DNA of 64,000 nucleotides from Acetothermia bacterium 64_32 (GTDB taxonomy: Bacteria > Bipolaricaulota > Bipolaricaulia > Bipolaricaulales > Bipolaricaulaceae): assembly GCA_001508155.1 (NCBI GenBank), contig LGFI01000006.1, positions 35,157 through 99,156 on the forward strand, in the 5' to 3' direction. The position numbers and the translations under genes are program-made. This document shows positions 1 through 64,000 of the stretch, piece after piece. Each line of letters starts with the position of its first letter. Positions within the stretch are counted from its first letter, which is position 1. The notes under the pieces are model-generated. The model was not told the DNA's origin. It did no database searches and saw only the letters and a program-made list of their open reading frames with translations.

Positions 1-1190
1 GCACGCCGGCCACGGCCACGTTCATCTTCTTGCTGGGGCCGATGGGCCGCTCCGGCACCACGGGCGCCTCCACCACCCGGATGGGTTCTGCCGTCTCGGC
101 CTTGGCGATTCTTGCTTCCTGAAGCTTCCCTGCTAGGCTAGTGTACGAGCTCTTTAAAACCGAGATCTCGCGATCGAGCCGCTCCAGCTCCGCCTGTACC
201 TCCACCAGCCGGGCCTGCTTTTCCTTGAGCTCGGCCAGCGTGGTGGAGAGGGCGGATTCAAGGTAGCCGATCTCCTCCCGCAAGGTCTTGACGGCAACCT
301 GGGTTGAGGCGAGCTGCGAGCGGAGATCAAGATAGACGAAGTTAAGCTCTTGATCCTGGAGGGCGAGGGAGGGGAGGCTTGAGAGCTCCTGGGGGGTAGC
401 CCGCTGGGCGAGGAAGTTCCAAAGGGCCTCGTTGGAGACGGTCCTCATCAGGGTGAGGTACTGCGGCTCCTGGGCCAAGGCCTCCGTGAGGGCAGCCAGG
501 GTGGCTTCCTTGCTGGCAAGCTCCCGGCGTTTCTCCTCCAGCTGATCAAGGTAGGTCTTGTAGTCGGCCTCGAGCACCGCCACCTCGGCCTGAAGGATCT
601 CCAGCGGGTTTTCCTTTTGGTAAACCCTTTTCTCCTCCTCCTTGGCGAGGAGCTCCTCCTCTACCTCATCGAAGTTCTCCTTGATGTACTCGTAGGACTG
701 GGCGGCCCGGCTCATAAAAAGCTGGGCGTTGCGGGCGGTGAAGCCCTCCGTCCAGCCCTGGGCGAGTTGCTGTAGCCTTTCCGGATCGGTCCCGGTGAAG
801 CTCACGCGCAGGTAAAGGGGGAACCGTCCTGGGAACTCCTTGGCCGTGGTTTGCTCTATCTCCACCTTTATCCTGTCCTTGAGCTCCAGGGCCGAGGGGC
901 GGTCCCCCTCGGGATAGACCTTTGCGGCCACCTCCTGGAGGAGGTCGCTGGCCAGGGCCAGGCTCTTGTAGGTCTCCGGGGAGTAGACGGTCCCGGTCAC
1001 CTCGCCCCCCACCTCCCGGGCCAAGGGAGGGAGGATGAGGAGGGCGGTTTCGGTGCGATACTGTTTGGGAAGGCTGTAGGAGATCGCAAGTGCCGTTCCC
1101 ACGGCCACGAGGAAGGTTACGATTACAATCCACTTTTCCTTCCACAGGATCCTCACGTAATCCCGAAGATCGACCTCGTACTCTTCCATA
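1..1190 (-). CDS. Polysaccharide chain-length determinant (Wzz/GumC-like) protein. ATG at 1190; the 3' end runs off the window start.
   Basis: My translation of the reverse strand from 1190 gives MEEYEVDLRDYVRILWKEKWIVIVTFLVAVGTALAISYSLPKQYRTE. This is an N-terminal TM helix followed by a long coiled-coil region, typical of Wzz/GumC. The frame stays open to position 1. Confidence 0.65.
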
Positions 1191-1241
1191 ACGATTCCCT
1201 CCTATGAAACAAAGCTAGATTAATTATCCGAACTTGGATTG

Positions 1242-2537
1242 TCAAGGGTTCTGGTCGCGGATGAGCCTGCGCAGGCGGGCCAGTCTTTCGCGCAGGCGGG
1301 CCTCCCAGCCGACGTCCTTGGGGTGGTAGTACTCCCGACCGGAAAGGCCCGGAGGGAGGCACTCCATCTTCGCCACCCCCTCCGGGAGATCGTGAGCATA
1401 CTGATAACCCCTTCCGTAGCCAAGTTCCCGCATGGTATCCGTAACAGGGTTTCTCAGGTGTAGGGGCACCGGCTCGTCGATGGTCTCCCTGACGTCGCGC
1501 CTGGCCGCCTCGTAGGCGGTATATAGGGCGTTTGACTTGGGGGCCAAGGCCAAATAGACGGCCGCCTGGGCCAGGGCGAGTTCACATTCCGGAAGGCCCA
1601 CGAGCTCCACCGCCTGGGCGGCCGCGGCCGCAAGGCGCAGCGCGCCCGGATCGGCCAAGCCCACGTCCTCGGAAGCGATCCTTATAAGCCTCCGAGCCAG
1701 ATACCGCGGATCCTCTCCTGATTCCAGCATACGGGCCAGCCAATATAGGGTTGCATCTACGTCCGAGTTGCGGATGGACTTGTGCAGGGCGGAGATGAGG
1801 TTGTAGTGCTCCTCCCCGGCCCGGTCATAACGGGGGGCCTTCCTCCCCAGGGCCCGGGACAGCTGCTCCAGGGTGAGCTCCCCCTCCCCTTCGGCGGCCA
1901 CCGCCGTCTCCAGGGCGGTGAGGAGCCGCCGGGCATCCCCGTCGGCGTAGCGGATGAGGAAGGCCCTGGCCTCCGGGGTGAGGGAAACCCGGCCCCCGTA
2001 GCCCCGCTCGTCGGAAAGGGCGCGGGACAGGAGCTCAGCCAGCTCCTCCTCAGATAGGGGCCGGAAGACGAAGAGCTGCGCCCGGGAAAGGAGGGCCGGC
2101 CTGAGGGCGAAGGAGGGGTTCTCGGTGGTGGCGCCGATGAACAGGACCGAGCCCTCCTCAAGGTAGGGGAGGAGGACGTCCTGCTGGGCCCGGTTCCAGC
2201 GGTGGATCTCGTCCAGGAAGAGAAGATCCCGTCCCCCCGTCCTTTTCCAAAGCTCCCGGGATGCCTCCAGGGCCTTTTTGACCTCCCCGGTGGAGACTAG
2301 GGCCGCCGAGGCCCAGACGAACCTCGCCCCCAGCCGGGCGGCGATGATGCGGCCCAGGGTGGTCTTCCCCGTGCCCGGCGGCCCCCAGAAGATGAGGGCG
2401 GAAAAGCCCCCTCGCTCGATGAGGGCCCGCAGGGGGCCCTTGGGCCCCAAAAGGTGCCCCTGCCCCACCACCTCGGAGAGGTCGTGCGGCCTGAGCCGCT
2501 CTGCAAGCGGCCCCTCACCCTGCCACAGGCCCTTCAT
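1242..2537 (-). CDS. rarA: Replication-associated recombination protein A (AAA+ ATPase RarA/MgsA)
   Basis: Walker A GPPGTGKTT. The N-terminal LAERLRP and the C-terminal MgsA helical domain are typical across the full 431 aa. Confidence 0.9.
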   Translation of the reverse strand: MKGLWQGEGPLAERLRPHDLSEVVGQGHLLGPKGPLRALIERGGFSALIFWGPPGTGKTTLGRIIAARLGARFVWASAALVSTGEVKKALEASRELWKRTGGRDLLFLDEIHRWNRAQQDVLLPYLEEGSVLFIGATTENPSFALRPALLSRAQLFVFRPLSEEELAELLSRALSDERGYGGRVSLTPEARAFLIRYADGDARRLLTALETAVAAEGEGELTLEQLSRALGRKAPRYDRAGEEHYNLISALHKSIRNSDVDATLYWLARMLESGEDPRYLARRLIRIASEDVGLADPGALRLAAAAAQAVELVGLPECELALAQAAVYLALAPKSNALYTAYEAARRDVRETIDEPVPLHLRNPVTDTMRELGYGRGYQYAHDLPEGVAKMECLPPGLSGREYYHPKDVGWEARLRERLARLRRLIRDQNP

Positions 2538-2833
2538 CTCTTCCCCGCTCGCCCAAGGAGGCCTCTAAACTCCTCCTCCGTGTAGCCCTTGGGTTCCACG
2601 CCCGGGGCAAGCTCAAGGAGCATCCCGAACCGATCCTGGGGCCTCTGGGGCAGCCCTTTAGCCACCACCAGCACGTCCACATCGCTCCACAGGTTGAAAT
2701 CACCCCGTACCACCGGGCCGTAGACCCAAGCGGTCAAAGGCCCCAAGGCCCTTCGCGCCTCCACGAGGAACCTACGTGCCAGGGAAACCAGTTCCCTCTG
2801 CCGGGCAACCCTCGCCTCAATCCCCACCGGCAT
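2534..2833 (-). CDS. Minimal nucleotidyltransferase (MntA-like, DNA pol beta fold), orphan
   Basis: 99 aa with a GDFNLWSDVDVLVV nucleotidyltransferase motif. It overlaps the rarA start by 4 nt. There is no HEPN partner adjacent. Confidence 0.65.
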   Translation of the reverse strand: MPVGIEARVARQRELVSLARRFLVEARRALGPLTAWVYGPVVRGDFNLWSDVDVLVVAKGLPQRPQDRFGMLLELAPGVEPKGYTEEEFRGLLGRAGKR

Positions 2834-2925
2834 CCTCCATCGCCCCCTCCGAAGCCCAACACCACTCGAGCCTCAGCCAACGCCGGTACTCGGAAAGATC
2901 CCACATCCCGGAGGCATTTTATCCC

Positions 2926-2955
2926 TTGACAGGGCTCGGCGGGGCTTCGTAAGAT
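2926..2955 (+). promoter_or_regulatory. Sigma70-like promoter abutting the tRNA array (TTGACA, 18-nt spacer, TAAGAT)
   Basis: TTGACA lies at 2926-2931 and TAAGAT at about 2950-2955. This is 5 nt before the first tRNA 5' end at 2961. Confidence 0.4.
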
Positions 2956-2960
2956 TCGGC

Positions 2961-3033
2961 GGGCCGTTAGCTCAACAGGCAGAGCAGCGGACTCTTAATC
3001 CGCGGGTTGGGGGTTCGAGTCCTCCACGGCCCA
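2961..3033 (+). tRNA. tRNA-Lys (anticodon CTT)
   Basis: Cloverleaf read by eye: acceptor GGGCCGT/ACGGCCC, anticodon stem GCGGA/TCCGC with loop CTCTTAA, T-loop TTCGAGT. CCA is not encoded. Confidence 0.8.
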
Positions 3034-3097
3034 CAGCCAGTTGCAAGTTGACAAGTCCCAAGTCGAAAGGCATGTCGGGACTTGCGACTGGATTTTC

Positions 3098-3173
3098 GGG
3101 TCGTTAGCTCAGTTGGCAGAGCACCGGCCTTTTAAGCCGGGTGTCGCAGGTTCGATTCCTGCACGACCCACCA
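3098..3173 (+). tRNA. tRNA-Lys (anticodon TTT), CCA encoded
   Basis: Acceptor GGGTCGT/ACGACCC, anticodon loop CTTTTAA, T-loop TTCGATT, 3' ACCA. Confidence 0.8.
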
Positions 3174-3248
3174 GTCGCCGTCGTCTAGGCAGGCCTAGGA
3201 CACCGGGCTTTCAATCCGGTAACGGGGGTTCAAATCCCCCCGGCGACA
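3174..3248 (+). tRNA. tRNA-Glu (anticodon TTC)
   Basis: Acceptor GTCGCCG/CGGCGAC, anticodon loop CTTTCAA, T-loop TTCAAAT. It begins immediately after the CCA of the preceding tRNA with zero spacer. Confidence 0.75.
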
Positions 3249-3314
3249 CAAGGAAAGTCGAAGGTCCCAAGAAGCCGACTTTCGACTTGGGGCTTTTGAC
3301 TTGTAGCTGGGTTT

Positions 3315-3386
3315 GGGCGAGTAGCTCAGGGGGAGAGCATCCGGCTTACATCCGGAAGGTCAGAGGTTCAAATCCTCTCTCGCCCA
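3315..3386 (+). tRNA. tRNA-Val (anticodon TAC)
   Basis: Acceptor GGGCGAG/CTCGCCC, anticodon loop CTTACAT, T-loop TTCAAAT. Confidence 0.75.
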
Positions 3387-3448
3387 CTAGAGCCCCTGGA
3401 GGTGGTGGGGCGAGCTTGCTAAAATAGCGTGGTGCCCCAAAGAGGGGT

Positions 3449-3475
3449 CCCCGCAAAACCTGCGGTTTTGTGGGG
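3449..3475 (+). other. Stable spacer hairpin (12-bp stem CCCCGCAAAACC/GGTTTTGTGGGG, 3-nt loop) between tRNA-Val and tRNA-Asp
   Basis: Perfect inverted repeat with one G-U pair. The context is not T-rich, so it is more likely a processing structure than a terminator. Confidence 0.4.
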
Positions 3476-3482
3476 CATGAGA

Positions 3483-3561
3483 GGGGACGTGGTCTAGGCT
3501 GGACTAGGACACCGGATTGTCACTCCGGAGATCGCGGGTTCAAATCCCGTCGTCCCCGCCA
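3483..3561 (+). tRNA. tRNA-Asp (anticodon GTC), CCA encoded
   Basis: Acceptor GGGGACG/CGTCCCC, anticodon loop TTGTCAC, T-loop TTCAAAT, 3' GCCA. Confidence 0.8.
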
Positions 3562-3655
3562 AGAGCAGTCGCAAGTCGGCAAGTCCCAAGTTCATGGGGA
3601 CTTGTGGCCTAGGAATCTTTGAACTTGTGACTAGTTGACTTGCAACTGTCAGTGT

Positions 3656-3731
3656 GGCGAGGTAGCTCAGGTGGTAGAGCACGCGGCTGAAAACCGCGGT
3701 GTCCCCAGTTCGACTCTGGGCCTCGCCACCA
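3656..3731 (+). tRNA. tRNA-Phe (anticodon GAA), CCA encoded
   Basis: Acceptor GGCGAGG/CCTCGCC, anticodon loop CTGAAAA, T-loop TTCGACT, 3' ACCA. Confidence 0.8.
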
Positions 3732-3775
3732 GCATTTGACGCCCTGCTGGGGGCGGGGGTAGGCTTACCCCAGCC

Positions 3776-5110
3776 ATGGGGCAGACCGTACAGGAGATTT
3801 GGGAGCGGGCGAAGGCCCGCCTTGCCGAGGAGGTCCCACCCCCAAGCTTTGCCGCCTGGTTCTCCGACGCCACCCCCAAGGGGATCGAGGACGGGGCGTT
3901 TGTGCTGGAGGTGCCTTCCGTATTCGCCAAGGGGGGGATAGAAAGGAAATACCGGGCCCTCCTGGAGAGGGTGCTCGCTGAGGTGACGGGAAGGCAGCTT
4001 CCCATAAAGGTGGTGGTGGGCGATCAGCTCCCACCCCCTCCCCCACCCCCCACCTCCCCGGAGACCGCCCGTCGGTACCTGGGGACCTTGCCGCTGAACC
4101 CCGAGTACACCTTCGACACCTTCGTCCGGGGGAGGAACTCCCAGCTCGCCTACGCCGCCGCCGTAGCGGTGGCCGAGTCCCCGGCCCGGGCCTACAACCC
4201 CCTTTTCATCTACGGCAAGGTGGGCCTGGGGAAGACCCACCTGCTTCATGCCATCGGCAACCGGGTGCTGGCAAAGCCCGGGGACCTCACGGTGGTCTAC
4301 ACCACCTCGGAGCGGTTCGCCATCGAGCTCATCCACTCCATCGGCCAGGGCACCACCGAACAGTTTCGCTCAAAATACCGGAACGTGGACGTCCTCCTCA
4401 TCGACGACGTCCATTTCCTGCGCAACAAGGAGGGCACTCAAGAGGAGCTGTTCCACACGTTCAACGAGCTGTATGGGAACGGGAAGCAGATCGTGCTGTC
4501 CTCCGACCGCCCCCCGGACGAGCTGCAGGGGCTGCAGGACCGGCTGGTGTCCCGGTTCCGGTGGGGCTTGGTGGCGGACATCCAGCCACCGGACCTGGAG
4601 ACCAGGATCGCCATCCTCAGGGAGAAGGCCCGCCGGCGGGGCCTGGAGGTGGAGGACTCCATCCTGGAGATCATCGCCTCCCGCATCACCACCAACGTGC
4701 GGGACCTGGAAGGGGCCCTCATCCGGGCCATGGCCTATATCGAGCTCGGGGAAGGCCCCATCACCCCCAAGGTTTTGGAGGAGATCCTCCCCAAGGAGGA
4801 GACGGCCCGGCGGCTGACGGTGGAGGCGATCAAGGAGGAGGTGGCGGCCCGGTATAACGTGCCGGTGGCCGAACTCGAGGGCCCCTCCCGCAAGAAGGAG
4901 ATCGCCCAGGCCCGCCAGATCGCCATCTTCCTCGCCCGGGAGCTCACCGACTCCTCCTTCCCCGCCCTGGGCCGGGCCTTCGGCGGCCGCGACCACACCA
5001 CCATCATGCACTCCTACCAGAAGATGCAGGAACTCATCCGCCAGGTCCCCCTCCTCCGAGGGGAGATCGAAGGCCTGCGAGACGAGCTTGTGGCCAAATA
5101 CGGGAAATGA
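3776..5110 (+). CDS. dnaA: Chromosomal replication initiator protein DnaA
   Basis: Walker A GKVGLGKTHL, an AAA+ domain and a C-terminal DNA-binding domain (ARQIAIFLARELT). There is a proline-rich linker [10 protein letters not shown]. It lies only 44 nt after tRNA-Phe. Confidence 0.95.
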   Translation: MGQTVQEIWERAKARLAEEVPPPSFAAWFSDATPKGIEDGAFVLEVPSVFAKGGIERKYRALLERVLAEVTGRQLPIKVVVGDQLPPPPPPPTSPETARRYLGTLPLNPEYTFDTFVRGRNSQLAYAAAVAVAESPARAYNPLFIYGKVGLGKTHLLHAIGNRVLAKPGDLTVVYTTSERFAIELIHSIGQGTTEQFRSKYRNVDVLLIDDVHFLRNKEGTQEELFHTFNELYGNGKQIVLSSDRPPDELQGLQDRLVSRFRWGLVADIQPPDLETRIAILREKARRRGLEVEDSILEIIASRITTNVRDLEGALIRAMAYIELGEGPITPKVLEEILPKEETARRLTVEAIKEEVAARYNVPVAELEGPSRKKEIAQARQIAIFLARELTDSSFPALGRAFGGRDHTTIMHSYQKMQELIRQVPLLRGEIEGLRDELVAKYGK

Positions 5111-5111
5111 G

Positions 5112-5324
5112 TTTTCCACAGCCCCCTGGGGATGCCCCTGTGGATAACCGGCCCACGCCCTGTGGATTTCGCCCCTTTCCCCCGGACAAACCGGTGGGGA
5201 AAACTGGCGATTGTTCTTATCCCCAACGGAATTCCACCGCACAGGCCGCCCATCCACAGGTTTTCCACAAGGCTTTCCACAGCCTTGAGGGAAGATGTCG
5301 CGCGCGGTGGCGGAGTTTTCCACA
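5112..5324 (+). promoter_or_regulatory. Candidate oriC: a cluster of DnaA-box 9-mers
   Basis: TTTTCCACA occurs three times at about 5112, 5261 and 5316. A perfect TGTGGATAA is at 5139-5147. Further variants are TGTGGATTT at 5161, TTATCCCCA at 5217, CCATCCACA at 5250 and CTTTCCACA at 5273. All lie in a ~215-bp non-coding stretch. Confidence 0.6.
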
Positions 5325-5359
5325 GGTGATGTGTGTACCCTACAACAAGGACAAGGGTT

Positions 5360-5899
5360 ATGGATAAGGATGTAAGGCAGTGGTTAGCCCCCCTGGCCCG
5401 CAGGTGGGGGCTGGAGGGGGAGGTCAGGCGGCAGGGGGCGGTGTTCGCCTGGCCGGAGGCGGTGGGGGAGCAGCTGGCGAAGCTGGCGCGGGCGCTTTAT
5501 GTGGACGGGCATACCCTGCACGTGGCGGTGGCCAGTCCCGTGGTGGCCATGGAGCTGCGGCATCTGCAGGGGAAGCTGCTGGCGAGGCTCAGGGAGGTGG
5601 CGCCGGATGTCTCGGTAAAGAGGCTGCGGTTCCACGTGCGCCCCCAGGCCGTCCCGCCCCGGGGGCTGAAGGTGGAGGAGCCAAGGGAGGGTGATTGGCA
5701 GGCGGCCGAGCAGGCCGTGCCCCCCGATCTCCCCGCCGCCCTGCGGGCCCGGCTGGTCAGGATCGCGGCCTGGGCGCTGGCCCGCGATCGCGCCATCCTC
5801 GAGGCGGGGGGGCACCGCTGCCCCAGGTGTGGGGTGGCCCACCTCGGCCCGGAGGAGCTCTGCCCCCCCTGCTTTGCGGCCTGGGGTGGGGAAGGCTAG
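5360..5899 (+). CDS. DUF721/DciA-like protein with C-terminal zinc ribbon. Candidate DnaC/DnaI-antecedent helicase loader.
   Basis: Core matches the DUF721 pattern: WPEAVGEQLAKLARALYVDGHTLHVAVASPVVAMELRHLQGKLLARL. The C-terminal CPRCG...CPPCF is a zinc ribbon as in COG5512. ATG at 5360; the ORF track gives an alternative GTG at 5333. Confidence 0.65.
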   Translation: MDKDVRQWLAPLARRWGLEGEVRRQGAVFAWPEAVGEQLAKLARALYVDGHTLHVAVASPVVAMELRHLQGKLLARLREVAPDVSVKRLRFHVRPQAVPPRGLKVEEPREGDWQAAEQAVPPDLPAALRARLVRIAAWALARDRAILEAGGHRCPRCGVAHLGPEELCPPCFAAWGGEG

Positions 5900-5912
5900 A
5901 CTCAAAATCAGG

Positions 5913-6452
5913 ATGGCGATGGAAGCTACCACCGTGATCGCGCTGCGCTCGGAGGCGGCCCGCTGTGCCGTCATGGCCTGTGACGGCCAGGCCACCATGG
6001 AATCCCGGGTGGTGAAGGCGGGTGCCAGGAAGGTTCATCGCATCCATGGGGGGACGGTCCTGGCCGGTTTTGCCGGGGGGACGGCCGATGGCCTTGCGCT
6101 CCTGGAGCGGCTGGAGGGGAAGCTGAAGCAGTACGGCTCCCTCCGGCGGGCGGCGGTGGAGCTTTCTAAAGAATGGCGCACCGACCGGGCCTTGAGGCGC
6201 CTGGAGGCGGTGATCCTGGCCGCCTCGGAGGAGGCCTTGCTTCTAATCACCGGGCAGGGGGATGTGCTGGAGCCGGACGACGGGCTGGCCGGGATCGGCT
6301 CCGGCGGGGGCTATGCCCTGGCCGCCGCCCGGGCCCTGGTCCGCCACACCGACCTCCCCCCCGCTGAGGTCGCCCGAAATGCCCTTATCATCGCCTCGGA
6401 GATCGACGTCTACACCAACGACAGGATCGCATTGGAGGAGGTGCGCTGGTGA
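5913..6452 (+). CDS. hslV: ATP-dependent protease subunit HslV
   Basis: MEATTVIALR with the Thr N-terminus, plus the GGTADGLALLERLEGKL and GSGGGYALAAARAL motifs. The ORF track draws an upstream extension from 5691, which I judge spurious. Confidence 0.9.
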   Translation: MAMEATTVIALRSEAARCAVMACDGQATMESRVVKAGARKVHRIHGGTVLAGFAGGTADGLALLERLEGKLKQYGSLRRAAVELSKEWRTDRALRRLEAVILAASEEALLLITGQGDVLEPDDGLAGIGSGGGYALAAARALVRHTDLPPAEVARNALIIASEIDVYTNDRIALEEVRW

Positions 6453-7762
6453 CCCTGCCCGGCCTCACCCCCAGGGAGATCGTTCGGGAGCTGTCCCGCT
6501 ACATCGTGGGCCAGGAGGAGGCCAAGAGGGCGGTGGCCATCGCCTTAAGGAACCGCATCCGCCGGGCCGCCCTGCCCGAGGAGGTGCGGCGGGAGGTGCG
6601 CCCGAAAAACATCCTCATGATCGGCCCCACAGGGGTGGGGAAGACCGAGATCGCCCGGCGCCTCGCCCAGATCACCGACTCCCCCTTCCTCAAGGTGGAG
6701 GCCACCAAGTACACCGAAGTGGGGTACGTGGGGCGGGACGTGGAGTCCATGATCCGGGACCTGGTGGAGGTGGCGATCTCGCTGGTGCGGGCCCGGGAGG
6801 CCCGCAGGGTGGAGCGGGAGGCGGATAGGTTCGTTGAGGAAAGGCTCCTTGACGCCCTGCTTTCCGGGGCGGCAGGGGGGGAGGGGGCAAGGGAGCGCCT
6901 CAGGGAAAGGCTCCGGGCCGGGGAACTGGAGGACCAATGGGTGGAGATCCCGGTGAAGGAGTCGTTGGCCCCCCAGATAAACGTGTTCTCCGAGGCGGGG
7001 ATGGACCAGCTGGGGATAGATCTCTCTCAGCTTTTTGCGGGCTTCCCTGCCCCAAGGAGGCCCAAGCGGATGACGGTTCGGAAGGCGCGGGAGGTGCTCC
7101 GGGAGGAGGCCCTGGAGAGGCTTTTAAACATGGAGGAGGTGCGGGCCGAGGGGCTGCGCCTGGCCGAAGAGTCAGGGATCGTGTTCATCGACGAACTGGA
7201 TAAGCTCGCCTTGGGCGGGCCGGAGGAGCGGGGCGGGCCGGGGGTGTCCCGTCAGGGGGTGCAGCGGGACCTCCTGCCGCTCCTTGAGGGGACCACAGTG
7301 CGGACCCGGCACGGGACGGTGCGCACCGACAACATACTTTTCATCGCCGCCGGCGCCTTCTCCCAGGCCAAGCCCAGCGACCTCATGCCCGAGCTCCAGG
7401 GACGCCTCCCCATCCGGGTGGAGCTCCACCCTTTAACCGAGGAGCACTTCAAGCGGATCCTAGTGGAGCCGGAAGATGCCCTCACCAAGCAGTATCAAGC
7501 CCTGCTTTCCACGGAAGGGGTAGAGGTGGAGTTCACCGATGAGGCTGTAAGTGAGATCGCCCATGTAGCCGCCGAGCTCAACCGGGCCCTGGAGGACATC
7601 GGGGCGCGACGCCTGATAACCGTGATGGAACACCTGATGGAGGAGCTCTCGTTCTCCGCCGACCTGCACCGGGGGGAGAGGTTCGTCATAGACCGCAAGT
7701 ACGTGCAGGAGAGGGTTACCGGCCTGGCAGCCGACCTTGAACTCTCCCGCTACATCCTATAA
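6449..7762 (+). CDS. hslU: ATP-dependent protease ATPase subunit HslU
   Basis: IGPTGVGKTEIARRLA Walker A. Full-length HslU architecture. GTG start overlaps the hslV stop (GTGA). Confidence 0.95.
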   Translation: MTLPGLTPREIVRELSRYIVGQEEAKRAVAIALRNRIRRAALPEEVRREVRPKNILMIGPTGVGKTEIARRLAQITDSPFLKVEATKYTEVGYVGRDVESMIRDLVEVAISLVRAREARRVEREADRFVEERLLDALLSGAAGGEGARERLRERLRAGELEDQWVEIPVKESLAPQINVFSEAGMDQLGIDLSQLFAGFPAPRRPKRMTVRKAREVLREEALERLLNMEEVRAEGLRLAEESGIVFIDELDKLALGGPEERGGPGVSRQGVQRDLLPLLEGTTVRTRHGTVRTDNILFIAAGAFSQAKPSDLMPELQGRLPIRVELHPLTEEHFKRILVEPEDALTKQYQALLSTEGVEVEFTDEAVSEIAHVAAELNRALEDIGARRLITVMEHLMEELSFSADLHRGERFVIDRKYVQERVTGLAADLELSRYIL

Positions 7763-7814
7763 AAATAGCGGTAGGACGCCTTTCTTTGTGGACAACAACA
7801 TGGAGGTGACAGCC

Positions 7815-9062
7815 ATGTACAAGGGAAGGGGTTTTCTTCTCTTAACGTTCGGGATTCTTTCGATGGTCTTTCCGATTTTGGCCCAGGGAACACAGCGGGG
7901 TTTTGAGTTCTACACGCAATATCCGGCGTTGGTGATCTCCGAGGGGCGGGAGGTCTCCTTGGATGTCAAGCTCCATAACACCGGGCCTACCCCGGAGGAC
8001 GTGGTGCTTACGGTCTCCGGGCCGGAGGACTGGAACGGACGATTTGAGACCTCATCTTACCCCACTCTTCAGATAAGATCGGTACATCTCCTTCCCGGGC
8101 AGGAGGAGCCGCTCACGGTGCGGTTCAAGGCCAAGCCCCCGGAGGGCACCCCTGGTGGCGACTACGTCTTCACCTTGAGTGCCGTCACGGAGGATGGTGC
8201 CATCGAGCATTCCATCCAGGTGACCGTTACCCTGGAGGCGGAGGCCCCTCAGGAAGAGGAGGAGCCCGGGGAGGTGCTTCAGCTCCTTGTGGACTATCCC
8301 TCCCTGGAGAACGCGGCCGGAAAGGACTTCACCTTTACCATCCAGATCAAGAACCAGACCGACGAGGAGAAGGTGGTGGAGCTGTCCGGGCAGATCCCCT
8401 CCGGCTGGCGAGCCTACTTCACGCCACGCTGGGAGCAGGATACCCGCATCACCTCCATCAAGGTGGATGCCAACAGCACGGAGAACATCCGGTTTGTTCT
8501 GACCCCTCCTTACATGGTGCAAAAGGGCGACTACCCCATCCGGTTCATCGCCCGGGCCGGGGATTACGAGGCCGCCTTGGACCTGAAGGCGGTGGTCACC
8601 GGGAACTATGACCTGCAACTTGCCAGTGAGGCGGAGATCACCGGGGCCGGGGACACCTGGAACATCAAGGCGGTGGAGGGGAAAGAGCGGCACTTCACCC
8701 TTTATCTTTACAACGGCCTTCCCTCCAACCCCACCTCAGCCCCGGTGACGAACATCAGGTTCTACGCCACCAAGCCGGAGGGTTGGGAGGTGGAGTTCAA
8801 GCCTGAGACGGTGGAGTCCTTGCCGCCCACCCTCAGTGCCGCGGACCTGGCCAAGGTGGACGTGGTCATCACCCCGCCGGAGCGGGCCATCCCCGGGGAC
8901 TATCAGATCACCATTAACGCCTCCGGCCGGGAGGACCACGCCTCGGCCCAGCTGCGGGTGACCGTTGGTGCTTCCATGGGCTGGGGCTGGGTCGGGGTGG
9001 GGGTGGTGGTGTTCGTGGTGGCCGCCCTCACCGGGGTGTTCGTCCGCCTGGGGAGGAGGTAA
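7815..9062 (+). CDS. Secreted repeat protein with C-terminal TM anchor (NEW3/NPCBM-associated-like domains), ABC-2-transporter associated
   Basis: Signal peptide [25 protein letters not shown]. Repeated segments of ~100 aa. C-terminal hydrophobic anchor [16 protein letters not shown]. It is the first gene of an operon with an ABC ATPase and permease. A GGAGGTG RBS lies before the ATG at 7815. Confidence 0.55.
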
Positions 9063-9064
9063 GG

Positions 9065-9985
9065 GTGATGGTCGAGGCCCAGGGGCTCAAGAAGTCCTAC
9101 GGCCCGGTACAGGCGGTGGAGGGGCTGGACCTTCGGGTACAGGAGGGGGAGATCTACGGCCTTCTTGGGCCCAACGGCTCGGGGAAGACCACCACCATCC
9201 TGATGCTCCTCGGCCTCACCGAGCCCTCGGCCGGCCGGGTCCAAGTGGCGGGCTTCAACCCCACCCGGGAGCCCCTCAAGGTGAAGCGGGTGGTGGGGTA
9301 CCTCCCGGAGAATGTAGGCTTCTACGACGATCTCACCGCGCGGGAGAACCTCCGCTACATCGCCCGCCTGAACGGGATCCCGGACCGGGATTCAAAGAAA
9401 CGGATCGAGGAGGTCCTGGAGCAGGTGGGGCTTTCGGAGGTGGCCGACCGCCCGGTGGGCACCTACTCCCGGGGGATGCGTCAGCGGCTGGGGATAGCCG
9501 ACGTGCTCGTCAAGGAGCCGCGGCTTGCCATCCTGGATGAGCCCACCACCGGGATCGACCCGGAGGGGGCGAGCCAGATCCTGGACATGATCGTTAGGAT
9601 GCGAAACGAGCGGGGGATGACCATCCTGCTTTCCTCGCACCTGCTCCACCAGGTGCAGCGGGTATGCGACCGGGTGGGGATCATGCACCGGGGGAGGCTG
9701 GTGGCGGAGGGCACGGTGGACGAGCTTTCCGCCAGGACCTCCGGGGAGGGGCTGGAGTTCGAGGCCCAGGTGCGGGGGCTGAGCCCTGAGCTGGTGGCCG
9801 CCCTTAAGGGGCTGGATGGGGTGCGGGAGGTGGTTGCCCAAGGGGAGCGCCTGCGGATCCTGGCGGAGGTGGACGTGCGTTCCGCCGTGGCCCGCACCGT
9901 CCTGGAGAAGGGGGCGGAGCTCCTCGAGCTGCGCCAGCGCGCCTTCACCTTGGAGGAGATCTACCTCCGCTATTTCCAGGGGTGA
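9065..9985 (+). CDS. ABC transporter ATP-binding protein (ABC-2/NatA-like)
   Basis: Walker [10 protein letters not shown], signature [12 protein letters not shown], Walker [14 protein letters not shown]-loop SSHLL. Confidence 0.9.
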
Positions 9986-9991
9986 TCCTAA

Positions 9992-10921
9992 ATGAGGGTG
10001 GTATTCTGGAAGGAACTGGCGGACTACTTCGGCAGCAAGCGGTTCATCATCCTGTTCTTCCTCATCCTGATCGTGGCCGGGGCTTCGGCGTATCTTGCCA
10101 GCCAATCCCTGCGGGAGAGCCCTCCCCAGGACACCTCGTACGTTTATCTTGATCTCTTCACCCAGTCCTCCGGGGGCATGCCCTCTTTCCTTTCCTTTTT
10201 GGCCTTCTTCGGCCCCCTGATCGGGGTCCTCCTTGGGTTTGACGCCGTGAACTCGGAGTTCTCCCGGGGCACGGTTTCGCGGGTCCTCGCCCAGCCCATC
10301 TACCGGGACTCCTGGATCAACGGGAAGTTCCTGGCCGGGCTGGCCACGCTGGCCCTGGCCCTGGCCGGGATCATCCTCATCATCTTCGGGCTTGGGCTTT
10401 ATGCCCTGGGCTTCCCCCCGGACGGGGGGGAGCTTTCCCGCATGTTCACCTTCTTTGTGATCGGGCTCATATACCTTGGTTTTTGGCTCGCCTTGGGGAT
10501 CCTGTTTTCGGTGCTTTTCCGGCAGGCGGCGAGCTCCGCCCTGGCCTCCATCGCCGTCTGGCTTTTCTTCACCTTGTTTTTGTACATGGCGGCCGGGCTG
10601 ATCGCCGACCAGGTGGCCCCGGTGAGCCCTACCTCCCCGGCCCAGGTGTGGACGCGGAACGAGGAGATCCGCGATCTTGTGCTCCGCTTCTCCCCGGTGG
10701 CCCTGTTCGAGGAGGCCACAAGCGCCATCCTCATCCCCAGCTGGCGGGGTCTGGGGCTCGCCCAGCTCCTCACCCAGCGGGACATCCCCACCAACCCCCT
10801 GCCCTTGGGGCAGTCCCTCCTCATCGTGTGGCCGCAGCTGGTGAGCCTTATCGCCCTGACCTCGGTCTGCTTTGGCATCTCCTATGTGATCTTCATGCGC
10901 CGCGAGATCCGGTCCCTGTGA
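9992..10921 (+). CDS. ABC-2 family transporter permease
   Basis: Six predicted TM segments and the N-terminal MRVVFWKELADYFGSKRF typical of ABC-2 permeases. Confidence 0.75.
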   Translation: MRVVFWKELADYFGSKRFIILFFLILIVAGASAYLASQSLRESPPQDTSYVYLDLFTQSSGGMPSFLSFLAFFGPLIGVLLGFDAVNSEFSRGTVSRVLAQPIYRDSWINGKFLAGLATLALALAGIILIIFGLGLYALGFPPDGGELSRMFTFFVIGLIYLGFWLALGILFSVLFRQAASSALASIAVWLFFTLFLYMAAGLIADQVAPVSPTSPAQVWTRNEEIRDLVLRFSPVALFEEATSAILIPSWRGLGLAQLLTQRDIPTNPLPLGQSLLIVWPQLVSLIALTSVCFGISYVIFMRREIRSL

Positions 10922-10922
10922 G

Positions 10923-10946
10923 CCAGGGGGGTGGCCGCCCCCCTGG
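10923..10946 (+). terminator. GC-rich hairpin after the ABC-2 operon (CCAGGGGGG-TGGCCG-CCCCCCTGG)
   Basis: 9-bp perfect stem. There is no U-tract, so this may be a rho-independent-like stop or only a structural element. Confidence 0.35.
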
Positions 10947-10997
10947 CCTCCCCCTTCCCGGGGGTGCTAGTATGGGACCGGGAAGGGGGTGAAAGGG

Positions 10998-11429
10998 ATG
11001 TGGAAGGAGTTCCGGGATTTCATCTCGCGGGGGAACTTGGTGGAGATCGCGGTGGCCTTCATCATGGGCGCTGCCTTTGGGACGCTGGTGAAGTCCTTCG
11101 TGTACGATCTCATCATGCCTCTGGTGGGGAAGGCCGTGGGGGATGTGGACTTTTCCAACCTTTACATCAACCTCTCGGGCACGCCTTATGCGTCCGCCCA
11201 GGCGGCGCGGGAGGCCGGGGCGGCCGCCATCTACTATGGGGCGTTCATAAACGCCCTCATCAACTTCCTTTTAGTGGCCTTCGTGATGTTCCTCTTGGTC
11301 AAGGGGGTGAATCGGCTGAGGCGGCCTCCGGAGGCCCCGGCCCCCACCACCAAGGAATGCCCTTACTGCAAGCTGCAGATCCCCATGGCGGCCACCCGCT
11401 GTCCTCACTGCACGGCCGAGCTCGGCTGA
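10998..11429 (+). CDS. mscL: Large-conductance mechanosensitive channel MscL with C-terminal CxxC...CxxC extension
   Basis: MWKEFRDFISRGNLVEIAVAFIMGAAFGTLVKSFVYDLIMP is the MscL hallmark. It ends with KECPYCKLQIPMAATRCPHCTAEL. The ORF track gives an alternative GTG at 10989. Confidence 0.85.
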   Translation: MWKEFRDFISRGNLVEIAVAFIMGAAFGTLVKSFVYDLIMPLVGKAVGDVDFSNLYINLSGTPYASAQAAREAGAAAIYYGAFINALINFLLVAFVMFLLVKGVNRLRRPPEAPAPTTKECPYCKLQIPMAATRCPHCTAELG

Positions 11430-12266
11430 TCAGGGCAGCAGCTCCGGGACCCGGGCCCTGAGCTGCGGGGTCAGGTCCTGGAGCTGGCCTGCATCGAGGT
11501 ACAGGGCGTCCTCTTTTTCGAGCACCAGGGCGTAGCCCTGGGCCTGGGCGATCCTCTGGGTGGCCTTGGCCAGCATTGCCTGGATCACCTGGGACACCAG
11601 CTGATCCAGCTGGTTCAGGGAGGTGCTGAGCCCCTGGTATAGGCCGATGAAGGTGTTGAGGTCGCCTTGCTCGGCGGCGTTTTTCAGCTCGTCAAACTGC
11701 CCCTTCAGGGGGCGGAGTTGCCCTGTCAGCTCGGTGAGGGTTTTTTGGAGGTCGGAGAACTCCTGGGAGGCGGCTAGCCTGTCGAGCAGGTCCAGGTACC
11801 AGTTGAGGGGGGCGGCCAGGAGCTCCGCCTGCACCAGCATGGACTCCCTTTGGTATGTCTCGTCCTCGATCTGGCCCGCCTCGTGCCTTTGTCGTAGGTC
11901 CTGCAGCTCCTGGTTCTTGAAGTCCAAGGTGTTTTGAAGGGGTTGATAGAGCTCGTCCATCAGGCCCATTAGGTCCACGTAGGCCAGCTTGAGGGCGGGA
12001 TGATCTGCCCCGGTCGGGGCCGCTTCCGAGGGGAGCTCGGCCCTCAGGGCCTCTGTCTCCGCCTCGAGGCGGGAAAGCCGGTCTTGCGTTCGCTGAAGAA
12101 GCGTTGAGGCCTCGGCCAGGGACCTTTCCAACCCTTCCATCCTCTGAGTCAAGGCCTGTGTTTCGCGGGACTCCCCGCCCGAAAGCACGGCCACCCCGAT
12201 CAAGCCCCCCACAAGGCCCGCCCCCAACCCCAGGAGGACGCTTAAAAGCAGAACCTTGCCCGTCAT
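11430..12266 (-). CDS. OmpH/Skp-like periplasmic chaperone family protein
   Basis: N-terminal TM/signal segment, a long coiled coil, and an Skp-like C-terminus (AQAQGYALVLEKEDALYLDAG). Its stop abuts the mscL stop (TGATCA). Confidence 0.5.
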   Translation of the reverse strand: MTGKVLLLSVLLGLGAGLVGGLIGVAVLSGGESRETQALTQRMEGLERSLAEASTLLQRTQDRLSRLEAETEALRAELPSEAAPTGADHPALKLAYVDLMGLMDELYQPLQNTLDFKNQELQDLRQRHEAGQIEDETYQRESMLVQAELLAAPLNWYLDLLDRLAASQEFSDLQKTLTELTGQLRPLKGQFDELKNAAEQGDLNTFIGLYQGLSTSLNQLDQLVSQVIQAMLAKATQRIAQAQGYALVLEKEDALYLDAGQLQDLTPQLRARVPELLP

Positions 12267-12346
12267 CGTTCCTCCTTACCAGAGCCTTCTCGGCGGAAAG
12301 GGTAACGCCGACATCGATTTCGACAAGTCTTCTGACGGGGCTCAGG

Positions 12347-12456
12347 GATCTTTCATCTCTGCGGGGAAGCGAGGGTCGTGGGGTCAGGAGTTTACTTTTT
12401 GACATCCGTAGGCCTGCAGTGCAGGCGTACCCACCCCACCGGCATCAAAAGTAAAG
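12347..12456. repeat. Copy A of a ~110-nt structured intergenic element (12-bp terminal inverted repeat CTTTACTTTTGA / TCAAAAGTAAAG)
   Basis: It aligns at roughly 80-85% identity with 37793-37920, by eye, and shares the TTGACATCC...ACCCACCCCACC..CATCAAAAGTAAAG core. Confidence 0.5.
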
Positions 12457-12495
12457 ACACGACGCCTGCTCCTCGCAGGCCCTGAAGCAGCAGCT

Positions 12496-13470
12496 TTAGT
12501 CGCCGGCGATCTCGGCTAGCCAGTCCAAGGCACCCGGGACGTGATACCAGACGCTTCTGCTTTCCGCCACATAATCTACGGCCTCGCTCTCGTCCCCAAT
12601 TCCGACGCTCCTGAACGTGTCCGGCGGAAGCGGCTCCCACCCGAGGAGGTACTTCGGCACGTGGGGGTTGGCCGCAAGTGCCCGGCGCAGGAGCTTCCGG
12701 GCATAAGGGGTATCGCCCTCCCTGCGGAAGGCCCACAGAGCCCGGCTGTAGGCCCACCAGGCAGTGGGATCATCCCGGTAGCGCGCGAGGAGCTCTTTGG
12801 CCTCCTCGTCCCGGCCCAGGATGAGCAAGGCGTTTATGAGGAAAAAGCGCACCCCTTGGTTGTCGCGGGGGTTGAGGCGCAGGAGGTCCTTAAAGTGTTC
12901 AACTGCGGCCTCGTATTCCCCGAGCTCCCACAGGCACCGGGCAAGGCCCAACCGAGCCCGCATGTAGGGGCGGGTGGAAAGGAGCCCCCAGAAGTGGCCC
13001 GCTTCCTCCTTGAAGATCTCCGGGCCCAAAGCGCGCTCGGCGGCGGCCACCCCTTTAGCGTAGAGGTCGCGGGCCTCGCTCGTGCTGCAGGCGGTCTCCT
13101 CGGCCAGGATCACGTAGGCATCGGCACAATCGGGACAGACCTCGAGGGCCTTGCAGGCCAGGGCCACCCGCTCCGGGCCCTCGGTCTCCCACGCCTCGTA
13201 AACCAGGTTCTGAGCCTCCTCTTGCGGGGTGCGCGGCGCGGTCCGCGGGATCTTGCCTCCTGCTTCCGCAAGGGTCCGATCGAGAAACTCCTTTATCTCC
13301 TCTTTGGACTCGAAGGTGTGCTCCCCAAGGAGCCGATGGAGCTCGGCGAGCTCCCGCTCCAGGGCCCGGAAGTCTGAAGGAGGCCCTCGCCTTTCCTCCC
13401 CTTTCCCCTGCTGAACCCCCTCCCTTTTCTTCCCCTGCTTTTCCTTCCCCATGGGATCCTCCTTAGTCAA
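12496..13470 (-). CDS. Hypothetical TPR-like repeat protein with a Lys/Glu-rich N-terminus
   Basis: 324-aa ORF with a coding-like composition and helical repeats (LGEYEAAVEHFKDLLRLNPRD). No specific family recognised. Confidence 0.55.
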   Translation of the reverse strand: MTKEDPMGKEKQGKKREGVQQGKGEERRGPPSDFRALERELAELHRLLGEHTFESKEEIKEFLDRTLAEAGGKIPRTAPRTPQEEAQNLVYEAWETEGPERVALACKALEVCPDCADAYVILAEETACSTSEARDLYAKGVAAAERALGPEIFKEEAGHFWGLLSTRPYMRARLGLARCLWELGEYEAAVEHFKDLLRLNPRDNQGVRFFLINALLILGRDEEAKELLARYRDDPTAWWAYSRALWAFRREGDTPYARKLLRRALAANPHVPKYLLGWEPLPPDTFRSVGIGDESEAVDYVAESRSVWYHVPGALDWLAEIAGD

Positions 13471-13647
13471 AGCTTAGCTTACGCCCCTTTGGCTTACTTG
13501 CCCACCTGGAAGCAGCCCCGGGGGGATGATGTATCTTCTGCCCTATTTAAGCCCGGCCTTGAGGGCGGGCCACCACCTCCCGGACCATTTACTTTCCCAA
13601 CTTTGAACAGTAAAGCCGGCCTCAGAGGGGCTTATAATCGCGGCGCC

Positions 13648-14880
13648 ATGGATCTACTTATTCAAGGGATCGGGCAGCTGGTCACCCCGCTCGGGAAAGG
13701 CCCCCTTTCTGGCTCTGATCAGGGGAGGTTGCAGGTTCTAGACGATGCCTACATCGTCGTGAGGGAGGGAAGGATAGCCGAGGTGGGCCAGGGGAGCCCG
13801 CCAAGGCTTCCTTGCCCCACCATGGATGCCCAAGGGAGGCTCGTCACCCCAGGGCTTGTTGACCCCCATACCCACGCGGTGTTCGCCGGGACCCGGGTGG
13901 CCGAGTTCCTGGCCAGGACCCGAGGGGACCGCTACACCGGCGGGGGGATCCTCACCACGGTGGCCGCAGTGCGGGCCGCCTCCGAGGACGAGCTCGTGGA
14001 GCTCGCCCGGCCCCGCCTCCTCCGCATGCTCCAGGAGGGTACGACTACGGTCGAGATAAAATCCGGCTACGGCCTTACCACCGAGGATGAGCTCAAGATG
14101 CTCCGGGCCATCCGCCGCCTCTCGGAAGCCCTCCCCTTGACCGTGGTCCCTACCTTCCTGGGGGCCCACGCTTTCCCCGGGGAACTCCCCCGGGAGGAAT
14201 ACATCGAGCTCGTGGTAGAGGAGATGCTCCCCCAGGTGGCGAAAGAGGGCCTGGCCCGGTTCTGCGATGTCTTCTGTGATCGGGGCTTTTTCACGGTGGA
14301 GGAGGCGCGGCTCGTCCTCACCCGGGGACGGGAGCACGGGCTTTCCCCCAAGCTACACGCCGACGAGCTTGCGGACGTAGGGGCGGCAGGGCTCGCCGCC
14401 GAGCTCAAGGCCGTATCCGCGGATCACCTTCTGCACGTCTCTGATCGAGGGATGGAGAAGCTGGCCGAGGCGGGGGTGGTGGGGGTCCTCCTCCCCGGAA
14501 CGGCATTTGTCCTCTCCGAGCCCTACCCCCCGGCCAGAAGGCTGATCCAGGCCGGGGTGCCGGTGGCCCTGGGGACCGACTTCAACCCCGGCTCCTGCCC
14601 CATCTCCTCCCTGCCCCTGGTGATGTCCCTGGCGGTCTTGCGGCTAGGGCTCTCCCCAGAGGAGGCGCTGTGCGCCGCCACCCTGAACGCCGCGGCCGTG
14701 GTGGGCCTGGCGGAGGAAGTCGGCTCCCTGGAGCCGGGGAAGCTCGCGGACCTGGTGATCTGGGACGCGCACGAGCTGGGGGAACTTCCGTATTTCATCG
14801 GCCACCGGCTGGCCTTGGTGGTGGTGAAAGCCGGGGAGGTGGCATGGCGGACGTCCGGGTTCTCGCCTACGCCAAGCTGA
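13648..14880 (+). CDS. hutI: Imidazolonepropionase (HutI family amidohydrolase)
   Basis: DPHTHAVFAGTRVAEF...GGGILTTVAAVRAAS and EIKSGYGL match HutI conserved blocks, and there are metal-binding His/Asp. No hutH or hutU is adjacent. Confidence 0.75.
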   Translation: MDLLIQGIGQLVTPLGKGPLSGSDQGRLQVLDDAYIVVREGRIAEVGQGSPPRLPCPTMDAQGRLVTPGLVDPHTHAVFAGTRVAEFLARTRGDRYTGGGILTTVAAVRAASEDELVELARPRLLRMLQEGTTTVEIKSGYGLTTEDELKMLRAIRRLSEALPLTVVPTFLGAHAFPGELPREEYIELVVEEMLPQVAKEGLARFCDVFCDRGFFTVEEARLVLTRGREHGLSPKLHADELADVGAAGLAAELKAVSADHLLHVSDRGMEKLAEAGVVGVLLPGTAFVLSEPYPPARRLIQAGVPVALGTDFNPGSCPISSLPLVMSLAVLRLGLSPEEALCAATLNAAAVVGLAEEVGSLEPGKLADLVIWDAHELGELPYFIGHRLALVVVKAGEVAWRTSGFSPTPS

Positions 14881-15683
14881 ATTTGATCCTCAAGGTGGTG
14901 GGCCGAAGGGAGGACGGCTACCACCTCCTCCAAAGCTTGATGTGCGCCGTGGACCTTTACGACGAGCTTTTTCTGGTGCTTGCGGGCGACCTTACGGTGG
15001 AGGTGGAGGGCCTGGACATCCCGCCGGAGGACAACCTGGTCCTGCGGGCGGCCAGGCTCCTCCGCGACCGCGTCGGGACCGGGAAGGGCGCCCACATCAG
15101 AGTGATCAAGAGGATTCCGGTGGGGGCGGGCTTGGGCGGGGGGAGCTCGGACACCGCCGCGGCCTTGGCCGGGCTAAACCGCCTGTGGGGCTTGGGCCTC
15201 AGCCGAGCGGCCCTGCAGGAGGTCGGACTTAAGCTGGGCGCGGACGTGCCGTTTTTCTTAGGGGAGAGCCCGGCCTGGGCGGAAGGGGTGGGGGAGAGGC
15301 TCTCCCCAGCCCAGGTGAAACTGCCAGGCGCCTTCCTGATCCTGGTGCCCCCGTTCTCCTGTTCCACCCCGGAGGTGTATCGGCTCTACGACGAGCTTAG
15401 CCTCCCGCCATCCTGTCCCCTCCGCCTCGGCGGGGAAATCCGTTTTGATAACGACCTGTGGCCGGCTGCTGTAAGGCTCCGGCCCGAGCTCGGAAGGCTA
15501 CGGTCCCGGCTCGAGGCTTTAACGGGTTTAGGGGTGGGAATGACGGGTTCCGGCTCAGCCCTGTTCTGCGCGTTTTCTTCCCGGGACCAGGCAGAGAAAG
15601 CGGCCCAGAGCCTGAAGAAAACGGTGGAAGGGAAGTTGTTCGTTGCAGCACCGGTCCCCCGTGGATACAAGTTTGCAGCATGA
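14844..15683 (+). CDS. ispE: 4-diphosphocytidyl-2-C-methyl-D-erythritol kinase
   Basis: GHMP kinase motif IPVGAGLGGGSSDTAAAL and an N-terminal AKLNLILKV. It overlaps the hutI 3' end. Confidence 0.85.
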   Translation: MADVRVLAYAKLNLILKVVGRREDGYHLLQSLMCAVDLYDELFLVLAGDLTVEVEGLDIPPEDNLVLRAARLLRDRVGTGKGAHIRVIKRIPVGAGLGGGSSDTAAALAGLNRLWGLGLSRAALQEVGLKLGADVPFFLGESPAWAEGVGERLSPAQVKLPGAFLILVPPFSCSTPEVYRLYDELSLPPSCPLRLGGEIRFDNDLWPAAVRLRPELGRLRSRLEALTGLGVGMTGSGSALFCAFSSRDQAEKAAQSLKKTVEGKLFVAAPVPRGYKFAA

Positions 15684-16297
15684 GGATCGCCATCGATGGG
15701 CCGGCGGCGGCCGGTAAGACTACCTTGGCAAGAAGCTTGGCGGAAAAGCTGGGGTATCTGTTCGTCCCCACCGGGGCCATGTACCGGGCGGCGGCGCTGG
15801 CCAAGGAAAGGGGGCTTGCGCCCGAGAAGGCCCGCATTGAGGTGCGGGAGGGAGGCCGGATCTTGCTCGAAGGGGAGGACGTCACCGAGCTCCTGGAAAG
15901 CCCGGATCTGGATGAGCTCTCTTCCCAGGTGGCCGTGGACGGGCGGGTCCGCCGGCACCTTGTGGCCCTGCAGCGCGAGATAGCCCGGGGGCGCCAGGTG
16001 GTGATGGAGGGGCGGGACATCGGCACGGTGGTACTTCCGGACGCGGACCTGAAGATCTTCCTGTGGGCCGAGCCCGAGGAGCGGGCCCGCAGGCGCCTGG
16101 CCGAGCGGGGCGGCGACTTCCAGGAGGTCCTGGCCGCCATCCGCCGGCGGGACGAGCGGGATTCCACCCGGGAGGACTCCCCCCTGCGTCCGGCCCCGGA
16201 CGCCGTGATCCTAGACACCACCGGACTTTCCCCAAAGCAGGTACTTGCCCTGGCCCTCGAGCTCGTGGAGGAGCGCCGTGCTAGCATGGATTTCTGA
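15680..16297 (+). CDS. cmk: Cytidylate kinase
   Basis: MRIAIDGPAAAGKTT P-loop; ATGA overlap with ispE. Confidence 0.9.
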   Translation: MRIAIDGPAAAGKTTLARSLAEKLGYLFVPTGAMYRAAALAKERGLAPEKARIEVREGGRILLEGEDVTELLESPDLDELSSQVAVDGRVRRHLVALQREIARGRQVVMEGRDIGTVVLPDADLKIFLWAEPEERARRRLAERGGDFQEVLAAIRRRDERDSTREDSPLRPAPDAVILDTTGLSPKQVLALALELVEERRASMDF

Positions 16298-16904
16298 CCG
16301 GGTCCGGGACGTCTTGTACGGGGCCTTGGCCGTGCTGGCCAGCATGGTCGTTTGGCCGCTTTTTCGGCTCTCGATTCGGGGCCGCAAGAACCTTAAAGGA
16401 GAGGGCATCCTGGTGGCCCGCCACCGCTCCTATTGGGATATCCCCATCCTGTGTGTGGCGGCAGGGCCGTTTAGGCGCATCGGCTTTTTGGCAAGACGGG
16501 GGCTTCTTAAGAACCCCCTGTTTGCCCCGTTCGTGTGGGGGTTTGCCACGGTCATCGACCGGGAGGCCTTCAGCGCCCGGGACTTCCGCAAGGCCATCCG
16601 GGCGGCCGAGAGGAACAGGATAATCGGCATCTTCCCCGAGGGGACCACCCGACCCGGAGCGAAACCAAAGCCCGGCGCCATCCGGTTTGCTGAGCTCCTC
16701 GGCCGGCCGTTGATACCAGCCAACATAATCCCCCATGGTCCTTATCCCCCCTCCTACCCCTTCGGGTTCCCTAGGGTCGAGGTCCGGTTCGGCCGTCCCC
16801 TGACGGTGGAGGAGCTCGCCCAGGGCTTGCCCCCGGACATCTCGCGAAAGGAACGGTACAGGATCCTTTCCCAACGCCTGATGGAGAGGATCGACACCGC
16901 CTAG
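16278..16904 (+). CDS. plsC: 1-acyl-sn-glycerol-3-phosphate acyltransferase (LPLAT/PlsC family)
   Basis: HxxxxD motif (HRSYWD) and FPEGT motif. GTG at 16278; the ORF track gives an alternative ATG at 16245. Confidence 0.75.
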   Translation: MLAWISDRVRDVLYGALAVLASMVVWPLFRLSIRGRKNLKGEGILVARHRSYWDIPILCVAAGPFRRIGFLARRGLLKNPLFAPFVWGFATVIDREAFSARDFRKAIRAAERNRIIGIFPEGTTRPGAKPKPGAIRFAELLGRPLIPANIIPHGPYPPSYPFGFPRVEVRFGRPLTVEELAQGLPPDISRKERYRILSQRLMERIDTA

Positions 16905-17038
16905 TTTGAGTCCCCTCCCCAGGCGGGATAAGATCTGGGCAAATCTGCCCGGTAGGGGGTTCGCTGGATTCAACTTGGGTGCGGGCCCGCAAGGGGAAAT
17001 CCAACAAGGGGTGGTTCGAAGTGACGGATCGGATTCGA

Positions 17039-18688
17039 ATGGAGGACGCGCTCGACGCCAGCGACGTACGCCTGTTCAGCCGCGGGGATACGGTCACTGG
17101 CACGGTGGTAGAGGAGACCGAAGGCGAGTTCCTGGTCGACATCGGCTACAAGTCCGAGGCCCTCCTTCCCAAAGGGGAGCTGGCCCCGTTCCACGACCAG
17201 GTCTCCCCAGGGGAGGAGCTGGAGGTCATCGTCACCTACATCGACGAGGAAAACGGGACCGTCTTCGTCTCGGAGCGCCAGGCCTTCTTTGCCAAGAGGT
17301 ACGCGGAGCTGGAACGGGCCTATAGGTCGGGCGCGCCCGTCAAGGGGAAGGTCGTCGAGGAGGTGAAAGGCGCAGGATACCAGGTGAGCTTGGGCGGGAT
17401 CAGGGCGTTCTTGCCCGGCTCCCACCTGGGCAAGGGGATCTCCACCAAGTTCGAACGGCTTAAGGACAAAGAGCTCGACCTGAAGATCATTGAGTTCTCC
17501 CGCCGGGACAGGAACATCGTGGTATCCCGCCGCGAGTACCTTAAGGACCTGGAGGAACAGAAAAAGCGGGAACTCTTCTCCTCCCTCACCCCGGGGAAGG
17601 TCCTGGAGGGGAAGATAAAGAGCGTGGTCGACTTCGGGATATTCGTGGACGTGGGCGGCTACGATGGGCTGGTACACCGGACCGAGATCTGCTGGAAGGA
17701 CATCCCCGTCCCCCCCCAGGACAAATACAGGCCTGGACAAAAGGTGCGGGTGATGGTCCTGGAGGCGGACCCGGAAGAGGAACGCATCTCCCTTTCCATC
17801 AAGCGCCTGCGCCCTGACCCTTGGATCGGGATCGCGGATCGCTACCCCCCCGGCACCCGCGTCACCGGAAAGGTGGTCTCCGTCACCGACTTCGGCGCGT
17901 TTGTGGAGCTGGAAGAGGACGTGGAGGGGTTGGTGCACGTCTCCGAGCTTTCCTGGGGGTTCCCTAAGCACCCCAAGGAGGTGGTGCAGGAAGGGGACAC
18001 GGTGGACGTGGTGGTGCTCGGAGTGGACGAGAAGAAAAAACGCATCTCCCTCTCCCTGCGGAGGACCCTGCCCGACCCCTGGGAGGACGTGGAGCACCGC
18101 TATCCCCGGGGGGCTTTGGTGGAGGGCAAGGTCACCAAGATCACCGAGTTCGGGGCCTTCGTGGAGTTGGAGGAGGGGGTGGAGGGCCTGATCCACGTCT
18201 CGGAGCTCTCTTGGAAGCGCATCTCTCATCCTAAGGAGCTCATGGAGGAAGGGCAGACCGTTCGGGCCATGGTGCTCAAGGTGGATCAGGGCCAGCGGCG
18301 GATCAGCCTGTCGGTCAAGGCCCTGGAGCAGGACCCCTGGGAGCAGTTCCTGGAACAGTATTCCGTGGGGTCGGTGGTCTCGGGGCCGGTGACCCAGATC
18401 AAGGACTTCGGGGCGTTTGTGCGCATCACGCCGGCGGTGGAGGGGCTGATCCACGTGTCCGAGATCGCCCAAGAGCGCATAAACACCCCCTCGGAGGTGC
18501 TACGGCTGGGCCAAGAGGTGACCGCCAAGATCATCGGGATAAACGAGGCCAAGCGACAGGTGCGGCTTTCCATCCGCAAGCTTCAGGAGGAAGCGGCCGA
18601 ATCGGAGAAGGAGCGGTTCATCCAAGGCCCTGGCCGGGAGACCGTAACCCTGCGGGAGCACCTCAAGGGCCTGTCCGGGGAGGGGTGA
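17039..18688 (+). CDS. rpsA: 30S ribosomal protein S1
   Basis: Six S1 repeats with recurring GxV..ItdFGaFVel..gveGLiHvSE. ATG at 17039; the ORF track gives an alternative GTG at 16979. Confidence 0.9.
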   Translation: MEDALDASDVRLFSRGDTVTGTVVEETEGEFLVDIGYKSEALLPKGELAPFHDQVSPGEELEVIVTYIDEENGTVFVSERQAFFAKRYAELERAYRSGAPVKGKVVEEVKGAGYQVSLGGIRAFLPGSHLGKGISTKFERLKDKELDLKIIEFSRRDRNIVVSRREYLKDLEEQKKRELFSSLTPGKVLEGKIKSVVDFGIFVDVGGYDGLVHRTEICWKDIPVPPQDKYRPGQKVRVMVLEADPEEERISLSIKRLRPDPWIGIADRYPPGTRVTGKVVSVTDFGAFVELEEDVEGLVHVSELSWGFPKHPKEVVQEGDTVDVVVLGVDEKKKRISLSLRRTLPDPWEDVEHRYPRGALVEGKVTKITEFGAFVELEEGVEGLIHVSELSWKRISHPKELMEEGQTVRAMVLKVDQGQRRISLSVKALEQDPWEQFLEQYSVGSVVSGPVTQIKDFGAFVRITPAVEGLIHVSEIAQERINTPSEVLRLGQEVTAKIIGINEAKRQVRLSIRKLQEEAAESEKERFIQGPGRETVTLREHLKGLSGEG

Positions 18689-19022
18689 GCCCCTCTGGGA
18701 GCACTACCATCGCCACGGCGAAGCTGTCCGTATGGCTGAGGGAAAGTGGGTAACAGTTTCCTTGCCAGCGGAGGGAGGGTTTGCGGCCTGTTGAGACGAC
18801 CTCCAGCTCCCGGAAGGGGACCGGGCGGCCCAAGGCTTTGATGAACGCCTCCTTGGCGGCCAGCCGCGCGGCCAGCCGCTGGTAAGAGAGCGGGGGGCGG
18901 GCACGCAAGGCGTAGTTGATTTCGTCTGGGGAGAAGAGCCGGGTCAGGAAGCGCTCCCCCCTCCTTTCCACAAGGTCCCTTACGCGGGCCACCTCAACAA
19001 GATCGATCCCGAGGCTCAACAT
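18663..19022 (-). CDS. acpS: Holo-[acyl-carrier-protein] synthase
   Basis: MLSLGIDLVEV...AAKEAFIKALG...SLSHTDSFAVAMVVL is classic AcpS. It is the C-terminal part of the ORF-track ORF 18663..19679, which I do not accept as one gene. ATG at 19022. Confidence 0.8.
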   Translation of the reverse strand: MLSLGIDLVEVARVRDLVERRGERFLTRLFSPDEINYALRARPPLSYQRLAARLAAKEAFIKALGRPVPFRELEVVSTGRKPSLRWQGNCYPLSLSHTDSFAVAMVVLPEGLTPPRTGP

Positions 19023-19639
19023 CGGGTGATACGCCTGCGCTCGGCGATCACGATCGCCTCCAGCTGCCGCACGGCCTCCTCCAGTCGATCGTTCACCACA
19101 AGGTAGTGAAACTCGGGGATGTGGCGGACCTCCTCCCTGGCGATGGCAAGCCGCGCGTCGAGGGCCTTTTCTGACTCCGTGCCCCGGGCCCTGATGCGGG
19201 CGGCGAGCTCCTCCCAGGTGGGGGGGATCATGAACACCAGCACCACCGGGTAAGGGAGGCCGGCCCGGGCGATGGCCAAGGCCCCCCGTACCTCCACATT
19301 GAGCAGCACATCCCTTCCTTGTGCCAACACATCCACCACCTGGCTGCGGGGGGTCCCGTAGCGGTGGCCCTGGTACTCGGTCCACTCCAAAAGCTCCCCC
19401 CGCTGGATCAAGCCATCGAACTCCTCCTCTGAAAGGAAGTAGTAGTCCCGCCCATGCACCTCCCCGGGCCGCCGGGGCCGGGTGGTGGCCGAGACCGAAA
19501 ACGAAAGACGCCCGTCCCGCCGCAGGAGCTCCCCGATCACCGAGGACTTCCCGGCCCCCGAGGGGCCGGTGACCACAAAGGCAATCCCCCCCTCCCCCTG
19601 AACCCCCCACCCCTCCGGTAGAAACCCTCGCCCCGTCAT
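19016..19639 (-). CDS. gmk: Guanylate kinase
   Basis: VVTGPSGAGKSS P-loop and the guanylate kinase fold motifs. The true start may be internal. Confidence 0.9.
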   Translation of the reverse strand: MTGRGFLPEGWGVQGEGGIAFVVTGPSGAGKSSVIGELLRRDGRLSFSVSATTRPRRPGEVHGRDYYFLSEEEFDGLIQRGELLEWTEYQGHRYGTPRSQVVDVLAQGRDVLLNVEVRGALAIARAGLPYPVVLVFMIPPTWEELAARIRARGTESEKALDARLAIAREEVRHIPEFHYLVVNDRLEEAVRQLEAIVIAERRRITRC

Positions 19640-20493
19640 TCCACGTTGCGGGCTTGTTCCCGGATTCGCTCGGCGGCAAGGCGGATCGCCAAGGCGGTCT
19701 TGCCCAAGGCCGTCGAGCGGGCCTTGGCCGAAAGGGTCCCCGCCTCCCGCCCCAGTTCCTGGGCCAGGAACTCCAGCTCCCTGCCCACCGGCCCCCGCTC
19801 CTTGAGGAGCTCCCGCAACCGCCTTGTATGGGAAGCCAGCCGATCCAGCTCCTCGGTCACGTCAGCCCGCTCGGCCCACAGCACCAGCTCCTGTTCCAGC
19901 CGCCCGGGATCGGCCTCGATCTCAAGCTCCCTCAGGCGGGCCCGCAGCCTGCCCCCCACCTGCTCTAGGGCCGCCGGGGCCTCCTCCCGGGCTTGGGATA
20001 ACAACTCCTCTAGCACGTCGGCCTCCCGGGCCAGCGCCTCGGCCAGACGTTCCCCTTCGGCCTCCCGTGCCGCCAGCACCCCAGCGATCGCCTGCTCCAG
20101 CGCCTCACTTAACCCAGGCCAAAGCACCTCCTCCTCAGGGAGGATCTCTTGAAAGGCGCCCAGGCTGATGAGATGCGAAAGCCCTGGTTCCTCCTTGATT
20201 GCAAGCTCCTTCCTTACCTGGGAAAGATCGGCCACAAGTCGGCGGGCTGCCTCTAAATTGAGCCGTCTTGGTCGAACTTCTCCGCAAAGTTCCCAGCGTA
20301 CAGTGAGTTCCAGGGCCCCTCGGGTGAAGGCCTCCCGCAATTTCTCCTCGCAGCGATGGGCCAATTCCGGTAGCTCGGAAAGCCCTCTAACCCGCACCTC
20401 CAAGAAGCGGTGGTTTACCGACCTCAGGTCGCACTGAACGAGGAACCCGCCCGAGCAGGCCCGACCGCGGCCGAAGCCGGTCATGCTAAGCAT
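19636..20493 (-). CDS. yicC: YicC family stress-induced protein
   Basis: N-terminal MLSMTGFGRG and a C-terminal DUF1732-like region. The yicC-gmk linkage is common. Confidence 0.8.
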   Translation of the reverse strand: MLSMTGFGRGRACSGGFLVQCDLRSVNHRFLEVRVRGLSELPELAHRCEEKLREAFTRGALELTVRWELCGEVRPRRLNLEAARRLVADLSQVRKELAIKEEPGLSHLISLGAFQEILPEEEVLWPGLSEALEQAIAGVLAAREAEGERLAEALAREADVLEELLSQAREEAPAALEQVGGRLRARLRELEIEADPGRLEQELVLWAERADVTEELDRLASHTRRLRELLKERGPVGRELEFLAQELGREAGTLSAKARSTALGKTALAIRLAAERIREQARNVE

Positions 20494-21322
20494 CTTCCCC
20501 CCGGAAGAGCACCGCCGCGTAGCCCACCACCTGGTCCCGCATCCCCGCGACCTCCCCCGAGGTACGATAGGAAAGGAGCTTTGCCCTCAGGCCTGCCTTC
20601 TTGGCAAAGGAGATTAGGATCCCTACAGCACCCACCCCGCAGATGCTGATCCTGTGCCTTTCCACCGCCTCCAGGAAGCCCTCCAGGTCCAGGTTCAGGA
20701 TCTCGGCCAGGGCCCGTTGATCCTTCTTGCGGGCCACCTCATCGGGCTCGTAGTGGGTGAAGTCCGAGGAGGCGATCACGGCCACCGGGCGATGAGCAAG
20801 CACGGTTGCCAGTGCCTGGCCCACCTCCTGGCAGAGACGGGGGCCATGGGAACGGACCACGGCGGGGACAAACGGTATGGGACCAAACAGGTACCGGAGG
20901 AAGGGGAGCTGGACCTCCACGGAGTGTTCTTCCAGGAACGGGAGGTTGGTCCGTTCTGCCCCGGTGGCCAGCTGGAGCTCCCGGGAAAGCCCCTCGTCCA
21001 CCGGGAGGGGGCCGAGGGGGGTGGCCCATTCCCCCGGCTCCCCCAGCACCAGGGGGCCTCCCAGGCCGGTGTGGTTTGTGCCCAAAATGACCACTTGTTC
21101 GGGCCTGCCGAGCCCCCACAGGGCGCGGAAGCCCGCCCCGGCCACCGGCCCTGAGTACAGGTAGCCGGCGTGGGGGAGGATGAGCCCCACTGGGCCAGAA
21201 AGCGGAGGGGGTGGAGGGCCGAGCTCCGCACCCCCACCCAGGCAAGCCTCCACCTCCCTGCGCAGGGCCAGGGGATCGGAGGGATAAAACGTGCCGGCCG
21301 CACATGGCCTTCTCAGCGCCAT
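20486..21322 (-). CDS. MEMO1 family protein (AmmeMemoRadiSam system protein B-like)
   Basis: Motifs LPHAGYLYSGPVAG and SSDFTHYEP typical of the Memo/extradiol-dioxygenase-like fold. Confidence 0.7.
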   Translation of the reverse strand: MALRRPCAAGTFYPSDPLALRREVEACLGGGAELGPPPPPLSGPVGLILPHAGYLYSGPVAGAGFRALWGLGRPEQVVILGTNHTGLGGPLVLGEPGEWATPLGPLPVDEGLSRELQLATGAERTNLPFLEEHSVEVQLPFLRYLFGPIPFVPAVVRSHGPRLCQEVGQALATVLAHRPVAVIASSDFTHYEPDEVARKKDQRALAEILNLDLEGFLEAVERHRISICGVGAVGILISFAKKAGLRAKLLSYRTSGEVAGMRDQVVGYAAVLFRGEDA

Positions 21323-21370
21323 CGAAAACAGATTGTATGGGAGCCTCCCCTGCCGAACAACGCCGCCTGG

Positions 21371-22228
21371 CTACCCCCTCCTAAGGCGAGCCAGCCTGAC
21401 GTGGGGCAACATGATGCCCACGAAGATGAGCGCGGCGCCCAGGATCTGGGGCCCGGCCAGCGACTCCCCTAAAAGCAGCCAGCCGAACAGGGCGGCGAAG
21501 GCGGGCTCGGTGGAGAGCACGATGGCGGTGTAGCTGGCGGTGGAGCGCCGCTGTACCCAACTCAGCAGGAAGAAGGCCAGGGTGCTGGCCAGGGTCCCGG
21601 TGACCAGGATGGCCCGCCAGGCCACCCAGGACAGGGAGAGGGTTGGCTCCTCCCAGGTGGCGGCGCCCGCCAGGGAGAGCAAGGCCACGACCCCCAGCTG
21701 GGCGGGGAGCATGGTGAGGAAATCCCCCTTTTTTGTGTACCGGTCAAGCAGCACCAGGTACAGGGCGAAGGCCAGGGCACAGATCAGGGTGAGCAGGTCC
21801 CCGAACCCGGTGGGGCCCAAGGCAGCCTCCCCGCCCAGCACCAAGAGCACCAGGCCACCTGCCGCCAAGCCCACCCCGGCCCAGGTCTTGGCGGGGGTGC
21901 GCTGGCCGAGCAGGTAGGCGATGGGGGGCACCAGTACCACGGAAAGTCCGGTTATGAGCCCAGATTTTTGGGCGGTGGTGTAGACCAAGCCCCAGGTCTG
22001 GAAGTAATAACCGAGGAACAGGGTGAGCCCCACGATGGCCCCCCTGCCCCAGTCCGCCCCCCGGGTGCGGTGGAGCCTTCCGGCGAGCAAGAGGAGGGAA
22101 AGCAGGGTGGCCAAGGAGAACCTCAATCCCAGGAACCAAAACGGCCCCACCTCCGCCACCCCCTCCTTCACCAGGACGAACGTCCAACCCCAGATACAGG
22201 TGGCCAAAAGCAGGGCCAGGGTCCCCAT
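21371..22228 (-). CDS. EamA/DMT family transporter
   Basis: Ten TM helices in two EamA repeats. Confidence 0.75.
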   Translation of the reverse strand: MGTLALLLATCIWGWTFVLVKEGVAEVGPFWFLGLRFSLATLLSLLLLAGRLHRTRGADWGRGAIVGLTLFLGYYFQTWGLVYTTAQKSGLITGLSVVLVPPIAYLLGQRTPAKTWAGVGLAAGGLVLLVLGGEAALGPTGFGDLLTLICALAFALYLVLLDRYTKKGDFLTMLPAQLGVVALLSLAGAATWEEPTLSLSWVAWRAILVTGTLASTLAFFLLSWVQRRSTASYTAIVLSTEPAFAALFGWLLLGESLAGPQILGAALIFVGIMLPHVRLARLRRG

Positions 22229-23313
22229 CAGGCGCAGACAAAATGGATCACATCCCCGTCCCTCACCAGGTAATCCCGGCCCGCACGGGTGATCTTCCCC
22301 TGCTCCCGCAACGCCTTTTCGGAGCCGGCGGCCAAAAGCTCCTCCAGGTCCATCACCTCAGCCAGGACGAACCGATCCCGGAAGTCGGAGTGGATGACCC
22401 CGCCCGCCTCCGGGGCGGTGGTGCCCTGGGGGACGGTCCAGGCCCGCACCTCCGACCCCGCGAACGTGTAGAAGGTCACCAACGAGAGGAGCCCGTAGGC
22501 CGCCCGGGTGAGCCGGACCAGGGCGGATTCGGCGAGGCCCCACTCCGAGAGGAACGCCCGCCGCTCCTCCTCCCCCTCGGCCGCCTCGGCCACCTCCGCC
22601 TCCAACCTCCCCCGGATGACCACACACCCTGCCCCCCGCTCCCGGGCCAGCCGCTCCACCTCCGCCGAGAGCTCGTTCTCCCCCTCGTCCCCCACGTTGG
22701 CGACGAACAGGACCGGCTTGGCCGTAAGGGGGGAAAGGTCCCGGAGGCGCGCGAGGTCCTCCTCCGGGAGCCCCAGGGCCCGGATCGGGGTCCCCTCCCC
22801 CACCGCCCGGATCAGCCCCTCGATGAGTTCCAGTTCCTTCTTGGCTTCCTTGTCGCCGGTCTGGGCCAGCTTCCTTATGCGGGCCCGCCTCCTTTCCAGG
22901 GTCTCAAGATCCTTTAAAAGGAGCTCGGCCTCCACGATCTCGATGTCAGTTCGGACGTCCAGGCTCCCTGTGGGGTGGGAGACCTCCGGGTCCTGGAAGC
23001 AGCGCACCACATGTAAGATGGCGTCCACCCCCCGGATCTCCGAGAGAAACTGGTTCCCAAGGCCCTCCCCTTGAGAGGCGCCCTTTACCAGCCCAGCGAT
23101 GTCCACCACCTCGATGGCCGCCGGCACCTTCTTCTTCTCCGGGAACAGGGAGTGGAGGGCGTCCAGGCGGTCATCCGGGACCGGAGCCACCCCGTGGTGG
23201 GGCTCGATGGTGCAGAAGGGGTAGGCCTCCACCTTGGCCCCGGCGGCGGTGAGGGCGTTAAAGATGGTGGATTTCCCCGCATTGGGCAAGCCCACCAGCC
23301 CGAAGCTCTTCAC
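22228..23313 (-). CDS. ychF: Redox-regulated ATPase YchF (Obg-family GTPase)
   Basis: [13 protein letters not shown]-loop and a TGS-like C-terminus. Confidence 0.95.
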
Positions 23314-24179
23314 CTAAGCCTCTCCCTTACCAGCTCTGCCACCTGGGCCGGGGTCCTGGCCACCGGGATCCCCCGGGACTCGAGGCGCTGGGCCTTGGCC
23401 TCGGCGGTGCCCTCGGTCCCGGAGATGATGGCCCCGGCGTGGCCCATCCGCTTCCCCGGCGGGGCGGAAAAGCCAGCTATGTAGGCCACCACAGGCTTTT
23501 CCATGTTCTGGGCAACGTAGTCGGCCGCCTCCTCCTCGGCGGCCCCACCGATCTCCCCCACCAGCACCACCAGCTCCGTCTCCGGGTCCTCCTCGAAGAG
23601 GGGCAGGAGCTCCACGAAGGTGGAGCCGATGATGGGGTCGCCGCCGATCCCCACCACCGTGGACTGGCCGATCCCGGCCCGGGAAAGATGGGAGGCGATC
23701 TCGTAGGTTAGGGTGCCGCTTCGGGAGATGATCCCCACCGGCCCGGGGGAGAAGACCTCGCCGGGCATGATCCCGACTTTGGACTTCCCGGGGGAGATGA
23801 GCCCCGGGCAGTTGGGGCCGATGAGGCGGGCCCCGTAGCCCCTGATCAGGTGGTAGGCCCGCAGCATGTCGTGCAGGGGGATCCCCTCGGTGATGCAAAC
23901 GAGCAGGGGGATCCCGGCTTCGGCCGCCTCCAGCATGGCGTCACAGGCGAAGGGGGCGGGCACGAATAGGATGGAGGCGTCAGCCCTGTGGTCCTCCACG
24001 GCCTGGCGCACGGAGTCGTAGACCGGGATCCCCTCGAAGGACTGCCCCCCCTTCCCCGGGGTGACCCCGGCCACCACCTTGGTGCCATAGGCCAACATCT
24101 GTTTGGTGTGAAAGGCCCCTTCGCTCCCCGTCATCCCCTGAACCAAAACGCGCGTTGCCTCGTTCACAAGGATTGCCAC
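23310..24179 (-). CDS. sucD: Succinate--CoA ligase [ADP/GDP-forming] subunit alpha
   Basis: Motifs GMTGSEG, IGPNCPG and SRSGTLTYE, with the phospho-His loop. No sucC is adjacent. Confidence 0.95.
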
Positions 24180-24296
24180 CCTGTTTCACCTCACGTTGGT
24201 GGCAAGGATAGGCCCCCAGCCCCTGTGGGGCAAGTCAGGTGGCTTGACGGCCACCGGGAGCCGATTAGACTTAACCCACCCCGGGTGGGATTGTCG

Positions 24297-24590
24297 ATGG
24301 AATACATGGGGAGTTTGCGAGAGGAGCCCCGGCTCAAGGCCCAGCTTTTGCGGCAGATCCGCACCGCCGAAGGGCACCTGGCGGGCATCCGCAAGATGGT
24401 GGAGAACGACCAGTACTGTGTGGACATCCTCAAGCAGATCGCGGCCGTGCAGGGGATCCTGTCCGGGGCAGCCCGGGAGCTGGCCCGCTCCCACACCCGG
24501 CACTGCGTGCGCCGGGCCATCCAGGAGGGCAAGGGCGACATGGCCATCGACGAGCTCTTCGAGGCCCTCAAGTACCTGAAGCACTTTTAA
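24297..24590 (+). CDS. csoR: CsoR/RcnR family metal-sensing transcriptional repressor
   Basis: LRQIRTAEGHLAGIRKMVENDQYCVDILKQIAAVQ (DUF156). Confidence 0.85.
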   Translation: MEYMGSLREEPRLKAQLLRQIRTAEGHLAGIRKMVENDQYCVDILKQIAAVQGILSGAARELARSHTRHCVRRAIQEGKGDMAIDELFEALKYLKHF

Positions 24591-24594
24591 AGTA

Positions 24595-24622
24595 AAAGGG
24601 GGCTTCAGGTAAAGCCCCCTTT
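24595..24622. terminator. Bidirectional rho-independent terminator (AAAGGGGGCTT-CAGGTA-AAGCCCCCTTT)
   Basis: 11-bp perfect stem flanked by an A-run and a T-run. It sits between the convergent csoR and metalloprotease genes. Confidence 0.6.
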
Positions 24623-24634
24623 CCAGACCGGATT

Positions 24635-25390
24635 TCAGTCCATGATGTCCGGGGTTCCCGAGCAGATGCCAAGCCCCCAGTACAAAAGTGGGTTGGAGGC
24701 GTTACGACAGTTCTTGGCGCTCTGCACGTTTGGGTTGTCGCAACAAAAGCCGCTCGGCTCCATGTTCGAGCCCGGAGTGCTCGCTGCCAGCCCACCGGAT
24801 GGGCCGGGCGGATGTGCCAGGTTCAGCGCGTGCCCCAACTCATGAGCAAGATGGTAGTAATTGACCGCCCCGGTTTGACAAGGAGGGCATGGAGGACAGG
24901 TCGCAGGGCAGTAACCAGGGCAAGGACATGGGGCAGGGATGCTAAGCTGCTGGTCACAGGTAACGATCTTCGCCGACGCCGTCCCAGATGAAAAGCACGC
25001 CCCACCTCCCCAAGAGCAAGCGAAGTCCATCCTGTCAACTACAAACACTTCCACGGCATCTGCGACGTTTACTTCTGCCAGCAGGCTTATGGCCTCCGCT
25101 TCGCTTTCCAGCACCTTGTATGCTGGTTTATTCAAGTAGATAGGGGTGTTAGAAATTATCTTGATACAACGGACGCTCCCGCACCGATTCCAAAGCTCGG
25201 CGGCCTTCCGGATAAGCGTGGAGAAGACACTCCCGGTGGCGTTGGGATCCGAGGATCCGGTTCCGATGAACACCGGCTGCACCCGTAAGACCTGGGCGGG
25301 GGAGAGGAACCTTGTCCAGGCAAATTCGATGTATACGTGCAAGCTCACGAGCCTCACCACGCCCAGTTTGCGGCCACCCTCATACACCAA
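24635..25390 (-). CDS. Metzincin-like zinc metalloprotease with Cys/Pro-rich segment
   Basis: HELGHALNLAH fits HExxHxxGxxH spacing with Asn in place of Gly. A downstream SNMEP could be the Met-turn. The Cys-rich stretch is CPCPGYCPATCPPCPPC. It lies in the lower-GC island. Confidence 0.55.
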   Translation of the reverse strand: MVYEGGRKLGVVRLVSLHVYIEFAWTRFLSPAQVLRVQPVFIGTGSSDPNATGSVFSTLIRKAAELWNRCGSVRCIKIISNTPIYLNKPAYKVLESEAEAISLLAEVNVADAVEVFVVDRMDFACSWGGGACFSSGTASAKIVTCDQQLSIPAPCPCPGYCPATCPPCPPCQTGAVNYYHLAHELGHALNLAHPPGPSGGLAASTPGSNMEPSGFCCDNPNVQSAKNCRNASNPLLYWGLGICSGTPDIMD

Positions 25391-25460
25391 CCCTCGCTCG
25401 TGGTGCTGGACGAACCAGGTAATCCTCTCAGGTAGCCTATCAGTCGCTTTTGGGAAGAAA

Positions 25461-25679
25461 CTCTATGGGTGGTTTGTACCCCTAGGCGGGGAACTGGAGG
25501 GGGTGTCTGAGGTCAAAAGGCAGGGGCGCGGCTGGCTCCTTCGCCTTTTTCCTGGGACCGAGCCCAAAGACGTCCTACAGTTACTTCTAGCACGGGGGCA
25601 CGATATTAATGAATTCAGAGCTGTAATGCCTAGTTTAGAAGACATATTCGTTCAGGTGGTGGGTGAGGGCCATGAATAG
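25461..25679 (+). pseudogene. Remnant of an ABC transporter ATP-binding protein (C-terminal ~70 aa only)
   Basis: LRLFPGTEPKDVLQLLLARGHDINEFRAVMPSLEDIFVQVVG is an ABC-2 ATPase C-terminal domain. No Walker A, Walker B or signature motif lies upstream in any frame. The region upstream is occupied by the opposite-strand metalloprotease gene. Confidence 0.5.
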
Positions 25680-26658
25680 GTTCTGGGCGGTTGCGCGGCA
25701 TGAGTTTACGGTCACCGTCAGGCGGCGAGGCTTCCTCGGCTTAACCGCCGTCATTCCTCTGCTCATCGGCCTTTTGGCAGCCCAATTGGCGGGAAGACAA
25801 AGTTCGACCCCCGGGGGTGAAACGGTGGTGGGCTTTTGGGACGGGGCTGTTCCGGGGGCAGTGGGAACAGGACCGGGTGACTTACAAACCCTTTCCCAAC
25901 CAGGAGGCCGCGATCCAGGCTTTCTCAAACGGCGAGCTCGATATCTTGATCTTCATCCCCTCCGATTACGTGGAGACAGGCGCCGTGGTCCGAATAGAGC
26001 GTGGAAGAATCGGTCTTCTTCAGGACTTAGCCCCTCCAGGCCTGGATGCCTTCCTTAGGGGCAATCTCCTCCGAGGCGAGGTGTCAAGCGATGTCCTGGA
26101 GAGGATTCAATGGCCCGCACGTGGCACCCTCTTGCAAGTGGACGAGGAAGGACAGCTTTCCCCTCCCCCGGTTTTGGACCCCGGACAGCTGATTTTCTTC
26201 GGTGCGCTGATGGTTATGATTACGTTTTCCGTGCTCACGACGTCGAGTTATTTCTTGGAAGGCCTCAGCGAGGAGAAGGAGAATCGGGTTATGGAAGTCC
26301 TGCTCTCCTCCCTTTCCCCACAGGAATTGATGTTGGGAAAGCTAGTAGGACTGGGAACGGCGGGGTTAATCCGATTAGTGCTCTGGGTGGCATTCGGAGC
26401 AGTGCTGTTGGGCGTGGCCAAGGAAACCTCGCTCACCCTTCCCTCGATGCTTGCGGAGTTGCGCTTCCCTCTCTTCGGCCCGGCCATCTCTGGGTTTCTC
26501 TACTGCTCATGGGCTTGCTACTTGGGGCAGTGGGTGGCGTGACCTCAAGCTACAGGGAGGCTGGGCAAGCCACCGGGCTGGTCATCATCCCCTACATGCT
26601 TCCCCTGTGGCTGTTGAACCCATTGATTCAAAATCCCGACGGAGGATACTTGCAGTGA
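25663..26658 (+). pseudogene. ABC-2 transporter permease disrupted by two frameshifts
   Basis: The permease-like sequence continues across three ORF-track pieces: 25663..26058 in frame 1, 25817..26542 in frame 2, and 26110..26658 in frame 1. The shifts are near G/T homopolymers at about 25850 and about 26505. Confidence 0.55.
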
Positions 26659-26826
26659 GCGCCTGTTTGGCAGTGATCTTCACGCTGAGGCTATTCCGGG
26701 CCCATCTCCTTTCGTACGGGCAAAACCCAGGGATTTTGCGGATCGTCCGCACAATGATATGGGGAGGAGGGAAGCTGGGTATGGGGGGAGCCTGAGCGGT
26801 CAGAACTGGCGCGAGGAGGGTGCTTC

Positions 26827-28338
26827 TTAGAACTCCACCTCCCAGGCGGTGGTGAGGGAGGGGGAGCCCTCAGGGCTCTCGGGATCGCTGCTCTCCCAGG
26901 AGAGCTCAAAGCTCGCCTCCTTGCCCAGGGAGAGTTCCAGGGTCACAAGAAGCCGGGTGAGGGAAAAGAGGGCCTCTTCAACAGGGCCCAGGTACATGCA
27001 CAAAGAAAGCTCCCATCTCTCAGACGGCCCATACCCCCTGCGGGCCAGGACAAGTAGCCCATCCTCGTACTCACCGGTGGCCGCTATCCTCTTGAAGTCG
27101 GCATCCGTGTACCAGCTCGGCCTGGGGGAAGGCGGGCGCTCAAACACCAGCAAAACCTGCCATTTCGTGGCCACAAGGTGCCCTTTTGCCCCCACCCCAT
27201 AGAGGGAAAGCTCGGACACCCCCCCTTTCCCCGTTGCCCCGGCATACAGGGACACACACCCCCCGGATACGGACAGGCTAGGGGTGCAAGAGAGCACGAG
27301 CCCCGAGGGGGAAAGCTCAAGCGAGATGTCGAACCTCATCCCAGCGAGGCCGGGCAATCCCGCCAGTGTCCCGCCAAGCGAGATCCCCTCACCAAGCGAG
27401 AGCTCAAACTCCCCTACGCCCCCGAAAAGGGGCCAGCCCTCCCCCTCGAGGCAGAGTTCGGCAAAACTTGTTTTACCTCCTTCCCCCGAGAAGACGCCGG
27501 AAAGCTCCAGGGTGCGTCCGGGCCAGGGCTCTGAATTCCAGCCCAGCGTGTACTCTTCAAAGTGGCTGTACCACACGTAGACCTTGACCAACTCTGGCTC
27601 GATGGGCTCCCGCAGCAGCCACCCGTCCGGGTATTTGGCGTCCAGATACGCCAGCGCCTCCGGGGCCAAGGCGAACGGCTCGAAAGCCTCCTTGGGTTGG
27701 AAGAGGACGCGCAGATTGTACTCCGTCCTCGACCTCCACCTGCCATCCACAAACGCCTTAAGCCGGACCCTCCCTGCGACGAACGCCCTCTCCCTAACCC
27801 CGGCTGAGGTCACCGCAAGCGGCCGCCAGCGTCCCCCCTCCCACCGGTAGGCTTCGGTGAACATGAAGTAGTCGATCTCAGAGGCGGAGTTGGACCGGTG
27901 GTAAGCCTTGGCCCAAAGCTCCCCGGAGGCCAGGGGAAGCTCGCCCTTGATCCAGCCGTAGCGCCAGTGGGGGCCCGGGACCTGCCACAGGAGCTGGGGG
28001 AACCTCTCGTCTTCTATGGTCCTGTAAAGGTGCTTGAGGACCTTGCCTTGGGGGGAGAAGGCAGCCTTGCCCTCCAGGGTCAGCCGATAGTCGAGGGCAA
28101 ACCCTGCAAGCTGGAACGTTTGGTCCGAGAAAAGGCCCTGCTCGATTTCGGACTCGCTTTTCAGGGTCCAGGCGCCAAGGGGAACTTCAAGGGTGAGGGT
28201 GGCCTGGTGGAGGGCAAACCGTGGGTAGAGGGAAAGCTCACCCTCCCACTGGCCCGAAAGCGGCTCGGGCAGCCCGAAAGCGGGTACGAGCAACGCACCC
28301 ACCAGGGCTGCCCACAGCACCCTGAAACAAGCCGACAC
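26827..28338 (-). CDS. Secreted outer-membrane-type protein ending in a C-terminal Phe (WEVEF)
   Basis: Signal peptide MSACFRVLWAALVGALLVPAFG. Alternating-polarity beta-strand-like stretches and a terminal aromatic residue. Confidence 0.55.
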   Translation of the reverse strand: MSACFRVLWAALVGALLVPAFGLPEPLSGQWEGELSLYPRFALHQATLTLEVPLGAWTLKSESEIEQGLFSDQTFQLAGFALDYRLTLEGKAAFSPQGKVLKHLYRTIEDERFPQLLWQVPGPHWRYGWIKGELPLASGELWAKAYHRSNSASEIDYFMFTEAYRWEGGRWRPLAVTSAGVRERAFVAGRVRLKAFVDGRWRSRTEYNLRVLFQPKEAFEPFALAPEALAYLDAKYPDGWLLREPIEPELVKVYVWYSHFEEYTLGWNSEPWPGRTLELSGVFSGEGGKTSFAELCLEGEGWPLFGGVGEFELSLGEGISLGGTLAGLPGLAGMRFDISLELSPSGLVLSCTPSLSVSGGCVSLYAGATGKGGVSELSLYGVGAKGHLVATKWQVLLVFERPPSPRPSWYTDADFKRIAATGEYEDGLLVLARRGYGPSERWELSLCMYLGPVEEALFSLTRLLVTLELSLGKEASFELSWESSDPESPEGSPSLTTAWEVEF

Positions 28339-28396
28339 GCGAGGTCAACCTCCGACCTGGCGCCCGGTGCCTCAGGGACGACTTGCCTATGCTAGC

Positions 28397-28930
28397 TCAA
28401 GGCCAGAACAAGACCATGGCCACGGCGGCTATCCCGAGGAGGACCCCGGTGATCCCAAGCAGGAAGTTCGTCTGTACCCGGCCGGAAAGGCCCGCGGGGG
28501 CCTGCGTCTTCAGGCTCTGTACCTCACTAGAAATGGAGTTCACGCTGGTCTTGAGGCTGCTTATCCCACTGGCGTTGCTGGCCACGTCCGCTTGCAAGTT
28601 CTGCACCTGGGCCTGGAGGGAGTTCAGGCGGCTTTCGAGTCCGGCCACGTCCACCCCGGCCTGGGCCTGCCCCATCCGTTGCATGGCCCGGTAAAGCCAC
28701 TGGGCGGCATCGTAGCGCAAAAGGGCACTGTCCCCTCGGAACTCCCCGCCGGTGTCCGCGATGGAGATGACCCCCGTGTCTATCAGGTACTTGACCGCCG
28801 GATAAGCGGGATGCGAGGGGTCGACGTCCAGCACCACTCCCCCCCCACCCCCGGCGATCCCCGGGGTCAACCCCCACACGGAAACCAGCACCAGCCCAAC
28901 CACCACCAACGCGAGCAACCTACCCCTCAT
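28397..28930 (-). CDS. SLH-domain protein with coiled coil and C-terminal membrane anchor
   Basis: SLH motif SHPAYPAVKYLIDTGVISIADTGGEFRGDSALLRYDAAQWLYRAM, an N-terminal signal and a C-terminal TM. Confidence 0.7.
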   Translation of the reverse strand: MRGRLLALVVVGLVLVSVWGLTPGIAGGGGGVVLDVDPSHPAYPAVKYLIDTGVISIADTGGEFRGDSALLRYDAAQWLYRAMQRMGQAQAGVDVAGLESRLNSLQAQVQNLQADVASNASGISSLKTSVNSISSEVQSLKTQAPAGLSGRVQTNFLLGITGVLLGIAAVAMVLFWP

Positions 28931-29050
28931 CCAGATCCCCCCTTCGCAAGTGATGACACCTGCGCTAGCCTAGGAAAATCGCGTTTCCCTGTCAACCCCA
29001 AAGTTCTCGTCCCCCACATGGAGTGGTAGGGGCCGGTATACTCCGGGCGC

Positions 29051-30457
29051 ATGAGGCTGAAGGCGCCGTCGCGTGAGGAGATCTTGTCCGGGCCGGCCCT
29101 CCCCATCATGGCCAGGATTGGGGGGCCGGCGGTCTTGTCCTCGCTTCTTTTTACCCTGTACAACCTGGCCGATGCCTTCTGGATTGGGAGGCTCCCGCGG
29201 GACCAGTCCGCCGCGGTGATGGCGGGGATCCAGGTTTCCTGGCCGATCGTTTGGTTTCTCATCTCCCTTGTGGCCGGCTTCGGCGGGGCAGCGGTCACCG
29301 CCCTGGTGGCCCAGTACCTGGGGGCGGGGAGGGAGAGGGAAGCCCGACTGGCCATGAACCAGCTGTTTTCCCTTTCCATCCTCTCCGGGATCGCCCTGGG
29401 GGTGGCCGGGTACCTGGCCTCACCGTGGCTACTTGGGCTCCTGGTGCAGGGACCGGAGGTGGCCGAGGCCGCTGGCCTTTACATGGAGGTGATCTTCCTG
29501 GGGCTCCCCACCATGCTCATCCCAGGCCTGTTCCACTTCGCCCTGGCCGCCTGTGGGGACACCCTAACCCCGCTTCTTGTGAACGGGGCCGGCACGCTCC
29601 TCAACATGGCCCTGGACCCCTTGCTCGTCTTGGGCTGGGGGCCGGTCCCCAGGATGGGGATCCTGGGGGCGGCCTATGCCACGGTGGCCGCCCAGGGCCT
29701 CGCCTCCCTGGCCTTCGTGGGGCTGTTCGCCCTGGGAAGGGGGCCCTTGCGGCTTGACCCCCGTGGGCTCATCCCCCGCTGGCAATGGGTGAAAAAGGCG
29801 GTGCGGATCGGGCTTCCAGCCGCAATAGGCCAATCCAGCACCGCCTTTGGGTTCGTGGTCATGACCGGGGTGATCGGGCGCCTCCCGAACCCGGAGGTGG
29901 CCCTGGCCGGCTACGGGATAGGCGACCGAATAATCGGGATCCTGTTCATCGTGACCGACGGCCTGAGCATCGGCCTTTCCACCATGGTGGGCCAAGCCCT
30001 GGGGGCAGGGCGGATGGCCCGGGCGAAGGAGGTGGTGCGGAAAGGGGTCTGGACGCTGCTTGTCGTGCTGGTGATCGAAGCCGGGGTGCTGTGGCTCCTA
30101 CGCCGGGGGCTGGTGGCCCTGTTCATCCCGGGAAGGCCGGACGTGATCGCGGTGGGGGCGAGCTTCGTCCAGGCCTTCGCCCTGAGCATGCCCTTCCTAG
30201 GGGCCTTTTTCGCCGCCATGGCCGTCTTCCGCGGGGCCGGACATAACCTGCCCACCATGATCCTGGGGATCTTAAGGCTCTGGGTCCTCAGGATCCCACT
30301 TGCGTACCTGTTCGGTTTTACGCTGGCCTGGGGGGCGGATGGGGTGTGGTGGGGGATGGCGCTTTCCAACGTGGTCTCCGGGGGTTGTGCCATCGGGCTC
30401 CTCTTGAGCCGCAGCTGGCAGCGGAGCGTGGTGGAGCCGTGCCGGGAAAAGGGGTAG
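29051..30457 (+). CDS. MATE family efflux transporter
   Basis: Twelve TM helices with two MatE repeats. Confidence 0.85.
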   Translation: MRLKAPSREEILSGPALPIMARIGGPAVLSSLLFTLYNLADAFWIGRLPRDQSAAVMAGIQVSWPIVWFLISLVAGFGGAAVTALVAQYLGAGREREARLAMNQLFSLSILSGIALGVAGYLASPWLLGLLVQGPEVAEAAGLYMEVIFLGLPTMLIPGLFHFALAACGDTLTPLLVNGAGTLLNMALDPLLVLGWGPVPRMGILGAAYATVAAQGLASLAFVGLFALGRGPLRLDPRGLIPRWQWVKKAVRIGLPAAIGQSSTAFGFVVMTGVIGRLPNPEVALAGYGIGDRIIGILFIVTDGLSIGLSTMVGQALGAGRMARAKEVVRKGVWTLLVVLVIEAGVLWLLRRGLVALFIPGRPDVIAVGASFVQAFALSMPFLGAFFAAMAVFRGAGHNLPTMILGILRLWVLRIPLAYLFGFTLAWGADGVWWGMALSNVVSGGCAIGLLLSRSWQRSVVEPCREKG

Positions 30458-31356
30458 CCCTGTACGGGTATTTCGGACATGGAAACCTGGGGGACGAGGC
30501 GCTCCGTGAGGCCTGGATCAGGGCTCTTTCCCCGGATTTTGAGGTCCGTACCCTGGCCCCACCCCGCCTCCCAAAAGGGAAGGGGCCCTGGCTCTTCTGC
30601 GGGGGGATCCTCCAGGACCGCACTTCCCTGCGCTCGCTCCTGTTTTACGTCGCCGCCATCCGGCTCGCGGCCCGGGGCGGGCCGGTGGGGCTCGTTGCAG
30701 TGGGATGTGAGCTCTCCTCCCCCCTGGGAAGAAGGCTGGTGCGGGGGGTTCTTCGCAAGGCGGGCTTCGTCTCCGCCCGGGATGAGGAGGGCCTTCGTCA
30801 GCTCAGCGCCCTGGGTGGGGATGTGCGCCCGGCCCGGGACCCGGTCCTGGCCTGGCCCCCACCCCCACGGGGGGGAAGCGGCCCCATCCTGGTGAACCTC
30901 GTACCCTCACTTCCCAGAACCGTTTGCAAGGAGGTGCTGCAAAAGGCTCGGGACCTGGCGGAAAAGCTCGGCAGCCCTCTGCAGGGGCTCGTCATGGCCC
31001 CTGAGGACGCACGGGCCCTGGGAGGGCTTCCCCTCTTGCGGCCGACCACCCCAAAGGAGGCACTCAAGGCGATCGCCTCCTCCCCGCTCCTTGTGGGGGC
31101 CCGGCTGCACGCGCTGGAGCTTGCACTGGTGGCCGGGACCCCTTTTGTCCCCCTCCCCTATTCGGCCAAGGTGGAGGGGTTCCTGTCGCTTGTGGAACGA
31201 GACCTTCCGGCCCGGGTGCCGCGCACGCCGGATCGGCCGGAGGAAGCCTTGAGCCCGAGCTTGCGGGAAGGCCTCCTGCGAGCCAGGGCCCGCCTGGCCG
31301 AGGAAGCCCAAAAAGGGATTGAAGATGTCCGGAACTGGCTCCGCAGCCTGGCATGA
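30439..31356 (+). CDS. csaB: Polysaccharide pyruvyl transferase CsaB
   Basis: N-terminal LYGYFGHGNLGDEAL matches the CsaB hallmark GYYGfgNlGDEA. GTG at 30439 overlaps the MATE gene's 3' end. The ORF track draws an upstream extension from 30346, which I judge spurious. Confidence 0.75.
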   Translation: MPGKGVALYGYFGHGNLGDEALREAWIRALSPDFEVRTLAPPRLPKGKGPWLFCGGILQDRTSLRSLLFYVAAIRLAARGGPVGLVAVGCELSSPLGRRLVRGVLRKAGFVSARDEEGLRQLSALGGDVRPARDPVLAWPPPPRGGSGPILVNLVPSLPRTVCKEVLQKARDLAEKLGSPLQGLVMAPEDARALGGLPLLRPTTPKEALKAIASSPLLVGARLHALELALVAGTPFVPLPYSAKVEGFLSLVERDLPARVPRTPDRPEEALSPSLREGLLRARARLAEEAQKGIEDVRNWLRSLA

Positions 31357-32230
31357 GCCGGTGATGCTGGGGGAGGTGCTCTCCTTCCTCCGGCCAAAGG
31401 AAGGAAAGCTCATCCTAGACGCCACCGTGGGAACCGGTGGGCATGCCGAGGCCATCCTGGCTCGGGGTGCCTGCCTGATCGGCCTAGATCGGGACCCTGA
31501 GGCCCTGGAGCTTGCCCGAAGGCGACTTTCCCGGTTTGGGGAAAGGACACGTCTTGTGCACGCCAACTTCCGTAACCTAAGGGAGGTCCTTTCCCACTTG
31601 GGGGTAAAGCAAGTTGATGGGGTGTTGTTTGATCTGGGGGTAAGCTCCCTTCAGCTCGACCGGCCGGCCCGGGGGTTCTCGTTCCGGGAGGAGGGGCCGC
31701 TGGACATGCGCATGGACCCCACCCAGCCCCTCAGTGCGGCCGACCTCGTGAACCGGCTTCCGGGGGGAGAGCTTGTCCGGCTCCTCCGCGAGTACGGAGA
31801 GGAGCGCCATGCGCGCCGGATCGCCCGGGCCATCGTCCGGGCCAGAGAAAAGGCCCCCATCCGCTCGACCACGGAGCTGGCTCGGCTCGTGGCCCGCTGC
31901 TACCCCCCAGGGCGCCACCGCATCCACCCCGCCACCCGCACCTTCCAGGCCCTCAGGATCGCGGTGAACGACGAGCTTTCCGCCCTGGAGGAGGGCCTGG
32001 CCCAGGCGATCGAGGTCTTGCTCCCCGGCGGGGTCGTCTGCGTGCTCTCATTCCACTCCTTGGAGGACCGTATCGTAAAGAACATGTTCCGCGGGAAGGC
32101 AGCCCAAGGGGCTTTAGAAATACTCACCAAAAAGCCCTTAAGGCCGCATCCTGAGGAGGTGAGGAAAAACCCCAAGGCGCGTTCGGCGAAGCTCCGGGCG
32201 GCCCGGGTGCTGGAGGTCGCTCAGGCCTAG
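31319..32230 (+). CDS. rsmH: 16S rRNA (cytosine1402-N4)-methyltransferase RsmH
   Basis: SAM motif DATVGTGGH and DLGVSSLQLD. Confidence 0.9.
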   Translation: MKMSGTGSAAWHEPVMLGEVLSFLRPKEGKLILDATVGTGGHAEAILARGACLIGLDRDPEALELARRRLSRFGERTRLVHANFRNLREVLSHLGVKQVDGVLFDLGVSSLQLDRPARGFSFREEGPLDMRMDPTQPLSAADLVNRLPGGELVRLLREYGEERHARRIARAIVRAREKAPIRSTTELARLVARCYPPGRHRIHPATRTFQALRIAVNDELSALEEGLAQAIEVLLPGGVVCVLSFHSLEDRIVKNMFRGKAAQGALEILTKKPLRPHPEEVRKNPKARSAKLRAARVLEVAQA

Positions 32231-32278
32231 GTCAGCTGTCCTCCCTGCCCGGTACCCTTGGGCATAGGGTAAGGTGGG

Positions 32279-32635
32279 ATGAGGTCCTCCGCTCGCTGGG
32301 AAGCCATCTTGAGGCCGGCCGCCAGCTCCTGGGCCATCCCCAGGGCTTGGGCCCTGGCCCTCACCCTGATCGGGGCTGGGATGGTGGTGGCCGGGCTGGC
32401 ATTCCTGTACCTGTGGCTGGGCTCCACCGTAACCATGCTGGAAGCGGAACGGGCCCGCCTCGTCCTCTCCCTGGAGGAGCTTTCAAGAGACCTCACCCTG
32501 CTTTCTGTTCAGGTTACGCAGGCTTATTCCCCCCAGGCGATAGCCGAGCGGGCCAAGGCCCTGGGCATGGAACCGTTCACAGAGGACCGCACGGGTTACC
32601 TGATCATGGAAGATGACGAGGGATCAGGCGGTTAG
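32279..32635 (+). CDS. ftsL: Cell division protein FtsL-like (septum formation initiator)
   Basis: Small bitopic protein with a TM helix then a coiled coil. It sits between rsmH and ftsI. Confidence 0.6.
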   Translation: MRSSARWEAILRPAASSWAIPRAWALALTLIGAGMVVAGLAFLYLWLGSTVTMLEAERARLVLSLEELSRDLTLLSVQVTQAYSPQAIAERAKALGMEPFTEDRTGYLIMEDDEGSGG

Positions 32636-34295
32636 GCGTGCGGCGGTGGTGTTCCTCCTGCTCGGCCTGGGGGCCCTTGCCATCGTAGGGCGGCTGATCC
32701 AGCTACAGATAGTGGAGCACGACCACTGGGCGGCCCTGGCCGAGGCGATGCAAGAGGACGTGGTGGAGATCCCCCAGCGGAGGGGGACGATCTACGACCG
32801 TGCAGGAAGGCCCTTGGCTTGTGATGTCCCTGCCTACTCCATCGCCCTGGATAACTATCACATGACCAAGCCCGAGCTTTTGGTGGGGCTGCTTGAGGAA
32901 GAGCTGGGCCTGTCGGAGGATGAGGCGGCCGACAAGGTGTATCGGGAGGCCTACTTCACCTGGATCGCCCGGCAGGTGGACCGGGAGGTGGGGGACCGGA
33001 TCAAGGCCCGGGCCGGAGAGCTGGGGATCGCGGGGCTCCTTTTCTTCGACACCTGGAAGCGGGCCTACCCCCAGGGGAGGCTGGCCCCGGAGGTCCTGGG
33101 CTTGGTGGGGGTGGACGGGGAAGGCCTCGAGGGCTTGGAGCTGGTGTTCGATGAGGTGCTCCGGGGAAGCCCCAGCCGGTATCACATCCTGCGGGGGAGG
33201 GACGGGAGGGTCTACGACCTGTGGGTTGAGGCCGCCGGCACCCCGGGTGGGGACCTGTCCCTCGCCTTGGATGCCGATTTCCAGAGGATCTGTGAGCAGA
33301 AGCTCTCCCTGGGGGTGAACCGGTTTAAGGCTGACCGCGGGTTTGCCCTGATCATGGACCCCCGGACCGGAGAGATTCTCGCCTTGGCCCAGGCCCCCCG
33401 CTACGACCCGCAAGCCCCCGACCCCGGGCTCCTTCACTCCTGGGCGGTGACCGACGTGTTTGAGCCCGGCTCCACCTTGAAGGCGCTGGTGGGCCTGGCC
33501 GCCCTGGACCAGGGGGTGGTGACCCCGGAGGACACCTTTTCCGGGGATTCGCCATACATCGTCATTGGGGTGCCGATAAGCAACGCGGAGAGCACCTCCT
33601 ATGGCACCATCACCTTCCGCTACGCGATCGTGAAGTCCGTGAACACGGTGCTCATCCAGGTGGCAAGGCGCCTGGGCATCGAGCTCACCTACGAGTACCT
33701 CTCCAGGATGGGGTTCGGGAGGCCCACCGGGATAGAGCTTCCCGGGGAGGCCGCGGGCATCCTGCGGCCGGCGGAGGAGTGGACCGAGCTGGACTTGGCA
33801 GTCGCCTCCTTCGGCCAGGGGGTGGCGGTGACCGGGGTGCAGCTGGGGGCGGCGTTCTGTGCCCTGGCAAACGGCGGCACCCTCCTGCGCCCACACCTTT
33901 TGACCGGCCCGCCCCAGCCCGTGGCCAAGGTGGCCTCCCCGGAGGCATGTGCCACCATGCGGGCCCTCCTGCGGGACGCCGTCCGGCTGCCCGGGGGGAC
34001 CGGCCACTGGGCGGACCTGGAAGGGTTCCTCATCGCCGGGAAATCCGGGACCGGGGAGAAGGCCCTGCCCGGCAGGGGCTATGTGGAAGGACACTACACT
34101 TCCCTCATGGCGGCCTTCCTCCCCTACAACGACCCGGAATACGTGATCATCGTGGGATACGACGAGGTCAAGACTTCTCCCTATTGGGGGGGGTCAACGG
34201 CCGGCCCCACGGTGCGTTACATCGTAGAGGACCTGGCAAACGCGGGGTTGATCTCCCCTTACACCGAGACCACCGCGCTGGGCCGATCGGGGTAG
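32613..34295 (+). CDS. ftsI: Peptidoglycan D,D-transpeptidase FtsI (class B PBP)
   Basis: Motifs STLK, SVN and KSGT, with an N-terminal TM anchor. Confidence 0.9.
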   Translation: MTRDQAVRRAAVVFLLLGLGALAIVGRLIQLQIVEHDHWAALAEAMQEDVVEIPQRRGTIYDRAGRPLACDVPAYSIALDNYHMTKPELLVGLLEEELGLSEDEAADKVYREAYFTWIARQVDREVGDRIKARAGELGIAGLLFFDTWKRAYPQGRLAPEVLGLVGVDGEGLEGLELVFDEVLRGSPSRYHILRGRDGRVYDLWVEAAGTPGGDLSLALDADFQRICEQKLSLGVNRFKADRGFALIMDPRTGEILALAQAPRYDPQAPDPGLLHSWAVTDVFEPGSTLKALVGLAALDQGVVTPEDTFSGDSPYIVIGVPISNAESTSYGTITFRYAIVKSVNTVLIQVARRLGIELTYEYLSRMGFGRPTGIELPGEAAGILRPAEEWTELDLAVASFGQGVAVTGVQLGAAFCALANGGTLLRPHLLTGPPQPVAKVASPEACATMRALLRDAVRLPGGTGHWADLEGFLIAGKSGTGEKALPGRGYVEGHYTSLMAAFLPYNDPEYVIIVGYDEVKTSPYWGGSTAGPTVRYIVEDLANAGLISPYTETTALGRSG

Positions 34296-34996
34296 GTGAG
34301 GTACAGGCGACCCGCCCAGCCGTCCATGGCGCGGGCCACCGCCTCCAGCGCCAGGGCGGGGGAGTTGTTCTCCTGGGAAAGGTGCGCGAGGAGGACCGCC
34401 TGAAGCCCTTTCCGGGCTAGCCCGGCCACCGCCCGGGCCGCTTCATCGTTGGAGAGATGCCCCCTGGGGGACATGATCCGCATCTTAAGGTGCCAAGGGT
34501 AGGGCCCGGAAAGCAAAAGCGGAAGGTCGTGATTCGCCTCCAGGACCACGAGCCTGCAGCCGGAAAGGGCGGAGAGAACCTCCTGGGTGACCTGCCCCAG
34601 GTCCGTGGCCAGGCCGAAGGCGGCCCCATCGAGCTCGAACCGGAAGCCAAGGGGCTGTGCCGCGTCGTGGGACACCCGGAATGGCCGAAGGCAAACCCCC
34701 AGGATCTCCTCCCCGCCGGCTATGGGCTTGCCGGGAACCCCCAGTGCCCGCAGGGTCCCGGGGCTGGCCCACACCTCCACCCCCCGGCGCAGCAGGGTGG
34801 AAAGCCCCCGTACGTGGTCGGTGTGCTCGTGGGTAAGGAGCACCGCGGACGGGCGGTCAAGCTGCACCCCCACCTTTGCCGCGCGACGGCGGAGCTCCCG
34901 CCAGGGGAGCCCCGCGTCCACGAGAACCCATCCCCGGGGCGCCTCTACCAAAAAGGCGTTCCCGGAAGACCCGCTCCCCAGCGAAAGGACCCTCAA
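34259..34996 (-). CDS. MBL-fold metallo-hydrolase (YycJ-like)
   Basis: [17 protein letters not shown] followed by [11 protein letters not shown] start at 34996 overlaps the SPFH stop. I reject the longer ORF-track ORF 34259..35299. Confidence 0.7.
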
Positions 34997-35742
34997 TCCT
35001 GGTTTCTCTTCTGAAGGGCCGCAAGTAGGTCGATGGGCACTGGGAACACCACCGTACTTGCGTTCTCGGTGGCTATCTCGGCCAGGGTCTGCAGGTACCT
35101 GAGCTGAAGGGCCCCGGGGGAACGCTGCATGATCTCCGCCGCCTCCCGGAGCTTCTCCGCCGCCTGCAGTTCCCCTTCTGCGTTGATGATCTTGGAGCGG
35201 CGCTCCCGCTCCGCCTCCGCTTGGCGAGCGATCGCCCGCTGCATGTCCGTGGGGATCTTCACGTCCTTTATCTCCACCGTGATGACCTTTATCCCCCACG
35301 GGTCGGTGTGCTCGTCGATGATCTCCTGGAGCTGTTGGTTGAGCTTTTCCCGCTCGGCCAGGATCTCGTCCAACTCCGCCCTGCCCAGGACCGAGCGGAG
35401 GGTGGTCATGGAGATCTGGCGGGTGGCCTCGATGAAGTCGAGCACCTCCACCACCGCCGCCTGGGGGTCCATCACCCGGAAGTAGACCACCGCGTTCACG
35501 TTCACCGGCACGTTGTCCCGGGTGATCACCTCCTGGGGGGGTACGTCCAACGTGATGGTCCTGAGGTCCACCTTGACCATCTTATCCACGATGGGAATGA
35601 TCAAGAATAGCCCTGGGCCTTTGGCTCCCACAAGCCGCCCAAGACGAAAGATCACGCCCCGCTCGTACTCCCTGACGATCTTGATGGCGCTTGCCAAAAA
35701 CAGCACTACCAGCGCAACTATGATGCCTAAGGTCATGCCCAT
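34993..35742 (-). CDS. SPFH/band-7 (stomatin/prohibitin-like) membrane protein
   Basis: N-terminal TM, an SPFH core and a coiled-coil tail. Confidence 0.9.
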
Positions 35743-35821
35743 AGCCCCCTCCTTACCTTATCCCCTTGCAAGCCTCATAATAGGGCCCTAGGATGGGCTT
35801 TGTCAAAGGAAGGAGCCGAAG

Positions 35822-36577
35822 ATGAGGACCCCTATTGTGGCAGCCAACTGGAAGATGCACAAGACGGCGGGGGAGGCGGTGGGCTATTTCCGCCGCCTGC
35901 TGGAGCTGGTGGCCCCGCAGCCCAAGGTGGAGCTGGTGGTCTTCCCGCCGGCCACCCTCCTCTCCCTGGCGAAGAAGCACCTTGAGGGGAGCCCCATCGG
36001 CTGGGGGGCTCAGAACGCCTACCCCGAGCCCCAGGGGGCGTTCACCGGCGAGGTATCGGTGGTGCAGGTGGCGGACCTGGGCGCGAGGTATCTGATCTGC
36101 GGCCACTCCGAAAGGCGCCATATCTTCGGGGAGGGCGATGAGCTCATCGGGCGGAAGGTGCGCGCTGCCCTGGATACCGGCCTTGTTCCCATCCTGTGTG
36201 TGGGGGAACTCCTGGAGGAAAGGCAAGCCGGCCGCGCCTGGGAGGTGGTGGAGCGCCAGCTTTCGACTGCTTTGGCCGACGTTTTCCTCCCTTCCCCGGA
36301 GCGGTTGGTGGTCGCCTACGAGCCGGTGTGGGCCATCGGAACCGGGGTTCCGGCCAGGCCGGAGGACGCCCAGGGGATGGCAGCCCGCATCCGCAAGTGG
36401 CTGGAAGGGAGGTTTGGAAAGCCCGGCCGGGCGATCAGGATCCAGTACGGAGGCTCGGTGAAGCCGGAGAATGCCCGCGAGTTCTTGGGCCTTCCGGACA
36501 TCGACGGGGCCCTGGTGGGGGGGGCGTCCCTGGACCCGGACAAGTTCTGGGCCATCGCCCAAGCTGCCCTAACTTAG
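35822..36577 (+). CDS. tpiA: Triosephosphate isomerase
   Basis: Motifs AANWKMHK, CGHSERR and AYEPVWAIGTG. Confidence 0.95.
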   Translation: MRTPIVAANWKMHKTAGEAVGYFRRLLELVAPQPKVELVVFPPATLLSLAKKHLEGSPIGWGAQNAYPEPQGAFTGEVSVVQVADLGARYLICGHSERRHIFGEGDELIGRKVRAALDTGLVPILCVGELLEERQAGRAWEVVERQLSTALADVFLPSPERLVVAYEPVWAIGTGVPARPEDAQGMAARIRKWLEGRFGKPGRAIRIQYGGSVKPENAREFLGLPDIDGALVGGASLDPDKFWAIAQAALT

Positions 36578-36613
36578 GAGGGAAACCTAGGCTAAATTGG
36601 CCTATAGACACCC

Positions 36614-37177
36614 ATGACCTGGACGATTCCCAATCAGATCACGCTTGCCAGGATCCTGGCGATCCCGCTCTTCATGTATTTCCTGTTCGCCGAGGGCACG
36701 ATATACAAGATCCTGGCCCTGGCCATCTTCGCCCTGGCCGCCGCCTCCGACGCGGTGGACGGGTACCTAGCCCGCTCCCTGAACCAGGTCACCCCGTTCG
36801 GGAAGTTCGCCGACCCCATCGCCGACAAGATCCTGGTGGCCGCCGCCCTGGTTTCCTTCGTCCAGCTGGATGAGCTCACCGCCACCCCGGTGGTGACCAT
36901 CCTCTCCCGCGAGTTCCTGGTGACCGGGCTGCGCATCCTGGCTGTGGCCGAGGGGCAAATGATCCCCGCCTCTTTCCTGGGCAAGGCCAAAACGCTTTCC
37001 CATATCGGGCTTGTGCTTTTCATCCTGGCCACCCGCTATTTCGGCATGGGGCCCATCGGCCTGGTCCTAAAGGACGTCTTCCTGTATCTGGCCGTGGCCC
37101 TGGCCATCGTCTCCGGGGGGGAATATTTCTGGAGGTCAAGGGAGCTCTTCGTGCATGGCTTGAAGGGGCAGAAATGA
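36614..37177 (+). CDS. pgsA: CDP-diacylglycerol--glycerol-3-phosphate 3-phosphatidyltransferase
   Basis: CDP-alcohol phosphatidyltransferase motif DAVDGYLAR...GKFADPIADK. Confidence 0.9.
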   Translation: MTWTIPNQITLARILAIPLFMYFLFAEGTIYKILALAIFALAAASDAVDGYLARSLNQVTPFGKFADPIADKILVAAALVSFVQLDELTATPVVTILSREFLVTGLRILAVAEGQMIPASFLGKAKTLSHIGLVLFILATRYFGMGPIGLVLKDVFLYLAVALAIVSGGEYFWRSRELFVHGLKGQK

Positions 37178-37635
37178 GGAAACTACTTGGCCCAGACGGG
37201 GAAATAGACCTCAACGCCCTCCCCCTGGACGGCCTCCTCCGCCAGGCCATGGAGGGGGGAGAACGGGCCTGGCCGGCGGTCCGCCTGCTTCAGACGATGC
37301 ACCGAGGGGGGAGGACGGAAGCGGGCGTGTTCCTGCTTGGGCTCCTTGCCGCCTCTGGAGAGGATTGGAAGAGGCGAGAGAAGCTGGTGGAGTCCCTGGA
37401 CGGGTTCCACCACCCCGGTTGCGTGCACTACCTGGTGGGGGAGTTGCGCCGGGTGAAGGGCAGCAACTCCACCCGCGGGTATCTGAACGCCATCCTCCGG
37501 GTGCTTGAGCGGATGCCCGCCGAGCTGGTGAAGGATGAGCTCTTTGAACTGGCGAACGACCCAGGCCTTTCCCGGCGCATGCGCCAAAAGGCGGAGCAGG
37601 CCTTTTGGGCCGTTGTAATGAGGGATGGAGGCTAA
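37174..37635 (+). CDS. Hypothetical protein
   Basis: 153-aa ORF, ATGA-coupled to pgsA, with coding-like composition. No family recognised. Confidence 0.45.
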   Translation: MRKLLGPDGEIDLNALPLDGLLRQAMEGGERAWPAVRLLQTMHRGGRTEAGVFLLGLLAASGEDWKRREKLVESLDGFHHPGCVHYLVGELRRVKGSNSTRGYLNAILRVLERMPAELVKDELFELANDPGLSRRMRQKAEQAFWAVVMRDGG

Positions 37636-37792
37636 ACATAGGTTGGTTCCCCTAGCTATTCGGCGATCGGGTTTGCCTCGAGTAGTACACGGAGTAGAGC
37701 GAGGTTAGAAGCTTGCCGGACATGATTGCCCTGAATCCTGAGGGCGGGGTAAGGTGTCGTGGGTTGACATTAGCTCCCTTTTCACGTGAAGA

Positions 37793-37920
37793 GGATCCTC
37801 CGCGAGTTCTTCCATGAGGGGAAGGGCGCCGACCCCATAGTCCACTTCCCAATCATGTTCAAATCTTTGCTTTTGACATCCATCGGCCTCTCGGTGTAGG
37901 CGAACCCACCCCACCAACAT
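37793..37920. repeat. Copy B of the ~110-nt structured intergenic element (TIR CTTTGCTTTTGA / TCAAAAGTAAAG)
   Basis: Aligns with 12347-12456. It lies in a ~300-nt lower-GC stretch without convincing ORFs. Confidence 0.5.
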
Positions 37921-37957
37921 CAAAAGTAAAGCCCTGAACCCGCGGGGTGGCGAGGCT

Positions 37958-38377
37958 CTAGGGGCGAGCCTCGCCGAAGGTTTCCTCCAGCCAGCGGGCG
38001 ATCCCGTCCCTGACGCGCCGGAAGGCGGCTAGGCGCTCTTCCTCCGTCCCCTCGGCGGCCGCCGGGTCGGGGAAGCCGGCGTGGAGGTACTCCTTGGCCC
38101 CGGGGAAGAAGGGGCAGGTCTCTTTGGCGTGGTCGCATACGGTGACCACGTAGTCGAACTCCTGTCCCAGGAACTCTTCGATGGATTTGGAGTGCTGGTG
38201 GGAGATGTCGATCCCCAGCTCGGCCATGACTTTGATTGCCAGGGGATGGACCCCGGTGGGCTTGATCCCGGCGCTTTTGGCCTCGAAGCGGTCGCCGTAG
38301 CGGGCGTTCACGAGACCCTCAGCCATCTGGGAGCGGGCCGAGTTATGAGTACAGATGAAAAGCACCTTCTTCTTCAC
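37958..38377 (-). CDS. arsC: Arsenate reductase (thioredoxin-coupled, LMW-PTP type)
   Basis: CTHNSARSQMAE P-loop. Confidence 0.9.
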   Translation of the reverse strand: MKKKVLFICTHNSARSQMAEGLVNARYGDRFEAKSAGIKPTGVHPLAIKVMAELGIDISHQHSKSIEEFLGQEFDYVVTVCDHAKETCPFFPGAKEYLHAGFPDPAAAEGTEEERLAAFRRVRDGIARWLEETFGEARP

Positions 38378-39444
38378 ACTCTCCCCTCTGCTGGAGCGGA
38401 AAAACGGGCGAACCAGGGTTTGGTCCTGTTGGCGATCCAGACCAGGGTGAGCATGATGGGGACCTCCTCTAGCACCCCCACCACCGTGGAAAGGGCCGCC
38501 CCGGACTCAAGGCCAAAAAGGGAGATCGCCACCGCCACGGCGAGCTCGAAGAAGTTGGAGGCCCCGATCTGGGCCGCCGGCGCCGCCACGGGATGCGGGA
38601 CCTTAAGGAGCCACGCCGCCCCGTACCCCAACGCGAAGATTAAGAAGGTCTGGATGGCCAGGGGCACCGCGATGAGGAAGATGTGGGCCGGGTTCTGGAT
38701 GATCTTCTCCCCCTGGTAGGAGAAGAGGATCACCAGGGTAAGGAGAAGCCCACCGATGGTCACCGGCCGCAGCCTGCGCAGAAAGATGCTCTCGAACCAC
38801 TCCTCCCCCCGCCGGGAGATGAAGTAGCGGCGGGTAGCGTACCCCAGCGCCAGGGGGATCACCACGTAAAGGACCACCGAAAGGAGCACCGTATCGTAAG
38901 GGACGTAGATCCGTGAGAGCCCCAAAAGCCCCTTCACGATGGGGGCATAGAGGAGGATCAGGACGAGATCGTTCACCGAAACCTGGATCAGGGTGTAGGC
39001 CGGATCGCCCCGGGAAAGATAACTCCACACGAACACCATGGCGGTACAGGGCGCGGCCCCCAGGAGCACTGCCCCGGCGTAGTACTCCCGGGCAAGCTCG
39101 GGTGGGATCCAGTGCTTGAAGAGGACGAACAGGAAGAGTGCCGAGATCCCGGCCATGGTGAAGGGCTTTATCGCCCAGTTCACGGTAAGGGTGAGGGCGA
39201 GGCCCTTGGGGCGTTTCCCCGCCTCCACGATCCGGGAGAACTCGATCTGGGCCATCATGGGGTAGATCATGAGCCAGATGAGGATCGCCACCGGGATGGA
39301 GACGTGGGCCACCTCCGCCTTCTTGAGGGCGGCGGGGAAGGCCGGGAACAGCCAGCCGATCCCGATCCCGACGAGGATGCAGAGGGCAACCCAAACGGAA
39401 AGGTACCGCTCGAACGTGGAAAGGCCTTTCTCCTTCTCCATCAT
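38374..39444 (-). CDS. acr3: Arsenite efflux transporter ACR3
   Basis: Ten-TM ACR3-family architecture. Confidence 0.9.
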   Translation of the reverse strand: MMEKEKGLSTFERYLSVWVALCILVGIGIGWLFPAFPAALKKAEVAHVSIPVAILIWLMIYPMMAQIEFSRIVEAGKRPKGLALTLTVNWAIKPFTMAGISALFLFVLFKHWIPPELAREYYAGAVLLGAAPCTAMVFVWSYLSRGDPAYTLIQVSVNDLVLILLYAPIVKGLLGLSRIYVPYDTVLLSVVLYVVIPLALGYATRRYFISRRGEEWFESIFLRRLRPVTIGGLLLTLVILFSYQGEKIIQNPAHIFLIAVPLAIQTFLIFALGYGAAWLLKVPHPVAAPAAQIGASNFFELAVAVAISLFGLESGAALSTVVGVLEEVPIMLTLVWIANRTKPWFARFSAPAEGRV

Positions 39445-39839
39445 CTACCTCCACGGGGGCCGATGACGCACACCCCTCCCTTTCGCTTCTTCATGCGCTC
39501 CTTAAGGCGCGCGAGGTCATCCGGGTGCGGGGAGAGGAAGGGCCTGAGTGCCTCGATGAGATCGGAGGGCACCGGCTCGTAATAAACCCAGGGGCCTTTG
39601 TGTTCGCCCTTGACGAAACCGACGGCCTTAAGGGCGGAGAGGTGCCGGGAGACCTTGTATTCAGGGAGGCTCAAAGCATCGGCGATCTCGCACACGCACA
39701 CTGGCTTTCCCACGGCAAGAAGGAGCGTCATGATCCGCACACGCATGGGACTTCCCAGCGCCTTTAGCCGCATCGCAAGGGCCTTTTGCACCATTTTGCA
39801 GTTGCATTTTACAGCAAATACCTCCGGTGTAAAGGCCAC
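39441..39839 (-). CDS. arsR: ArsR/SmtB family transcriptional repressor
   Basis: Winged HTH with the CVCEI metalloid-binding motif. Confidence 0.85.
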   Translation of the reverse strand: MAFTPEVFAVKCNCKMVQKALAMRLKALGSPMRVRIMTLLLAVGKPVCVCEIADALSLPEYKVSRHLSALKAVGFVKGEHKGPWVYYEPVPSDLIEALRPFLSPHPDDLARLKERMKKRKGGVCVIGPRGGR

Positions 39840-39876
39840 CCTTAGGGTGGCGGGGAAAACGATCTTCTGCCCTGGT

Positions 39877-41046
39877 TCAATCCGCCGCTTGGGACAGCGC
39901 GGCCCGGGCTTCCTCTACCATGGCAGCGAGGTTCACGAACCTGACCTTGACCCCCTGTATCGTCCGACTATAGGGCTCTGCCACATCGCTTGTTACCACG
40001 TAGCAGCGGGCGTTTGGGTAGCGGCGCACCAGGGCCTTGAGCCCTTGGGGCGAAAAGGCGTCGGCCTTCCACTTGGCCTCGATGGCGATGATCGCACCCC
40101 TCCGGAGGGGGATCACGAAATCCACCTCGTGCCCCTTCTTGTCGCGCCAGTACCTGATATCCCGCGTTTCCAGTTTCGCCTGAAGCTCGTTCAGCACGAA
40201 ATGCTCCCATAGGTATCCATAATCATCCGGCCTGAGGCTTACCCAACCCCGAAAATAGCAGACGAAACCCGTGTCAAACGCGTATACCTTGGGCGCGGCC
40301 ACGATCTCGCTAGGACGGTGGGTACTGTAGGGACGGATCACATGGGCCACGTAAGTGGCCTCAAGCACGGATAAGTAGTTGGAGATCGTGGTCCGACTCA
40401 CCTCACACGGGCGCGCGAACCGTGTGGCTTCGAAGATCCCCCCGCTGGTGGCGAAAAGGAGCTCCATAAACCGGAGAAAGGAATAACGACGTTCCAGCCG
40501 GAAAAGTTCCAAGATGTCTTTCGCCCAAAAGGCATCCATCCACTCCTGGAAATCGCGCTCCGGGAGCTCAGCGGCCAAGAAGAACGGGGGCAACCCCCCA
40601 TGCAGGAATCGGTGGGAGAGGTCCGTGTTGCCGAAGTCCCGCAAGTCGTCAGTGATCATCGGGGTTAGCCATACCTCGGCCTTCCTGCCGGTCAAGGTGT
40701 CGCGGAACCTGGCGGAAGCGCCCAGGAACGACGAGCCGGTGGCTAGGATCCGCACGTCCGGATAGTGGTCGGCAGCGATCTTCAGGATCTCTGATGGGTT
40801 GGGCAGGCGATGGATCTCATCCAAGATTACGCGCTGCCCCCGTCGTTCCGCCAGAAAGGCCTCCGGGTCCTCCAACAGGCGCCGCACCCGTGGGAGCTCG
40901 CAATCGAAATACTCCACATCCTTCAGGCTCAAGCTTAGGCACGTCTTTCCCACCCGCCGCACCCCCGCAAGCCACACCACTGACCGCCGCCTCCAGGCCT
41001 CCTCTACGCGCCTGATCCAATATCTCCGCGGTACCATGTGCAACAA
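39877..41046 (-). CDS. AAA+ ATPase with DUF4143 C-terminal domain
   Basis: Walker A GVRRVGKT, followed by a restriction-endonuclease-like DUF4143 region. Confidence 0.75.
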   Translation of the reverse strand: MLHMVPRRYWIRRVEEAWRRRSVVWLAGVRRVGKTCLSLSLKDVEYFDCELPRVRRLLEDPEAFLAERRGQRVILDEIHRLPNPSEILKIAADHYPDVRILATGSSFLGASARFRDTLTGRKAEVWLTPMITDDLRDFGNTDLSHRFLHGGLPPFFLAAELPERDFQEWMDAFWAKDILELFRLERRYSFLRFMELLFATSGGIFEATRFARPCEVSRTTISNYLSVLEATYVAHVIRPYSTHRPSEIVAAPKVYAFDTGFVCYFRGWVSLRPDDYGYLWEHFVLNELQAKLETRDIRYWRDKKGHEVDFVIPLRRGAIIAIEAKWKADAFSPQGLKALVRRYPNARCYVVTSDVAEPYSRTIQGVKVRFVNLAAMVEEARAALSQAAD

Positions 41047-41172
41047 ATATAACGCATGGTTCTACCAAATGCAAGAATGCTTGCATTTGGTTCCACAACT
41101 CGTGGCCGGACAATCTTCGCATTGGGTTGCCCATTACAGGCGGCATGGGCTAAGGTAGCTGAAGGGGTACGG

Positions 41173-41658
41173 ATGAAGACGTTGGTGGCCATTTATTCCA
41201 GGAGCGGGACTACGCTTTCCGTTGGCAAAAGGATCGCCGACGCGCTTGGAGCTGACCTGGAGGTCATCGAGGATCGGGTTAACCGAAGGGGCATCTTGGG
41301 TTTCCTGCGCTCGGGGTACGAGGCGCTTGCCAAGAGGGTCCCGCCCATAGCCGAGCCGAAGCACGATCCTGGCGACTACGACCTCGTGGTCGTGGGGACC
41401 CCCATCTGGGCGGGGAGGATGTCGAGCCCGGTGAGGGCTTATCTCCACCGTTTTCGGGGGAAGCTACCCCGGGCGGCCTTCTTCGCCACCTCCGCGGGCG
41501 GCGGCCACACAAAGGCCCTGGCCGAGATGGCGGAAGTAGCCGGCGTGGAGCCCCTTTCCACCCTCGAGCTGACAGCGGATCAGCTGGAAAGCGAGGAGGC
41601 CACCAGGGCCGTCGGCGAGTTCACGGCGGAGCTCTCCCGCCGCGCCAGGGTCCGTTGA
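41173..41658 (+). CDS. Flavodoxin-like protein
   Basis: KTLVAIYSRSGTT and GTPIWAG flavodoxin motifs. ATG at 41173. Confidence 0.7.
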   Translation: MKTLVAIYSRSGTTLSVGKRIADALGADLEVIEDRVNRRGILGFLRSGYEALAKRVPPIAEPKHDPGDYDLVVVGTPIWAGRMSSPVRAYLHRFRGKLPRAAFFATSAGGGHTKALAEMAEVAGVEPLSTLELTADQLESEEATRAVGEFTAELSRRARVR

Positions 41659-41676
41659 AGGGAAGGGGGCAGGAGG

Positions 41677-42819
41677 ATGTCTTTCGAATGGCACCAATGG
41701 TCTCTTGCTGGTTTTTTCGGCGCCCTTTTTCTCATCGCCCTCTCCAACCTCTGGGGGATCCCCCGGCTTCGAAGAAAGGCCCCGCCTGATTTCCCCAAGG
41801 TTTCCATCCTCATACCCATGCGCGATGAGGCCGGGAACGCGAAGACAGCGATCTCATCGGTCTTGGCCCTCGACTACCCGGATTTTGAGCTGCTGGTTTA
41901 CGAGGAGGGATCGGTGGACGCGACGTGGGAGGTCCTCAAGAGCGTTTCCGATCCACGGCTGAGGGTCATCAAGGGGAGTGCCCCGCCGCCTGGGTGGACT
42001 GGGAAGAACTGGGCCTGCCATAACCTGGCCAATGAGGCAAAAGGTGAACTCCTCTTGTTCGTCGATGCCGACGTGCGCCTGGAGGCGCAAGCACTCCGCG
42101 CTGCGGTGGCAGAACTTCTAAATGGTCGCTATCACATGGTCTCCGTGCTCCCCCACCAGGAAGTGGGTTCGCTGGGGGAACTGCTTTTGGTGTCTTTAAT
42201 TCCGTGGTCGGTGATGAGCTTTTTCCCGTTGCTCTTGGTGAAGGCGACCAGGATCATAAAGATCCAGGCTACGGTGGGGCAATTTATCCTGGTGAGGCGA
42301 GATGCCTACGAAGAAGTCGGAGGTCATAAGGCGATAAAGGGAGAAGTGTTGGACGATTTCGAGCTCGGCTGGAGGATTAGGGGACACGGCTTCAGGGTGG
42401 GCCTCTTCTATGGCGGAGATCACGTGCGCTGCCGGATGTACCGGGGCTTTAGGGAAGCACTCGACGGACTCTCCAAGAACCTGTTCCTCGTCTTCCGGCG
42501 TCGGTTGGTCTTGTTTGCCTTCGTTTGGACGTTCGTGCTCTACAGCTCCTGGGAGCCGCTTGTGGTTTCGGTGGCGGCGGGCCTGGGGGCACCTGTCCCG
42601 GCGGGGACATTTCGCGCTTCCTTGTTGGCCACGTCCCTCTCCTTGGCATTGTGGGAGATCACAACCCTCAGGTTCGGCTTGCCCCTTTACCTTCCGTTTA
42701 TCCACCCGCTCGTCACGGCCACCGCCTTCGCCACCGCGGTCCGGTCCGCTTACTGGCACCTTGCCGGACGAGGTACCTGGAAGGGACGCACCATTCACGT
42801 GGAAAGGAGGGAGAGTTGA
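41677..42819 (+). CDS. Membrane-anchored family 2 glycosyltransferase
   Basis: N-terminal TM, VSILIPMRDE, a DXD-type motif (FVDADV), and C-terminal TM helices. Confidence 0.8.
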   Translation: MSFEWHQWSLAGFFGALFLIALSNLWGIPRLRRKAPPDFPKVSILIPMRDEAGNAKTAISSVLALDYPDFELLVYEEGSVDATWEVLKSVSDPRLRVIKGSAPPPGWTGKNWACHNLANEAKGELLLFVDADVRLEAQALRAAVAELLNGRYHMVSVLPHQEVGSLGELLLVSLIPWSVMSFFPLLLVKATRIIKIQATVGQFILVRRDAYEEVGGHKAIKGEVLDDFELGWRIRGHGFRVGLFYGGDHVRCRMYRGFREALDGLSKNLFLVFRRRLVLFAFVWTFVLYSSWEPLVVSVAAGLGAPVPAGTFRASLLATSLSLALWEITTLRFGLPLYLPFIHPLVTATAFATAVRSAYWHLAGRGTWKGRTIHVERRES

Positions 42820-43619
42820 AAAAGTGGGCGATCCTAGCTGTTGTCTTTGCTGTTGTCTTTTTGTCCTTTTCTCTCCTGGCTGGGGAGAAGCTCGAGTGGC
42901 CGGATCTAGCTGGTCAATGGGCGCTGTTCCAGGTGGTATCTGATTACTGGGAAGCGCCGCTCCTCGGGGAACGTCCCCGCCGGATCTACCAGATCGCAAA
43001 GATCGCGATCGCGCAGGACGGCCCCGACCTTGTGCTTCGTTCGGAGGGGATATGTCTTATGAAATTCGACATGGGGACATCCATGGTGCGGCTTTCGGTG
43101 TCCCCCGAGTTCCTGAAGGTGGCGCATATCGGCCCTTTACGGGGTAGCCTCAGCCGGGAAGGGGATGAGGTGCTCCTGAAGATCCCCACCTTCACCGTGT
43201 TAAACGGCGTGAGGCTTGCGGAACCTGAAACCGAACCCCTTCCCACTTCCCCGGAAGATCCCCGGGTGGTGGATATAGACGGCGATGGGAAACCTGGTTT
43301 CACCGTGTACGTGAGGATATTAGGGTTTATTCCCGGGGAGACCTATGTGGTCCAGAGGTTGCGCCAAGAGTACCATGGCAGGGTGTGGGGACCGGATCTC
43401 GTGCGTGGGGTTATCGCTTGGGAAGATGAGCAGGTGACTTTGGGGGCCTCCGGGAGCTTCTTCCTTATTTCTGGAAGGGGAAGGCCCGATCCTGATCCAA
43501 ATCACTCCTTCTTCATCCTAAGGAGGATCACCGGCACGGAAACCTGTGACGAACTAATCGGGCTTTTCCAGGAGGAGCTGGAAGGTCAAGCTTCCTTTGG
43601 TATGGTGAATTGCTTGTGA
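42816..43619 (+). CDS. Secreted/periplasmic hypothetical protein
   Basis: TTG start behind RBS GGAAAGGAGG. Signal peptide KKWAILAVVFAVVFLSFSLLAG. TTGA coupling to the GT2 gene. The ORF track draws an upstream extension from 42525, which I judge spurious. Confidence 0.5.
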   Translation: MKKWAILAVVFAVVFLSFSLLAGEKLEWPDLAGQWALFQVVSDYWEAPLLGERPRRIYQIAKIAIAQDGPDLVLRSEGICLMKFDMGTSMVRLSVSPEFLKVAHIGPLRGSLSREGDEVLLKIPTFTVLNGVRLAEPETEPLPTSPEDPRVVDIDGDGKPGFTVYVRILGFIPGETYVVQRLRQEYHGRVWGPDLVRGVIAWEDEQVTLGASGSFFLISGRGRPDPDPNHSFFILRRITGTETCDELIGLFQEELEGQASFGMVNCL

Positions 43620-43625
43620 TAACAA

Positions 43626-44288
43626 ATGTGGAACTTTGAGCGGGGTTTGGCCAAGGTAGTGGGGATGATGCTCCACCGAGAACTTAAGGCGGGCGTGCGG
43701 GCGGTATACCTAGAGGGGAAATTCCCACCGCCGCCCTTCGTCCTCGCCATGAATCACCACTCATACTTCGACGGGCACCTCGTCTATCTCCTGTTTCGGA
43801 GTTTCGGCTTTAGGGGGAAGCTGCTCATTTCCCCGGAGAACGTGGCCGCGTTTCCCATCTTCAGGCCCCTGGGGGCGCTTGAGGCAAGCCGGGTGCGGGC
43901 CGCACTGCAGGCGCTCGGGGCGGGGGAGGTGGTGGCGGTTTTCCCCGAAGGGGATCTGCGCTGCCACGGGAAGCTCGGCGAGCTTAAGCGGGGGGCGGTT
44001 TTCTTGGCCCAAAAAGCAAGGGTCCCATTGGTCCCTTGTGCGGCCCGCCTTTTTCCACGGGGCTTTCCCCGGCCGGAGATCTATATTTGGATCGGCGATC
44101 CCGTGGATCCAGACTTAGGAGCCCTGCGTGTGGCTTTGGAGAGGATGCTTTCCGCGATGGACGAGCTCGTAGAAAAGACGCATCCCCGCGAGCCCATCCC
44201 CGGCTTTCACCCGCTTTTCACCGGCCATCGCGGCCTCGACGAGCAGATGGCTGGGATCTCCCGCGCTTTGGGGAGGTTCTTGAGGTAA
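43626..44288 (+). CDS. Lysophospholipid acyltransferase (LPLAT family)
   Basis: NHHSYFD (HxxxxD) and FPEGD motifs. Confidence 0.75.
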   Translation: MWNFERGLAKVVGMMLHRELKAGVRAVYLEGKFPPPPFVLAMNHHSYFDGHLVYLLFRSFGFRGKLLISPENVAAFPIFRPLGALEASRVRAALQALGAGEVVAVFPEGDLRCHGKLGELKRGAVFLAQKARVPLVPCAARLFPRGFPRPEIYIWIGDPVDPDLGALRVALERMLSAMDELVEKTHPREPIPGFHPLFTGHRGLDEQMAGISRALGRFLR

Positions 44289-44300
44289 CAAGTACCTTTC

Positions 44301-44864
44301 TTACCCCGATTCGATGTTGGGAGATTGATCTATTGGCACGAACTTTTCCCACTCATACCCGTTCCGCTTCAGGATCGACCTGATTTCTTCCAGTGTGGGC
44401 TCGGGCAAGGTGGGGGAGCGGCTCAGGATCCAGCCATACTTTCTCTTCGGCTCGCCCACCACGGCCCAGGAGTAGTCGGGCCCCAAAGCCAGGATCCAGT
44501 AGTTCCCTGGGAAAAGCCAGTGCCCAAGGAACTTGAAGAAGCTCACCCTGAGCTTCCCCGGCTCTTTGGGGTTCGGGACCCAAGCACGGCCGCGGGCGAC
44601 TTTTTTCTCGCCACGGGCGTTGAAGCACTCGTTGACTACCTCGATTGTGCCATCGGGAAGGAGGGTGTAAGTGGCGGTGGTCCCTGACTTACAGCCCCGC
44701 TCGAACCAGGTGGGGATGTGGGCGATAGCGTACCACCTGCCCACGTAGTGCTCGAGATCCACTTTTTCCACGACTTCTGGCAAGGAAGTCGGCCGCTCAA
44801 CCATTGCCACCAGGGCAATAAGCCCCACCGCAGCCAGAAAAAGCCACTCCGTGTTCGAAAGCAT
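44301..44864 (-). CDS. blc: Bacterial lipocalin (Blc-like)
   Basis: YVGRWYAIAHIP and the SWAVVGEPKRKYGWILSR lipocalin signature. Confidence 0.85.
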   Translation of the reverse strand: MLSNTEWLFLAAVGLIALVAMVERPTSLPEVVEKVDLEHYVGRWYAIAHIPTWFERGCKSGTTATYTLLPDGTIEVVNECFNARGEKKVARGRAWVPNPKEPGKLRVSFFKFLGHWLFPGNYWILALGPDYSWAVVGEPKRKYGWILSRSPTLPEPTLEEIRSILKRNGYEWEKFVPIDQSPNIESG

Positions 44865-45027
44865 CTCGCCACCTCCTCATCAATGCTTTCCGCCCCGGAG
44901 ATCCGAGCGCGGGGTCGGAAGATGTCGTTCATGTGGATTCAGTTTAGCAGATAAGCCGGCATTGACCGACTGCCAGTGGCCCCCACTCTCTATACAGCAT
45001 AGGCAAAGGGCGCCCGCCAAGAGCCGC

Positions 45028-45221
45028 ACGCTGGAGAACTGGCTCTGGAAGGCGGCCTGTGCCATCCGCAGCCCCGCCGACGTCCCGAAGTTCAAGGATT
45101 ACATCCTGCCCTGTTCTTCCAGAAGTGGCTTTCCGATGTGTTAGACGATGAGGCGGCCCGCCGGGTCGCCCCGACCACCCACGCTGGATTGACCCTTGAC
45201 CGCTCTCTAACCGCCATTTAA
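45028..45221 (+). pseudogene. N-terminal remnant of a type I R-M methyltransferase subunit (HsdM_N-like), frameshifted and truncated
   Basis: LENWLWKAACAIRSPADVPKFKDYILP, then after a -1 shift LFFQKWLSDVLDDEAA, matches the HsdM N-terminal pattern LWKAADxLRG...[22 protein letters not shown]. No MTase core follows. Confidence 0.4.
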
Positions 45222-45256
45222 ACTGGTCTGAGACTGGTCCATAAGAGGTGAAGAGG

Positions 45257-45493
45257 ATGGAAGAGATTGGAGCTTATGAGGCCAAGGCGCAGTTTTCCGA
45301 GCTCCTACGGCGTGTGGAGAAGGGTGAACGGTTCGTGATTACCCGACATGGGGTTCCCGTGGCCGTTTTGGGACCTGTCTCACCCCGTCACCGGGACGTC
45401 AGGGAAGTGATCAGGGCCCTAAAGGAATTCCGGAAAAAACACACCCTGGGCGGTTTGAAGATCAAAGACCTGATAGAGGAAGGACGCATGTGA
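45257..45493 (+). CDS. vapB: Type II antitoxin VapB (Phd/YefM-like)
   Basis: AYEAKAQFSELLRRVEKGERFVITRHGVPVAVL. 4-nt overlap with vapC. Confidence 0.8.
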   Translation: MEEIGAYEAKAQFSELLRRVEKGERFVITRHGVPVAVLGPVSPRHRDVREVIRALKEFRKKHTLGGLKIKDLIEEGRM

Positions 45494-45924
45494 TGAAACG
45501 GGTTCTGTTTGTGCTAGACGCATCAGTGGCCCTGGCCTGGGGGTTAGAGGACGAAAGTAACCCATATACCGATGCGGCTCTGGATGCGCTGGAACACGGA
45601 GAAGCACTCGTTCCATCTATCTGGCCGCTGGAAGTCAGTAATGCCCTTCTGATGGCGGAGCGGAGGGAGCGCATCTCCCAGGCCATGGTAGCGGAATTTC
45701 TGGAGTACCTTCGATCATTGCCCATCGTTGTGGAGCAATCCGGTCCGGAACAGATCTTCGGGGAAGTGCTCCTTCTGGCGCGCGAACAGGGCCTCTCCGT
45801 CTATGACGCGGCCTATCTGGACCTTGCCCTTCGCCGCGGACTTCCTTTGGCCACACAGGACCGGGCCCTTAGGACCGCCGCCTTCAGGATGGGCGTTGAG
45901 ATCTTCGGCCCGCAGGAGGGATGA
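45490..45924 (+). CDS. vapC: PIN-domain ribonuclease toxin VapC
   Basis: PIN acidic residues (VLDASV, D..YDAAYLDLA, ATQD). Confidence 0.85.
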   Translation: MMKRVLFVLDASVALAWGLEDESNPYTDAALDALEHGEALVPSIWPLEVSNALLMAERRERISQAMVAEFLEYLRSLPIVVEQSGPEQIFGEVLLLAREQGLSVYDAAYLDLALRRGLPLATQDRALRTAAFRMGVEIFGPQEG

Positions 45925-46122
45925 TGGAACTCCGTCGCGCAGGGTCTGCCGGAGCCCGAGTTTCAGAACCAGGGGTGGCCTTCTGGTCACTTTAGCCAAG
46001 GACCCCCTACACGCCGGAGGGTTTGTGGCGCGGGGGCTCAGCGAACGCAGATCCGAAAGTAGGGAGGGCCTTTTGTTGCCGAAAGTGAGAGGGGATTCGG
46101 GGAACAGAAAGGGGCAAGAGGC

Positions 46123-46422
46123 ATGATGGGAAAAATTGAGTTGCCCGAGGCGGAAATTGCGGCGTTTTGCCGTCGCTATAAGGTGCGGAGGCTTTCCCTT
46201 TTTGGCTCCGTACTGCGGGAGGATTTCGGTCCTAAGAGCGATATCGATATGCTTGTGGAATTCGAGCCCGGAGCACAGGTGGGTTTCTTGACCCTCAGCC
46301 GCATGGCACGGGAACTTTCCACCATCCTGGGCCGTCCGGTGGACCTCGTGCCGAGGAGCGGCCTCAAACCGGCAATCCGCGACGCCATACTGAAAGAAGA
46401 GCACGTTATTTATGCGACCTGA
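46123..46422 (+). CDS. mntA: Nucleotidyltransferase antitoxin MntA
   Basis: GSVLREDFGPKSDIDMLVEF. Confidence 0.85.
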   Translation: MMGKIELPEAEIAAFCRRYKVRRLSLFGSVLREDFGPKSDIDMLVEFEPGAQVGFLTLSRMARELSTILGRPVDLVPRSGLKPAIRDAILKEEHVIYAT

Positions 46423-46756
46423 GCGGCTGTATCTGCTGGACATCATAGAAGCAGCCGATGCCATCGCTCGCTTCCTCACCGATGTGGATGAGGGAACTTT
46501 CATGCAGGACGAATTAAGGCAAAGCGCGGTGCTGCACAAGCTTATTGTCATAGGTGAGGATGCGGCCCGTTTGCCCGCCGAATTCAAGGAGCAACATCCG
46601 GAGATCCCATGGTCGGACATTGTGGCTTTTCGTAACATTGCGGTTCATGCGTATTTCTCGGTCGACTGGCGAATTGTCTGGGTAACAGCCACGCAGGAAG
46701 TGCCTGAATTGCGCCGCCAGATCGCTTTACTGCTAGAGGACCTTGGCGATGAATGA
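46412..46756 (+). CDS. hepT: HEPN-domain toxin HepT (DUF86)
   Basis: Rx4HxY motif RNIAVHAY. Overlaps mntA. Confidence 0.85.
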   Translation: MRPERLYLLDIIEAADAIARFLTDVDEGTFMQDELRQSAVLHKLIVIGEDAARLPAEFKEQHPEIPWSDIVAFRNIAVHAYFSVDWRIVWVTATQEVPELRRQIALLLEDLGDE

Positions 46757-46940
46757 GGTGAAAAACGTATCGCACGATGACTACCGCATGACCGAACTCG
46801 GCCCCCTGCTCGAAGAGTAGCAGGTGGTGAGGTTATTGAAGCCATTAAAACCAGTCTGTGGTGGAAAACACTTGACCATGCAAAAGAACGCCTGCGTGCG
46901 GTCCTAGCGCGCAAAGCAACGCGCTGATTTCCAGGAGCGT

Positions 46941-47168
46941 GTGCGGGCTAAGGAAGAAGTTCTAGCCCGATATCAGGCGATCTTCTCTCCGGATCATATC
47001 TCCCACCTTACTGAAGAGGCGTTTCGTTCCTTTCTTTACTTCGAAAACAACAAGCATTGGACCGGTTTGTACCGCCAGGCGAACCGGCTTACCGCAGATA
47101 TGGAGGCGTTACGGGGTGCGCTTGCTATCCTGGTGGATGCATACGATTTTGGAAAAGGTGCTTTATAG
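46941..47168 (+). CDS. Orphan small ORF or gene fragment (motif LTEEAFRSFLYFENNKHWTGL)
   Basis: 75-aa GTG-initiated ORF in the lower-GC part of the island. It is preceded by an in-frame-looking fragment ...EVIEAIKTSLWWKTLDHAKERLRAVLARKATR*. The family is unknown to me. Confidence 0.3.
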   Translation: MRAKEEVLARYQAIFSPDHISHLTEEAFRSFLYFENNKHWTGLYRQANRLTADMEALRGALAILVDAYDFGKGAL

Positions 47169-47173
47169 AGCTG

Positions 47174-47211
47174 ATGTTCACGATTAAGCTATGTTCACGC
47201 ATCGTGAACGT
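47174..47211 (+). promoter_or_regulatory. Candidate operator: ATGTTCACG at 47174 and 47191 as direct repeats, plus inverted CGTGAACGT at 47203
   Basis: Read directly. It lies about 170 bp upstream of the AbiEi-like ORF. Confidence 0.3.
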
Positions 47212-47381
47212 CCAAAAATAGTGACCAATGGATAAAAAAGGATTTTAGACGGCTGTCTGTGGGCACTCTGTGGCCGGTTGAGGCTTGAAATCTCCCCTAT
47301 CCCGGTGGAAGAGCAGGTTAGCCCAGTCCGCCCGGATGCAGTGGTACGACTGACCCTCCCGAGCGGGAAAACTATCGACGT

Positions 47382-48275
47382 GTGGTTGAAGTCAAAGCCC
47401 GACTCCGGCCATCTACGGTCCCTGAGATCCGACCCAGCTCGCCACTTACAAGGAACAGGCAGGCTGCAGTGCTAGTCGCTGCGCCCTACGTCCCGGAGAC
47501 GCTAGCTCAAAAGCTTCGTGATCAGGGGCTTTGGTTCGTGGGCAGTCTGGGCAATGCATACATTGAAATGCCAGGGGAAATACTGATCTACACTACCGGA
47601 AAACGACCGGCTCGCTGGCAGCCCCCAAACGCATCTTGGATGAGCGCACAGGGTGCCAAGGTCCTATTTCAGCTTCTCATCCTCGGCTCCAGAGTCCACG
47701 CCACCTATCGCGACATTGTCCGAAACACTGGTGTGTCGCTCGGAATGGTTTCCAAAATCATCACGAGCCTCCTCGGAAGAGGAGTAATCAGCCCTCGTGC
47801 CCGGGGCGTCTACGAGATCGTAGAGCCCCACCGACTCTTGGAGATGTGGAGTGACGCTTACGCGCTCAAGTTGCGGCCGAAGATCTCGCTGGGACGGTTC
47901 CGATCGCTGTACGGCGCGGACTTCGCCAGGATGTTCAAGGAGACGAGCAAAGCCGAGATGAAAAGTGTGGTCATTGGTGGAGAATATGCAGCGGACAAGC
48001 TGACCGGGTACCTGCGGGCCGGCTTGGTGAGCCTTTATGTGCCCCCAGATCGTGTCCGGGCCGTGCTAGGGGTGTTGAGGCTGGCCCCCTCATCGGAGGG
48101 GAACATAGAACTGTACGAGGCATTCGCTAAACGGCTCACGATGCCCCGCTCCAGAAAATGGCCACCCCTCGCACATCCAGTCCTTGTATACGCCGAGCTT
48201 TTGGCCACCGACGATCCCCGCTGCGGGGAGGCAGCCCGCAGGCTAAAGGAAAGGTATCTACCATGGATCCAGTAA
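47382..48275 (+). CDS. AbiEi-like putative type IV antitoxin / wHTH regulator
   Basis: wHTH segment GVSLGMVSKIITSLLGRGVISPRARGVYEIV. It overlaps the start of a downstream AbiEii-like NTase remnant, as abiEi/abiEii genes do. The ORF-track start is GTG at 47382; an alternative in-frame ATG lies at 47640. Confidence 0.45.
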   Translation: MVEVKARLRPSTVPEIRPSSPLTRNRQAAVLVAAPYVPETLAQKLRDQGLWFVGSLGNAYIEMPGEILIYTTGKRPARWQPPNASWMSAQGAKVLFQLLILGSRVHATYRDIVRNTGVSLGMVSKIITSLLGRGVISPRARGVYEIVEPHRLLEMWSDAYALKLRPKISLGRFRSLYGADFARMFKETSKAEMKSVVIGGEYAADKLTGYLRAGLVSLYVPPDRVRAVLGVLRLAPSSEGNIELYEAFAKRLTMPRSRKWPPLAHPVLVYAELLATDDPRCGEAARRLKERYLPWIQ

Positions 48276-49045
48276 ACGCCTTGAGCCGCATATTGTCGCG
48301 GCTCTATGCCATGTTACAAACGCGCTTACCCGATCTCGGCTTCCCTACGCGTTGATCGGGGCGAACGCATTGATCCTTCAGGGAGTGAAGTTAAGCCGTT
48401 CAACGCGTGACCTCGACTTCGTGATGGCTCTCCACCGCGGATTGGATTCTGAAACGGGCCGGAATGCGCTCTTCCAGTATCCCTCATCGCTTTTACACGG
48501 AGTCAGGGGTTGAGCTGGATGTGCTACCACTGGATCCGCCAGCGGAACGTCAACAAGAGATCCACTTTCCGAATGGAGAAAGGATTTCCGCCATTGGACT
48601 TGCCGAAGCCCTGCGATGGTCCTCGGAGATCAACGTTGGGTAGTGCATCGTCCGTGTGGCCAAGTTACCCGTTTTAGTCGCCCTGAAGCTCCACGCTGCA
48701 ACGCACCGGGTTGGAGAGCAAGACCTCCGGGATGCCTTCACTGCGATGCAGCAATACGCCAGCGAAGGGGAGCGGCGGTTCCTCGAAGTAAATTATGAAA
48801 CACACCCCGAGCTCGAGTACGAGGCCGCAGGCGCGTTCCTCCTCGCTCGCGACCTGCACAAACACGCTGACGAGTCAAGACTAATCCACATCCGGGCAGA
48901 CGTGGAGACACTCCTCGCGGATGAAGGCATGAGCAGCCAACGAGAACTTGGCCTTCGCTTTGATCCACTCCTCCGTGCTTTTCGGTTGGGCCTGGAAGAA
49001 AGTCTTTTCAATGTCCGGCTACAAGTCCCCCACCTGCAAGCCTAG
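48264..49045 (+). pseudogene. AbiEii-like (DUF1814) nucleotidyltransferase toxin gene, multiply disrupted
   Basis: Pieces: ...LPDLGFP, then after a -1 shift YALIGANALILQGVKLSRSTRDLDFVMAL, a stop, ...TESGVELDVLPLD..., a stop, IVRVAKLPVLVALKLHAATHRVGEQDLRD... The pieces are separated by a frameshift and in-frame TGA and TAG. Confidence 0.5.
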
Positions 49046-49288
49046 GATCTCCAAGACATCGACTGCGTGGGCGCAGCCAAGGCAGGCCAGTTGTGGCCGC
49101 GTTCGAGTTTGCCCGCCGCTTCTTCCAACGGGCAAAGAGGGAGATCACCCGGCAGCTTGCTGAAGCAGGGAAAATCCCGGGGATTGAGCCTTCAGACCAC
49201 CTCATCGTTACCCGGGGAGGTTGGCTTTCCCTCCGGCGCGAAGGACACCTCTAACTTGTGTCGTGGCATTCCTGGCTTCCGGGCTACC

Positions 49289-49338
49289 TTGACGTAGTAG
49301 GGTGGGCCTTTTATCATAATATTGCAAAGTTGTGCAAT
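49289..49338 (+). promoter_or_regulatory. Promoter and candidate ArsR operator of the second ars-type operon
   Basis: TTGACG, a 17-nt spacer, TATCAT/CATAAT, then the inverted repeat ATTGCAAAGTTGTGCAAT at 49321-49338. RBS AGGAGG lies before the ATG at 49355. Confidence 0.5.
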
Positions 49339-49354
49339 AAAGCAAGGAGGCTGA

Positions 49355-49642
49355 ATGGACAAAGACTTCCTAATCGCGAGCGTGGCCAAGGCGCTGGCGA
49401 GCCCGGTGAGGGTCCGGATCCTCAAAATCCTGGAGGAGGGGGAGCGGTGTGGATGTGAGCTTGTGCCGCTCCTTTCGCTCGATCCCTCGGTGGTCTCACG
49501 GCACCTCTCGGTCCTCGCCCGGGCGGGGCTGGTGGAGTCCCGCCGGGACGGGGTCAGGATCCTCTGGCGACTTTCCAGCCCCGAGATTTCCCGGCTCCTT
49601 CGGTGTCTTGAAAGCCTGGCCTGCGAAAAGGAGGCCGTATGA
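49355..49642 (+). CDS. arsR: ArsR/SmtB family repressor (CxC type)
   Basis: ERCGCELVPLL corresponds to the ELCVCDL metalloid site. Confidence 0.85.
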   Translation: MDKDFLIASVAKALASPVRVRILKILEEGERCGCELVPLLSLDPSVVSRHLSVLARAGLVESRRDGVRILWRLSSPEISRLLRCLESLACEKEAV

Positions 49643-50952
49643 GCCGGAACCTCAAGCTCTTCGCCTGGATCGCGGGGACGTTCCTCTTCGCCTACTTCGT
49701 CCCCTTCTCCCACCCCAAGGTCCAAAAGGCGCTCACCGAGGCGTTCCTCATGCTTCAGGAGTACGCGCGAGAGCATGTCCTCACCTGCCTTGTTCCCGCC
49801 TTCTTCATCGCCGGGGCGATCTCGGTCTTCATCTCGCAGGCGGCGGTGATCCGGTATCTGGGGTATCGGGCGAAGAAGGTCCTGGCCTACGGGGTGGCCT
49901 CGGTTTCGGGGACGATCCTTGCCGTGTGCTCCTGCACCGTCTTGCCCCTCTTCGCCGGGATCTACAAGCGCGGGGCAGGGCTCGGGCCGGCCATCGCCTT
50001 CCTCTACTCGGGGCCGGCGATCAACATCCTCGCCATCATCCTCACAGCCAGGGTCCTGGGGGCCTCTCTCGGCCTTGCCCGGGCGGTCGGAGCGGTCCTC
50101 TTTTCCGTCGTCATCGGCCTCTTAATGCACCTAATCTTCCGCAAAGAGGAACGTGAAAAGGCCGAGGCGGCCCTGGCAATGCCCGAGCCCGAGCGCCCGA
50201 AGCGTCCCCTATGGAAGACGGCGGTGCTTTTTGCCCTGATGATCGCGGTGCTTGTGTTCGCCAACTGGGGGCGGCCGAGCTCGGTGACCCTGCACCTTTC
50301 TGACGGCACGGTCATCACCGGGATCCGCGCCGGGGAGGAGGCCGATGCCATCCTCGTGAAGCTTCCCGATACCGGGGAGATGCTGCACGTGGCCAAGGCC
50401 GAGATCGTTTCCACCGAATACGCCCAAAGCGCCTACACGACGCTTTGGCGCTACCGGTTTGCGGTGGCGGGCGTCTTCCTCCTCGTCCTCCTTTCTCTCC
50501 TTCCCGCCTGGATGGAGCGAGAGGAGGGGAAGGCCTGGCTACATTCCACCTGGGATTACGCGGTGATGATCCTTCCCTATCTCTTCGGGGGGGTGCTTGT
50601 GGCCGGGTTCCTTTTGGGCCGTCCGGGGTCAGAGGCCCTGATCCCGGCCCGCTGGATCCAGGTCGCAGTGGGAGGCAATTCCTGGGCGGCGTGCGCCATC
50701 GCGTCGGTGGCCGGGGCCCTCATGTACTTTGCCACCCTCACCGAGGTCCCGATCCTTCAGGGCCTCATCGGAGCGGGGATGGGTCCGGGGCCGGCTTTGG
50801 CGCTGCTCCTCGCGGGCCCTGCCCTTTCCCTTCCCAATATGCTCGTCATCCGCAGGATCCTGGGGACCAAGAAGACCTTGGCCTACGTGACCCTGGTGGT
50901 GATCGCCGCCACCCTGACCGGAAAGCTCTACGGGACGGTGGTGGGACCATGA
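49639..50952 (+). CDS. DUF318-type permease, ArsP-like (CSC motif)
   Basis: Two permease halves. VCSCTVLPLF resembles the ArsP TPFcSCS motif. A ~90-aa soluble insert lies between the halves. Confidence 0.65.
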   Translation: MSRNLKLFAWIAGTFLFAYFVPFSHPKVQKALTEAFLMLQEYAREHVLTCLVPAFFIAGAISVFISQAAVIRYLGYRAKKVLAYGVASVSGTILAVCSCTVLPLFAGIYKRGAGLGPAIAFLYSGPAINILAIILTARVLGASLGLARAVGAVLFSVVIGLLMHLIFRKEEREKAEAALAMPEPERPKRPLWKTAVLFALMIAVLVFANWGRPSSVTLHLSDGTVITGIRAGEEADAILVKLPDTGEMLHVAKAEIVSTEYAQSAYTTLWRYRFAVAGVFLLVLLSLLPAWMEREEGKAWLHSTWDYAVMILPYLFGGVLVAGFLLGRPGSEALIPARWIQVAVGGNSWAACAIASVAGALMYFATLTEVPILQGLIGAGMGPGPALALLLAGPALSLPNMLVIRRILGTKKTLAYVTLVVIAATLTGKLYGTVVGP

Positions 50953-51194
50953 AGAGGTGTTGTGATCTGAGGAGCATCGAGTTCATCGAGGTCCAAGGCA
51001 GGAAGGTGGGGATCTTCGGGCTGCGGGAGGCGATCGCGGAGGTCTCTTCCCTTGGACTTTCGGACGAGGAAAGGATCGCCGAGGAGCTCCTTTCGCGGAT
51101 CGCCGCCCGGAACTACGTCTCCCGCGAAGCCCGTCCCGCTTACAAGGAGGCGCTCCTCCGGGAGTACCGAAAGGCGGTGAGAAAGAATGGTTGA
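50949..51194 (+). CDS. Small hypothetical protein with an N-terminal CC pair
   Basis: 81 aa starting MKRCCDL, ATGA-coupled to the permease. The ORF track draws an upstream extension from 50445, which I judge spurious. Confidence 0.45.
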   Translation: MKRCCDLRSIEFIEVQGRKVGIFGLREAIAEVSSLGLSDEERIAEELLSRIAARNYVSREARPAYKEALLREYRKAVRKNG

Positions 51195-51549
51195 GAGGGC
51201 GCTTCTTGTCTGCTTCGGCGGGATGTCCAACGTGGGGACCATGACGGGCCTTGCGGCTCTGGAGCTTGCCCGCGCCGGTGAGGCCACCATCTTTTGTCTA
51301 GCATCGCTCGCAAACGGCGATCCGGTGGTGAGAAAGCGCCTTAAAGAGGCGGAGAGGATCGTGACGGTGGACGGTTGCCCCCTCGCTTGTGCCAAGAGGA
51401 TCGCGGAGCGGGCCGGCTTCCCCCCACACCGGTCCCTGGTGCTTTCCCAGGACCTGGGGATCGCCAAGGGCCCGCCGATGAAGGTGGCCGAGGAGGACGT
51501 GGCCCGGGCCGCCGCACTTATCCGGGAGGCGCTGGGAGAGAAAGCTTGA
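51187..51549 (+). CDS. DGC-domain putative zinc-binding protein
   Basis: VTVDGCPLACAKR (DGC motif) plus additional Cys residues. Confidence 0.6.
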   Translation: MVERALLVCFGGMSNVGTMTGLAALELARAGEATIFCLASLANGDPVVRKRLKEAERIVTVDGCPLACAKRIAERAGFPPHRSLVLSQDLGIAKGPPMKVAEEDVARAAALIREALGEKA

Positions 51550-51553
51550 GGCG

Positions 51554-51835
51554 ATGAAAAAGGACCGCGGGCTATTGAAGGGGTTTGCGTACATCAAGAC
51601 GTCGTTTCCCCCTTGTCATCCGGGGGAGGCGGAGTGGGTGCGGGCCCTCATAAACCCCACCTGGGAACGCCGCGGGGAGATCGAGCCGAGCTACAAGACT
51701 TGGGCCAAGCTCACCGCACTCTGGGTCTACAGGCATCTCCCCAAGAACAACCGTGGCCGTTGCGGGCAACTCACATGCATGGCATCCACCCTCAGGCTCG
51801 TGGGAGAGGGGGCGACGATCCAGCGTTGGGTGTGA
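51554..51835 (+). CDS. Hypothetical Cys-containing protein
   Basis: 93-aa ORF within a tightly coupled operon. Confidence 0.4.
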   Translation: MKKDRGLLKGFAYIKTSFPPCHPGEAEWVRALINPTWERRGEIEPSYKTWAKLTALWVYRHLPKNNRGRCGQLTCMASTLRLVGEGATIQRWV

Positions 51836-51848
51836 AACCTAAAAGGAG

Positions 51849-52097
51849 GTGGTTTTAATGAAGATCGAGGTACTCGGGACCGGCTGTCCCAAGTGTCAGG
51901 CGACCATCAGGAACGCGGAGCAGGCGGTGCGGGAGCTTTCGATCCAGGCGGAGATCGCCAAGGTGGATGATCTTGCGGAGATCGCGGCCCGGGGGGTGAT
52001 GGTGACCCCGGCCCTGGCCATCGACGGCGAGATCAAGTGCTCCGGCCGCATCCCGACGGTTGAGGAGATCAAGTCCTGGCTTAAGGAGGACCCATGA
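51849..52097 (+). CDS. Thioredoxin-fold redox-active disulfide protein (small CPKC protein)
   Basis: KIEVLGTGCPKCQ...PALAIDGEIKCSGRIPTVEEI. Confidence 0.75.
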   Translation: MVLMKIEVLGTGCPKCQATIRNAEQAVRELSIQAEIAKVDDLAEIAARGVMVTPALAIDGEIKCSGRIPTVEEIKSWLKEDP

Positions 52098-53131
52098 GGG
52101 TTTGGTGTTTGGTGTTGCTCGTGGGGCTGGGGGCCCTGGCCGGCCCCCAGCTCCGGGTGGACCAGCCGGTTTACGACTTCGGGCAGGTCACCGAGGGTTA
52201 CGTGGTGAAGCACACGTTCCTCATCACGAACGTAGGGGATGCCCCGGCGAGGTTCACCTATCCCCCCATCACCAGCTGCGGCTGCACCACCGTCCCGCTG
52301 CCCAAACAGGAGCTTGCCCCGGGCGAATCCATGGAGCTTCCCGTCCTGTTTGACTCAAGCGGCTACGGGGGAAAGGAGGTCACCGAGACGGTGACCCTTT
52401 ACCTGGAGGGGGAAAGCCCGTTGCGCCTGGTATTGCAGGGCTTTGTGGAGCCGGCGGGGGAGCACCAGCGGCCGGCCTCCACCCTGTTTTACAGCTACTA
52501 CATCCTGGTGGACGTGCGGGCCCCGGAGGCGTTCGCCAGGGGGCACCTTTTGGGGGCAGTGAACATCCCGCTTGCGGAGCTCCCCAAGCTCATGACACGG
52601 CTGCCCGAGGGGGCCAGGGCCGTGCCCATCTTCGTCTATGACGAGACAGGCCAGGGAGCATCCCAAGGAGTTGGGGTGCTCGTGGAAGGGGGCTTTTACT
52701 TTGCCCGCAGTCTGGCCGGAGGGCTCTCGGGCTGGTGGCAAGGCTACGGGGACCTCTTCTGGCTCGGGGAGCCCCCCACCGGGCTTGGCGCCCCAGAGGA
52801 GGGGGAAAGGGCGGTGTCCTCGGGGAGACTGGCCAGGGACTACCTGCTCCTCTTGGACCTGCGGCCCGCCGAGGAGTTCGCCCAAGGGCACCTCCCCGGG
52901 GCGGTGAACGTGGAGCCGGAGGCCCTCCCGAGATGGGTATGGGGACTTCCTCTGCCTGAGGCCCTCCCCCCCGGGGTCAAGCTCACCGTTTGGTGCCTTG
53001 ACGAGGATGGGGAGGTGGCCGCTCGGGTGGCGGGTTCCCTGCAAGCGGCCGGGCTCCCCGCCTACGCCGTGGTGGGGGGACTTAATCAGTGGCGAGAGCT
53101 TTACGGACAGGACCTCTTCTGGAGGCCATAG
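52094..53131 (+). CDS. Secreted DUF1573-domain protein fused to two rhodanese-like domains
   Basis: Signal peptide. PVYDFGQV...ITSCGCTTV (DUF1573). Two LVDVRAPEEF / LLDLRPAEEF rhodanese repeats. The first active-site position is Asp, not Cys. Confidence 0.7.
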   Translation: MRVWCLVLLVGLGALAGPQLRVDQPVYDFGQVTEGYVVKHTFLITNVGDAPARFTYPPITSCGCTTVPLPKQELAPGESMELPVLFDSSGYGGKEVTETVTLYLEGESPLRLVLQGFVEPAGEHQRPASTLFYSYYILVDVRAPEAFARGHLLGAVNIPLAELPKLMTRLPEGARAVPIFVYDETGQGASQGVGVLVEGGFYFARSLAGGLSGWWQGYGDLFWLGEPPTGLGAPEEGERAVSSGRLARDYLLLLDLRPAEEFAQGHLPGAVNVEPEALPRWVWGLPLPEALPPGVKLTVWCLDEDGEVAARVAGSLQAAGLPAYAVVGGLNQWRELYGQDLFWRP

Positions 53132-53150
53132 GCCTCCTTCCCCCGTGCCC

Positions 53151-53179
53151 TTGACCCCCGGGAACCGCCCAGATAAAAT
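53151..53179 (+). promoter_or_regulatory. Sigma70-like promoter (TTGACC, 17 nt, TAAAAT) for the GntR operon
   Basis: Read directly. It is followed by the small inverted repeat TCGGTTGACCGA. Confidence 0.45.
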
Positions 53180-53199
53180 TTGCTCGGTTGACCGGACAA

Positions 53200-53910
53200 A
53201 TGGAGGAAAAGCTCTACGCGAGGATCAAGGACTGGCTTCGTCTTGAGATCGAGGCGGGGCGGTATCGGCCCGGGGACCGCATCCCCACGGAGCATGAGCT
53301 GATGGAGAGGTTCGGGGTGTCCAGGGCCACGGTGCGGCATGCCATTCAGGAGCTGGTCCTGGAGGGCTGGCTTTACAGGGTGCAGGGGAGTGGGACCTTC
53401 GTGGCCAGGCCGAAGTACCGGCAGACCCTGTCCCGCCTCACCAGCTTCACCGAGGACATGCACCTTTTGGGCCTCACCCCCCGGGCCCGGCTGCTCCAGT
53501 TCCAGGTGGAGGGGGCAAGGCCCCCGGTGGCCGAGGCCCTGGGGATCCCCCCCGGGTCCCAGGTGCTCAGGATAGAGCGGCTGCGCTATGCGGACGATGA
53601 GCCCATGGCGATCAACCTTTCCATCCTGCCCCGGGAGCTTTTGCCCGACCTGAACCCCGCCGAGCTGGAAGGGAAATCCCTTTATAACATTTTAGAGAAA
53701 AAATATGGCTTTATCCTATCAAGGGCTGAGCAGACGTTGGAGCCGGCCCTGGCCGATGAGTACACGGCCAAGCTGCTTGAGGTCCCGGTGGGGTCGCCGC
53801 TCCTTTTGGTGGAGGGGGTGGTGTACCTGAAGAACGGGGTCCCCATCGAGTGGGTGCAGATCCGTTACCGCGGCGACCGCTACAAGTTCCACATCGTCTC
53901 TGTCAGATAG
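53200..53910 (+). CDS. GntR family transcriptional regulator (HutC/UTRA type)
   Basis: N-terminal wHTH RIPTEHELMERFGVSRATVRHAIQEL and a UTRA effector domain. The ORF track gives an alternative TTG at 53188. Confidence 0.85.
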   Translation: MEEKLYARIKDWLRLEIEAGRYRPGDRIPTEHELMERFGVSRATVRHAIQELVLEGWLYRVQGSGTFVARPKYRQTLSRLTSFTEDMHLLGLTPRARLLQFQVEGARPPVAEALGIPPGSQVLRIERLRYADDEPMAINLSILPRELLPDLNPAELEGKSLYNILEKKYGFILSRAEQTLEPALADEYTAKLLEVPVGSPLLLVEGVVYLKNGVPIEWVQIRYRGDRYKFHIVSVR

Positions 53911-53984
53911 GGGGTGATATATGGAAGATAGACCCTGACAAAACAGAAATCTTTACTCAACTCAGTAATTAAGGAGGGATTAAT

Positions 53985-55565
53985 ATGAAAAAACTTATGG
54001 TCGGTGTCTTTTTATCCCTGTTGATCGGGCTTTTGGTGGTCGGCCAAGGGGTTCCCCGTGAGCGGACGCTGGTCATCGCCACTGGGCTGCAGCCCTCGAC
54101 ATTGGACATCGGGGTGGGGTACGAGGCGGCCGCGATAAACGTGAACTTGGCGGTCTATGAGCGCCTTGTCCGCTATAAACCCGGGACCGTGGAGGTGGAG
54201 CCGGAGCTTGCCAAGTCCTGGACTGCCTCTCCCGACGGCTTGGTTTGGACCTTCACGCTCCATCCGGGGATCGTTTTCCATGACGGCACCCCGTGTGACG
54301 CGGCGGCGGTGGTGTTCAGCTTCCAACGGGCCGTGGCCATCAACCTCGGGCCGGCCTGGATGCTCGAACCCATAGAGAAGGTCGAGGCGGTGGATGATCT
54401 TACCGTCCGGTTCACCCTCAATCGTCCCTATCCCGAGTTCCTACAGGTTTTGGCCAACATCTTCGGCACGGGGATCGTCTCCCCCAGCGCCGTCGAGGCC
54501 CACGCCACCGCGGATGACCCCTGGGCCCAGGAGTGGCTGGCAAGCCACATGGTGGGGACCGGCCCTTACAAGTTCGTGGAGTGGGTCAAAGGCCAACACA
54601 TAATCCTCCGCCGGTTCGAGGGATACTGGCGCGGTTGGAGCGAAAAAAAGAACAACATCGAGCAGGTCATCATCCGTTACATCACCGAGCCCTCGGTACA
54701 GCGGCTCTTGCTCGAGCGGGGGGATGTGGACATCGCCATGGACATCTCCGTAGACGACTGGGCGCTTCTCAAAAACGCCTCCGGGGTAGTCCTCGTTGAA
54801 GAGCCCTCCATGCATGCCACCTACCTCCGGTTCAACTGCGCTGCCGGGCCCACCGCCGATGTGCGGGTCCGCAAGGCTGTTCGTGCTGCGCTTGACTATC
54901 AGGGGATGATCGACTACGTGCTTCAGGGGCATGCCGTGCAGATGCAGGGTGCTGCGGCCATCGGGCTCCCCTGTCATAACGACGAACTCCCCCTGCCAAA
55001 GCAGGATCTGGACCTCGCCCGGAGGCTTTTGGCCGAGGCCGGGTACCCAAACGGGGGCTTTACCTTGGAGTACGTATACGAATCCGGCCACGAGGATCGC
55101 CGTAGGGTGGGAGAGGTCCTCCAGGCGAGCCTAGCAGAGCTCGGAATCGACCTCAAGATCACCGAACTCCCCTGGCCGGACCTGTGGGAGCGGGTCTCCG
55201 CCTCTGATCCGGAGCGGACCCCGGCCATCGTGGCCAACGGTTGGTGGCCGGACTACGCCGACGTGATCAACTTCCTCTACCCCATGTACCACTCGAGCCA
55301 ATGGCCCCCGGTGGCGTTCAACATCGGCTTTTACAAGGACGAAGAGGTGGACAAGCTCCTGGATCAGGCCCAGGTGGAAACAGACCCCACCGTGCGCTGT
55401 GATCTCCTCAAGGATGTCCAAGCCCTGATCTACGACGACTGCCCCGATATCGACCTCTACCACCTTACCACCCGGGTTGCCCTGCGTGACTGGGTGAAGG
55501 GCTACGTCTACAGCCCCATCTACACCGAGGGCTTTTTCCTCTACGACATGTGGCTGGAGAAGTGA
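53985..55565 (+). CDS. ABC transporter substrate-binding protein (peptide/nickel family 5)
   Basis: Signal peptide and the SBP_bac_5 architecture. Confidence 0.9.
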   Translation: MKKLMVGVFLSLLIGLLVVGQGVPRERTLVIATGLQPSTLDIGVGYEAAAINVNLAVYERLVRYKPGTVEVEPELAKSWTASPDGLVWTFTLHPGIVFHDGTPCDAAAVVFSFQRAVAINLGPAWMLEPIEKVEAVDDLTVRFTLNRPYPEFLQVLANIFGTGIVSPSAVEAHATADDPWAQEWLASHMVGTGPYKFVEWVKGQHIILRRFEGYWRGWSEKKNNIEQVIIRYITEPSVQRLLLERGDVDIAMDISVDDWALLKNASGVVLVEEPSMHATYLRFNCAAGPTADVRVRKAVRAALDYQGMIDYVLQGHAVQMQGAAAIGLPCHNDELPLPKQDLDLARRLLAEAGYPNGGFTLEYVYESGHEDRRRVGEVLQASLAELGIDLKITELPWPDLWERVSASDPERTPAIVANGWWPDYADVINFLYPMYHSSQWPPVAFNIGFYKDEEVDKLLDQAQVETDPTVRCDLLKDVQALIYDDCPDIDLYHLTTRVALRDWVKGYVYSPIYTEGFFLYDMWLEK

Positions 55566-55609
55566 GGGGGATGTGAAGGGAGGGGCCTTAAGGCCCCTCC
55601 CTTTCTATC

Positions 55610-56617
55610 ATGTGGGCATACTTTCTGCGCCGGCTGGGATACACCTTGGTAACCCTCTGGGGGCTTACGCTTATCACCTTCGTGCTCACCAGGGTGGTCC
55701 CGGGGGACCCAGCCCGCACCGCCGCTGGTCCACAAGCCCGGCAAGAGCAGGTGGAGGAGGTTCGGAAACTTTACGGGCTGGACAAGCCCCTGTGGGTTCA
55801 GTATGGGGTATATATGAGAAACCTGCTCCGTGGTGATTTCGGAAAATCCCTATGGTCTAAACAGCCCGTTGTGACGGATATCAAGGCGTATTTTCTTCCC
55901 ACCTTGGAGTTAGGTGTTTTCGCGGGCGTCCTTTTCTTTACGCTGGGAGTCCCCCTCGGCGTTTTATCTGCCGTTTACCGTAACAGCCTTTTGGATCACG
56001 GATCGCGTCTTCTCTCACTGGCCGGGGTTTCTCTCCCCGTATTTATCCTCGGCTTGCTGCTTCAGCTCGTTTTCTACAAGCTCCTCGGTTGGTTTCCGGC
56101 AGGGGGCCGATTCGATCCGTTCGTCTCGCCCCCACAACACCTCACAGGCCTTTATATCCTGGATAGCCTGCTAACCGGGAACTGGAAGGCCCTCGCCTGT
56201 TCTTTACACCATATATTCCTTCCAGCGGTTACCTTGGCTTACGGGTCCCTGGCCGTGGTTTCGCGTATGACTCGCGCCAGCCTCCTAGAGGTATTCGGCC
56301 AAGATTATATAAAGACCGCCAGAGCTAAGGGGCTTTCAGAGCGGGCAGTGCTGCTCAAGCATGCGCTGCGCAATGCCATGGTGCCCATCCTTACGATAAC
56401 CGGGCTCCAGGTCGGCTCCCTGCTCGGAGGGGTGCTTCTTGTAGAGGTTATCTTTTCCTGGCCTGGACTAGGCACTTATGCTTATACAGCCGTCACGGTG
56501 CTCGATGTTAATGCGATCATGGCCATCACCCTGATCACTGGGATCATCTACACGGGTGTGAATTTCTTGGTTGATTTCCTTTATACAGTGGTTGACCCAA
56601 GGATTAGGTATCAATGA
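55610..56617 (+). CDS. ABC transporter permease (DppB/OppB-like)
   Basis: BPD_transp_1 EAA loop and an N-terminal IxRLLxxIP-like region. Confidence 0.9.
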   Translation: MWAYFLRRLGYTLVTLWGLTLITFVLTRVVPGDPARTAAGPQARQEQVEEVRKLYGLDKPLWVQYGVYMRNLLRGDFGKSLWSKQPVVTDIKAYFLPTLELGVFAGVLFFTLGVPLGVLSAVYRNSLLDHGSRLLSLAGVSLPVFILGLLLQLVFYKLLGWFPAGGRFDPFVSPPQHLTGLYILDSLLTGNWKALACSLHHIFLPAVTLAYGSLAVVSRMTRASLLEVFGQDYIKTARAKGLSERAVLLKHALRNAMVPILTITGLQVGSLLGGVLLVEVIFSWPGLGTYAYTAVTVLDVNAIMAITLITGIIYTGVNFLVDFLYTVVDPRIRYQ

Positions 56618-57462
56618 TAGAAGGGCTTTTTGGCATATGGAGGTTTGTGCGGCCGAGCAGGAACCCTTTGGGTTTCCTCGGGGTGGTGCTGGTTGCGGGG
56701 GTGGCCATCTGTGCGGTGATGGCCCCAATGCTGGCACCCTACAGTCCCTACAAAGTGGAGCTGGCAGCAAGGTTGCACCCCCCGTCTTGGGAACACCCCT
56801 TCGGAACGGATGAGCTCGGTCGGGATATCCTGTCCCGTGTCTTGGTCGGAACGAGGATATCCCTCCAGGCGGCAGTGGTAATCATAGGGCTGTCGGTCAT
56901 CCTGGGCACCCTCCTCGGCACGATGGGAGCGCTGACCGGGGGATGGGTGGATGACGTGCTTATGAGGCTCACCGATTCTTTCCTGGCTTTTCCCTATCTC
57001 ATCTTTGCCATGCTTGTATCAGCCGTGTTGGGTCCTAGCCTCCCCAACGCGATGCTCGCCATCTCGGTCACCTGGTGGCCTTGGTACGCACGCCTTGCCA
57101 GGGGACAAGTGTTGTCGATAAAAGGCCAGCTTTACGTAGAGGCTGCCAGAGCAGTGGGCGTTGGAGGAATGAGACTTTTCTTTTACTACCTTTTAAGGAA
57201 TGCTCTGTCGCCGTTGATCGTGCAGGCGACCTTGGACGTTGGGTATGCAATCCTTTTGACCTCCAGCCTGAGCTTCATCGGCTTGGGGGCACAACCCCCA
57301 ACCCCGGAGTGGGGCCGCATGGTAGCAGATGGGCGGCAGTACCTGCTCTCTTATTGGTGGGTTCCCATCTTCCCTGGGCTCGCCATCTTCGTCACTGTGC
57401 TTGGGTTCAACTTAATCGGCGATGCAATCCGGGATTTCGCGGATCCGAGGACGAGGAGATGA
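56614..57462 (+). CDS. ABC transporter permease (DppC/OppC-like)
   Basis: OppC-type permease. ATGA coupling. Confidence 0.9.
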   Translation: MIEGLFGIWRFVRPSRNPLGFLGVVLVAGVAICAVMAPMLAPYSPYKVELAARLHPPSWEHPFGTDELGRDILSRVLVGTRISLQAAVVIIGLSVILGTLLGTMGALTGGWVDDVLMRLTDSFLAFPYLIFAMLVSAVLGPSLPNAMLAISVTWWPWYARLARGQVLSIKGQLYVEAARAVGVGGMRLFFYYLLRNALSPLIVQATLDVGYAILLTSSLSFIGLGAQPPTPEWGRMVADGRQYLLSYWWVPIFPGLAIFVTVLGFNLIGDAIRDFADPRTRR

Positions 57463-58370
57463 ACTCAAAGCTAGTTTCCATTGGGGATATCAACTGGGAT
57501 GTGATAGTGAGGGTTCCCGGGCTCCCCGGGCCGGATGGGGAGGTGGAGGCAAGCGGCCTTTCGGAGGCCCCGGGCGGGGACGCCTGCAACGTGGCGGTGG
57601 CCTTCTCCCTGCTGGGCGGCCGGGCCGGGATGATCGGGGCCGTGGGCCAAGACCCGGTGGGGGAGGCCCTCCTGCGGCGGCTTTCGGAGGCGGGCGTGGA
57701 CACGGCCGGGGTCAGGCGCGTTGACCTCCCCACCGGCAGGGCCTTCTCCCTGGTGGAGCCGGGCGGGGAGCGCCGGTTGCTTTACCTGCGCGGGGCAAAC
57801 TCCCTCCGGAAACTGGAGGAAGCCGACCTCGAGCTGCTCGGGGAGGCGGACTGGATATTCCTGGCCGACCCCCTCCCCTTTACCGTGGCGCAGCTGGGCG
57901 GCTGGCTTGCGGCCGGGAAGATAAGAAAAGGGCTCGCTCTGGACCCTGGATCGGGCGGCGCGGCAAAAGGCCTTGGCTTCTTCTCCCCCTTGCTCCCCCA
58001 CCTTTCCGTGCTTTTCCTAAACGAGCCGGAGGCGCTCGCCCTCTCCTCCCAGGACGAGCTGAAAAGCGCCGTCCAAAGCCTCCTTCAACTTGTCCCCCTG
58101 GTGGTGGTAAAGAGGGGACGAAAGGGGGCCCTGGCCGCCTCCCAAGAGGGGACCTTCCATTCCACCGCCCTCCCGGTAAGGGCAGTGGATACCACCGGCT
58201 GCGGCGACGCCTTCAACGCCGCCTTCCTCCTCTCCTGGATCCAAGGAAGTTCCCTGCAGGAGGCGCTTCTCTGGGGCAACGCGGCCGGGGCAATCGTGGC
58301 CACAAGATACGGCGCCCAGATGCCAACAAAAAAAGAGCTGGAAGAACTTGTAAAGGAGGTGAAAAGGTGA
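57459..58370 (+). CDS. PfkB family carbohydrate kinase
   Basis: Motifs GGDACNVAVA and DTTGCGDAFNAAFL. The ORF track draws an upstream extension from 57075, which I judge spurious. Confidence 0.85.
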   Translation: MNSKLVSIGDINWDVIVRVPGLPGPDGEVEASGLSEAPGGDACNVAVAFSLLGGRAGMIGAVGQDPVGEALLRRLSEAGVDTAGVRRVDLPTGRAFSLVEPGGERRLLYLRGANSLRKLEEADLELLGEADWIFLADPLPFTVAQLGGWLAAGKIRKGLALDPGSGGAAKGLGFFSPLLPHLSVLFLNEPEALALSSQDELKSAVQSLLQLVPLVVVKRGRKGALAASQEGTFHSTALPVRAVDTTGCGDAFNAAFLLSWIQGSSLQEALLWGNAAGAIVATRYGAQMPTKKELEELVKEVKR

Positions 58371-59185
58371 GCCTTTCTCATCTTTTTGAAGTTAAAAAGC
58401 CCATAGTTGGGATGGTCCATCTTCCTCCGCTTCCCGGCTCCCCGGGCCATCGGGGGGGGCCTTTGGAGGGGATCGTTCGGTTTGCCCTTCGGGAGGCCAA
58501 GGCCCTGGAGGAGGGAGGGGTGGATGCGATCCTGGTGGAGAACTTCCACGACTACCCCTACCCCACCGACAGGGTCCCCACCCCCACCCTGATCGCCATG
58601 GCGGCCGTGGCCTACCGGGTCAAGGAATCCACTTCCCTCCCGGTAGGGGTAAACCTTCTCTTCAACGACGCAGAGGATGAGCTTTACCTGGCCTGGTGCC
58701 TGGGGCTTGATTTCATCCGGGTGGAGGGGTTCGTGGATCTCCTCTTCTCCGACATGGGCCCGCTTTTCCCAAAGGCCCCCGACCTTATGCGGCTCAGGCG
58801 CCTGCTTGGCGCCGAATCGGTGGCCATCCTGGCCGACGTGCAGGGGAAGTACACCCACCCCTACCCTGAACGGCCCCTCCTGGAGTCCGCCCGGGACGCC
58901 TTCGAACGCGGTGGGGCCGAGGCAGTGATCCTCACCGGGGCCCGCACCGGCCAGGCCGCCCCATTGGAAACCGTACGGTTTTTGAAAGAAAAGTTCCCGG
59001 AAAAGAAGATCCTGTTGGGCAGCGGGATAACCCCGGAGGCGATTCCCGAGCTCCTGGCGGTGGCCGATGGGGCGATCGTGGGCAGCTACTTCAAGCAGGA
59101 GGGGAAGGTGGAAAACCCGGTGGACCCGGCCCGGGTGCGCAGGCTGATGCGGGTGGCGCGAAGGGCCAGAGGGGAGGGGGGATGA
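58367..59185 (+). CDS. BtpA/SgcQ family protein
   Basis: IVGMVHLPPLPGSP...VDAILVENFHD (BtpA TIM-barrel family). Confidence 0.8.
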   Translation: MSLSHLFEVKKPIVGMVHLPPLPGSPGHRGGPLEGIVRFALREAKALEEGGVDAILVENFHDYPYPTDRVPTPTLIAMAAVAYRVKESTSLPVGVNLLFNDAEDELYLAWCLGLDFIRVEGFVDLLFSDMGPLFPKAPDLMRLRRLLGAESVAILADVQGKYTHPYPERPLLESARDAFERGGAEAVILTGARTGQAAPLETVRFLKEKFPEKKILLGSGITPEAIPELLAVADGAIVGSYFKQEGKVENPVDPARVRRLMRVARRARGEGG

Positions 59186-60459
59186 AGGTCCTCGTCGTCG
59201 GACACGGGGCGCGGGAGCACGCCATCGCGGCGGCCCTATGCCGTTCCCCCTCCCGGCCGCGGCTGTTCGCCTACATGGCCACCCCCAACCCGGGGATAAA
59301 GGCCCTGGTGGAGGACTGGAAAGAAGGGGACCTGGGTGATGTAGCTTCCCTCCTTGATTACGTCGCCCGGATAAGGCCCCGGCTTGTAGTGTTCGGGCCC
59401 GAGACGCCACTTGCCGCAGGAGCCGTCGACGCCCTCGAGGAGCGGGGCGTCCCCTGTGTGGGGCCGAAGAAGGCACTGGCCCAGATAGAGATGGACAAGT
59501 CCTTCATGCGGGATTTCATGGCCCGGAATTTGGGCAGGGGGTTCCCGCGCTGGTGGGTGCTCAGCGACCTTCCCGCCGTGGAAAGGCGCCTGCGGGAGTG
59601 CCCGGATGTGGTCCTAAAGCCCCTGGGCCTTACCGGGGGCAAGGGCGTGCGCGTCATGGGGAAGCAGCTTTCGGACATCGGCCAGGCCCTACGGTACGCC
59701 CAGGGGTGCCTGGAAAGGGACGGCGCCATCCTGATAGAGGAGCGCCTGGAGGGGGAGGAGTTCTCCCTCATGGTGTTCACGGACGGGAGGAAGGTCCTCC
59801 CCATGCCCCTGGTGCAAGACTACAAATACGCCTACGAGGGGGATAAGGGGCCGATGACGGGGGGCATGGGCTCTTATTCCTGCGCCGACCATCTCCTCCC
59901 CTTCCTCGGGGAAGGGGACGCCGAGGCCGCGTTCGAGATAGTAAAAGAGGCCGTGGTGAACCTGGGGCGGGAGGCCGGCGCCTCTTACCGGGGCATCCTG
60001 TACGGCCAGTTCATGCAGACGCAAGATGGCCCAAAGGTCATAGAGTTCAACGCGCGCTTTGGGGACCCGGAGGCGATGAACGTGCTCTCCCTCCTCAGGA
60101 CCGACCCCCTGGAGGTGTTTTCCTCCATCGCCGCAGGGGACCTGGTTGATGGGGTGAGGTTTGCAAAACAGGCCACCGTGTGCCGATACCTTGTTCCCGA
60201 GGGGTACCCGGAGAGCCCCAGGGTGGGGCTCCGGTTCTCCTTGCCGGTGGAAGAGCTCTCGGGGCTGGGGGTGGAGGTCTACTTCGGCTCGGTCTCCGAG
60301 GCCGATGGCATGTATGTGACCACCGGCTCAAGGAGTGTGGCCCTTCTCACCAGAGGGGAGAGCCCCGAGGCGGCGCGGGCGCTGTTGGATGGGGTTTTGG
60401 AGCGTTACAGTCCTCCGGGGCTTTATTTCCGCCGTGATATCCCCAAGCTCCCCGCGTGA
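59182..60459 (+). CDS. purD: Phosphoribosylamine--glycine ligase
   Basis: ATP-grasp PurD architecture (MKVLVVGHGAREHA...GDPE). Confidence 0.9.
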   Translation: MKVLVVGHGAREHAIAAALCRSPSRPRLFAYMATPNPGIKALVEDWKEGDLGDVASLLDYVARIRPRLVVFGPETPLAAGAVDALEERGVPCVGPKKALAQIEMDKSFMRDFMARNLGRGFPRWWVLSDLPAVERRLRECPDVVLKPLGLTGGKGVRVMGKQLSDIGQALRYAQGCLERDGAILIEERLEGEEFSLMVFTDGRKVLPMPLVQDYKYAYEGDKGPMTGGMGSYSCADHLLPFLGEGDAEAAFEIVKEAVVNLGREAGASYRGILYGQFMQTQDGPKVIEFNARFGDPEAMNVLSLLRTDPLEVFSSIAAGDLVDGVRFAKQATVCRYLVPEGYPESPRVGLRFSLPVEELSGLGVEVYFGSVSEADGMYVTTGSRSVALLTRGESPEAARALLDGVLERYSPPGLYFRRDIPKLPA

Positions 60460-60461
60460 GG

Positions 60462-61328
60462 TCAGAGGACCCCCCGCAGCCTGGGGTCCAGGGCGTCCCT
60501 GAGGCCGTCCCCCAGGAGGTTGAACCCCAGTACTGTGAGCATGATGGCCAAGCCGGGGAACGTGGCGAACCACCAGGCCGTGCGGAGGTACTTGCGCCCC
60601 TCGGACAGCATGGCCCCCCAATCCGGGGTTGGGGGCTGGGCCCCGAGCCCCAGGAAGCTGAGGGTCGCCGCCGAGAGGATGGCCGTGGCCATCCGCAGGC
60701 TCGCCAGGACGAGGATGGGGGCGATGCAGTTCGGCAGAAGATGCCGCAGTGCCACCCGAAACGATCCGCATCCCATCGCCCTGGCGGCCTGGACGAAGTC
60801 CTCCTCCCGGAGCCGCAGGACCGAGGCCCTGACCATCCGGGCGAACATCGGCACCGACCACACCCCCACCGCTATCATCACGTTGAACAGCCCCGGCCCC
60901 AGGATCGCCACCACCACTAAAGCGAGAAGCACCCCCGGGAAGGCCATCATGATGTCTATGATCCTCATTATGATGTCATCCCACCATCTTCCCCCGTATC
61001 CGGCGGCCAGCCCCAACGGGACCCCTATCCCCAACCCAATCCCCACGGAGATGAAGCCAACCATGAGGGAGATCCTAGCCCCGAAGAAGATCCGACTTAA
61101 GAGGTCCCTTCCGTGGGCGTCGGTGCCCAAAGGGTGTTCAGGGCTCGGGGGCTTTAGCCTTTCCAAGAGGTGTTGTTCATAGGGGTCGTGGGGGGAGAAG
61201 AAAGGGGCACAGATGGCCACCAGGGAAACCGACAGGATGACGGCAAGGCCCAACAAGGCGTTCTTGCTGCGAAAAAGCCGCCGCAGGAGGTCCTTACTCA
61301 TAGCGGATCCTCGGGTCCAGGAGCCCAT
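60462..61328 (-). CDS. ABC transporter permease (DppC/OppC-like)
   Basis: OppC-type permease. Confidence 0.9.
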   Translation of the reverse strand: MGSWTRGSAMSKDLLRRLFRSKNALLGLAVILSVSLVAICAPFFSPHDPYEQHLLERLKPPSPEHPLGTDAHGRDLLSRIFFGARISLMVGFISVGIGLGIGVPLGLAAGYGGRWWDDIIMRIIDIMMAFPGVLLALVVVAILGPGLFNVMIAVGVWSVPMFARMVRASVLRLREEDFVQAARAMGCGSFRVALRHLLPNCIAPILVLASLRMATAILSAATLSFLGLGAQPPTPDWGAMLSEGRKYLRTAWWFATFPGLAIMLTVLGFNLLGDGLRDALDPRLRGVL

Positions 61329-62235
61329 AGAGGAGGTCGACTGCTAGGTTTATCAGGGAAAAGGAGGCGGCCATGAGGAGAACCCCACCCCGGATCACGG
61401 GGAAGTCCCGGGCGAAGATGGAGTGGACCAGGAGCCTTCCGATCCCGGGCCAGGCGAACACGCTCTCGATCACCACCGTCCCCCCAAGGAGCCACCCGAA
61501 CTGCATCCCCGCCATGGTGACCACGGGGATGAGGGCGTTCCTCAGGGCATGCCGCATCACCACGCGCCGCTCTGAAAGGCCCTTGGATCTGGCGGTGGTG
61601 ACGTAGTTCTGGTTCAGGACCTCAAGCAGCGAGGACCGGGTGAGCCGGGACAGCATGGCGGCCGCGCCCAGGCCCAGGGTGAGGGAGGGGAGGATTATGT
61701 GGCGAAGCCACTCCCAGCTTAGGAAGGGCTCCCCCCGACCCGAGGCAGGGAGCCATCTTAAGGTCAGGGAGAAGAGGAGCATCAACATCAAGCCTCGCCA
61801 GAAGCTGGGCATGCTCACCCCCAGGACCGCCGTGGTCATGGTGAGGTAGTCCCACACGGTGTTCGCTTTGGTGGCGGAGATCACCCCCGCCGGTATCGCG
61901 ATCAGCAGGGCTATGAGGAGGCTGATCACCGCCAGCTCCGCCGTGGCGGGGAAGCGCGCAAGGAGGCTCTCCGCCAACGGCCTCCCCGTGCGGATGGACT
62001 CCCCGAGATCTCCCCTGAGAACGGCCCCGATATAGCGGAGGTACTGTACATGCAAAGGAAGATCCAAACCGAGTTTCTTCCGCATGAGCTCGATGTCCTC
62101 CTGGGAGGCATCGATCCCCGCCATCACCCGGGCTGGATCGCCGGGGACGAGGTGGACCATGAGGAAGGTCAAGACCGATACGGCAAAGAGGATAAACACC
62201 AAATAAAGAAGTCGCCTGACTATATACGCGAGCAT
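61294..62235 (-). CDS. ABC transporter permease (DppB/OppB-like)
   Basis: OppB-type permease. Confidence 0.9.
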   Translation of the reverse strand: MLAYIVRRLLYLVFILFAVSVLTFLMVHLVPGDPARVMAGIDASQEDIELMRKKLGLDLPLHVQYLRYIGAVLRGDLGESIRTGRPLAESLLARFPATAELAVISLLIALLIAIPAGVISATKANTVWDYLTMTTAVLGVSMPSFWRGLMLMLLFSLTLRWLPASGRGEPFLSWEWLRHIILPSLTLGLGAAAMLSRLTRSSLLEVLNQNYVTTARSKGLSERRVVMRHALRNALIPVVTMAGMQFGWLLGGTVVIESVFAWPGIGRLLVHSIFARDFPVIRGGVLLMAASFSLINLAVDLLYGLLDPRIRYE

Positions 62236-62282
62236 CTGGCCTGTATCAGGGGCCGGGGGTTAACCCCCGGCCCCCAGGGACC

Positions 62283-63836
62283 TCACCCCCCCTCCAGCCA
62301 TGCCTGGAGGAGATCCAACGTCCTGGTACTGGAGTAACGATAGCCATTCAGGCGCGAGGTGTGAGCCGCGATCCCCAAGTGGTTATACAGGGGGATGAAG
62401 ACGGCATCCCGGTGGATGATCTCCTGCGCCTGGCGATACAGCTCCTTGCGGGTTTCCTTGTCCACCACGGTGACGGCCTGGGTCAGGATTTGGTCTAGCT
62501 CGGGGTTGGAGTAGCCAAAGAGGGCAGCCCGCCCGCCGGTCTTCACCAGGGCATCTGTGAACTTGGAGGGTTCGAAGGTGGACTGCATCCAGCCCAGGAA
62601 CACCATGTCGAAGTCCTCGGCGAACACCCGATCCACCCACGTCCCCCATTCCAGGACCTCCACCGTGGCAGCCACCCCGATTGCCTTCCACTGGTGCATG
62701 GCCACTTCGCAGATCTCCTTGTCGCGGAGATAGCGGCCATCGGGGGACATGATGGTGAACCTGAGCTCCATCCCGTCCTTCTCCCGGACCCCGTCACCGT
62801 CGACATCTATCCAGCCCGCCTCCTCCAGAAGCGCTTTGGCCTTTTCAGGGTCGTACTCATAACGGCCCGGGTCGTGATAGGCCCAGCTGTTCACGGGGAT
62901 GACGCTGTTGCCGATGATGGCCACCCCTTTCAGGAAGGCCGCAAAGATCTCTTCCACGTTCAGGGCATGGCTCAGGGCCCGGCGCACCCGTACGTCCGCA
63001 AAGGGCGGGAAGTGCTTTTGGTGGAACCACAGGCCGCGGATGCTGGCATAGGGGGCACGTTGGACCACGATATCGGGGTTGGATTCAAGCCGCCCAAGCT
63101 CCTCCGGCGGGACCTCAAAGATCAGGTCTACCCCGCCGGTTTCCAGCTCCACCACCCGGGTGGTGAGCTCGGGGATGGGGCGGAAGATCACCTTCTCCAG
63201 CTTAGGGGCTCCCGCCCAGTAATCCTCGTTCCTAACCAGCACCACCTGTTCGGCCTCTTGATATTCCTCAAAAATGAAGGGGCCGGTGCCCACGGGGTTG
63301 AGGGCGATCTTCTCCCCGTATCTTTCCACCGCAGCGGGGCTTGCAATCATGGTCGCGTTGCTGATGACGTAGCTTTCGATGAAGGCCACGTCGGGCCGGG
63401 CGAGCACGAAGCGGACCGTGTACGGATCTGGTACCTGTATCTCGCTTATCAAGCTAGCGTACATGTTGCGTTGGGGGCTGGCCCACGCCGGATCGAGCAG
63501 CCGCTCGAAATGGGCCTTGACGGCATGGGCGTCGAATGGGGTCCCGTCGTGGAAGGTCACCCCCTCACGCAGGTGGAACGTGTAAACGGTGGCATCCTCG
63601 GAGACCTCCCAGGAGGAAGCCAGCCCCGGGCGGAGCGAGCCGTCGAAATCGAACTCCACTAAGGTGTCGTAAATGAGGTCGGCTACTGTACTGGACGGGG
63701 CATCTTGTATGTAAATGGGATCAAGTTTTGTGATGTCGGTGGGAAGGGCGATCTTCAAGGTCCCACCTTCTCCCAACGCAAAACCGAAGTAGAACCATGC
63801 CAAAATGATAATGCCTAAAAGCTTATGGATTTTCAC
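62283..63836 (-). CDS. ABC transporter substrate-binding protein (family 5)
   Basis: N-terminal signal/TM segment and the SBP_bac_5 architecture. Confidence 0.9.
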   Translation of the reverse strand: MKIHKLLGIIILAWFYFGFALGEGGTLKIALPTDITKLDPIYIQDAPSSTVADLIYDTLVEFDFDGSLRPGLASSWEVSEDATVYTFHLREGVTFHDGTPFDAHAVKAHFERLLDPAWASPQRNMYASLISEIQVPDPYTVRFVLARPDVAFIESYVISNATMIASPAAVERYGEKIALNPVGTGPFIFEEYQEAEQVVLVRNEDYWAGAPKLEKVIFRPIPELTTRVVELETGGVDLIFEVPPEELGRLESNPDIVVQRAPYASIRGLWFHQKHFPPFADVRVRRALSHALNVEEIFAAFLKGVAIIGNSVIPVNSWAYHDPGRYEYDPEKAKALLEEAGWIDVDGDGVREKDGMELRFTIMSPDGRYLRDKEICEVAMHQWKAIGVAATVEVLEWGTWVDRVFAEDFDMVFLGWMQSTFEPSKFTDALVKTGGRAALFGYSNPELDQILTQAVTVVDKETRKELYRQAQEIIHRDAVFIPLYNHLGIAAHTSRLNGYRYSSTRTLDLLQAWLEGG

Positions 63837-64000
63837 GTTTTTCTCACCTCCTGGATGTACCGCTTGGCACAGGAAGGCTTTTTATCATCACCCCCTTTCC
63901 GTGCCGTTTGAAAGTACTTGTTTAGCGTGAGTAGCCCTCGGGGCTGAAGTTTTCCTGCCTAGCGGCAAAGTTCCCTTGGAAAGGTGCTTTATGTAATACA

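Follow-up and report, generated by a model that had tools for sequence, protein, structure and literature searches.

Where on the chromosome does replication begin in the Bipolaricaulota, and is the stretch of non-coding DNA directly behind dnaA the place? The question is raised by a segment of 64,000 nucleotides from Acetothermia bacterium 64_32 (the window, in what follows), for which the original prediction had put a candidate oriC immediately 3' of dnaA. A search of the literature, with curated origin databases outside its range, returned no description of an origin for Bipolaricaulota or Acetothermia; the closed-genome paper (PMC6092417) makes no mention of dnaA, origin or skew, and a preprint on DciA diversity makes none of Bipolaricaulota. 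We argue below that positions 5111 to ~5376 are very probably (roughly 0.85) the chromosomal oriC, a continuous origin, dependent on DnaA, that occupies the dnaA-dciA spacer, a reading drawn from the sequence of the window and its comparison with related loci.

Gene order around dnaA

The spacer lies in the following surroundings.

1242-2537, minus strand: rarA/mgsA
2534-2833, minus strand: small nucleotidyltransferase open reading frame (ORF)
2926-2955, plus strand: putative sigma-70-like promoter, TTGACA-18-TAAGAT, 5' of the tRNA array (consensus scan, 10 of 12 matches)
2961-3731, plus strand: six tRNA genes, Lys-CTT, Lys-TTT, Glu-TTC, Val-TAC, Asp-GTC and Phe-GAA (ARAGORN; Rfam RF00005, six matches)
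3732-3775: gap of 44 nt between tRNA-Phe and dnaA
3736-3765, plus strand: candidate dnaA promoter, TTGACG (3736-3741), 18 nt, TAGGCT (3760-3765), found by eye and below the scan threshold
3776-5110, plus strand: dnaA, replication initiator, 444 aa (TIGR00362, 504 bits against a cutoff of 344)
between 5110 and 5360: dnaA-dciA spacer, 249 nt
5360-5899, plus strand: dciA (DUF721), helicase-loader family, 179 aa (PF05258, E 2.6e-16)
5913-6452, plus strand: hslV (NF003964, 227 bits)
6449-7762, plus strand: hslU (TIGR00390, 565 bits; hslVU gene calls from L082)

This arrangement agrees with what had been claimed for the locus: a 44-nt gap to a six-tRNA array on one side of dnaA (3732-3775, with the ARAGORN and Rfam tRNAs at 2961-3731) and, on the other, a DciA-like gene followed by hslVU (matches to PF05258, NF003964 and TIGR00390). 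The dciA product scores 60 bits against a PF05258 cutoff of 24, with residues 5-91 covered, and its translation has a CxxC...CxxC motif near the C-terminus; we predict from these matches that it is a helicase loader of the DciA family. The remaining genes of the window are ordinary chromosomal and housekeeping genes such as rarA, cmk, rpsA, ychF, sucD, rsmH and ftsI (~40 ORFs annotated). Neither recF nor gyrB was found among the ~40 window ORFs scanned against Pfam and NCBIfam, a scan that left out ~27 ORFs, mostly at 35-64 kb. An identical DnaA is encoded on contig DMDO01000013.1 (metagenome-assembled genome, MAG, GCA_003445465.1) and on one JGI metagenome contig, both of which show 99.9% identity to the window apart from small indels; the nearest species representatives have DnaA identities of 84%, 72% and 52-65% and carry the labels Candidatus Bipolaricaulota, Bipolaricaulaceae or Acetothermia.

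The canonical neighbour dnaN had been reported as missing from the window, and it is: profile and Pfam scans gave no match. When all six frames of the window were searched with a profile built from 41 DnaN sequences, no match appeared at E up to 10, and Pfam identified no DnaN among the ten window ORFs of DnaN-like size. With the same E limit, the profile was likewise without a match as far as 10 kb from dnaA in 23 related loci (L001-L023), and it detected 41 DnaN-like ORFs among 57 loci from outside the Bipolaricaulota (L024-L080). Since dnaN is missing near dnaA in the window and in all 23 loci, its absence is a trait of the phylum rather than a local rearrangement. Nor is it unusual for dnaN to be missing beside an oriC, because origins, which may be continuous or bipartite, usually lie beside dnaA and are flanked by dnaN only sometimes (PMC4285127). 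The gene dciA occurs in 15 of 23 phyla within a dnaA-dnaN-recF-dciA-gyrB cluster, between recF and gyrB (PMC5109545), and the gene context of the window looks like the ancestral dnaA-[oriC]-dnaN-recF-dciA-gyrB order minus dnaN and recF. The window shares with the ancestral dnaA-dnaN-recF-dciA-gyrB-gyrA cluster an origin-proximal dciA linked to dnaA; it differs in that dciA directly abuts the proposed oriC and is followed by hslVU, with no dnaN found by profile search, and in that a tRNA array replaces rpmH-rnpA 5' of dnaA.

The initiator protein and its transcription

The DnaA protein is full-length, with the Pfam domains DnaA_N, Bac_DnaA and Bac_DnaA_C all present, and its best match in the PDB is B. 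subtilis DnaA on its basal unwinding system, BUS (8BTG, 407 bits). The domain IV motif ARQ...P..G..FGGRDHTT..H matches that of E. coli DnaA (1J1V) in alignment. The residues through which E. coli DnaA contacts bases (Arg399, Pro423, Asp433, His434, Thr435 and His439) fall inside this motif. The contact residues of domain IV are thus canonical, and recognition of canonical DnaA boxes is therefore expected.

The candidate promoter in the 44-nt gap has a counterpart in L022 and L005, where a scan-positive TTGACC-18-TATCCT promoter stands at the position homologous to 3736-3765. In the window, TAGGCT ends 10 nt before the dnaA ATG and no Shine-Dalgarno sequence precedes that ATG in the gap, which together suggest a leaderless dnaA mRNA. 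By these sequence signals, dnaA is probably driven by its own promoter in the gap. No convincing terminator was found between tRNA-Phe and dnaA, or after dnaA, so that read-through from the tRNA array into dnaA, and with it the co-transcription with the tRNAs envisaged earlier, is possible. The gap 5' of dnaA measures only 13 nt in L002.

A cluster of DnaA boxes in the spacer

The spacer and the start of dciA carry ten DnaA-box-like 9-mers at up to two mismatches (5112-5367), in keeping with the earlier count of at least eight after the dnaA stop.

5112-5120, plus strand: TTTTCCACA, exact, abutting the dnaA stop codon; conserved in L084 and L001
5139-5147, minus strand: perfect consensus box TTATCCACA (top strand TGTGGATAA); position kept in 8 of 8 clade sequences
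5161-5169, minus strand: AAATCCACA, two mismatches; all 8 relatives keep a TGTGGA/TGGGGA core at the aligned column
5195-5203, minus strand: weak box TTTTCCCCA, two mismatches
5217-5225, plus strand: TTATCCCCA, one mismatch, opening the plus-oriented series; TCC core conserved
5250-5281, plus strand: head-to-tail array of three boxes, CCATCCACA (5250), TTTTCCACA (5261) and CTTTCCACA (5273); repeat family D2
5316-5324, plus strand: TTTTCCACA, exact, the last plus-oriented box; position kept in 8 of 8 relatives
5359-5367, minus strand: TTATCCATA, one mismatch, overlapping the dciA ATG

The three exact copies of TTTTCCACA and the one perfect box that had been claimed are those at 5112, 5261 and 5316 and at 5139-5147, respectively. 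One plus-oriented box at the dnaA stop is followed by three minus-oriented boxes (5139, 5161, 5195) and then by five plus-oriented boxes, the last of them at 5316. The boxes of the three-box array start 11-12 bp apart and are among the best-conserved blocks of the spacer, and the box at 5316 starts 43 bp past the start of the previous one, a spacing of 42-43 bp that is also seen in L003, L004, L007 and L022. The box at 5359-5367 is weakly conserved (its counterpart in L001 is TTATACATA) and may thus be a by-product of coding sequence. The original prediction had delimited the feature as 5111-5330; its location holds, but its end does not, as an eleventh box-like site, a trio-like element and an AT-richer stretch extend the feature to ~5376. 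Ten or eleven DnaA boxes accordingly stand in a fixed layout across 5111 to ~5376.

Such a density of boxes is peculiar to this place, and a similar density of the same 9-mers elsewhere, which would have refuted the original prediction, is excluded within the 64-kb window. Exact matches to TTWTCCACA number four in the 64 kb, all of them in the spacer, against 0.43 expected, and none of 100 shuffles reached four. At up to one mismatch, 6 of the 13 sites in the window fall within 5112-5367 (Poisson P 7e-13 against the background density); at up to two mismatches, the ten sites there compare with 0.47 expected (P 9e-11), and no other 260-bp stretch of the window is as dense in such boxes. Relative to background, box density is raised ~200-fold at one mismatch and ~20-fold at two.

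Nucleotide skew and gene strand

The cumulative G-C minimum of the window lies at 5284, inside the box cluster, and was unmoved after a left flank of 6.2 kb from the same species had been added; it is thus a local minimum, for ~70 kb in total. Within this range, the skew minimum was therefore not found elsewhere, as it might have been if the prediction were wrong. The corresponding minimum of L001 lies 170 nt past the dnaA stop, and those of L004, L009 and L011 lie within ~1 kb of it. Skew is positive in the right flank of 15 of 15 loci and negative across dnaA in 14 of 15, despite the position of dnaA on the plus strand, a negative skew that is expected if dnaA lies just to the left of the origin. 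Genes of the left flank are mostly on the minus strand and those of the first 10 kb rightward mostly on the plus strand; the strand bias of the whole right flank is modest (59% plus).

A candidate unwinding region

Two further features were delimited at the downstream end of the cluster.

5326-5376, no strand assigned: proposed unwinding region, consisting of a spacer, the CCCTACAAC element and the AT-richest DNA (GC content, stability and homology)
5340-5358: conserved trio-like CCCTACAAC element

The GC content falls from 60% in 5111-5325, and 60-65% in the surroundings overall, to a moderately AT-rich 43% in 5326-5376, and no other 50 bp within 5101-5400 are as unstable (z 2.8 relative to the window). 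The region is not extreme in the window as a whole, ~0.6% of whose positions are less stable; the least stable DNA of the spacer thus sits directly 3' of the last plus-oriented box, at 5316. Both the start codon of dciA (ATG) and its ribosome-binding site (AAGGA) fall inside the region. The box at 5316-5324, whose tail reads CCCTACAACAAGGACAAG, is followed after 15 nt by CCCTACAACAAGGACAAGG. The CTA at 5340-5342, at this distance from the box, fits the BUS criterion for the nearest trio (3'-GAT-5', spacer of ~10-16 bp). The CCCTACAAC element is invariant in the window, L001, L002 and L014, and at least 34 related loci have CTAC[TA]AC at the corresponding position.

We also applied our own implementation of the BUS rule (PMC8287927), which asks for three or more NAN triplets on the strand that is bound, no more than 16 bp away from a box with at most two mismatches. 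After the plus-oriented box at 5316, the window does not satisfy this strict rule, as the run CTA CAA CAA GGA holds one canonical triplet. The rule is satisfied from the inverted box at 5359-5367, which faces, across a spacer of 3 nt, five NAN triplets on the top strand (TAC AAC AAG GAC AAG, 5344-5358); both readings, from box 5316 and from inverted box 5359, converge on the same 35 bp. At the homologous plus-strand position, L005, L007, L009 and L022 satisfy the rule with CTACTAC.. in the dnaA sense, and several further loci have a clear CTACTAC run just past the 16-nt limit. Relatives show a box, 14-20 nt and then CTACTACTA.. ahead of the next gene, the runs immediately 5' of that gene being CTACTACTACTA in L022, CTACTACTT in L003-L005 and CTACAACTACTGCTA in L014.

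The DnaA-trio of B. subtilis is 5'-TAGTAGAAGTAATAGTA-3', while T. maritima cannot do without its three TAG repeats (PMC10316083); CTACTACTA is the complement of both the B. subtilis DnaA-trio and the T. maritima TAG repeats. The same box-to-trio orientation as in the Bipolaricaulota loci is found in the dnaA-dnaN spacers of two Firmicutes, one of which (L069) reads TTATCCACA..GGCC CTACTAGTACTT before an AT-rich stretch and dnaN, and the other (L025) ..CACAGGCC CTATTATAACTACTACTA...

These observations bear on the main alternative reading, in which the cluster is a DnaA-binding site for regulation or titration, like datA in E. coli or the DnaA-box clusters that B. subtilis has outside its origin. 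Such a site would control transcription of dnaA or of dciA-hslVU, or buffer free DnaA, and initiation would take place at another site, for example next to dnaN. DnaA-box clusters outside oriC do exist and regulate neighbouring genes (PMC3245932); the cluster of the window lies immediately 5' of dciA, with one box overlapping the dciA ATG, and its canonical trio run is weak. Nevertheless, we regard this reading as improbable: a local G-C minimum falls inside the cluster both in the window and in L001, in relatives the box-spacer-CTACTACTA module is complete and oriented as in proven origins, and an operator would not need so many boxes, set at fixed spacing in two opposed arrays. Regulatory and origin roles are, moreover, not mutually exclusive.

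Conservation across the Bipolaricaulota

The comparison set comprised ~50 related loci, namely 23 genome loci and ~30 metagenome loci. Most of those with enough flank share the order tRNA array, dnaA, box cluster/spacer, (dciA), hslV, hslU, and the place of dciA is the same in the majority of related loci; gene order and box layout are kept down to 55% DnaA identity. The full six-tRNA array stands in the same order 5' of dnaA in L001, L002, L004, L005, L010, L012, L014 and L022; L009 has tRNA-Ala instead of the two Lys genes, and partial arrays are found in L006, L013 and L020.

The spacers follow a common plan. Minus-oriented boxes, often a pair 12 bp apart and a third ~42 bp on, are succeeded by plus-oriented boxes that include a tight pair, with the last plus-oriented box 42-43 bp past that pair; a spacer of 14-20 nt, a CTACTAC.. 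run and the next gene complete it. The window matches this plan with its minus-oriented boxes at 5139, 5161 and 5195, its plus-oriented boxes at 5217, 5250, 5261 and 5273 and its last box at 5316. Across an alignment of eight sequences of the window clade, 59% of the box and trio columns are conserved against 22% of the other spacer columns (Fisher P 4e-9). All boxes of one sub-lineage (L083, L085 and L088) are of the TCCCCA type, at unchanged homologous positions, with 7-8 TCCCCA-type and 0-1 TCCACA-type sites per locus. A change in the type of box with its positions kept argues strongly for selection on these positions as protein-binding sites.

It is scarcely credible, in the light of this pattern, that the spacer encodes a small protein or a structured RNA in which the 9-mers are incidental. 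ORFs of 86 and 65 aa (5107-5367 and 5132-5329) do span the spacer, and its RNA fold is somewhat better than that of shuffles (z -2.6). Conservation is nevertheless limited to the 9-mer islands, between which lengths vary, and spurious ORFs are common at 65% GC; the small ORFs were rejected as coding on the ground of these islands. A structured RNA was rejected as well: a scan of the entire window with Rfam, at gathering thresholds, gave the six tRNAs and nothing else, and we attribute the fold signal to pairing between oppositely oriented boxes (inverted repeat I17).

Related loci also differ in the distribution of their boxes around dnaA. About 24 are continuous like the window. In another ~18, the interval from tRNA-Phe to dnaA contains 4-6 boxes, and the DNA downstream of dnaA has only weak boxes and a very clear CTACTAC.. 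run; judged by this arrangement, these ~18 are predicted bipartite origins split by dnaA. In a neighbour-joining tree of DnaA, the five of them that belong to the genome collection group together as a single clade with continuous loci around it, and many bipartite loci are without dciA at this place, some retaining it. This monophyletic group, with boxes on both sides of dnaA and a trio downstream, matches the bipartite origins of B. subtilis, H. pylori and Mollicutes, whereas the proposed origin of the window is continuous and without boxes upstream of dnaA. The DnaA homologues of L015, L017, L018 and L023 had no boxes nearby; one MAG carries both a gene for such a box-less-type homologue and a main-type dnaA, so that the box-less homologues may be paralogues.

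The existence of this sister clade raises the alternative that the origin of the window is itself bipartite, as in B. subtilis and H. pylori, with 5111-5376 as its unwinding half and a second cluster needed 5' of dnaA or of the tRNA array. While the ~18 loci make such an arrangement plausible in the phylum, we consider it very improbable for the window. No box with up to two mismatches lies in 2667-3775 (only one does in 2500-3790), from which it follows that the proposed origin is continuous; the 44-nt gap between tRNA-Phe and dnaA is filled by the promoter-like element, and the boxes that are split across dnaA in the bipartite clade all sit downstream of dnaA here.

Comparison with known origins

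The proposal of an oriC 3' of dnaA is supported by the uniqueness of the boxes within the 64 kb, the local G-C minimum, conservation across the phylum and the box-spacer-trio module. Features by which an oriC is recognized are found together at this locus, namely a cluster of boxes readable by the cognate DnaA and linkage to dnaA and to conserved origin-proximal genes. The origin is of a known kind, and nothing about it contradicts current models.

One of its closest counterparts is the incC/BUS part of the B. subtilis oriC, in the dnaA-dnaN spacer. Both lie immediately 3' of dnaA, and they share plus-oriented boxes, a short spacer, DnaA-trios (CTACTA.. in the dnaA sense), AT-richer DNA and then the next gene (PMC8287927, PMC10316083). 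The window differs from B. subtilis in that the downstream gene is dciA and not dnaN, in that a cluster resembling incA/B is absent upstream, and in that the trio run is degenerate and the unwinding region runs into the beginning of a gene, in a genome of 65% GC. On the strength of the likeness, we predict that the origin of the window works like the incC/BUS origin of B. subtilis.

The E. coli oriC has accessory elements in the form of IHF sites and GATC clusters. It resembles the window in having two opposed arrays of boxes with close head-to-tail sites and an unwinding element outside one array (PMC4285127), but it lies apart from dnaA, among different genes (PMC4285127, PMC8287927). The oriC of T. 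maritima is likewise compact and belongs to a deep-branching lineage; it tolerates opposed boxes and depends on TAG repeats in its unwinding element (PMC10316083), and relatives of the window carry (CTA)3-4, that is, (TAG)3-4 on the other strand. Unlike the DnaA of T. maritima, which reads a non-canonical 12-mer, that of the window has canonical contact residues, and the boxes here are canonical too.

Initiation at the proposed origin would begin with binding of DnaA to the boxes through domain IV. ATP-DnaA would then oligomerize along the arrays. With the last box, at 5316, as the proposed anchor, the oligomer would grow onto a single strand of the trio-like element; growth may start from the inverted box at 5359 as well. 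Such growth would open 5326-5376, DnaB would be loaded at the opened region with the help of the DciA encoded next door, and two forks would depart in opposite directions. With the oriC of Bipolaricaulota wedged between dnaA and dciA, occupancy by DnaA or opening of the region could also gate expression of the loader and thereby couple initiation to loader supply, a speculation that we think rather unlikely to be correct.

Implications

The present analysis would place the replication origin for a candidate phylum without a cultured member, and it leaves the understanding of how origins work unchanged. A placed origin could be used for orienting and checking closed metagenome-assembled genomes, for growth-rate estimates from metagenome coverage (peak-to-trough) and for testing the generality of the box-plus-trio unwinding module in a deep-branching lineage of high GC content. 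If the reading is true, the continuous and bipartite forms, the sub-lineage in which TCCACA has become TCCCCA and the trio runs that range from (CTA)4 to CTA CAA CAA would together make the Bipolaricaulota a comparative system for the co-evolution of origins and DnaA.

Loci with DnaA boxes on both sides of dnaA

Inspection of related loci, from 600 nt before dnaA to 450 nt beyond it, shows that one Bipolaricaulota group (L009, L010, L012, L013, L021 and L093-L107) has a predicted bipartite origin. In these loci, 4-6 DnaA boxes lie in the interval between tRNA-Phe and dnaA; downstream of dnaA, there is a strong CTACTAC.. trio run, the complement of the DnaA-trio TAG repeats, and the boxes there are only weak. 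Additionally, dciA is missing from the dnaA-hslV interval in many members of the group.

The dnaA start

No Shine-Dalgarno sequence was found ahead of dnaA either in the window (3736-3775) or in the related dnaA locus L001 (9958-10000), and in both intervals the end of a -10-like TAGGCT lies 8-10 nt from the ATG; therefore, the dnaA mRNA may be leaderless. In more distant relatives, the leader is roughly 20 nt long (the -10 ends 21-28 nt ahead of the ATG) and includes a Shine-Dalgarno-like purine-rich stretch, for example GAGGGG or AAGGGA.

Flanking genes and spacers

Related repeats that can form hairpins, based on CAAGTC...GACTTG and AAGTCCCAAGT, separate the tRNA genes upstream of dnaA and may serve as processing signals or represent small repeat elements; the arms of one example (3566-3594 and 3620-3648) are 83% complementary. 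These repeats are located in the window as follows.

3035-3097, hairpin-forming repeat in a tRNA spacer
3250-3314, hairpin-forming repeat in a tRNA spacer
3562-3655, hairpin-forming repeats in a tRNA spacer

The spacer between tRNA-Val and tRNA-Asp (3439-3475) holds a palindromic indel of ~41 nt that differs within the same species, and hslU of the NCBI MAG contig has ~320 nt of extra sequence inside it, which splits the gene (12865-13143 of L081, a locus from the same-species contigs). Both are strain or assembly differences within one species.

Beyond its DUF721 domain, the DciA-family protein closes with a CPRC...CPPC motif (5801-5899) that looks like a zinc ribbon; no mention of zinc was found in the DciA diversity preprint. 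Directly 3' of hslU lies the gene for a 441-aa protein that carries three Ig-like domains of the NPCBM-associated/NEW3 type (7737-9062), followed by an ABC-2 transporter pair (9065-10921), and this arrangement is also present downstream of hslU in the same-species contigs.

Variation in DnaA

Four loci (L015, L017, L018 and L023) encode DnaA homologues of 52-54% identity with differing neighbours, and no DnaA-box cluster was found near them. Because a single MAG, the source of both L017 and L019, holds a homologue of this box-less type alongside a main-type dnaA, our results suggest that part of the phylum carries a DnaA paralogue.

In a further sub-lineage (L083, L085 and L088), all DnaA boxes are of the TCCCCA type (7-8 sites versus 0-1 TCCACA within ~300 nt after the dnaA stop) and occupy positions homologous to those of the window's boxes. 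DnaA of this sub-lineage retains its known DNA-contact residues, and IAQARQ is replaced by LVHARQ immediately ahead of the conserved Arg; together, the TCCCCA boxes and the altered DnaA may represent co-evolution of the initiator and its sites.

What the first reader, a model, noticed from the sequence alone, without database searches (positions are those of the whole stretch)
12347..12456. A ~110-nt structured intergenic element present twice (second copy at 37793-37920), with a sigma70-like TTGACA motif
By eye, two intergenic stretches 25 kb apart align over ~110 nt at roughly 80-85% identity. The shared core is (T)CTTCCAT..GGGGAAG......CTTT(A/G)CTTTTGACATCC.T.GGCCT....GTG.AGGCG.ACCCACCCCACC..CATCAAAAGTAAAG. 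The ends are a 12-bp inverted repeat, CTTTxCTTTTGA ... TCAAAAGTAAAG. The change in the left arm is compensatory: in copy A an A pairs with T, and in copy B a G pairs with T (G-U in RNA). Both copies lie immediately 3' of minus-strand genes (the TPR-like gene and arsC). The layout is MITE-like or sRNA-like. A TTGACA hexamer sits inside the left arm.
Basis: seen in the sequence. Interest (0 to 1): 0.65.

Follow-up and report, generated by a model that had tools for sequence, protein, structure and literature searches.

The report
Small palindromic dispersed repeat, two copies
Two 87-base palindromic stretches lying just after genes in an uncultured oil-reservoir bacterium (Acetothermia/Bipolaricaulota) are copies of a small dispersed repeat, most like a miniature mobile element; there is no support for a small RNA gene or a promoter, so the finding is real but fairly ordinary.

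Summary
The repeat is real but shorter than described. Only 61 nt (12397-12456 vs 37871-37931) are significantly similar: 85% identity, one indel, blastn E 2e-13. The upstream 'CTTCCAT..GGGGAAG' part is not above chance.

The 12-bp terminal inverted repeat is confirmed. It is the inner part of a longer 26-28-nt arm motif, 'M', with consensus GGGGTC.nG.CTTTACTTTTGACAT. Each copy is therefore an 87-nt unit (A 12380-12466, B 37855-37941): M, a 33-nt GC-rich core, then inverted M.

M also occurs outside the two units in the same species. One inverted pair lies 1.8 kb apart around an ATPase gene, 5 kb left of the window. Single copies occur in two other strains. Every M locus sits at or near a point where strains differ in gene order.

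TTGACA is present but has no -10 box, although canonical promoters exist nearby. There is no Rfam family, no compensatory pair, no fold shared by both copies and no target-site duplication. Scans of genome, metagenome, viral, plasmid and phage collections found no further copies.

Best reading (about 0.45): a lineage-restricted MITE/REPIN-like palindromic repeat whose arms are protein-recognition sequences. The sRNA and promoter readings are not supported.

The parts
12380..12466 (.). Copy A, full 87-nt unit: arm M, GC-rich core, inverted arm M
   Evidence: Boundaries come from the alignment of eight arm copies. Sequence printed. The 61-nt stretch 12397-12456 is the significantly similar part.
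12380..12407 (+). Copy A left arm (motif M, outer to inner): GGGGTCAGGAGTTTACTTTTTGACATCC. Contains TTGACA and one extra T relative to the other arms.
12408..12440 (.). Copy A core, GC-rich, with the 12-nt block ACCCACCCCACC that is identical in both copies and a local hairpin GCCTGC-AGT-GCAGGC that copy B does not keep
12441..12466 (-). Copy A right arm (motif M read on the minus strand: GGCGTCGTGTCTTTACTTTTGATGCC). A diverged ortholog is present in strain JACIVN01 (L011 9665-9690).
37855..37941 (.). Copy B, full 87-nt unit with the same layout and orientation as A
37855..37882 (+). Copy B left arm: ATGTTCAAATCTTTGCTTTTGACATCCA (outer hexamer degraded)
37883..37915 (.). Copy B core, with ACCCACCCCACC
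37916..37941 (-). Copy B right arm (read on the minus strand: GGGTTCAGGGCTTTACTTTTGATGTT)
12496..13470 (-). Flanking gene: TPR/ST7-like protein. Its stop codon is 29 nt from the outer end of copy A. Homology with the strain JACIVN01 copy of this gene ends exactly at the stop codon.
11430..12266 (-). Flanking gene: 278-aa coiled-coil, weakly OmpH-like protein. Its start codon is 113 nt beyond copy A. The gene is lost, apart from its last 42 nt, at the MscL locus of strain JACIVN01.
37174..37635 (+). Flanking gene: 153-aa protein of unknown function, convergent with arsC. Homology with strain DRR326764 ends 5 nt after its stop codon.
37958..38377 (-). Flanking gene: arsC (LMWPc family), last gene of an arsR-ACR3-arsC operon. 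Its stop codon is 16 nt from the outer end of copy B.

Best explanation
A and B are two copies of a short, lineage-restricted, palindromic dispersed DNA repeat of the MITE / REPIN kind. Each is an 87-bp unit: two inverted copies of a 26-28-nt arm motif M (GGGGTC.nG.CTTTACTTTTGACAT) around a 33-nt GC-rich core.

Proposed working. The arms are recognition sequences for a DNA enzyme encoded elsewhere in the genome, a transposase or recombinase. That enzyme, or recombination between arm copies, copied the unit as a whole into a second intergenic site just after a stop codon, where insertion does no harm. Because the arm motif is dispersed, its loci are also places where gene order is reshuffled between strains. 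Any effect on RNA, such as a long hairpin in the 3' untranslated region of the TPR and arsC transcripts, would be a by-product.

Shown: the repeat, its arm-core-arm anatomy, the recurrence of the arm motif, its intergenic positions, the strain differences next to it, and the absence of promoter and RNA-family signals.

Inferred: mobility, the existence of a trans-acting enzyme, and that the arms are protein-binding sites.
For: 1. The A-B similarity is far above chance and sharply bounded, with unrelated flanks. This fits a unit copied on its own rather than a segmental duplication.

2. The arms belong to a motif family. A weight matrix built from the sites scores known sites 12-40 bits, while five shuffles of the window peak at 9.9-16.4 bits. 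All sites are intergenic. Sites found:
- A left, A right, B left, B right.
- L005 15336-15361 and 17111-17136, an inverted pair with GGGTC ends outward, 1.8 kb apart around a DUF234 ATPase gene.
- L011 9665-9690.
- L021 2597-2622, a perfect 13-mer plus 19 of 22 flanking bases shared with A.

3. The outer hexamer GGGGTC is within one mismatch in 7 of 8 arms at a fixed distance. Yet only 4-5 of these 6 positions, and 1 of the next 5, could pair in a hairpin of A or B. The conservation is therefore of sequence, not of pairing, as expected for a protein-recognised end.

4. The unit was copied whole. The inner extensions are arm-specific and shared between copies: GACATCC on the left, GATG(C/T)(C/T)GG on the right.

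5. All three M loci of this genome coincide with strain differences.
- Strain JACIVN01 has a vapBC cassette between the TPR stop codon and the diverged A right arm, and different DNA beyond the core.
- In strain DRR326764 the B locus is replaced from 5 nt after the 153-aa gene, with a single M 460 nt further on.
- In JACIVN01 the 260 nt holding L005 M is replaced by 3.8 kb of toxin-antitoxin genes. A paralogous junction there ends within 1 nt of the outer end of M.

6. A relative whose TPR protein is 86% identical has the ancestral TPR-HAL arrangement with no element. The element is therefore a recent, lineage-specific acquisition.
Against: - No target-site duplication flanks either copy.
- No transposase, RAYT or integrase gene was seen in the window or the loci.
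- No clean empty site was found.
- Only two full units and six further arm sites are known.
- Genome-wide copy number could not be measured, because the source assembly is not in the searchable DNA collections. A 20-nt pattern from the unit found nothing in 185,579 species-representative genomes apart from 3 chance hits. If the species representative is a close relative, A/B-type units are rare or absent there.
- 87 bp is small for a MITE.
- The core, including a 12/12 identical ACCCACCCCACC block, is as conserved as the arms. That is unusual for a MITE or REPIN spacer and hints at a function of its own.
Confidence: 0.45

Rival explanations
1. Cis-acting RNA element. Transcribed on the minus strand as the 3' untranslated region of the TPR and arsC mRNAs, the unit folds into a long hairpin. 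The hairpin would stop 3'-5' exonucleases or pause or terminate RNA polymerase, as REP elements do in E. coli.
For: - Both units start 16-29 nt after a minus-strand stop codon.
- The minus-strand consensus fold has 19 pairs (-16 kcal/mol) against 11 pairs (-6.4) on the plus strand. Its three one-sided changes all keep a pair (C-G to U.G twice, G.U to G-C once), and the remaining substitutions within the folded part of the core fall in its loop or bulge.
- Copy B on the minus strand folds better than shuffles (z -2.9).
Against: - There is no compensatory pair, and with two sequences the consensus fold is fitted to the data.
- Copy A on the minus strand folds no better than shuffles (z +0.14).
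- The minimum-energy fold of the full copy A does not use the terminal stem on either strand.
- No U-tract follows the hairpin, and the terminator scan finds 0 sites. A canonical hairpin plus U-tract terminator exists elsewhere in this genome (L005 ~15295-15335).
- Single arm copies cannot form the hairpin yet keep the sequence.
- The orthologous A right arm in JACIVN01 has diverged to about 70% identity with indels, in a genome that is 95-98% identical elsewhere. That is not what purifying selection on an RNA would give.
Confidence: 0.15
2. DNA site for a site-specific recombination or gene-cassette system. M would be a recombinase site, and the paired form a folded site analogous to an integron attC: outer box, unpaired spacer, inner box, variable loop. 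It would explain insertion of toxin-antitoxin and defence cassettes next to it.
For: - The geometry resembles attC: a 4-5-bp outer stem, a 5x5 unpaired spacer, a 12-bp inner stem with one extra base in A, and a 33-nt terminal region. The unit also lies just after the stop codon of the upstream gene.
- Cassette-like differences lie beside M loci: vapBC in L011, PhdYeFM/PIN modules in L006, a Type ISP fragment in L021.
- The vapBC insertion is bounded by an imperfect 8-bp direct repeat GC(G/A)ACTAA.
Against: - The canonical attC boxes RYYYAAC / GTTRRRY are not present; the boxes here are GGGGTC / GACCCC and CTTTAC / GTAAAG.
- There is no integrase gene in the 75 kb seen.
- The two units are 25 kb apart with housekeeping genes between them (S1, Gmk, YchF, PBP, RsmH, TpiA), so this is not an array.
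- The inserted cassettes themselves carry no M.
- Breakpoints are 0-215 nt from M rather than at a fixed position.
Confidence: 0.1
3. Binding site of a regulator or nucleoid protein. M would be an operator-like DNA motif, and the paired form would bind two protein units.
For: - M is conserved in sequence rather than in pairing.
- It contains a short direct repeat, AAAG-N-AAAG.
- Three arm copies lie 100-175 nt upstream of a start codon in the same orientation: A left before the 278-aa gene, L005a before the aldolase gene, L011 before vapB.
Against: - The other arms point into the 3' ends of convergent genes.
- The neighbouring genes have nothing in common.
- Distances to promoters are variable. 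For vapB the motif lies about 45 nt upstream of the -35 box.
- This reading does not explain why the 33-nt core is copied along with the arms.
Confidence: 0.12
4. Independent small RNA gene driven by the TTGACA in the left arm. This is the first reader's sRNA reading: plus strand, running antisense into the 3' ends of the TPR gene and arsC.
For: - TTGACA is conserved in both left arms and in two single M copies.
- The C-rich block ACCCACCCCACC would lie near the 5' end of such a transcript and could pair with G-rich ribosome-binding sites. This is an inference only.
Against: - No -10 hexamer at 16-18 nt in any copy: the positions read CAGGCG, GTAGGC, ATTCCA and ACCCCC.
- No terminator follows.
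- No Rfam match. The best hit is mascRNA at 18 bits against a gathering score of 42.5, E 0.27, and it is on the other strand.
- The right arms carry TTGATG instead of TTGACA.
Confidence: 0.03
5. Inert relic. The two units are decaying leftovers of an old duplication or of ends of a lost element, with no present activity or function.
For: - Low copy number and no enzyme gene seen.
- The outer hexamer of B left is degraded (ATGTTC).
- The orthologous arm has diverged strongly in JACIVN01.
- There are no target-site duplications.
Against: - The unit is identical in three independent assemblies of the same population. These assemblies are 99.7% identical overall, so this says little.
- The 28-nt stretch ACCCACCCCACCNNCATCAAAAGTAAAG is identical in A and B apart from the two N positions, while neighbouring positions vary. 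This suggests either constraint or a recent copy.
Confidence: 0.15

Closest known systems
MITEs (miniature inverted-repeat transposable elements), e.g. Correia elements of Neisseria, RUP of Streptococcus, Nezha of cyanobacteria
   Same: Short, non-coding and intergenic. Terminal inverted repeats of about 26 bp. Copied as a unit to unrelated loci, often just after genes. The arm sequence also occurs at the ends of a longer segment (the 1.8-kb pair in L005). Associated with strain-level rearrangements.
   Different: No target-site duplication. No parent insertion sequence with the same ends was identified. 87 bp is at the very low end of MITE sizes. Only two full copies are known. The core is as conserved as the arms.
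REP / REPIN / BIME elements (repetitive extragenic palindromes mobilised by RAYT transposases)
   Same: Two inverted short repeats around a spacer, forming a 60-110-nt hairpin unit. Extragenic, typically after stop codons and between convergent genes. No target-site duplication. Single arms also occur. Can act on mRNA 3' ends as a side effect.
   Different: REP arms are themselves GC-rich palindromes headed by a conserved GT(A/G)G. Here the arm is AT-rich in its inner half and not self-complementary. No RAYT gene was seen. Copy number appears far lower than the hundreds typical of REPs.
Integron attC sites
   Same: Imperfect palindrome of 57-141 bp placed right after the stop codon of the preceding gene. 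Two-box stem with an unpaired spacer and an extra-helical base. Variable gene cassettes lie nearby.
   Different: The conserved AAC/GTT core boxes are absent. There is no integrase and no array. Single half-sites exist.
Intrinsic (Rho-independent) terminators
   Same: Position just downstream of stop codons; hairpin potential.
   Different: No U-tract after the stem. The stem is AT-rich and the loop region is 33-40 nt. The sequence, not only the shape, is shared between two unrelated genes.

Membership tests
MITE | Terminal inverted repeats | tested here: met
   The inner 12 bp are nearly perfect. Over the extended 26-28-nt arms, 18 of 29 aligned positions match in A and 17 of 28 in B.
MITE | Target-site duplication flanking the element | tested here: not met
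   Flanks are GTCGT / TGCTC for A and CAATC / GCGGG for B, with no direct repeat at any nearby boundary.
MITE | Multiple dispersed copies in the genome | tested here: inconclusive
   Two full units and two further arm copies occur in about 75 kb of this genome, and further arm copies in two other strains. The whole genome could not be searched. The collection scans were negative.
MITE | A parent element with the same ends that encodes a transposase | tested here: not met
   No transposase domain was found in the window or the loci. The only gene bracketed by inverted arms is an ATPase_2/DUF234 protein. The rest of the genome was not testable.
MITE | Insertion polymorphism with an empty site | tested here: inconclusive
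   Other strains differ at all three loci, but by replacement or rearrangement, not by clean absence. A more distant relative lacks the element in the TPR-HAL spacer.
REP / REPIN | Each repeat is a short GC-rich palindrome headed by GT(A/G)G | tested here: not met
   Arm M is not self-complementary. A GTAG occurs in the core of A (12408) but not at the same place in B.
REP / REPIN | Two inverted repeats forming one hairpin unit, extragenic | tested here: met
REP / REPIN | A RAYT (IS200-like Y1 transposase) gene flanked by the repeats | not testable with these tools
   Only about 160 kb of this lineage could be read, and none was seen in it.
Integron attC | R'' RYYYAAC and R' GTTRRRY core boxes | tested here: not met
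   The boxes read GGGGTC(A/G) / (C/T)GACCCC and CTTTAC / GTAAAG.
Integron attC | Array of cassettes and/or a nearby intI gene | tested here: not met
   The units are 25 kb apart with housekeeping genes between them, and there is no integrase.
Sigma-70 promoter / independent sRNA gene | A -35 and a -10 hexamer 16-18 nt apart | tested here: not met
   0 promoter-like sites in 12000-12800 and 37500-38300. A canonical site is found at 2926-2955.
Intrinsic terminator | GC-rich stem-loop followed directly by a U-tract | tested here: not met
   0 terminator-like sites in both regions on both strands.
Any Rfam family (release 15) | Score at or above the family's gathering threshold | tested here: not met
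   Only the six tRNAs reach threshold in the window. Permissive searches give mascRNA at 18.2 bits against 42.5 (E 0.27) and nothing better.
Structured RNA in general | Base pairs kept through compensatory changes | tested here: inconclusive
   0 compensatory pairs. There are 3 one-sided changes compatible with the minus strand and 1 compatible with the plus strand. Two sequences are too few.

The most novel reading that the evidence does not exclude
Motif M would be the recognition site of an undescribed recombination system of Bipolaricaulota, and the 87-nt paired form a folded, attC-like site lacking the canonical AAC/GTT boxes. This system would insert and exchange toxin-antitoxin and defence cassettes right after the stop codons of resident genes. 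The conserved core (ACCCACCCCACC) would be part of the site or of a guide-like RNA.
Probability: 0.07. Interest if true: 0.65.

Novelty: new member of a known kind. Interest (0 to 1): 0.3.

Why it matters
If the main reading is right, this is a first look at a small dispersed repeat in Acetothermia/Bipolaricaulota, a candidate phylum known only from metagenome-assembled genomes. I know of no description of its mobile elements, though I searched the literature only for the source genome.

Such repeats break assemblies and mark places where gene order changes. Here all three loci carrying the arm motif coincide with strain-specific differences, so the motif is a practical marker for variable regions in these genomes.

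It would matter more if the arm motif proved to be the site of a cassette-exchange system, but the present evidence does not reach that far. For RNA biology the result is negative: the 'structured element with a promoter' is not a supported RNA gene.

Tried and rejected
1. Known RNA family: rejected. Rfam gives only tRNAs at gathering threshold. The permissive searches give sub-threshold eukaryotic families that make no biological sense here.

2. tRNA or tmRNA fragment acting as an island attachment site: rejected. ARAGORN finds nothing at the element. The 25 kb between the copies is housekeeping DNA.

3. Promoter or terminator: rejected on consensus scans.

4. Small protein. The minus-strand frame reads M(P/L)VGWVRLH in both copies with two synonymous differences. 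However, there is no ribosome-binding site, the frames diverge after 9 residues because of the indel, and no Pfam hit was found for the 37-aa ORF that JGI called over copy B. Rejected.

5. More copies by exact-pattern scans.
- Genome contigs returned 3 chance hits with no left arm.
- Metagenome contigs returned 0 hits for each of two different patterns. The first pattern was verified to match the known copies locally.
- Viral contigs returned 0 hits for the unit and 3 chance hits in AT-rich phage DNA for M.
- Plasmids and phages gave nothing by blastn.

6. More copies through spurious ORFs. A concatenate of all six reading frames of both copies was searched against 5.8 billion proteins. 916 candidates shared words with it, but none scored E <= 10.

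7. More copies in held sequence. nhmmer with all filters off and a covariance model found only A and B in 163 kb.

8. Pseudogene remnant beside copy B, or similarity of the A and B flanks to each other or to other loci: none found.

9. Conservation at orthologous loci in more distant relatives.
- Homologs of the 153-aa gene sit in unrelated contexts without the element.
- The TPR ortholog at 86% identity is followed directly by HAL, with no element.
- The TPR homolog at 89% identity has the JACIVN01-type downstream region.

10. DGR, retron, dif, parS, DnaA box and IHF site were considered by eye from the sequence and dropped. There is no adenine-specific mismatch pattern and no reverse transcriptase. 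The consensus motifs are absent.

Full report
SOURCE. The window matches contig DMDO01000013.1 of assembly GCA_003445465.1 base for base over 20.4 kb. Public names attached to its proteins are 'Candidatus Bipolaricaulota bacterium', 'Candidatus Acetothermia bacterium' and 'Acetothermia bacterium 64_32'. The last is a metagenome-assembled genome from an oil reservoir (PMC6092417). G+C content is 63.4%. The window holds dnaA, a cluster of six tRNA genes, many housekeeping genes, an arsR-ACR3-arsC operon and a patch of toxin-antitoxin and defence genes.

THE OBSERVATION. Reading both stretches and aligning them shows a shared block in the same orientation. A local alignment restricted to the two intergenic spacers gives one segment: 12397-12456 against 37871-37931, 52 of 61 columns identical with one 1-nt indel. 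blastn gives E 2e-13 against the window.

Sub-patterns of 20 and 28 nt occur exactly twice, with 0.09 and 0.00 expected from shuffles. The downstream flanks are at chance level. The repeat is therefore real, but its clear part is about 61-65 nt, not 110.

The 12-bp terminal inverted repeat and the TTGACA are as described. Both copies follow minus-strand genes. The inverted repeat ends 39 nt after the TAA of a TPR/ST7-like gene and 26 nt after the TAG of arsC.

NOT A PROMOTER, TERMINATOR OR KNOWN RNA.
- The promoter and terminator consensus scans find nothing in either region on either strand. After TTGACA the positions where a -10 box should be read CAGGCG, GTAGGC, ATTCCA and ACCCCC in different copies.
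- The organism does use canonical signals. TTGACA-18-TAAGAT lies just before the tRNA cluster. TTGACA-17-TATAGT lies before an aldolase gene, and a hairpin plus U-tract terminator follows an ABC transporter gene.
- Rfam finds only the tRNAs at gathering threshold. Permissive searches give mascRNA at 18 bits against a threshold of 42.5 and other noise.
- Folding gives mixed results. z-scores run from +0.14 to -2.9 depending on copy and strand. The consensus fold has 11 pairs on the plus strand and 19 on the minus strand, with no compensatory pair on either. One one-sided change fits only the plus strand and three fit only the minus strand.
- Folded at full length, copy A does not use the terminal stem at all on either strand, whereas copy B does.

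THE ARMS ARE COPIES OF A SHORTER MOTIF. The orthologous B locus was fetched from another strain (Logan DRR326764, L021). Homology there stops 5 nt after the 153-aa gene, and the arsC side is replaced by a fragment of a Type ISP restriction enzyme gene. Yet 460 nt further on lies GATGTCAAAAGTAAAGACGCGACCCC, a perfect copy of the arm with a flank like that of copy A.

A search for the arm with mismatches, and then with a weight matrix, found further sites:
- Two lie 5 kb to the left of the window on the same contig (L005 15336-15361 and 17111-17136).
- One lies in strain JACIVN01 (L011 9665-9690).
- Shuffled windows peak at 10-16 bits, while the sites score 12-40.

Aligned from the outside inward, the eight arms give GGGGTC.nG.CTTT(A/G)CTTTTGA(C/T)(A/G)T, here called M. 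The outer hexamer is within one mismatch of GGGGTC in seven of eight arms. Yet in a hairpin of A or B only 4-5 of those six positions, and 1 of the next five, could pair. What is kept is therefore the sequence, not the pairing.

With these arms the units are A 12380-12466 and B 37855-37941, 87 nt each: M, a 33-nt GC-rich core holding the identical block ACCCACCCCACC, and inverted M. The inner extensions are specific to the side and shared between copies (GACATCC on the left, GATG(C/T)(C/T)GG on the right). The unit was therefore copied as a whole.

In L005 the two Ms are again inverted with the GGGTC ends outward. They are 1.8 kb apart around a gene for an ATPase_2/DUF234 protein.

COMPARISON BETWEEN STRAINS.
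- Three assemblies of the same population carry identical A and B, or A alone where only that locus was fetched: DMDO01, JGI 3300010239 and SRR6482113, which are 99.7% identical.
- Strain JACIVN01 is 95-98% identical elsewhere but differs at each M locus.
- Next to MscL, JACIVN01 shares only the last 42 nt of the 278-aa gene with the window and then has other genes.
- Its TPR gene is only 88% identical, and homology ends exactly at the stop codon.
- A vapBC cassette follows. After it comes a stretch that aligns with the window's spacer, with the A right arm and with the G-rich start of the core, at roughly 70% identity with indels. The sequence then runs into an Uma2 gene with no left arm.
- At the L005 locus, the 260 nt that hold one M are replaced in JACIVN01 by 3.8 kb of toxin-antitoxin genes. 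A second copy of the ABC gene's 3' end there stops within 1 nt of where M begins in L005.
- A more distant relative (TPR protein 86% identical, L022) has TPR followed directly by HAL and Era, the arrangement also seen beyond the insertions in JACIVN01. It has no element.

The element is thus a recent, lineage-specific feature sitting where gene order is unstable.

SEARCH FOR MORE COPIES. Everything available was tried.
- Exact-pattern scans covered 185,579 species-representative genomes (3 chance hits), the JGI metagenome collection (0 hits with two independent patterns) and viral contigs.
- blastn against plasmids and phages found nothing.
- A six-frame peptide search of 5.8 billion predicted proteins, meant to catch spurious ORFs over other copies, found none.

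The source genome and its close relatives are evidently not in the searchable DNA collections, since even the known copies were not returned. Genome-wide copy number therefore remains unknown. From the roughly 100 kb of this species that could be read, the density is about one M locus per 20-25 kb.

INTERPRETATION. The anatomy consists of inverted arms conserved as sequence, a unit copied whole into unrelated spacers just after stop codons, arm copies elsewhere including a long-range inverted pair, restriction to one lineage, and association with rearrangements. The closest match is a miniature inverted-repeat or REPIN-like element whose arms are bound by an enzyme encoded elsewhere.

Several points keep confidence below one half: no target-site duplication, no identified enzyme, a very small size, few copies, and a core as conserved as the arms. 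The missing duplication would fit enzymes that make none (HUH/Y1, tyrosine or serine recombinases), but that is inference.

The rivals cannot be excluded with two full copies. They are a 3' UTR hairpin acting on mRNA ends, a recombination site for cassette exchange, a regulator-binding site, and an inert relic. The independent sRNA gene with its own sigma-70 promoter is the least supported.

VERDICT. This is a genuine but modest feature: a new member of the known class of short palindromic dispersed repeats, in a phylum where I know of no such repeat having been described. The decisive test is a search of the complete assemblies with the 87-nt unit and the M profile. It is simple but could not be run here.

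Noticed in passing
L011 8757-8768 and 9620-9632 (strain JACIVN01, contig JACIVN010000002.1): An approximately 860-bp vapB-vapC cassette sits immediately after the TPR stop codon. It is bounded by an imperfect 8-bp direct repeat (GCGACTAA ... GCAACTAA). The window has the uninterrupted junction at 12488-12498.
   Followed up: partly
L005 15336-17136 (same contig, about 3.2-5 kb left of window position 1): A gene for a 475-aa ATPase_2/DUF234 protein is bracketed by two inverted copies of the arm motif, 1.8 kb apart. A perfect 24-bp palindrome CTAGTCTAGTTATAACTAGACTAG (17037-17060) lies just upstream of the gene's start and looks like an operator.
   Followed up: partly
L006 15302-19078 vs L005 15311-15570: Strain JACIVN01 carries 3.8 kb of toxin-antitoxin genes (PhdYeFM, PIN, PIN_2, HTH) in place of 260 nt. 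It also has a second copy (88% identical) of the last ~115 nt of the ABC transporter gene plus its terminator, at L006 17305-17411.
   Followed up: partly
window 2926-3731: A canonical promoter (TTGACA-18-TAAGAT) directly precedes a cluster of six tRNA genes (Lys, Lys, Glu, Val, Asp, Phe). The cluster lies just upstream of dnaA (3776-5110), with DciA and HslVU following. The replication origin is probably in this neighbourhood.
   Followed up: no
window 44850-48300: A patch of toxin-antitoxin and defence genes (PhdYeFM-PIN, nucleotidyltransferase-HepT, AbiEi) lies about 6 kb beyond the ars operon and an AAA_14/DUF4143 ATPase gene. The region to the right of copy B looks like accessory DNA.
   Followed up: no
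window 6449-7762 (L005 4413-6040 vs L007 4733-6046): The HslU-like gene is called as 387 aa plus a separate 73-aa ORF in DMDO01, but as one 437-aa gene in the JGI and Logan assemblies of the same population. A frameshift or assembly error in one of them is likely.
   Followed up: no
window 37786-37899 (+): JGI's annotation calls a 37-aa ORF that ends inside copy B. It has no Pfam match and no counterpart at copy A, so it is probably a spurious call caused by the element.
   Followed up: partly
L015, L017, L018 (other Bipolaricaulota-like contigs): Homologs of the 153-aa protein (59-66% identical) always follow a DUF7309/DUF6930 gene in unrelated neighbourhoods. One is fused to a LexA-like DNA-binding domain. 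The pair may be a small mobile or defence-related module.
   Followed up: no

What the first reader, a model, noticed from the sequence alone, without database searches (positions are those of the whole stretch)
24595..26830. Lower-GC island: an intact metzincin-like protease gene embedded in a decaying ABC-2 exporter operon
From just after the csoR terminator to the outer-membrane protein gene, GC drops to the mid-50s by eye, against ~67% in the flanks. The island carries a 251-aa metalloprotease ORF on the minus strand. It also carries an ABC ATPase gene of which only the C-terminal ~70 aa (…PSLEDIFVQVVG) remains. A third gene is an ABC-2 permease readable only by switching frame 1 to 2 to 1. 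An intact paralogous ABC-2 operon, with the same N-terminal permease style, lies at 7.8-10.9 kb. This looks like horizontally acquired DNA in which the transporter is pseudogenised while the protease is retained.
Basis: partly seen in the sequence, partly recalled or inferred. Interest (0 to 1): 0.6.

Follow-up and report, generated by a model that had tools for sequence, protein, structure and literature searches.

The report
Truncated protease fused to dead transporter
The low-GC stretch is a gene-decay scar in a Bipolaricaulota (Acetothermia) genome: a native secreted zinc protease gene has lost its first 179 codons and now abuts, head to head, the broken remains of an ABC-2 exporter operon, so none of the three genes is intact and the finding is largely ordinary.

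Summary
The sequence observations mostly hold. GC is 57.7% in 24595-26830, against 63.4% for the window and about 68% to the left. An ABC ATPase C-terminal remnant is present. The ABC-2 permease is frame-broken. Three independently assembled contigs, 99.9% identical, show the same breaks, so they are not sequencing errors.

The central interpretation fails: the 251-aa 'intact' protease is a 5'-truncated remnant. Its more than 100 homologues are about 425 aa. They carry a signal peptide, an 8-stranded beta-barrel and an adamalysin/fragilysin-like metzincin domain. The window keeps only residues 180-422.

The nearest relatives (94% nt) have the order 503-aa gene, full protease, csoR, sucD, with no transporter. 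There, 741 nt stand where the window has about 1.4 kb of ABC debris (25367 to about 26765). That debris has an ATPase cut at codon 143, an internal deletion of about 149 nt, and a permease with a +1 frameshift, 16-nt and 106-nt deletions and a lost stop codon.

The protease is therefore native, and it is low-GC in relatives too. Only the ABC piece is extra, and it may have been acquired. The remnant shows no relaxed selection (dN/dS 0.11), so the truncation is probably recent. The 7.7-10.9 kb operon is only a distant ABC relative. Interest is low.

The parts
24595..24622 (.). GC-rich hairpin (AAAGGGGGCTT...AAGCCCCCTTT) between the convergent csoR and protease stop codons. It is a likely bidirectional terminator and is native sequence.
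   Evidence: Read directly from the sequence. This stretch is colinear with L001/L002.
24635..25366 (-). 5'-truncated remnant of a secreted metzincin-type metallopeptidase gene. It holds codons 180-422 of a 422-aa protein plus the stop codon. It retains the last two strands of the N-terminal beta-barrel and the whole catalytic domain (HELGHALNLAH, Met-turn SNMEPSG). The signal peptide and six of the eight barrel strands are gone.
   Evidence: BLASTP against P0001 gives 94% identity, query residues 9-251 against subject residues 180-422. 188 homologues were found, mostly 420-440 aa. The stretch is colinear with L001 1161-1892.
25363..25366 (.). Left junction. The 4-nt microhomology CCAG is shared by the protease sequence (as in L001) and the ATPase sequence (as in L049).
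   Evidence: Junction alignment. BLAST end points are 25366 for L001 homology and 25364 for ATPase homology.
25367..25390 (-). Non-homologous 8-codon leader of the listed ORF (TTG start, MVYEGGRK). It is the antisense of the ATPase Walker B piece. An in-frame stop lies upstream at 25463-25465.
25364..25417 (+). ABC ATPase fragment 1: residues 143-160 of a 300-aa DrrA-like ATPase (QFAATLIHQPSLVVLDEP, Walker B). Everything upstream is missing, including Walker A, the Q-loop and the signature motif.
   Evidence: tblastn with the L010/L049 ATPase gives 17 of 18 identical residues.
25416..25679 (+). ABC ATPase fragment 2: residues 210-300, the C-terminal DrrA1-3_C domain, in a different frame. Residues 161-209 (D-loop, H-loop) are deleted, about 149 nt.
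   Evidence: Pfam PF13732 at 2.3e-9. tblastn gives 58% identity to L010/L049.
25672..25842 (+). ABC-2 permease piece 1 (residues 1-57, first transmembrane helix). It is followed by a +1 frameshift somewhere between about 25826 and 25845.
25841..26503 (+). ABC-2 permease piece 2 (residues 59-279). This is the 241-aa ORF annotated in GenBank as an ABC permease of Acetothermia bacterium 64_32. It is followed by a 16-nt deletion.
   Evidence: Pfam PF12698 at 7.5e-15. tblastn gives 64% identity.
26518..26643 (+). ABC-2 permease piece 3 (residues 290-331). It is followed by a 106-nt deletion that removes residues 332-367.
26646..26765 (+). ABC-2 permease piece 4 (residues 368-407). The stop codon is lost: the frame reads IWG and then runs on into GGKLGMGGA*.
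26762..26826 (.). Right junction and native intergenic DNA downstream of the 503-aa gene. It aligns with the L001 intergenic region (GGGAGGGAAGCT...) with an 18-nt indel. BLAST-level colinearity starts at 26806.
26827..28338 (-). Native 503-aa gene that flanks the scar.

Best explanation
The region is a scar of gene decay in a Bipolaricaulota (Acetothermia 64_32-type) genome.

**Ancestral state.** This arrangement is kept in the closest sampled relatives. On one strand lay the 503-aa gene followed by a 422-aa secreted metallopeptidase gene, and the latter ended tail to tail with csoR. The peptidase has a signal peptide, an 8-stranded beta-barrel and an adamalysin/fragilysin-like metzincin domain.

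**State in the window lineage.** About 1.4 kb of a DrrA-type ABC-2 exporter operon (ATPase plus ABC2_membrane_3 permease) occupies the place of the protease promoter and its first 179 codons. The left junction joins protease codon 180 head to head with ATPase codon 143 across a 4-nt microhomology. The right junction lies at the permease stop codon.

**Shown.** The transporter remnant carries at least four further disabling lesions. All three genes are therefore structurally inactivated. The protease remnant cannot be secreted, and six of its eight barrel strands are gone.

**Inferred, most likely order of events.** The ABC operon, possibly acquired horizontally, first sat next to the intact protease gene and decayed there. 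A recent microhomology-mediated deletion across the divergent 5' ends then removed the start of both genes. The recency is inferred from the remnant, which has no frameshift and shows no relaxation of purifying selection.
For: - **Truncation.** 188 homologues were found, nearly all 420-440 aa, and the window ORF aligns only to residues 180-422 of P0001 at 94% identity.
- **Synteny.** L001 and L002 are colinear with the window at 94% nt identity on both sides. L001 1-419 matches window 27224-26806, and L001 1161-3815 matches window 25366-22710. L001 has 741 nt where the window has 25367-26805.
- **Content of the extra DNA.** The nearest intact operons (L010, L049; ATPase 300 aa, permease 407 aa) serve as reference. 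The window shows ATPase residues 143-160 and 210-300 only. The permease is in four frames, with a +1 insertion, 16-nt and 106-nt deletions and a lost stop.
- **Reality of the lesions.** L006 is 100% identical over 8 kb. Three Logan contigs from separate runs are 99.87-99.94% identical and span the junctions and all the breaks.
- **Junctions.** The left junction has a CCAG microhomology. No IS-like terminal repeats flank the insert, and there is no Rfam hit.
- **Native status of the protease.** It has the same GC and GC3 as the intact L001 copy (0.58 and 0.68-0.69). Family members are usually 2-6 GC points below their flanks.
- **Recency.** dN/dS between window and L001 is 0.106 (39 synonymous, 15 non-synonymous differences). 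Polarised replacements are 5 window-derived, 8 L001-derived and 2 ambiguous.
- **Context elsewhere.** None of the 38 protease loci in other genomes has this ABC operon next to it.
Against: - The order of events is not shown. A single illegitimate replacement by an already degraded fragment would give the same end state.
- No outgroup shares the local synteny. It therefore cannot be decided whether the ABC operon entered the window lineage or was lost from the L001/L002 lineage.
- The clean reading frame and dN/dS of 0.11 in the remnant are also what a still-functional gene would show.
- Absence of expression is inferred only. The evidence is the missing signal peptide, no sigma-70-like promoter match and a poorly spaced Shine-Dalgarno-like sequence. 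There are no transcript or protein data.
- The donor of the ABC piece is unknown. The closest intact relatives are only 59-66% identical and sit on 2-kb contigs of unknown taxon.
Confidence: 0.8

Rival explanations
1. This is one horizontally acquired low-GC island in which the transporter decays while an intact metzincin gene is retained and functional.
For: - The whole stretch has low GC and low GC3.
- The protease ORF has no internal stop or frameshift and keeps all family-invariant residues.
- Its dN/dS is 0.11.
Against: - The ORF lacks 179 N-terminal residues that are present in more than 100 homologues, including the signal peptide.
- The protease part is colinear at 94% with relatives that lack the transporter, so the two parts do not share a history.
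- The low GC of the protease predates the event.
Confidence: 0.03
2. The truncated ORF is still a working gene. It would encode a leaderless metzincin consisting mainly of the catalytic domain, kept by selection. It would be translated from a new start created at the junction and perhaps transcribed by read-through from the 503-aa gene upstream on the same strand.
For: - dN/dS is 0.106, and there is no excess of window-lineage replacements (5 against 8).
- The 243 retained codons hold no frameshift, while the adjacent 1.4 kb has at least four.
- The complete catalytic domain is kept.
- No terminator-like site was found between the upstream gene and the remnant on the minus strand.
Against: - The cut falls inside a confidently predicted beta-barrel and leaves two orphan strands.
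- There is no signal peptide, although the family has one throughout and is rich in conserved cysteines that suggest extracytoplasmic disulfides.
- No promoter-like site was found, and the Shine-Dalgarno-like GAGGG is 0-3 nt from the TTG/GTG starts.
- The gene caller behind L006 did not call it.
- A recent truncation explains the same statistics. By my rough Poisson bound, neutral evolution for up to about 13% of the branch is compatible with the counts.
Confidence: 0.1
3. One-step origin. A single illegitimate recombination replaced 741 nt of native DNA with an incoming fragment. That fragment was foreign or came from elsewhere in the genome, and it was already a degraded ABC-2 pseudogene.
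For: - Both junctions are simple, with a 4-nt microhomology on the left.
- No intermediate state (full protease plus adjacent ABC operon) was found among 5.8 billion proteins or in the genome and metagenome scans.
Against: - Head-to-head loss of both 5' ends is the classic outcome of one deletion across a divergent gene pair.
- The fragment would have to end exactly at the permease stop codon.
- The ABC piece has several indels, while the protease remnant shows no sign of neutral evolution. This suggests different ages of inactivation, but the rate argument is rough.
Confidence: 0.25
4. An artefact. The junctions or frameshifts come from chimeric MAG assembly or homopolymer sequencing errors.
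For: The sequence comes from a metagenome-assembled genome. One frameshift lies near short G runs at about 25826-25860.
Against: - Three contigs assembled independently from different SRA runs match at 99.87-99.94%. All three cover the right junction and every frame break, and two of them (L007, L008) also cover the left junction. A GenBank contig is identical.
- Two of the breaks are 16-nt and 106-nt deletions, not homopolymer slips.
Confidence: 0.02

Closest known systems
Adamalysin/reprolysin-like and fragilysin-like metzincins (MEROPS M12B / M10C; e.g. ADAM-8, atrolysin C, ADAMTS-5, Bacteroides fragilis MPII and profragilysin-3)
   Same: - The zinc motif HELGHxxxxxH is present.
- A nearly invariant Met lies 17 residues after the third His.
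- An N-terminal domain precedes the catalytic domain, as the prodomain does in profragilysin.
- Half of the family gives weak Pfam Reprolysin_5 hits.
   Different: - Sequence similarity is below every curated threshold. The window ORF scores 13.9 bits against a cut-off of 27, P0001 gets no Pfam or NCBIfam hit, and PDB sequence matches have E >= 0.16.
- The Gly of HExxHxxGxxH is Asn or Asp here.
- The N-terminal domain is an 8-stranded beta-barrel of NspA/OmpW/YceI/PsbO type, not a known metzincin prodomain.
- The window copy is only a fragment.
DrrAB-type ABC-2 exporters (DrrA-like ATPase with a DrrA1-3_C domain plus an ABC2_membrane_3 permease, YhaP/NatB-like architecture)
   Same: - Gene order is ATPase then permease, with overlapping stop and start codons.
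- The Walker B motif and the C-terminal DrrA1-3_C domain are present.
- The permease has an N-terminal transmembrane helix, a large extracytoplasmic loop and C-terminal transmembrane helices.
   Different: - Only 108 of 300 ATPase residues remain. Walker A, the Q-loop, the signature motif and the H-loop are absent.
- The permease is broken in three places, lacks about 46 residues and has lost its stop codon.
- The closest intact relatives are only 59-66% identical.
Bacterial pseudogene formation by microhomology-mediated deletion and decay of horizontally acquired DNA
   Same: - The two remnants are truncated and face each other head to head.
- The junction has a 4-nt microhomology.
- The ABC piece carries several frameshifting indels and larger deletions.
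- It has atypical composition.
- It is absent from the syntenic site in the closest relatives.
   Different: - No mobility genes, tRNA or flanking repeats mark an island.
- One of the two decayed partners, the protease, is a resident gene rather than part of the extra DNA.

Membership tests
Metzincin metallopeptidases (clan MA(M)) | Extended zinc-binding motif HExxHxxGxxH/D, with three ligands and the catalytic Glu | tested here: inconclusive
   HELGHALNLAH is present in the window ORF. H354, E355, H358 and H364 are invariant in 108 homologues. The canonical Gly position holds Asn or Asp, so the motif is met for the ligands but not for the Gly.
Metzincin metallopeptidases (clan MA(M)) | Conserved Met-turn downstream of the third zinc ligand | tested here: inconclusive
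   M381 in S-x-MEPSGF is at least 90% conserved and lies 17 residues after H364. Its position under the zinc site was not checked in the model.
Metzincin metallopeptidases (clan MA(M)) | Catalytic-domain fold (five-stranded sheet, active-site helix, C-terminal helix) | tested here: met
   [not shown]
Pfam Reprolysin_5 (PF13688, M12B-like) | Score at or above the gathering threshold (27 bits) | tested here: not met
   The window ORF scores 13.9 bits, E 0.067. P0001 has no hit. 54 of 108 family members give weak hits, the best at E 1.5e-5.
Intact member of its own protein family (the ~425-aa Bipolaricaulota/Methanothrix metzincin family) | Signal peptide plus complete N-terminal beta-barrel (residues 1-213) | tested here: not met
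   The alignment starts at residue 180 of P0001. The barrel strands run from residue 25 to 213. No other copy of the N-terminal part exists in the window.
Functional ABC-2 exporter operon | ATPase with Walker A, Q-loop, ABC signature, Walker B and H-loop in one reading frame | tested here: not met
   Only residues 143-160 (Walker B) and 210-300 remain, in two frames.
Functional ABC-2 exporter operon | Uninterrupted ABC2_membrane_3 permease ORF (about 407 aa) | tested here: not met
   The gene is in four pieces in frames 1, 2, 1, 0, with a +1 insertion, 16-nt and 106-nt deletions and a lost stop codon. The domain itself is recognisable at 55.3 bits against a cut-off of 31.6.
Horizontally acquired genomic island | Absent from the syntenic site of close relatives | tested here: met
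   This is met only for 25367 to about 26765, the ABC piece. It is not met for 24635-25366, the protease, which is colinear with L001/L002.
Horizontally acquired genomic island | Atypical base composition or codon usage | tested here: met
   GC is 57%. GC3 is 0.53-0.69 against 0.78-0.91 in neighbouring genes. The nearest homologues, L010 and L049, have the same GC of 56.8%. The window has other equally low-GC stretches.
Horizontally acquired genomic island | Mobility hallmarks (integrase or transposase, tRNA target, flanking direct or inverted repeats) | tested here: not met
   No significant flanking repeats were found. The Rfam scan of 23500-28000, which includes the tRNA family, returned no hit; no dedicated tRNA scan (find_trnas) was run. 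Every ORF in the stretch is accounted for by the protease, the ATPase or the permease.
Pseudogene | Relaxed selection (dN/dS approaching 1) in the remnant | tested here: not met
   The protease remnant has dN/dS 0.106 against L001, and its lineage-specific replacements are not elevated. This could not be tested for the ABC piece, which has no close intact relative.

The most novel reading that the evidence does not exclude
The truncated ORF is not dead. The deletion would have created a leaderless, largely prodomain-free metzincin that stays in the cytoplasm, is translated from a start codon supplied by the antisense of the ABC ATPase remnant, and is kept by purifying selection. This would be a natural case of a secreted protease being re-purposed by 5' truncation.
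Probability: 0.08. Interest if true: 0.5.

Novelty: new member of a known kind. Interest (0 to 1): 0.2.

Why it matters
It matters mainly as a correction. A tidy story of an acquired island that keeps a useful protease while its transporter rots turns out to be a single scar in which all three genes are broken, and in which the protease is the resident gene.

For annotation of Bipolaricaulota MAGs, the 177-aa and 241-aa ORFs called here should be flagged as pseudogene fragments. One of them is deposited as 'ABC transporter, permease protein'. The uncalled protease remnant should be flagged in the same way.

The by-product may be of more lasting interest. An uncharacterised family of about 425-aa secreted metzincins has no Pfam or NCBIfam model. 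Its members carry an N-terminal 8-stranded beta-barrel. The family is shared by Bipolaricaulota, Methanothrix, Desulfuromonadales and Chloroflexi from anaerobic habitats.

Tried and rejected
- **Recent duplicate of the 7.7-10.9 kb operon.** blastn and tblastx of 25367-26805 against the whole window found nothing. tblastn gave only 33% identity for the ATPase and nothing for the permease.
- **An intact or closer copy of the ABC operon.** The protein search gave only the same broken 241-aa ORF and 59%-identical proteins on 2-kb contigs. The donor therefore stays unknown.
- **An outgroup with the same synteny, to decide insertion against loss.** Of the 38 genome loci carrying the protease, none has the 503-aa gene, csoR or this ABC operon adjacent. 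This was inconclusive.
- **Natural short (catalytic-domain-only) family members.** The short hits checked begin 63-124 nt from contig ends, so they are not evidence.
- **First structure model.** With a 20-sequence alignment the catalytic domain had pLDDT 30-50 and was unusable. It was redone with 108 sequences.
- **Sequence search of the PDB with the family profile.** Only non-significant metzincin hits came back, E >= 0.16.
- **Promoter scan.** No sigma-70-like site was found in 24300-27000. The promoter type of this phylum is not known to fit that consensus, so this is weak evidence.
- **Repeat and Rfam scans.** These found no mobile-element ends or RNA genes.
- **MAFFT global nucleotide alignment.** It misplaced the Walker B piece, putting one large terminal gap instead. 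The tblastn placement (17 of 18 identical residues) was used.

Full report
**1. The observation**

- The stretch 24595-26830 has 57.7% GC. The whole window has 63.4%, the 2.5 kb to the left about 67-69%, and the right flank about 62-64%.
- The drop is real but not exceptional. It ranks 64th lowest of 1236 equal-length windows, and 42-49 kb and 55.5-57.5 kb are as low or lower.
  - a 251-aa minus-strand ORF (24635-25390) with HELGHALNLAH;
  - a plus-strand ORF whose last 56 residues or so hit Pfam DrrA1-3_C (38.3 bits, cut-off 27.4);
  - a 241-aa ORF that hits ABC2_membrane_3 (55.3 bits, cut-off 31.6).
- csoR (PF02583) ends at 24590 and is followed by a GC-rich hairpin at 24595-24622.

**2. The protease is not intact**

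- A search of 5.8 billion proteins returned 188 homologues. Almost all are 420-440 aa, and most named ones are from Bipolaricaulota.
- The window ORF aligns to residues 180-422 of the best hit (P0001, 422 aa, 94% identity). Its first 8 residues are unrelated.
- The homologues begin with a signal peptide.
- An AlphaFold2 model of P0001 built on 108 sequences has mean pLDDT 92.6 and pTM 0.90.
- 'Metzincin-like' is therefore right at the fold level. At the sequence level no curated threshold is reached.
- The break at residue 180 falls inside the barrel. It leaves two orphan strands, no signal peptide and the catalytic domain.
- On the minus strand the frame is closed by a stop at 25463-25465, so no longer N-terminus is available.
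- No other copy of the gene or of its 5' part lies in the window.

**3. What replaced the 5' end**

- Two metagenome contigs that encode P0001 (L001, L002) are colinear with the window at 94% nt identity on both sides.
  - L001 1-419 matches window 27224-26806, the 3' end of the 503-aa gene.
  - L001 1161-3815 matches window 25366-22710, which holds the protease 3' part, csoR and sucD.
- Between these blocks L001 has 741 nt, made of the intergenic region and the first 537 nt of the protease gene. The window has 1439 nt there (25367-26805).
- A gapped alignment moves the right boundary to about 26762-26767. From there the window again resembles the L001 intergenic region, with an 18-nt indel.
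- The extra DNA is therefore about 1.4 kb. The protease part is resident DNA, not part of an island.

**4. Anatomy of the extra DNA**

The reference is the nearest intact operons: L010, and L049 with a 300-aa ATPase and a 407-aa permease.

| Feature | Window coordinates | State relative to L049 |
|---|---|---|
| ATPase Walker B piece | 25364-25417 | residues 143-160, 17 of 18 identical; everything upstream absent |
| ATPase internal deletion | junction at about 25416/25417 | residues 161-209 lost, about 149 nt, with a frame change |
| ATPase C-terminal part | 25416-25679 | residues 210-300 |
| Permease piece 1 | 25672-25842 | residues 1-57, then a +1 insertion |
| Permease piece 2 | 25841-26503 | residues 59-279, then a 16-nt deletion |
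| Permease piece 3 | 26518-26643 | residues 290-331, then a 106-nt deletion |
| Permease piece 4 | 26646-26765 | residues 368-407, stop codon lost |

- The permease frames run 1, 2, 1, 0, which matches indels of +1, -16 and -106.
It missed the fourth piece, the internal ATPase deletion and the Walker B piece.
- The left junction shows a CCAG microhomology between the protease and ATPase sequences.
- No IS-like terminal repeats, RNA genes or mobility genes are present.

**5. Not an artefact**

- The window is identical over 8 kb to GenBank contig DMDO01000013.1 (GCA_003445465.1).
- The 241-aa ORF is deposited as an ABC permease of Acetothermia bacterium 64_32. That MAG was described as coming from an oil reservoir (PMC6092417).
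- Three contigs assembled independently from SRR25293831, SRR14699989 and SRR28876213 are 99.87-99.94% identical. All three span the right junction and every frame break. Two of them also span the left junction.
Neither is met.

**6. Composition and origin**

| Sequence | GC3 |
|---|---|
| sucD, csoR | 0.90-0.91 |
| 503-aa gene | 0.78 |
| protease remnant | 0.68 |
| intact L001 protease | 0.69 |
| ABC pieces | 0.53-0.69 |
| L049 genes | 0.67-0.71 |

- In most Bipolaricaulota loci the protease gene is 2-6.5 GC points below its flanks. Its low GC is therefore an old property of the gene, not a mark of this event.
- The ABC piece has the GC of its nearest homologues (56.8%) and is missing from the syntenic site of the closest relatives. 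A foreign origin is plausible.
- No donor closer than 59-66% protein identity was found.
- No outgroup shares the local synteny, so gain in the window lineage cannot be separated from loss in the L001 lineage.
- The 7.7-10.9 kb operon encodes a NEW3-domain protein, an ABC_tran ATPase and an ABC2_membrane_2 permease. It is intact, but it belongs to a different subfamily and shows no close similarity.

**7. Timing (inference)**

- Between the window and L001, the protease remnant has 39 synonymous and 15 non-synonymous differences. dN/dS is 0.106, against 0.058 for sucD and 0.25 for csoR.
- Polarised with 18 outgroup sequences, 5 replacements are window-derived, 8 are L001-derived and 2 are ambiguous.
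- If the window branch carries about half of dS (about 0.13), full neutrality would predict roughly 70 replacements in 552 non-synonymous sites. By my rough Poisson bound, the observed 5-7 allow neutral evolution over at most about 13% of that branch.
- The adjacent ABC DNA carries at least four disabling indels. The roughly 220 nt of alignable intergenic DNA shows five small indels over the whole divergence.
- I therefore favour a two-step history. The ABC operon lay beside an intact protease gene and decayed there. A recent microhomology-mediated deletion across the divergent 5' ends then truncated both genes.
- A one-step replacement by an already degraded fragment cannot be excluded.
- A still-selected catalytic-domain ORF also cannot be excluded. 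I rate it at about 0.1, because the cut destroys a folded domain and removes the signal peptide of a cysteine-rich secreted family.

**8. Comparison with known systems and verdict**

- The full-length family works like an adamalysin/fragilysin-type secreted metzincin with an unusual N-terminal 8-stranded barrel. It is not a member of any curated family.
- The transporter remnant derives from a DrrAB-like ABC-2 exporter.
- The configuration as a whole is ordinary bacterial gene decay.
- The finding is scored low. The key claim, an intact and retained protease embedded in an acquired operon, is refuted.

Noticed in passing
P0001-P0120; loci L011-L046 (e.g. L030, L037 Methanothrix; L041 Malonomonas rubra DSM 5091 8001-9230; L044 Chloroflexi): The full-length protease belongs to an uncharacterised family of about 425 aa. 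The architecture is signal peptide, then an 8-stranded beta-barrel, then a Cys-rich metzincin domain. It has no Pfam or NCBIfam model. It occurs patchily in Bipolaricaulota, the archaeon Methanothrix, Desulfuromonadales/Geobacter and Chloroflexi, which suggests lateral spread among anaerobic community members. One host is a cultured strain, so the family is testable.
   Followed up: partly
L026 10821-11036; L047 8016-8255 (Acetothermia UBA3571); L043 8001-8660: Other genomes also hold partial copies of this protease gene. They cover residues 350-422, 343-422 and 204-422 and do not lie at contig ends. Truncated copies may therefore be recurrent in this family.
   Followed up: no
window 24635-25366 versus neighbouring genes: Synonymous divergence from L001 is higher in the protease remnant (dS 0.26) than in sucD, csoR and the 503-aa gene (0.11-0.15). 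This is unexplained. It could reflect weaker codon-usage constraint, a different local history or recombination.
   Followed up: no
Homologues were seen only in L001/L002 among the loci fetched. The label is unverified.
   Followed up: partly
window 42000-49000: This is the largest low-GC stretch of the window (53.6-59% GC in 1-kb windows, minimum at 46.5-47.5 kb). It carries a GT2 glycosyltransferase, an acyltransferase, a bacterial lipocalin, an AbiEi-type antitoxin and several ORFs with no family hit. It is a better candidate for a variable or acquired region than the finding itself.
   Followed up: partly
window 7737-10921: An intact three-gene unit: a 441-aa protein with three NPCBM_assoc/NEW3 repeats, an ABC ATPase and an ABC2_membrane_2 permease. 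Its first gene is not a permease.
   Followed up: partly
L007-L009 (window 25274/25339/25449 to 26851/26866): All three independent Logan contigs stop within a few hundred bases of the two junctions. This may reflect assembly-graph branching where strains with and without the ABC fragment coexist in those samples.
   Followed up: no
window 25146-25679 (+) and 25817-26542 (+): Public gene calls for this contig list a 177-aa and a 241-aa protein here. The 241-aa one is deposited as 'ABC transporter, permease protein'. Both are pseudogene fragments. The first 82 codons (25146-25390) of the 177-aa ORF are the antisense of the 251-aa protease ORF (74 of them of the protease-derived part, 25146-25366), and the next 26 nt up to 25416 are not ATPase C-terminal coding sequence either.
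   Followed up: yes
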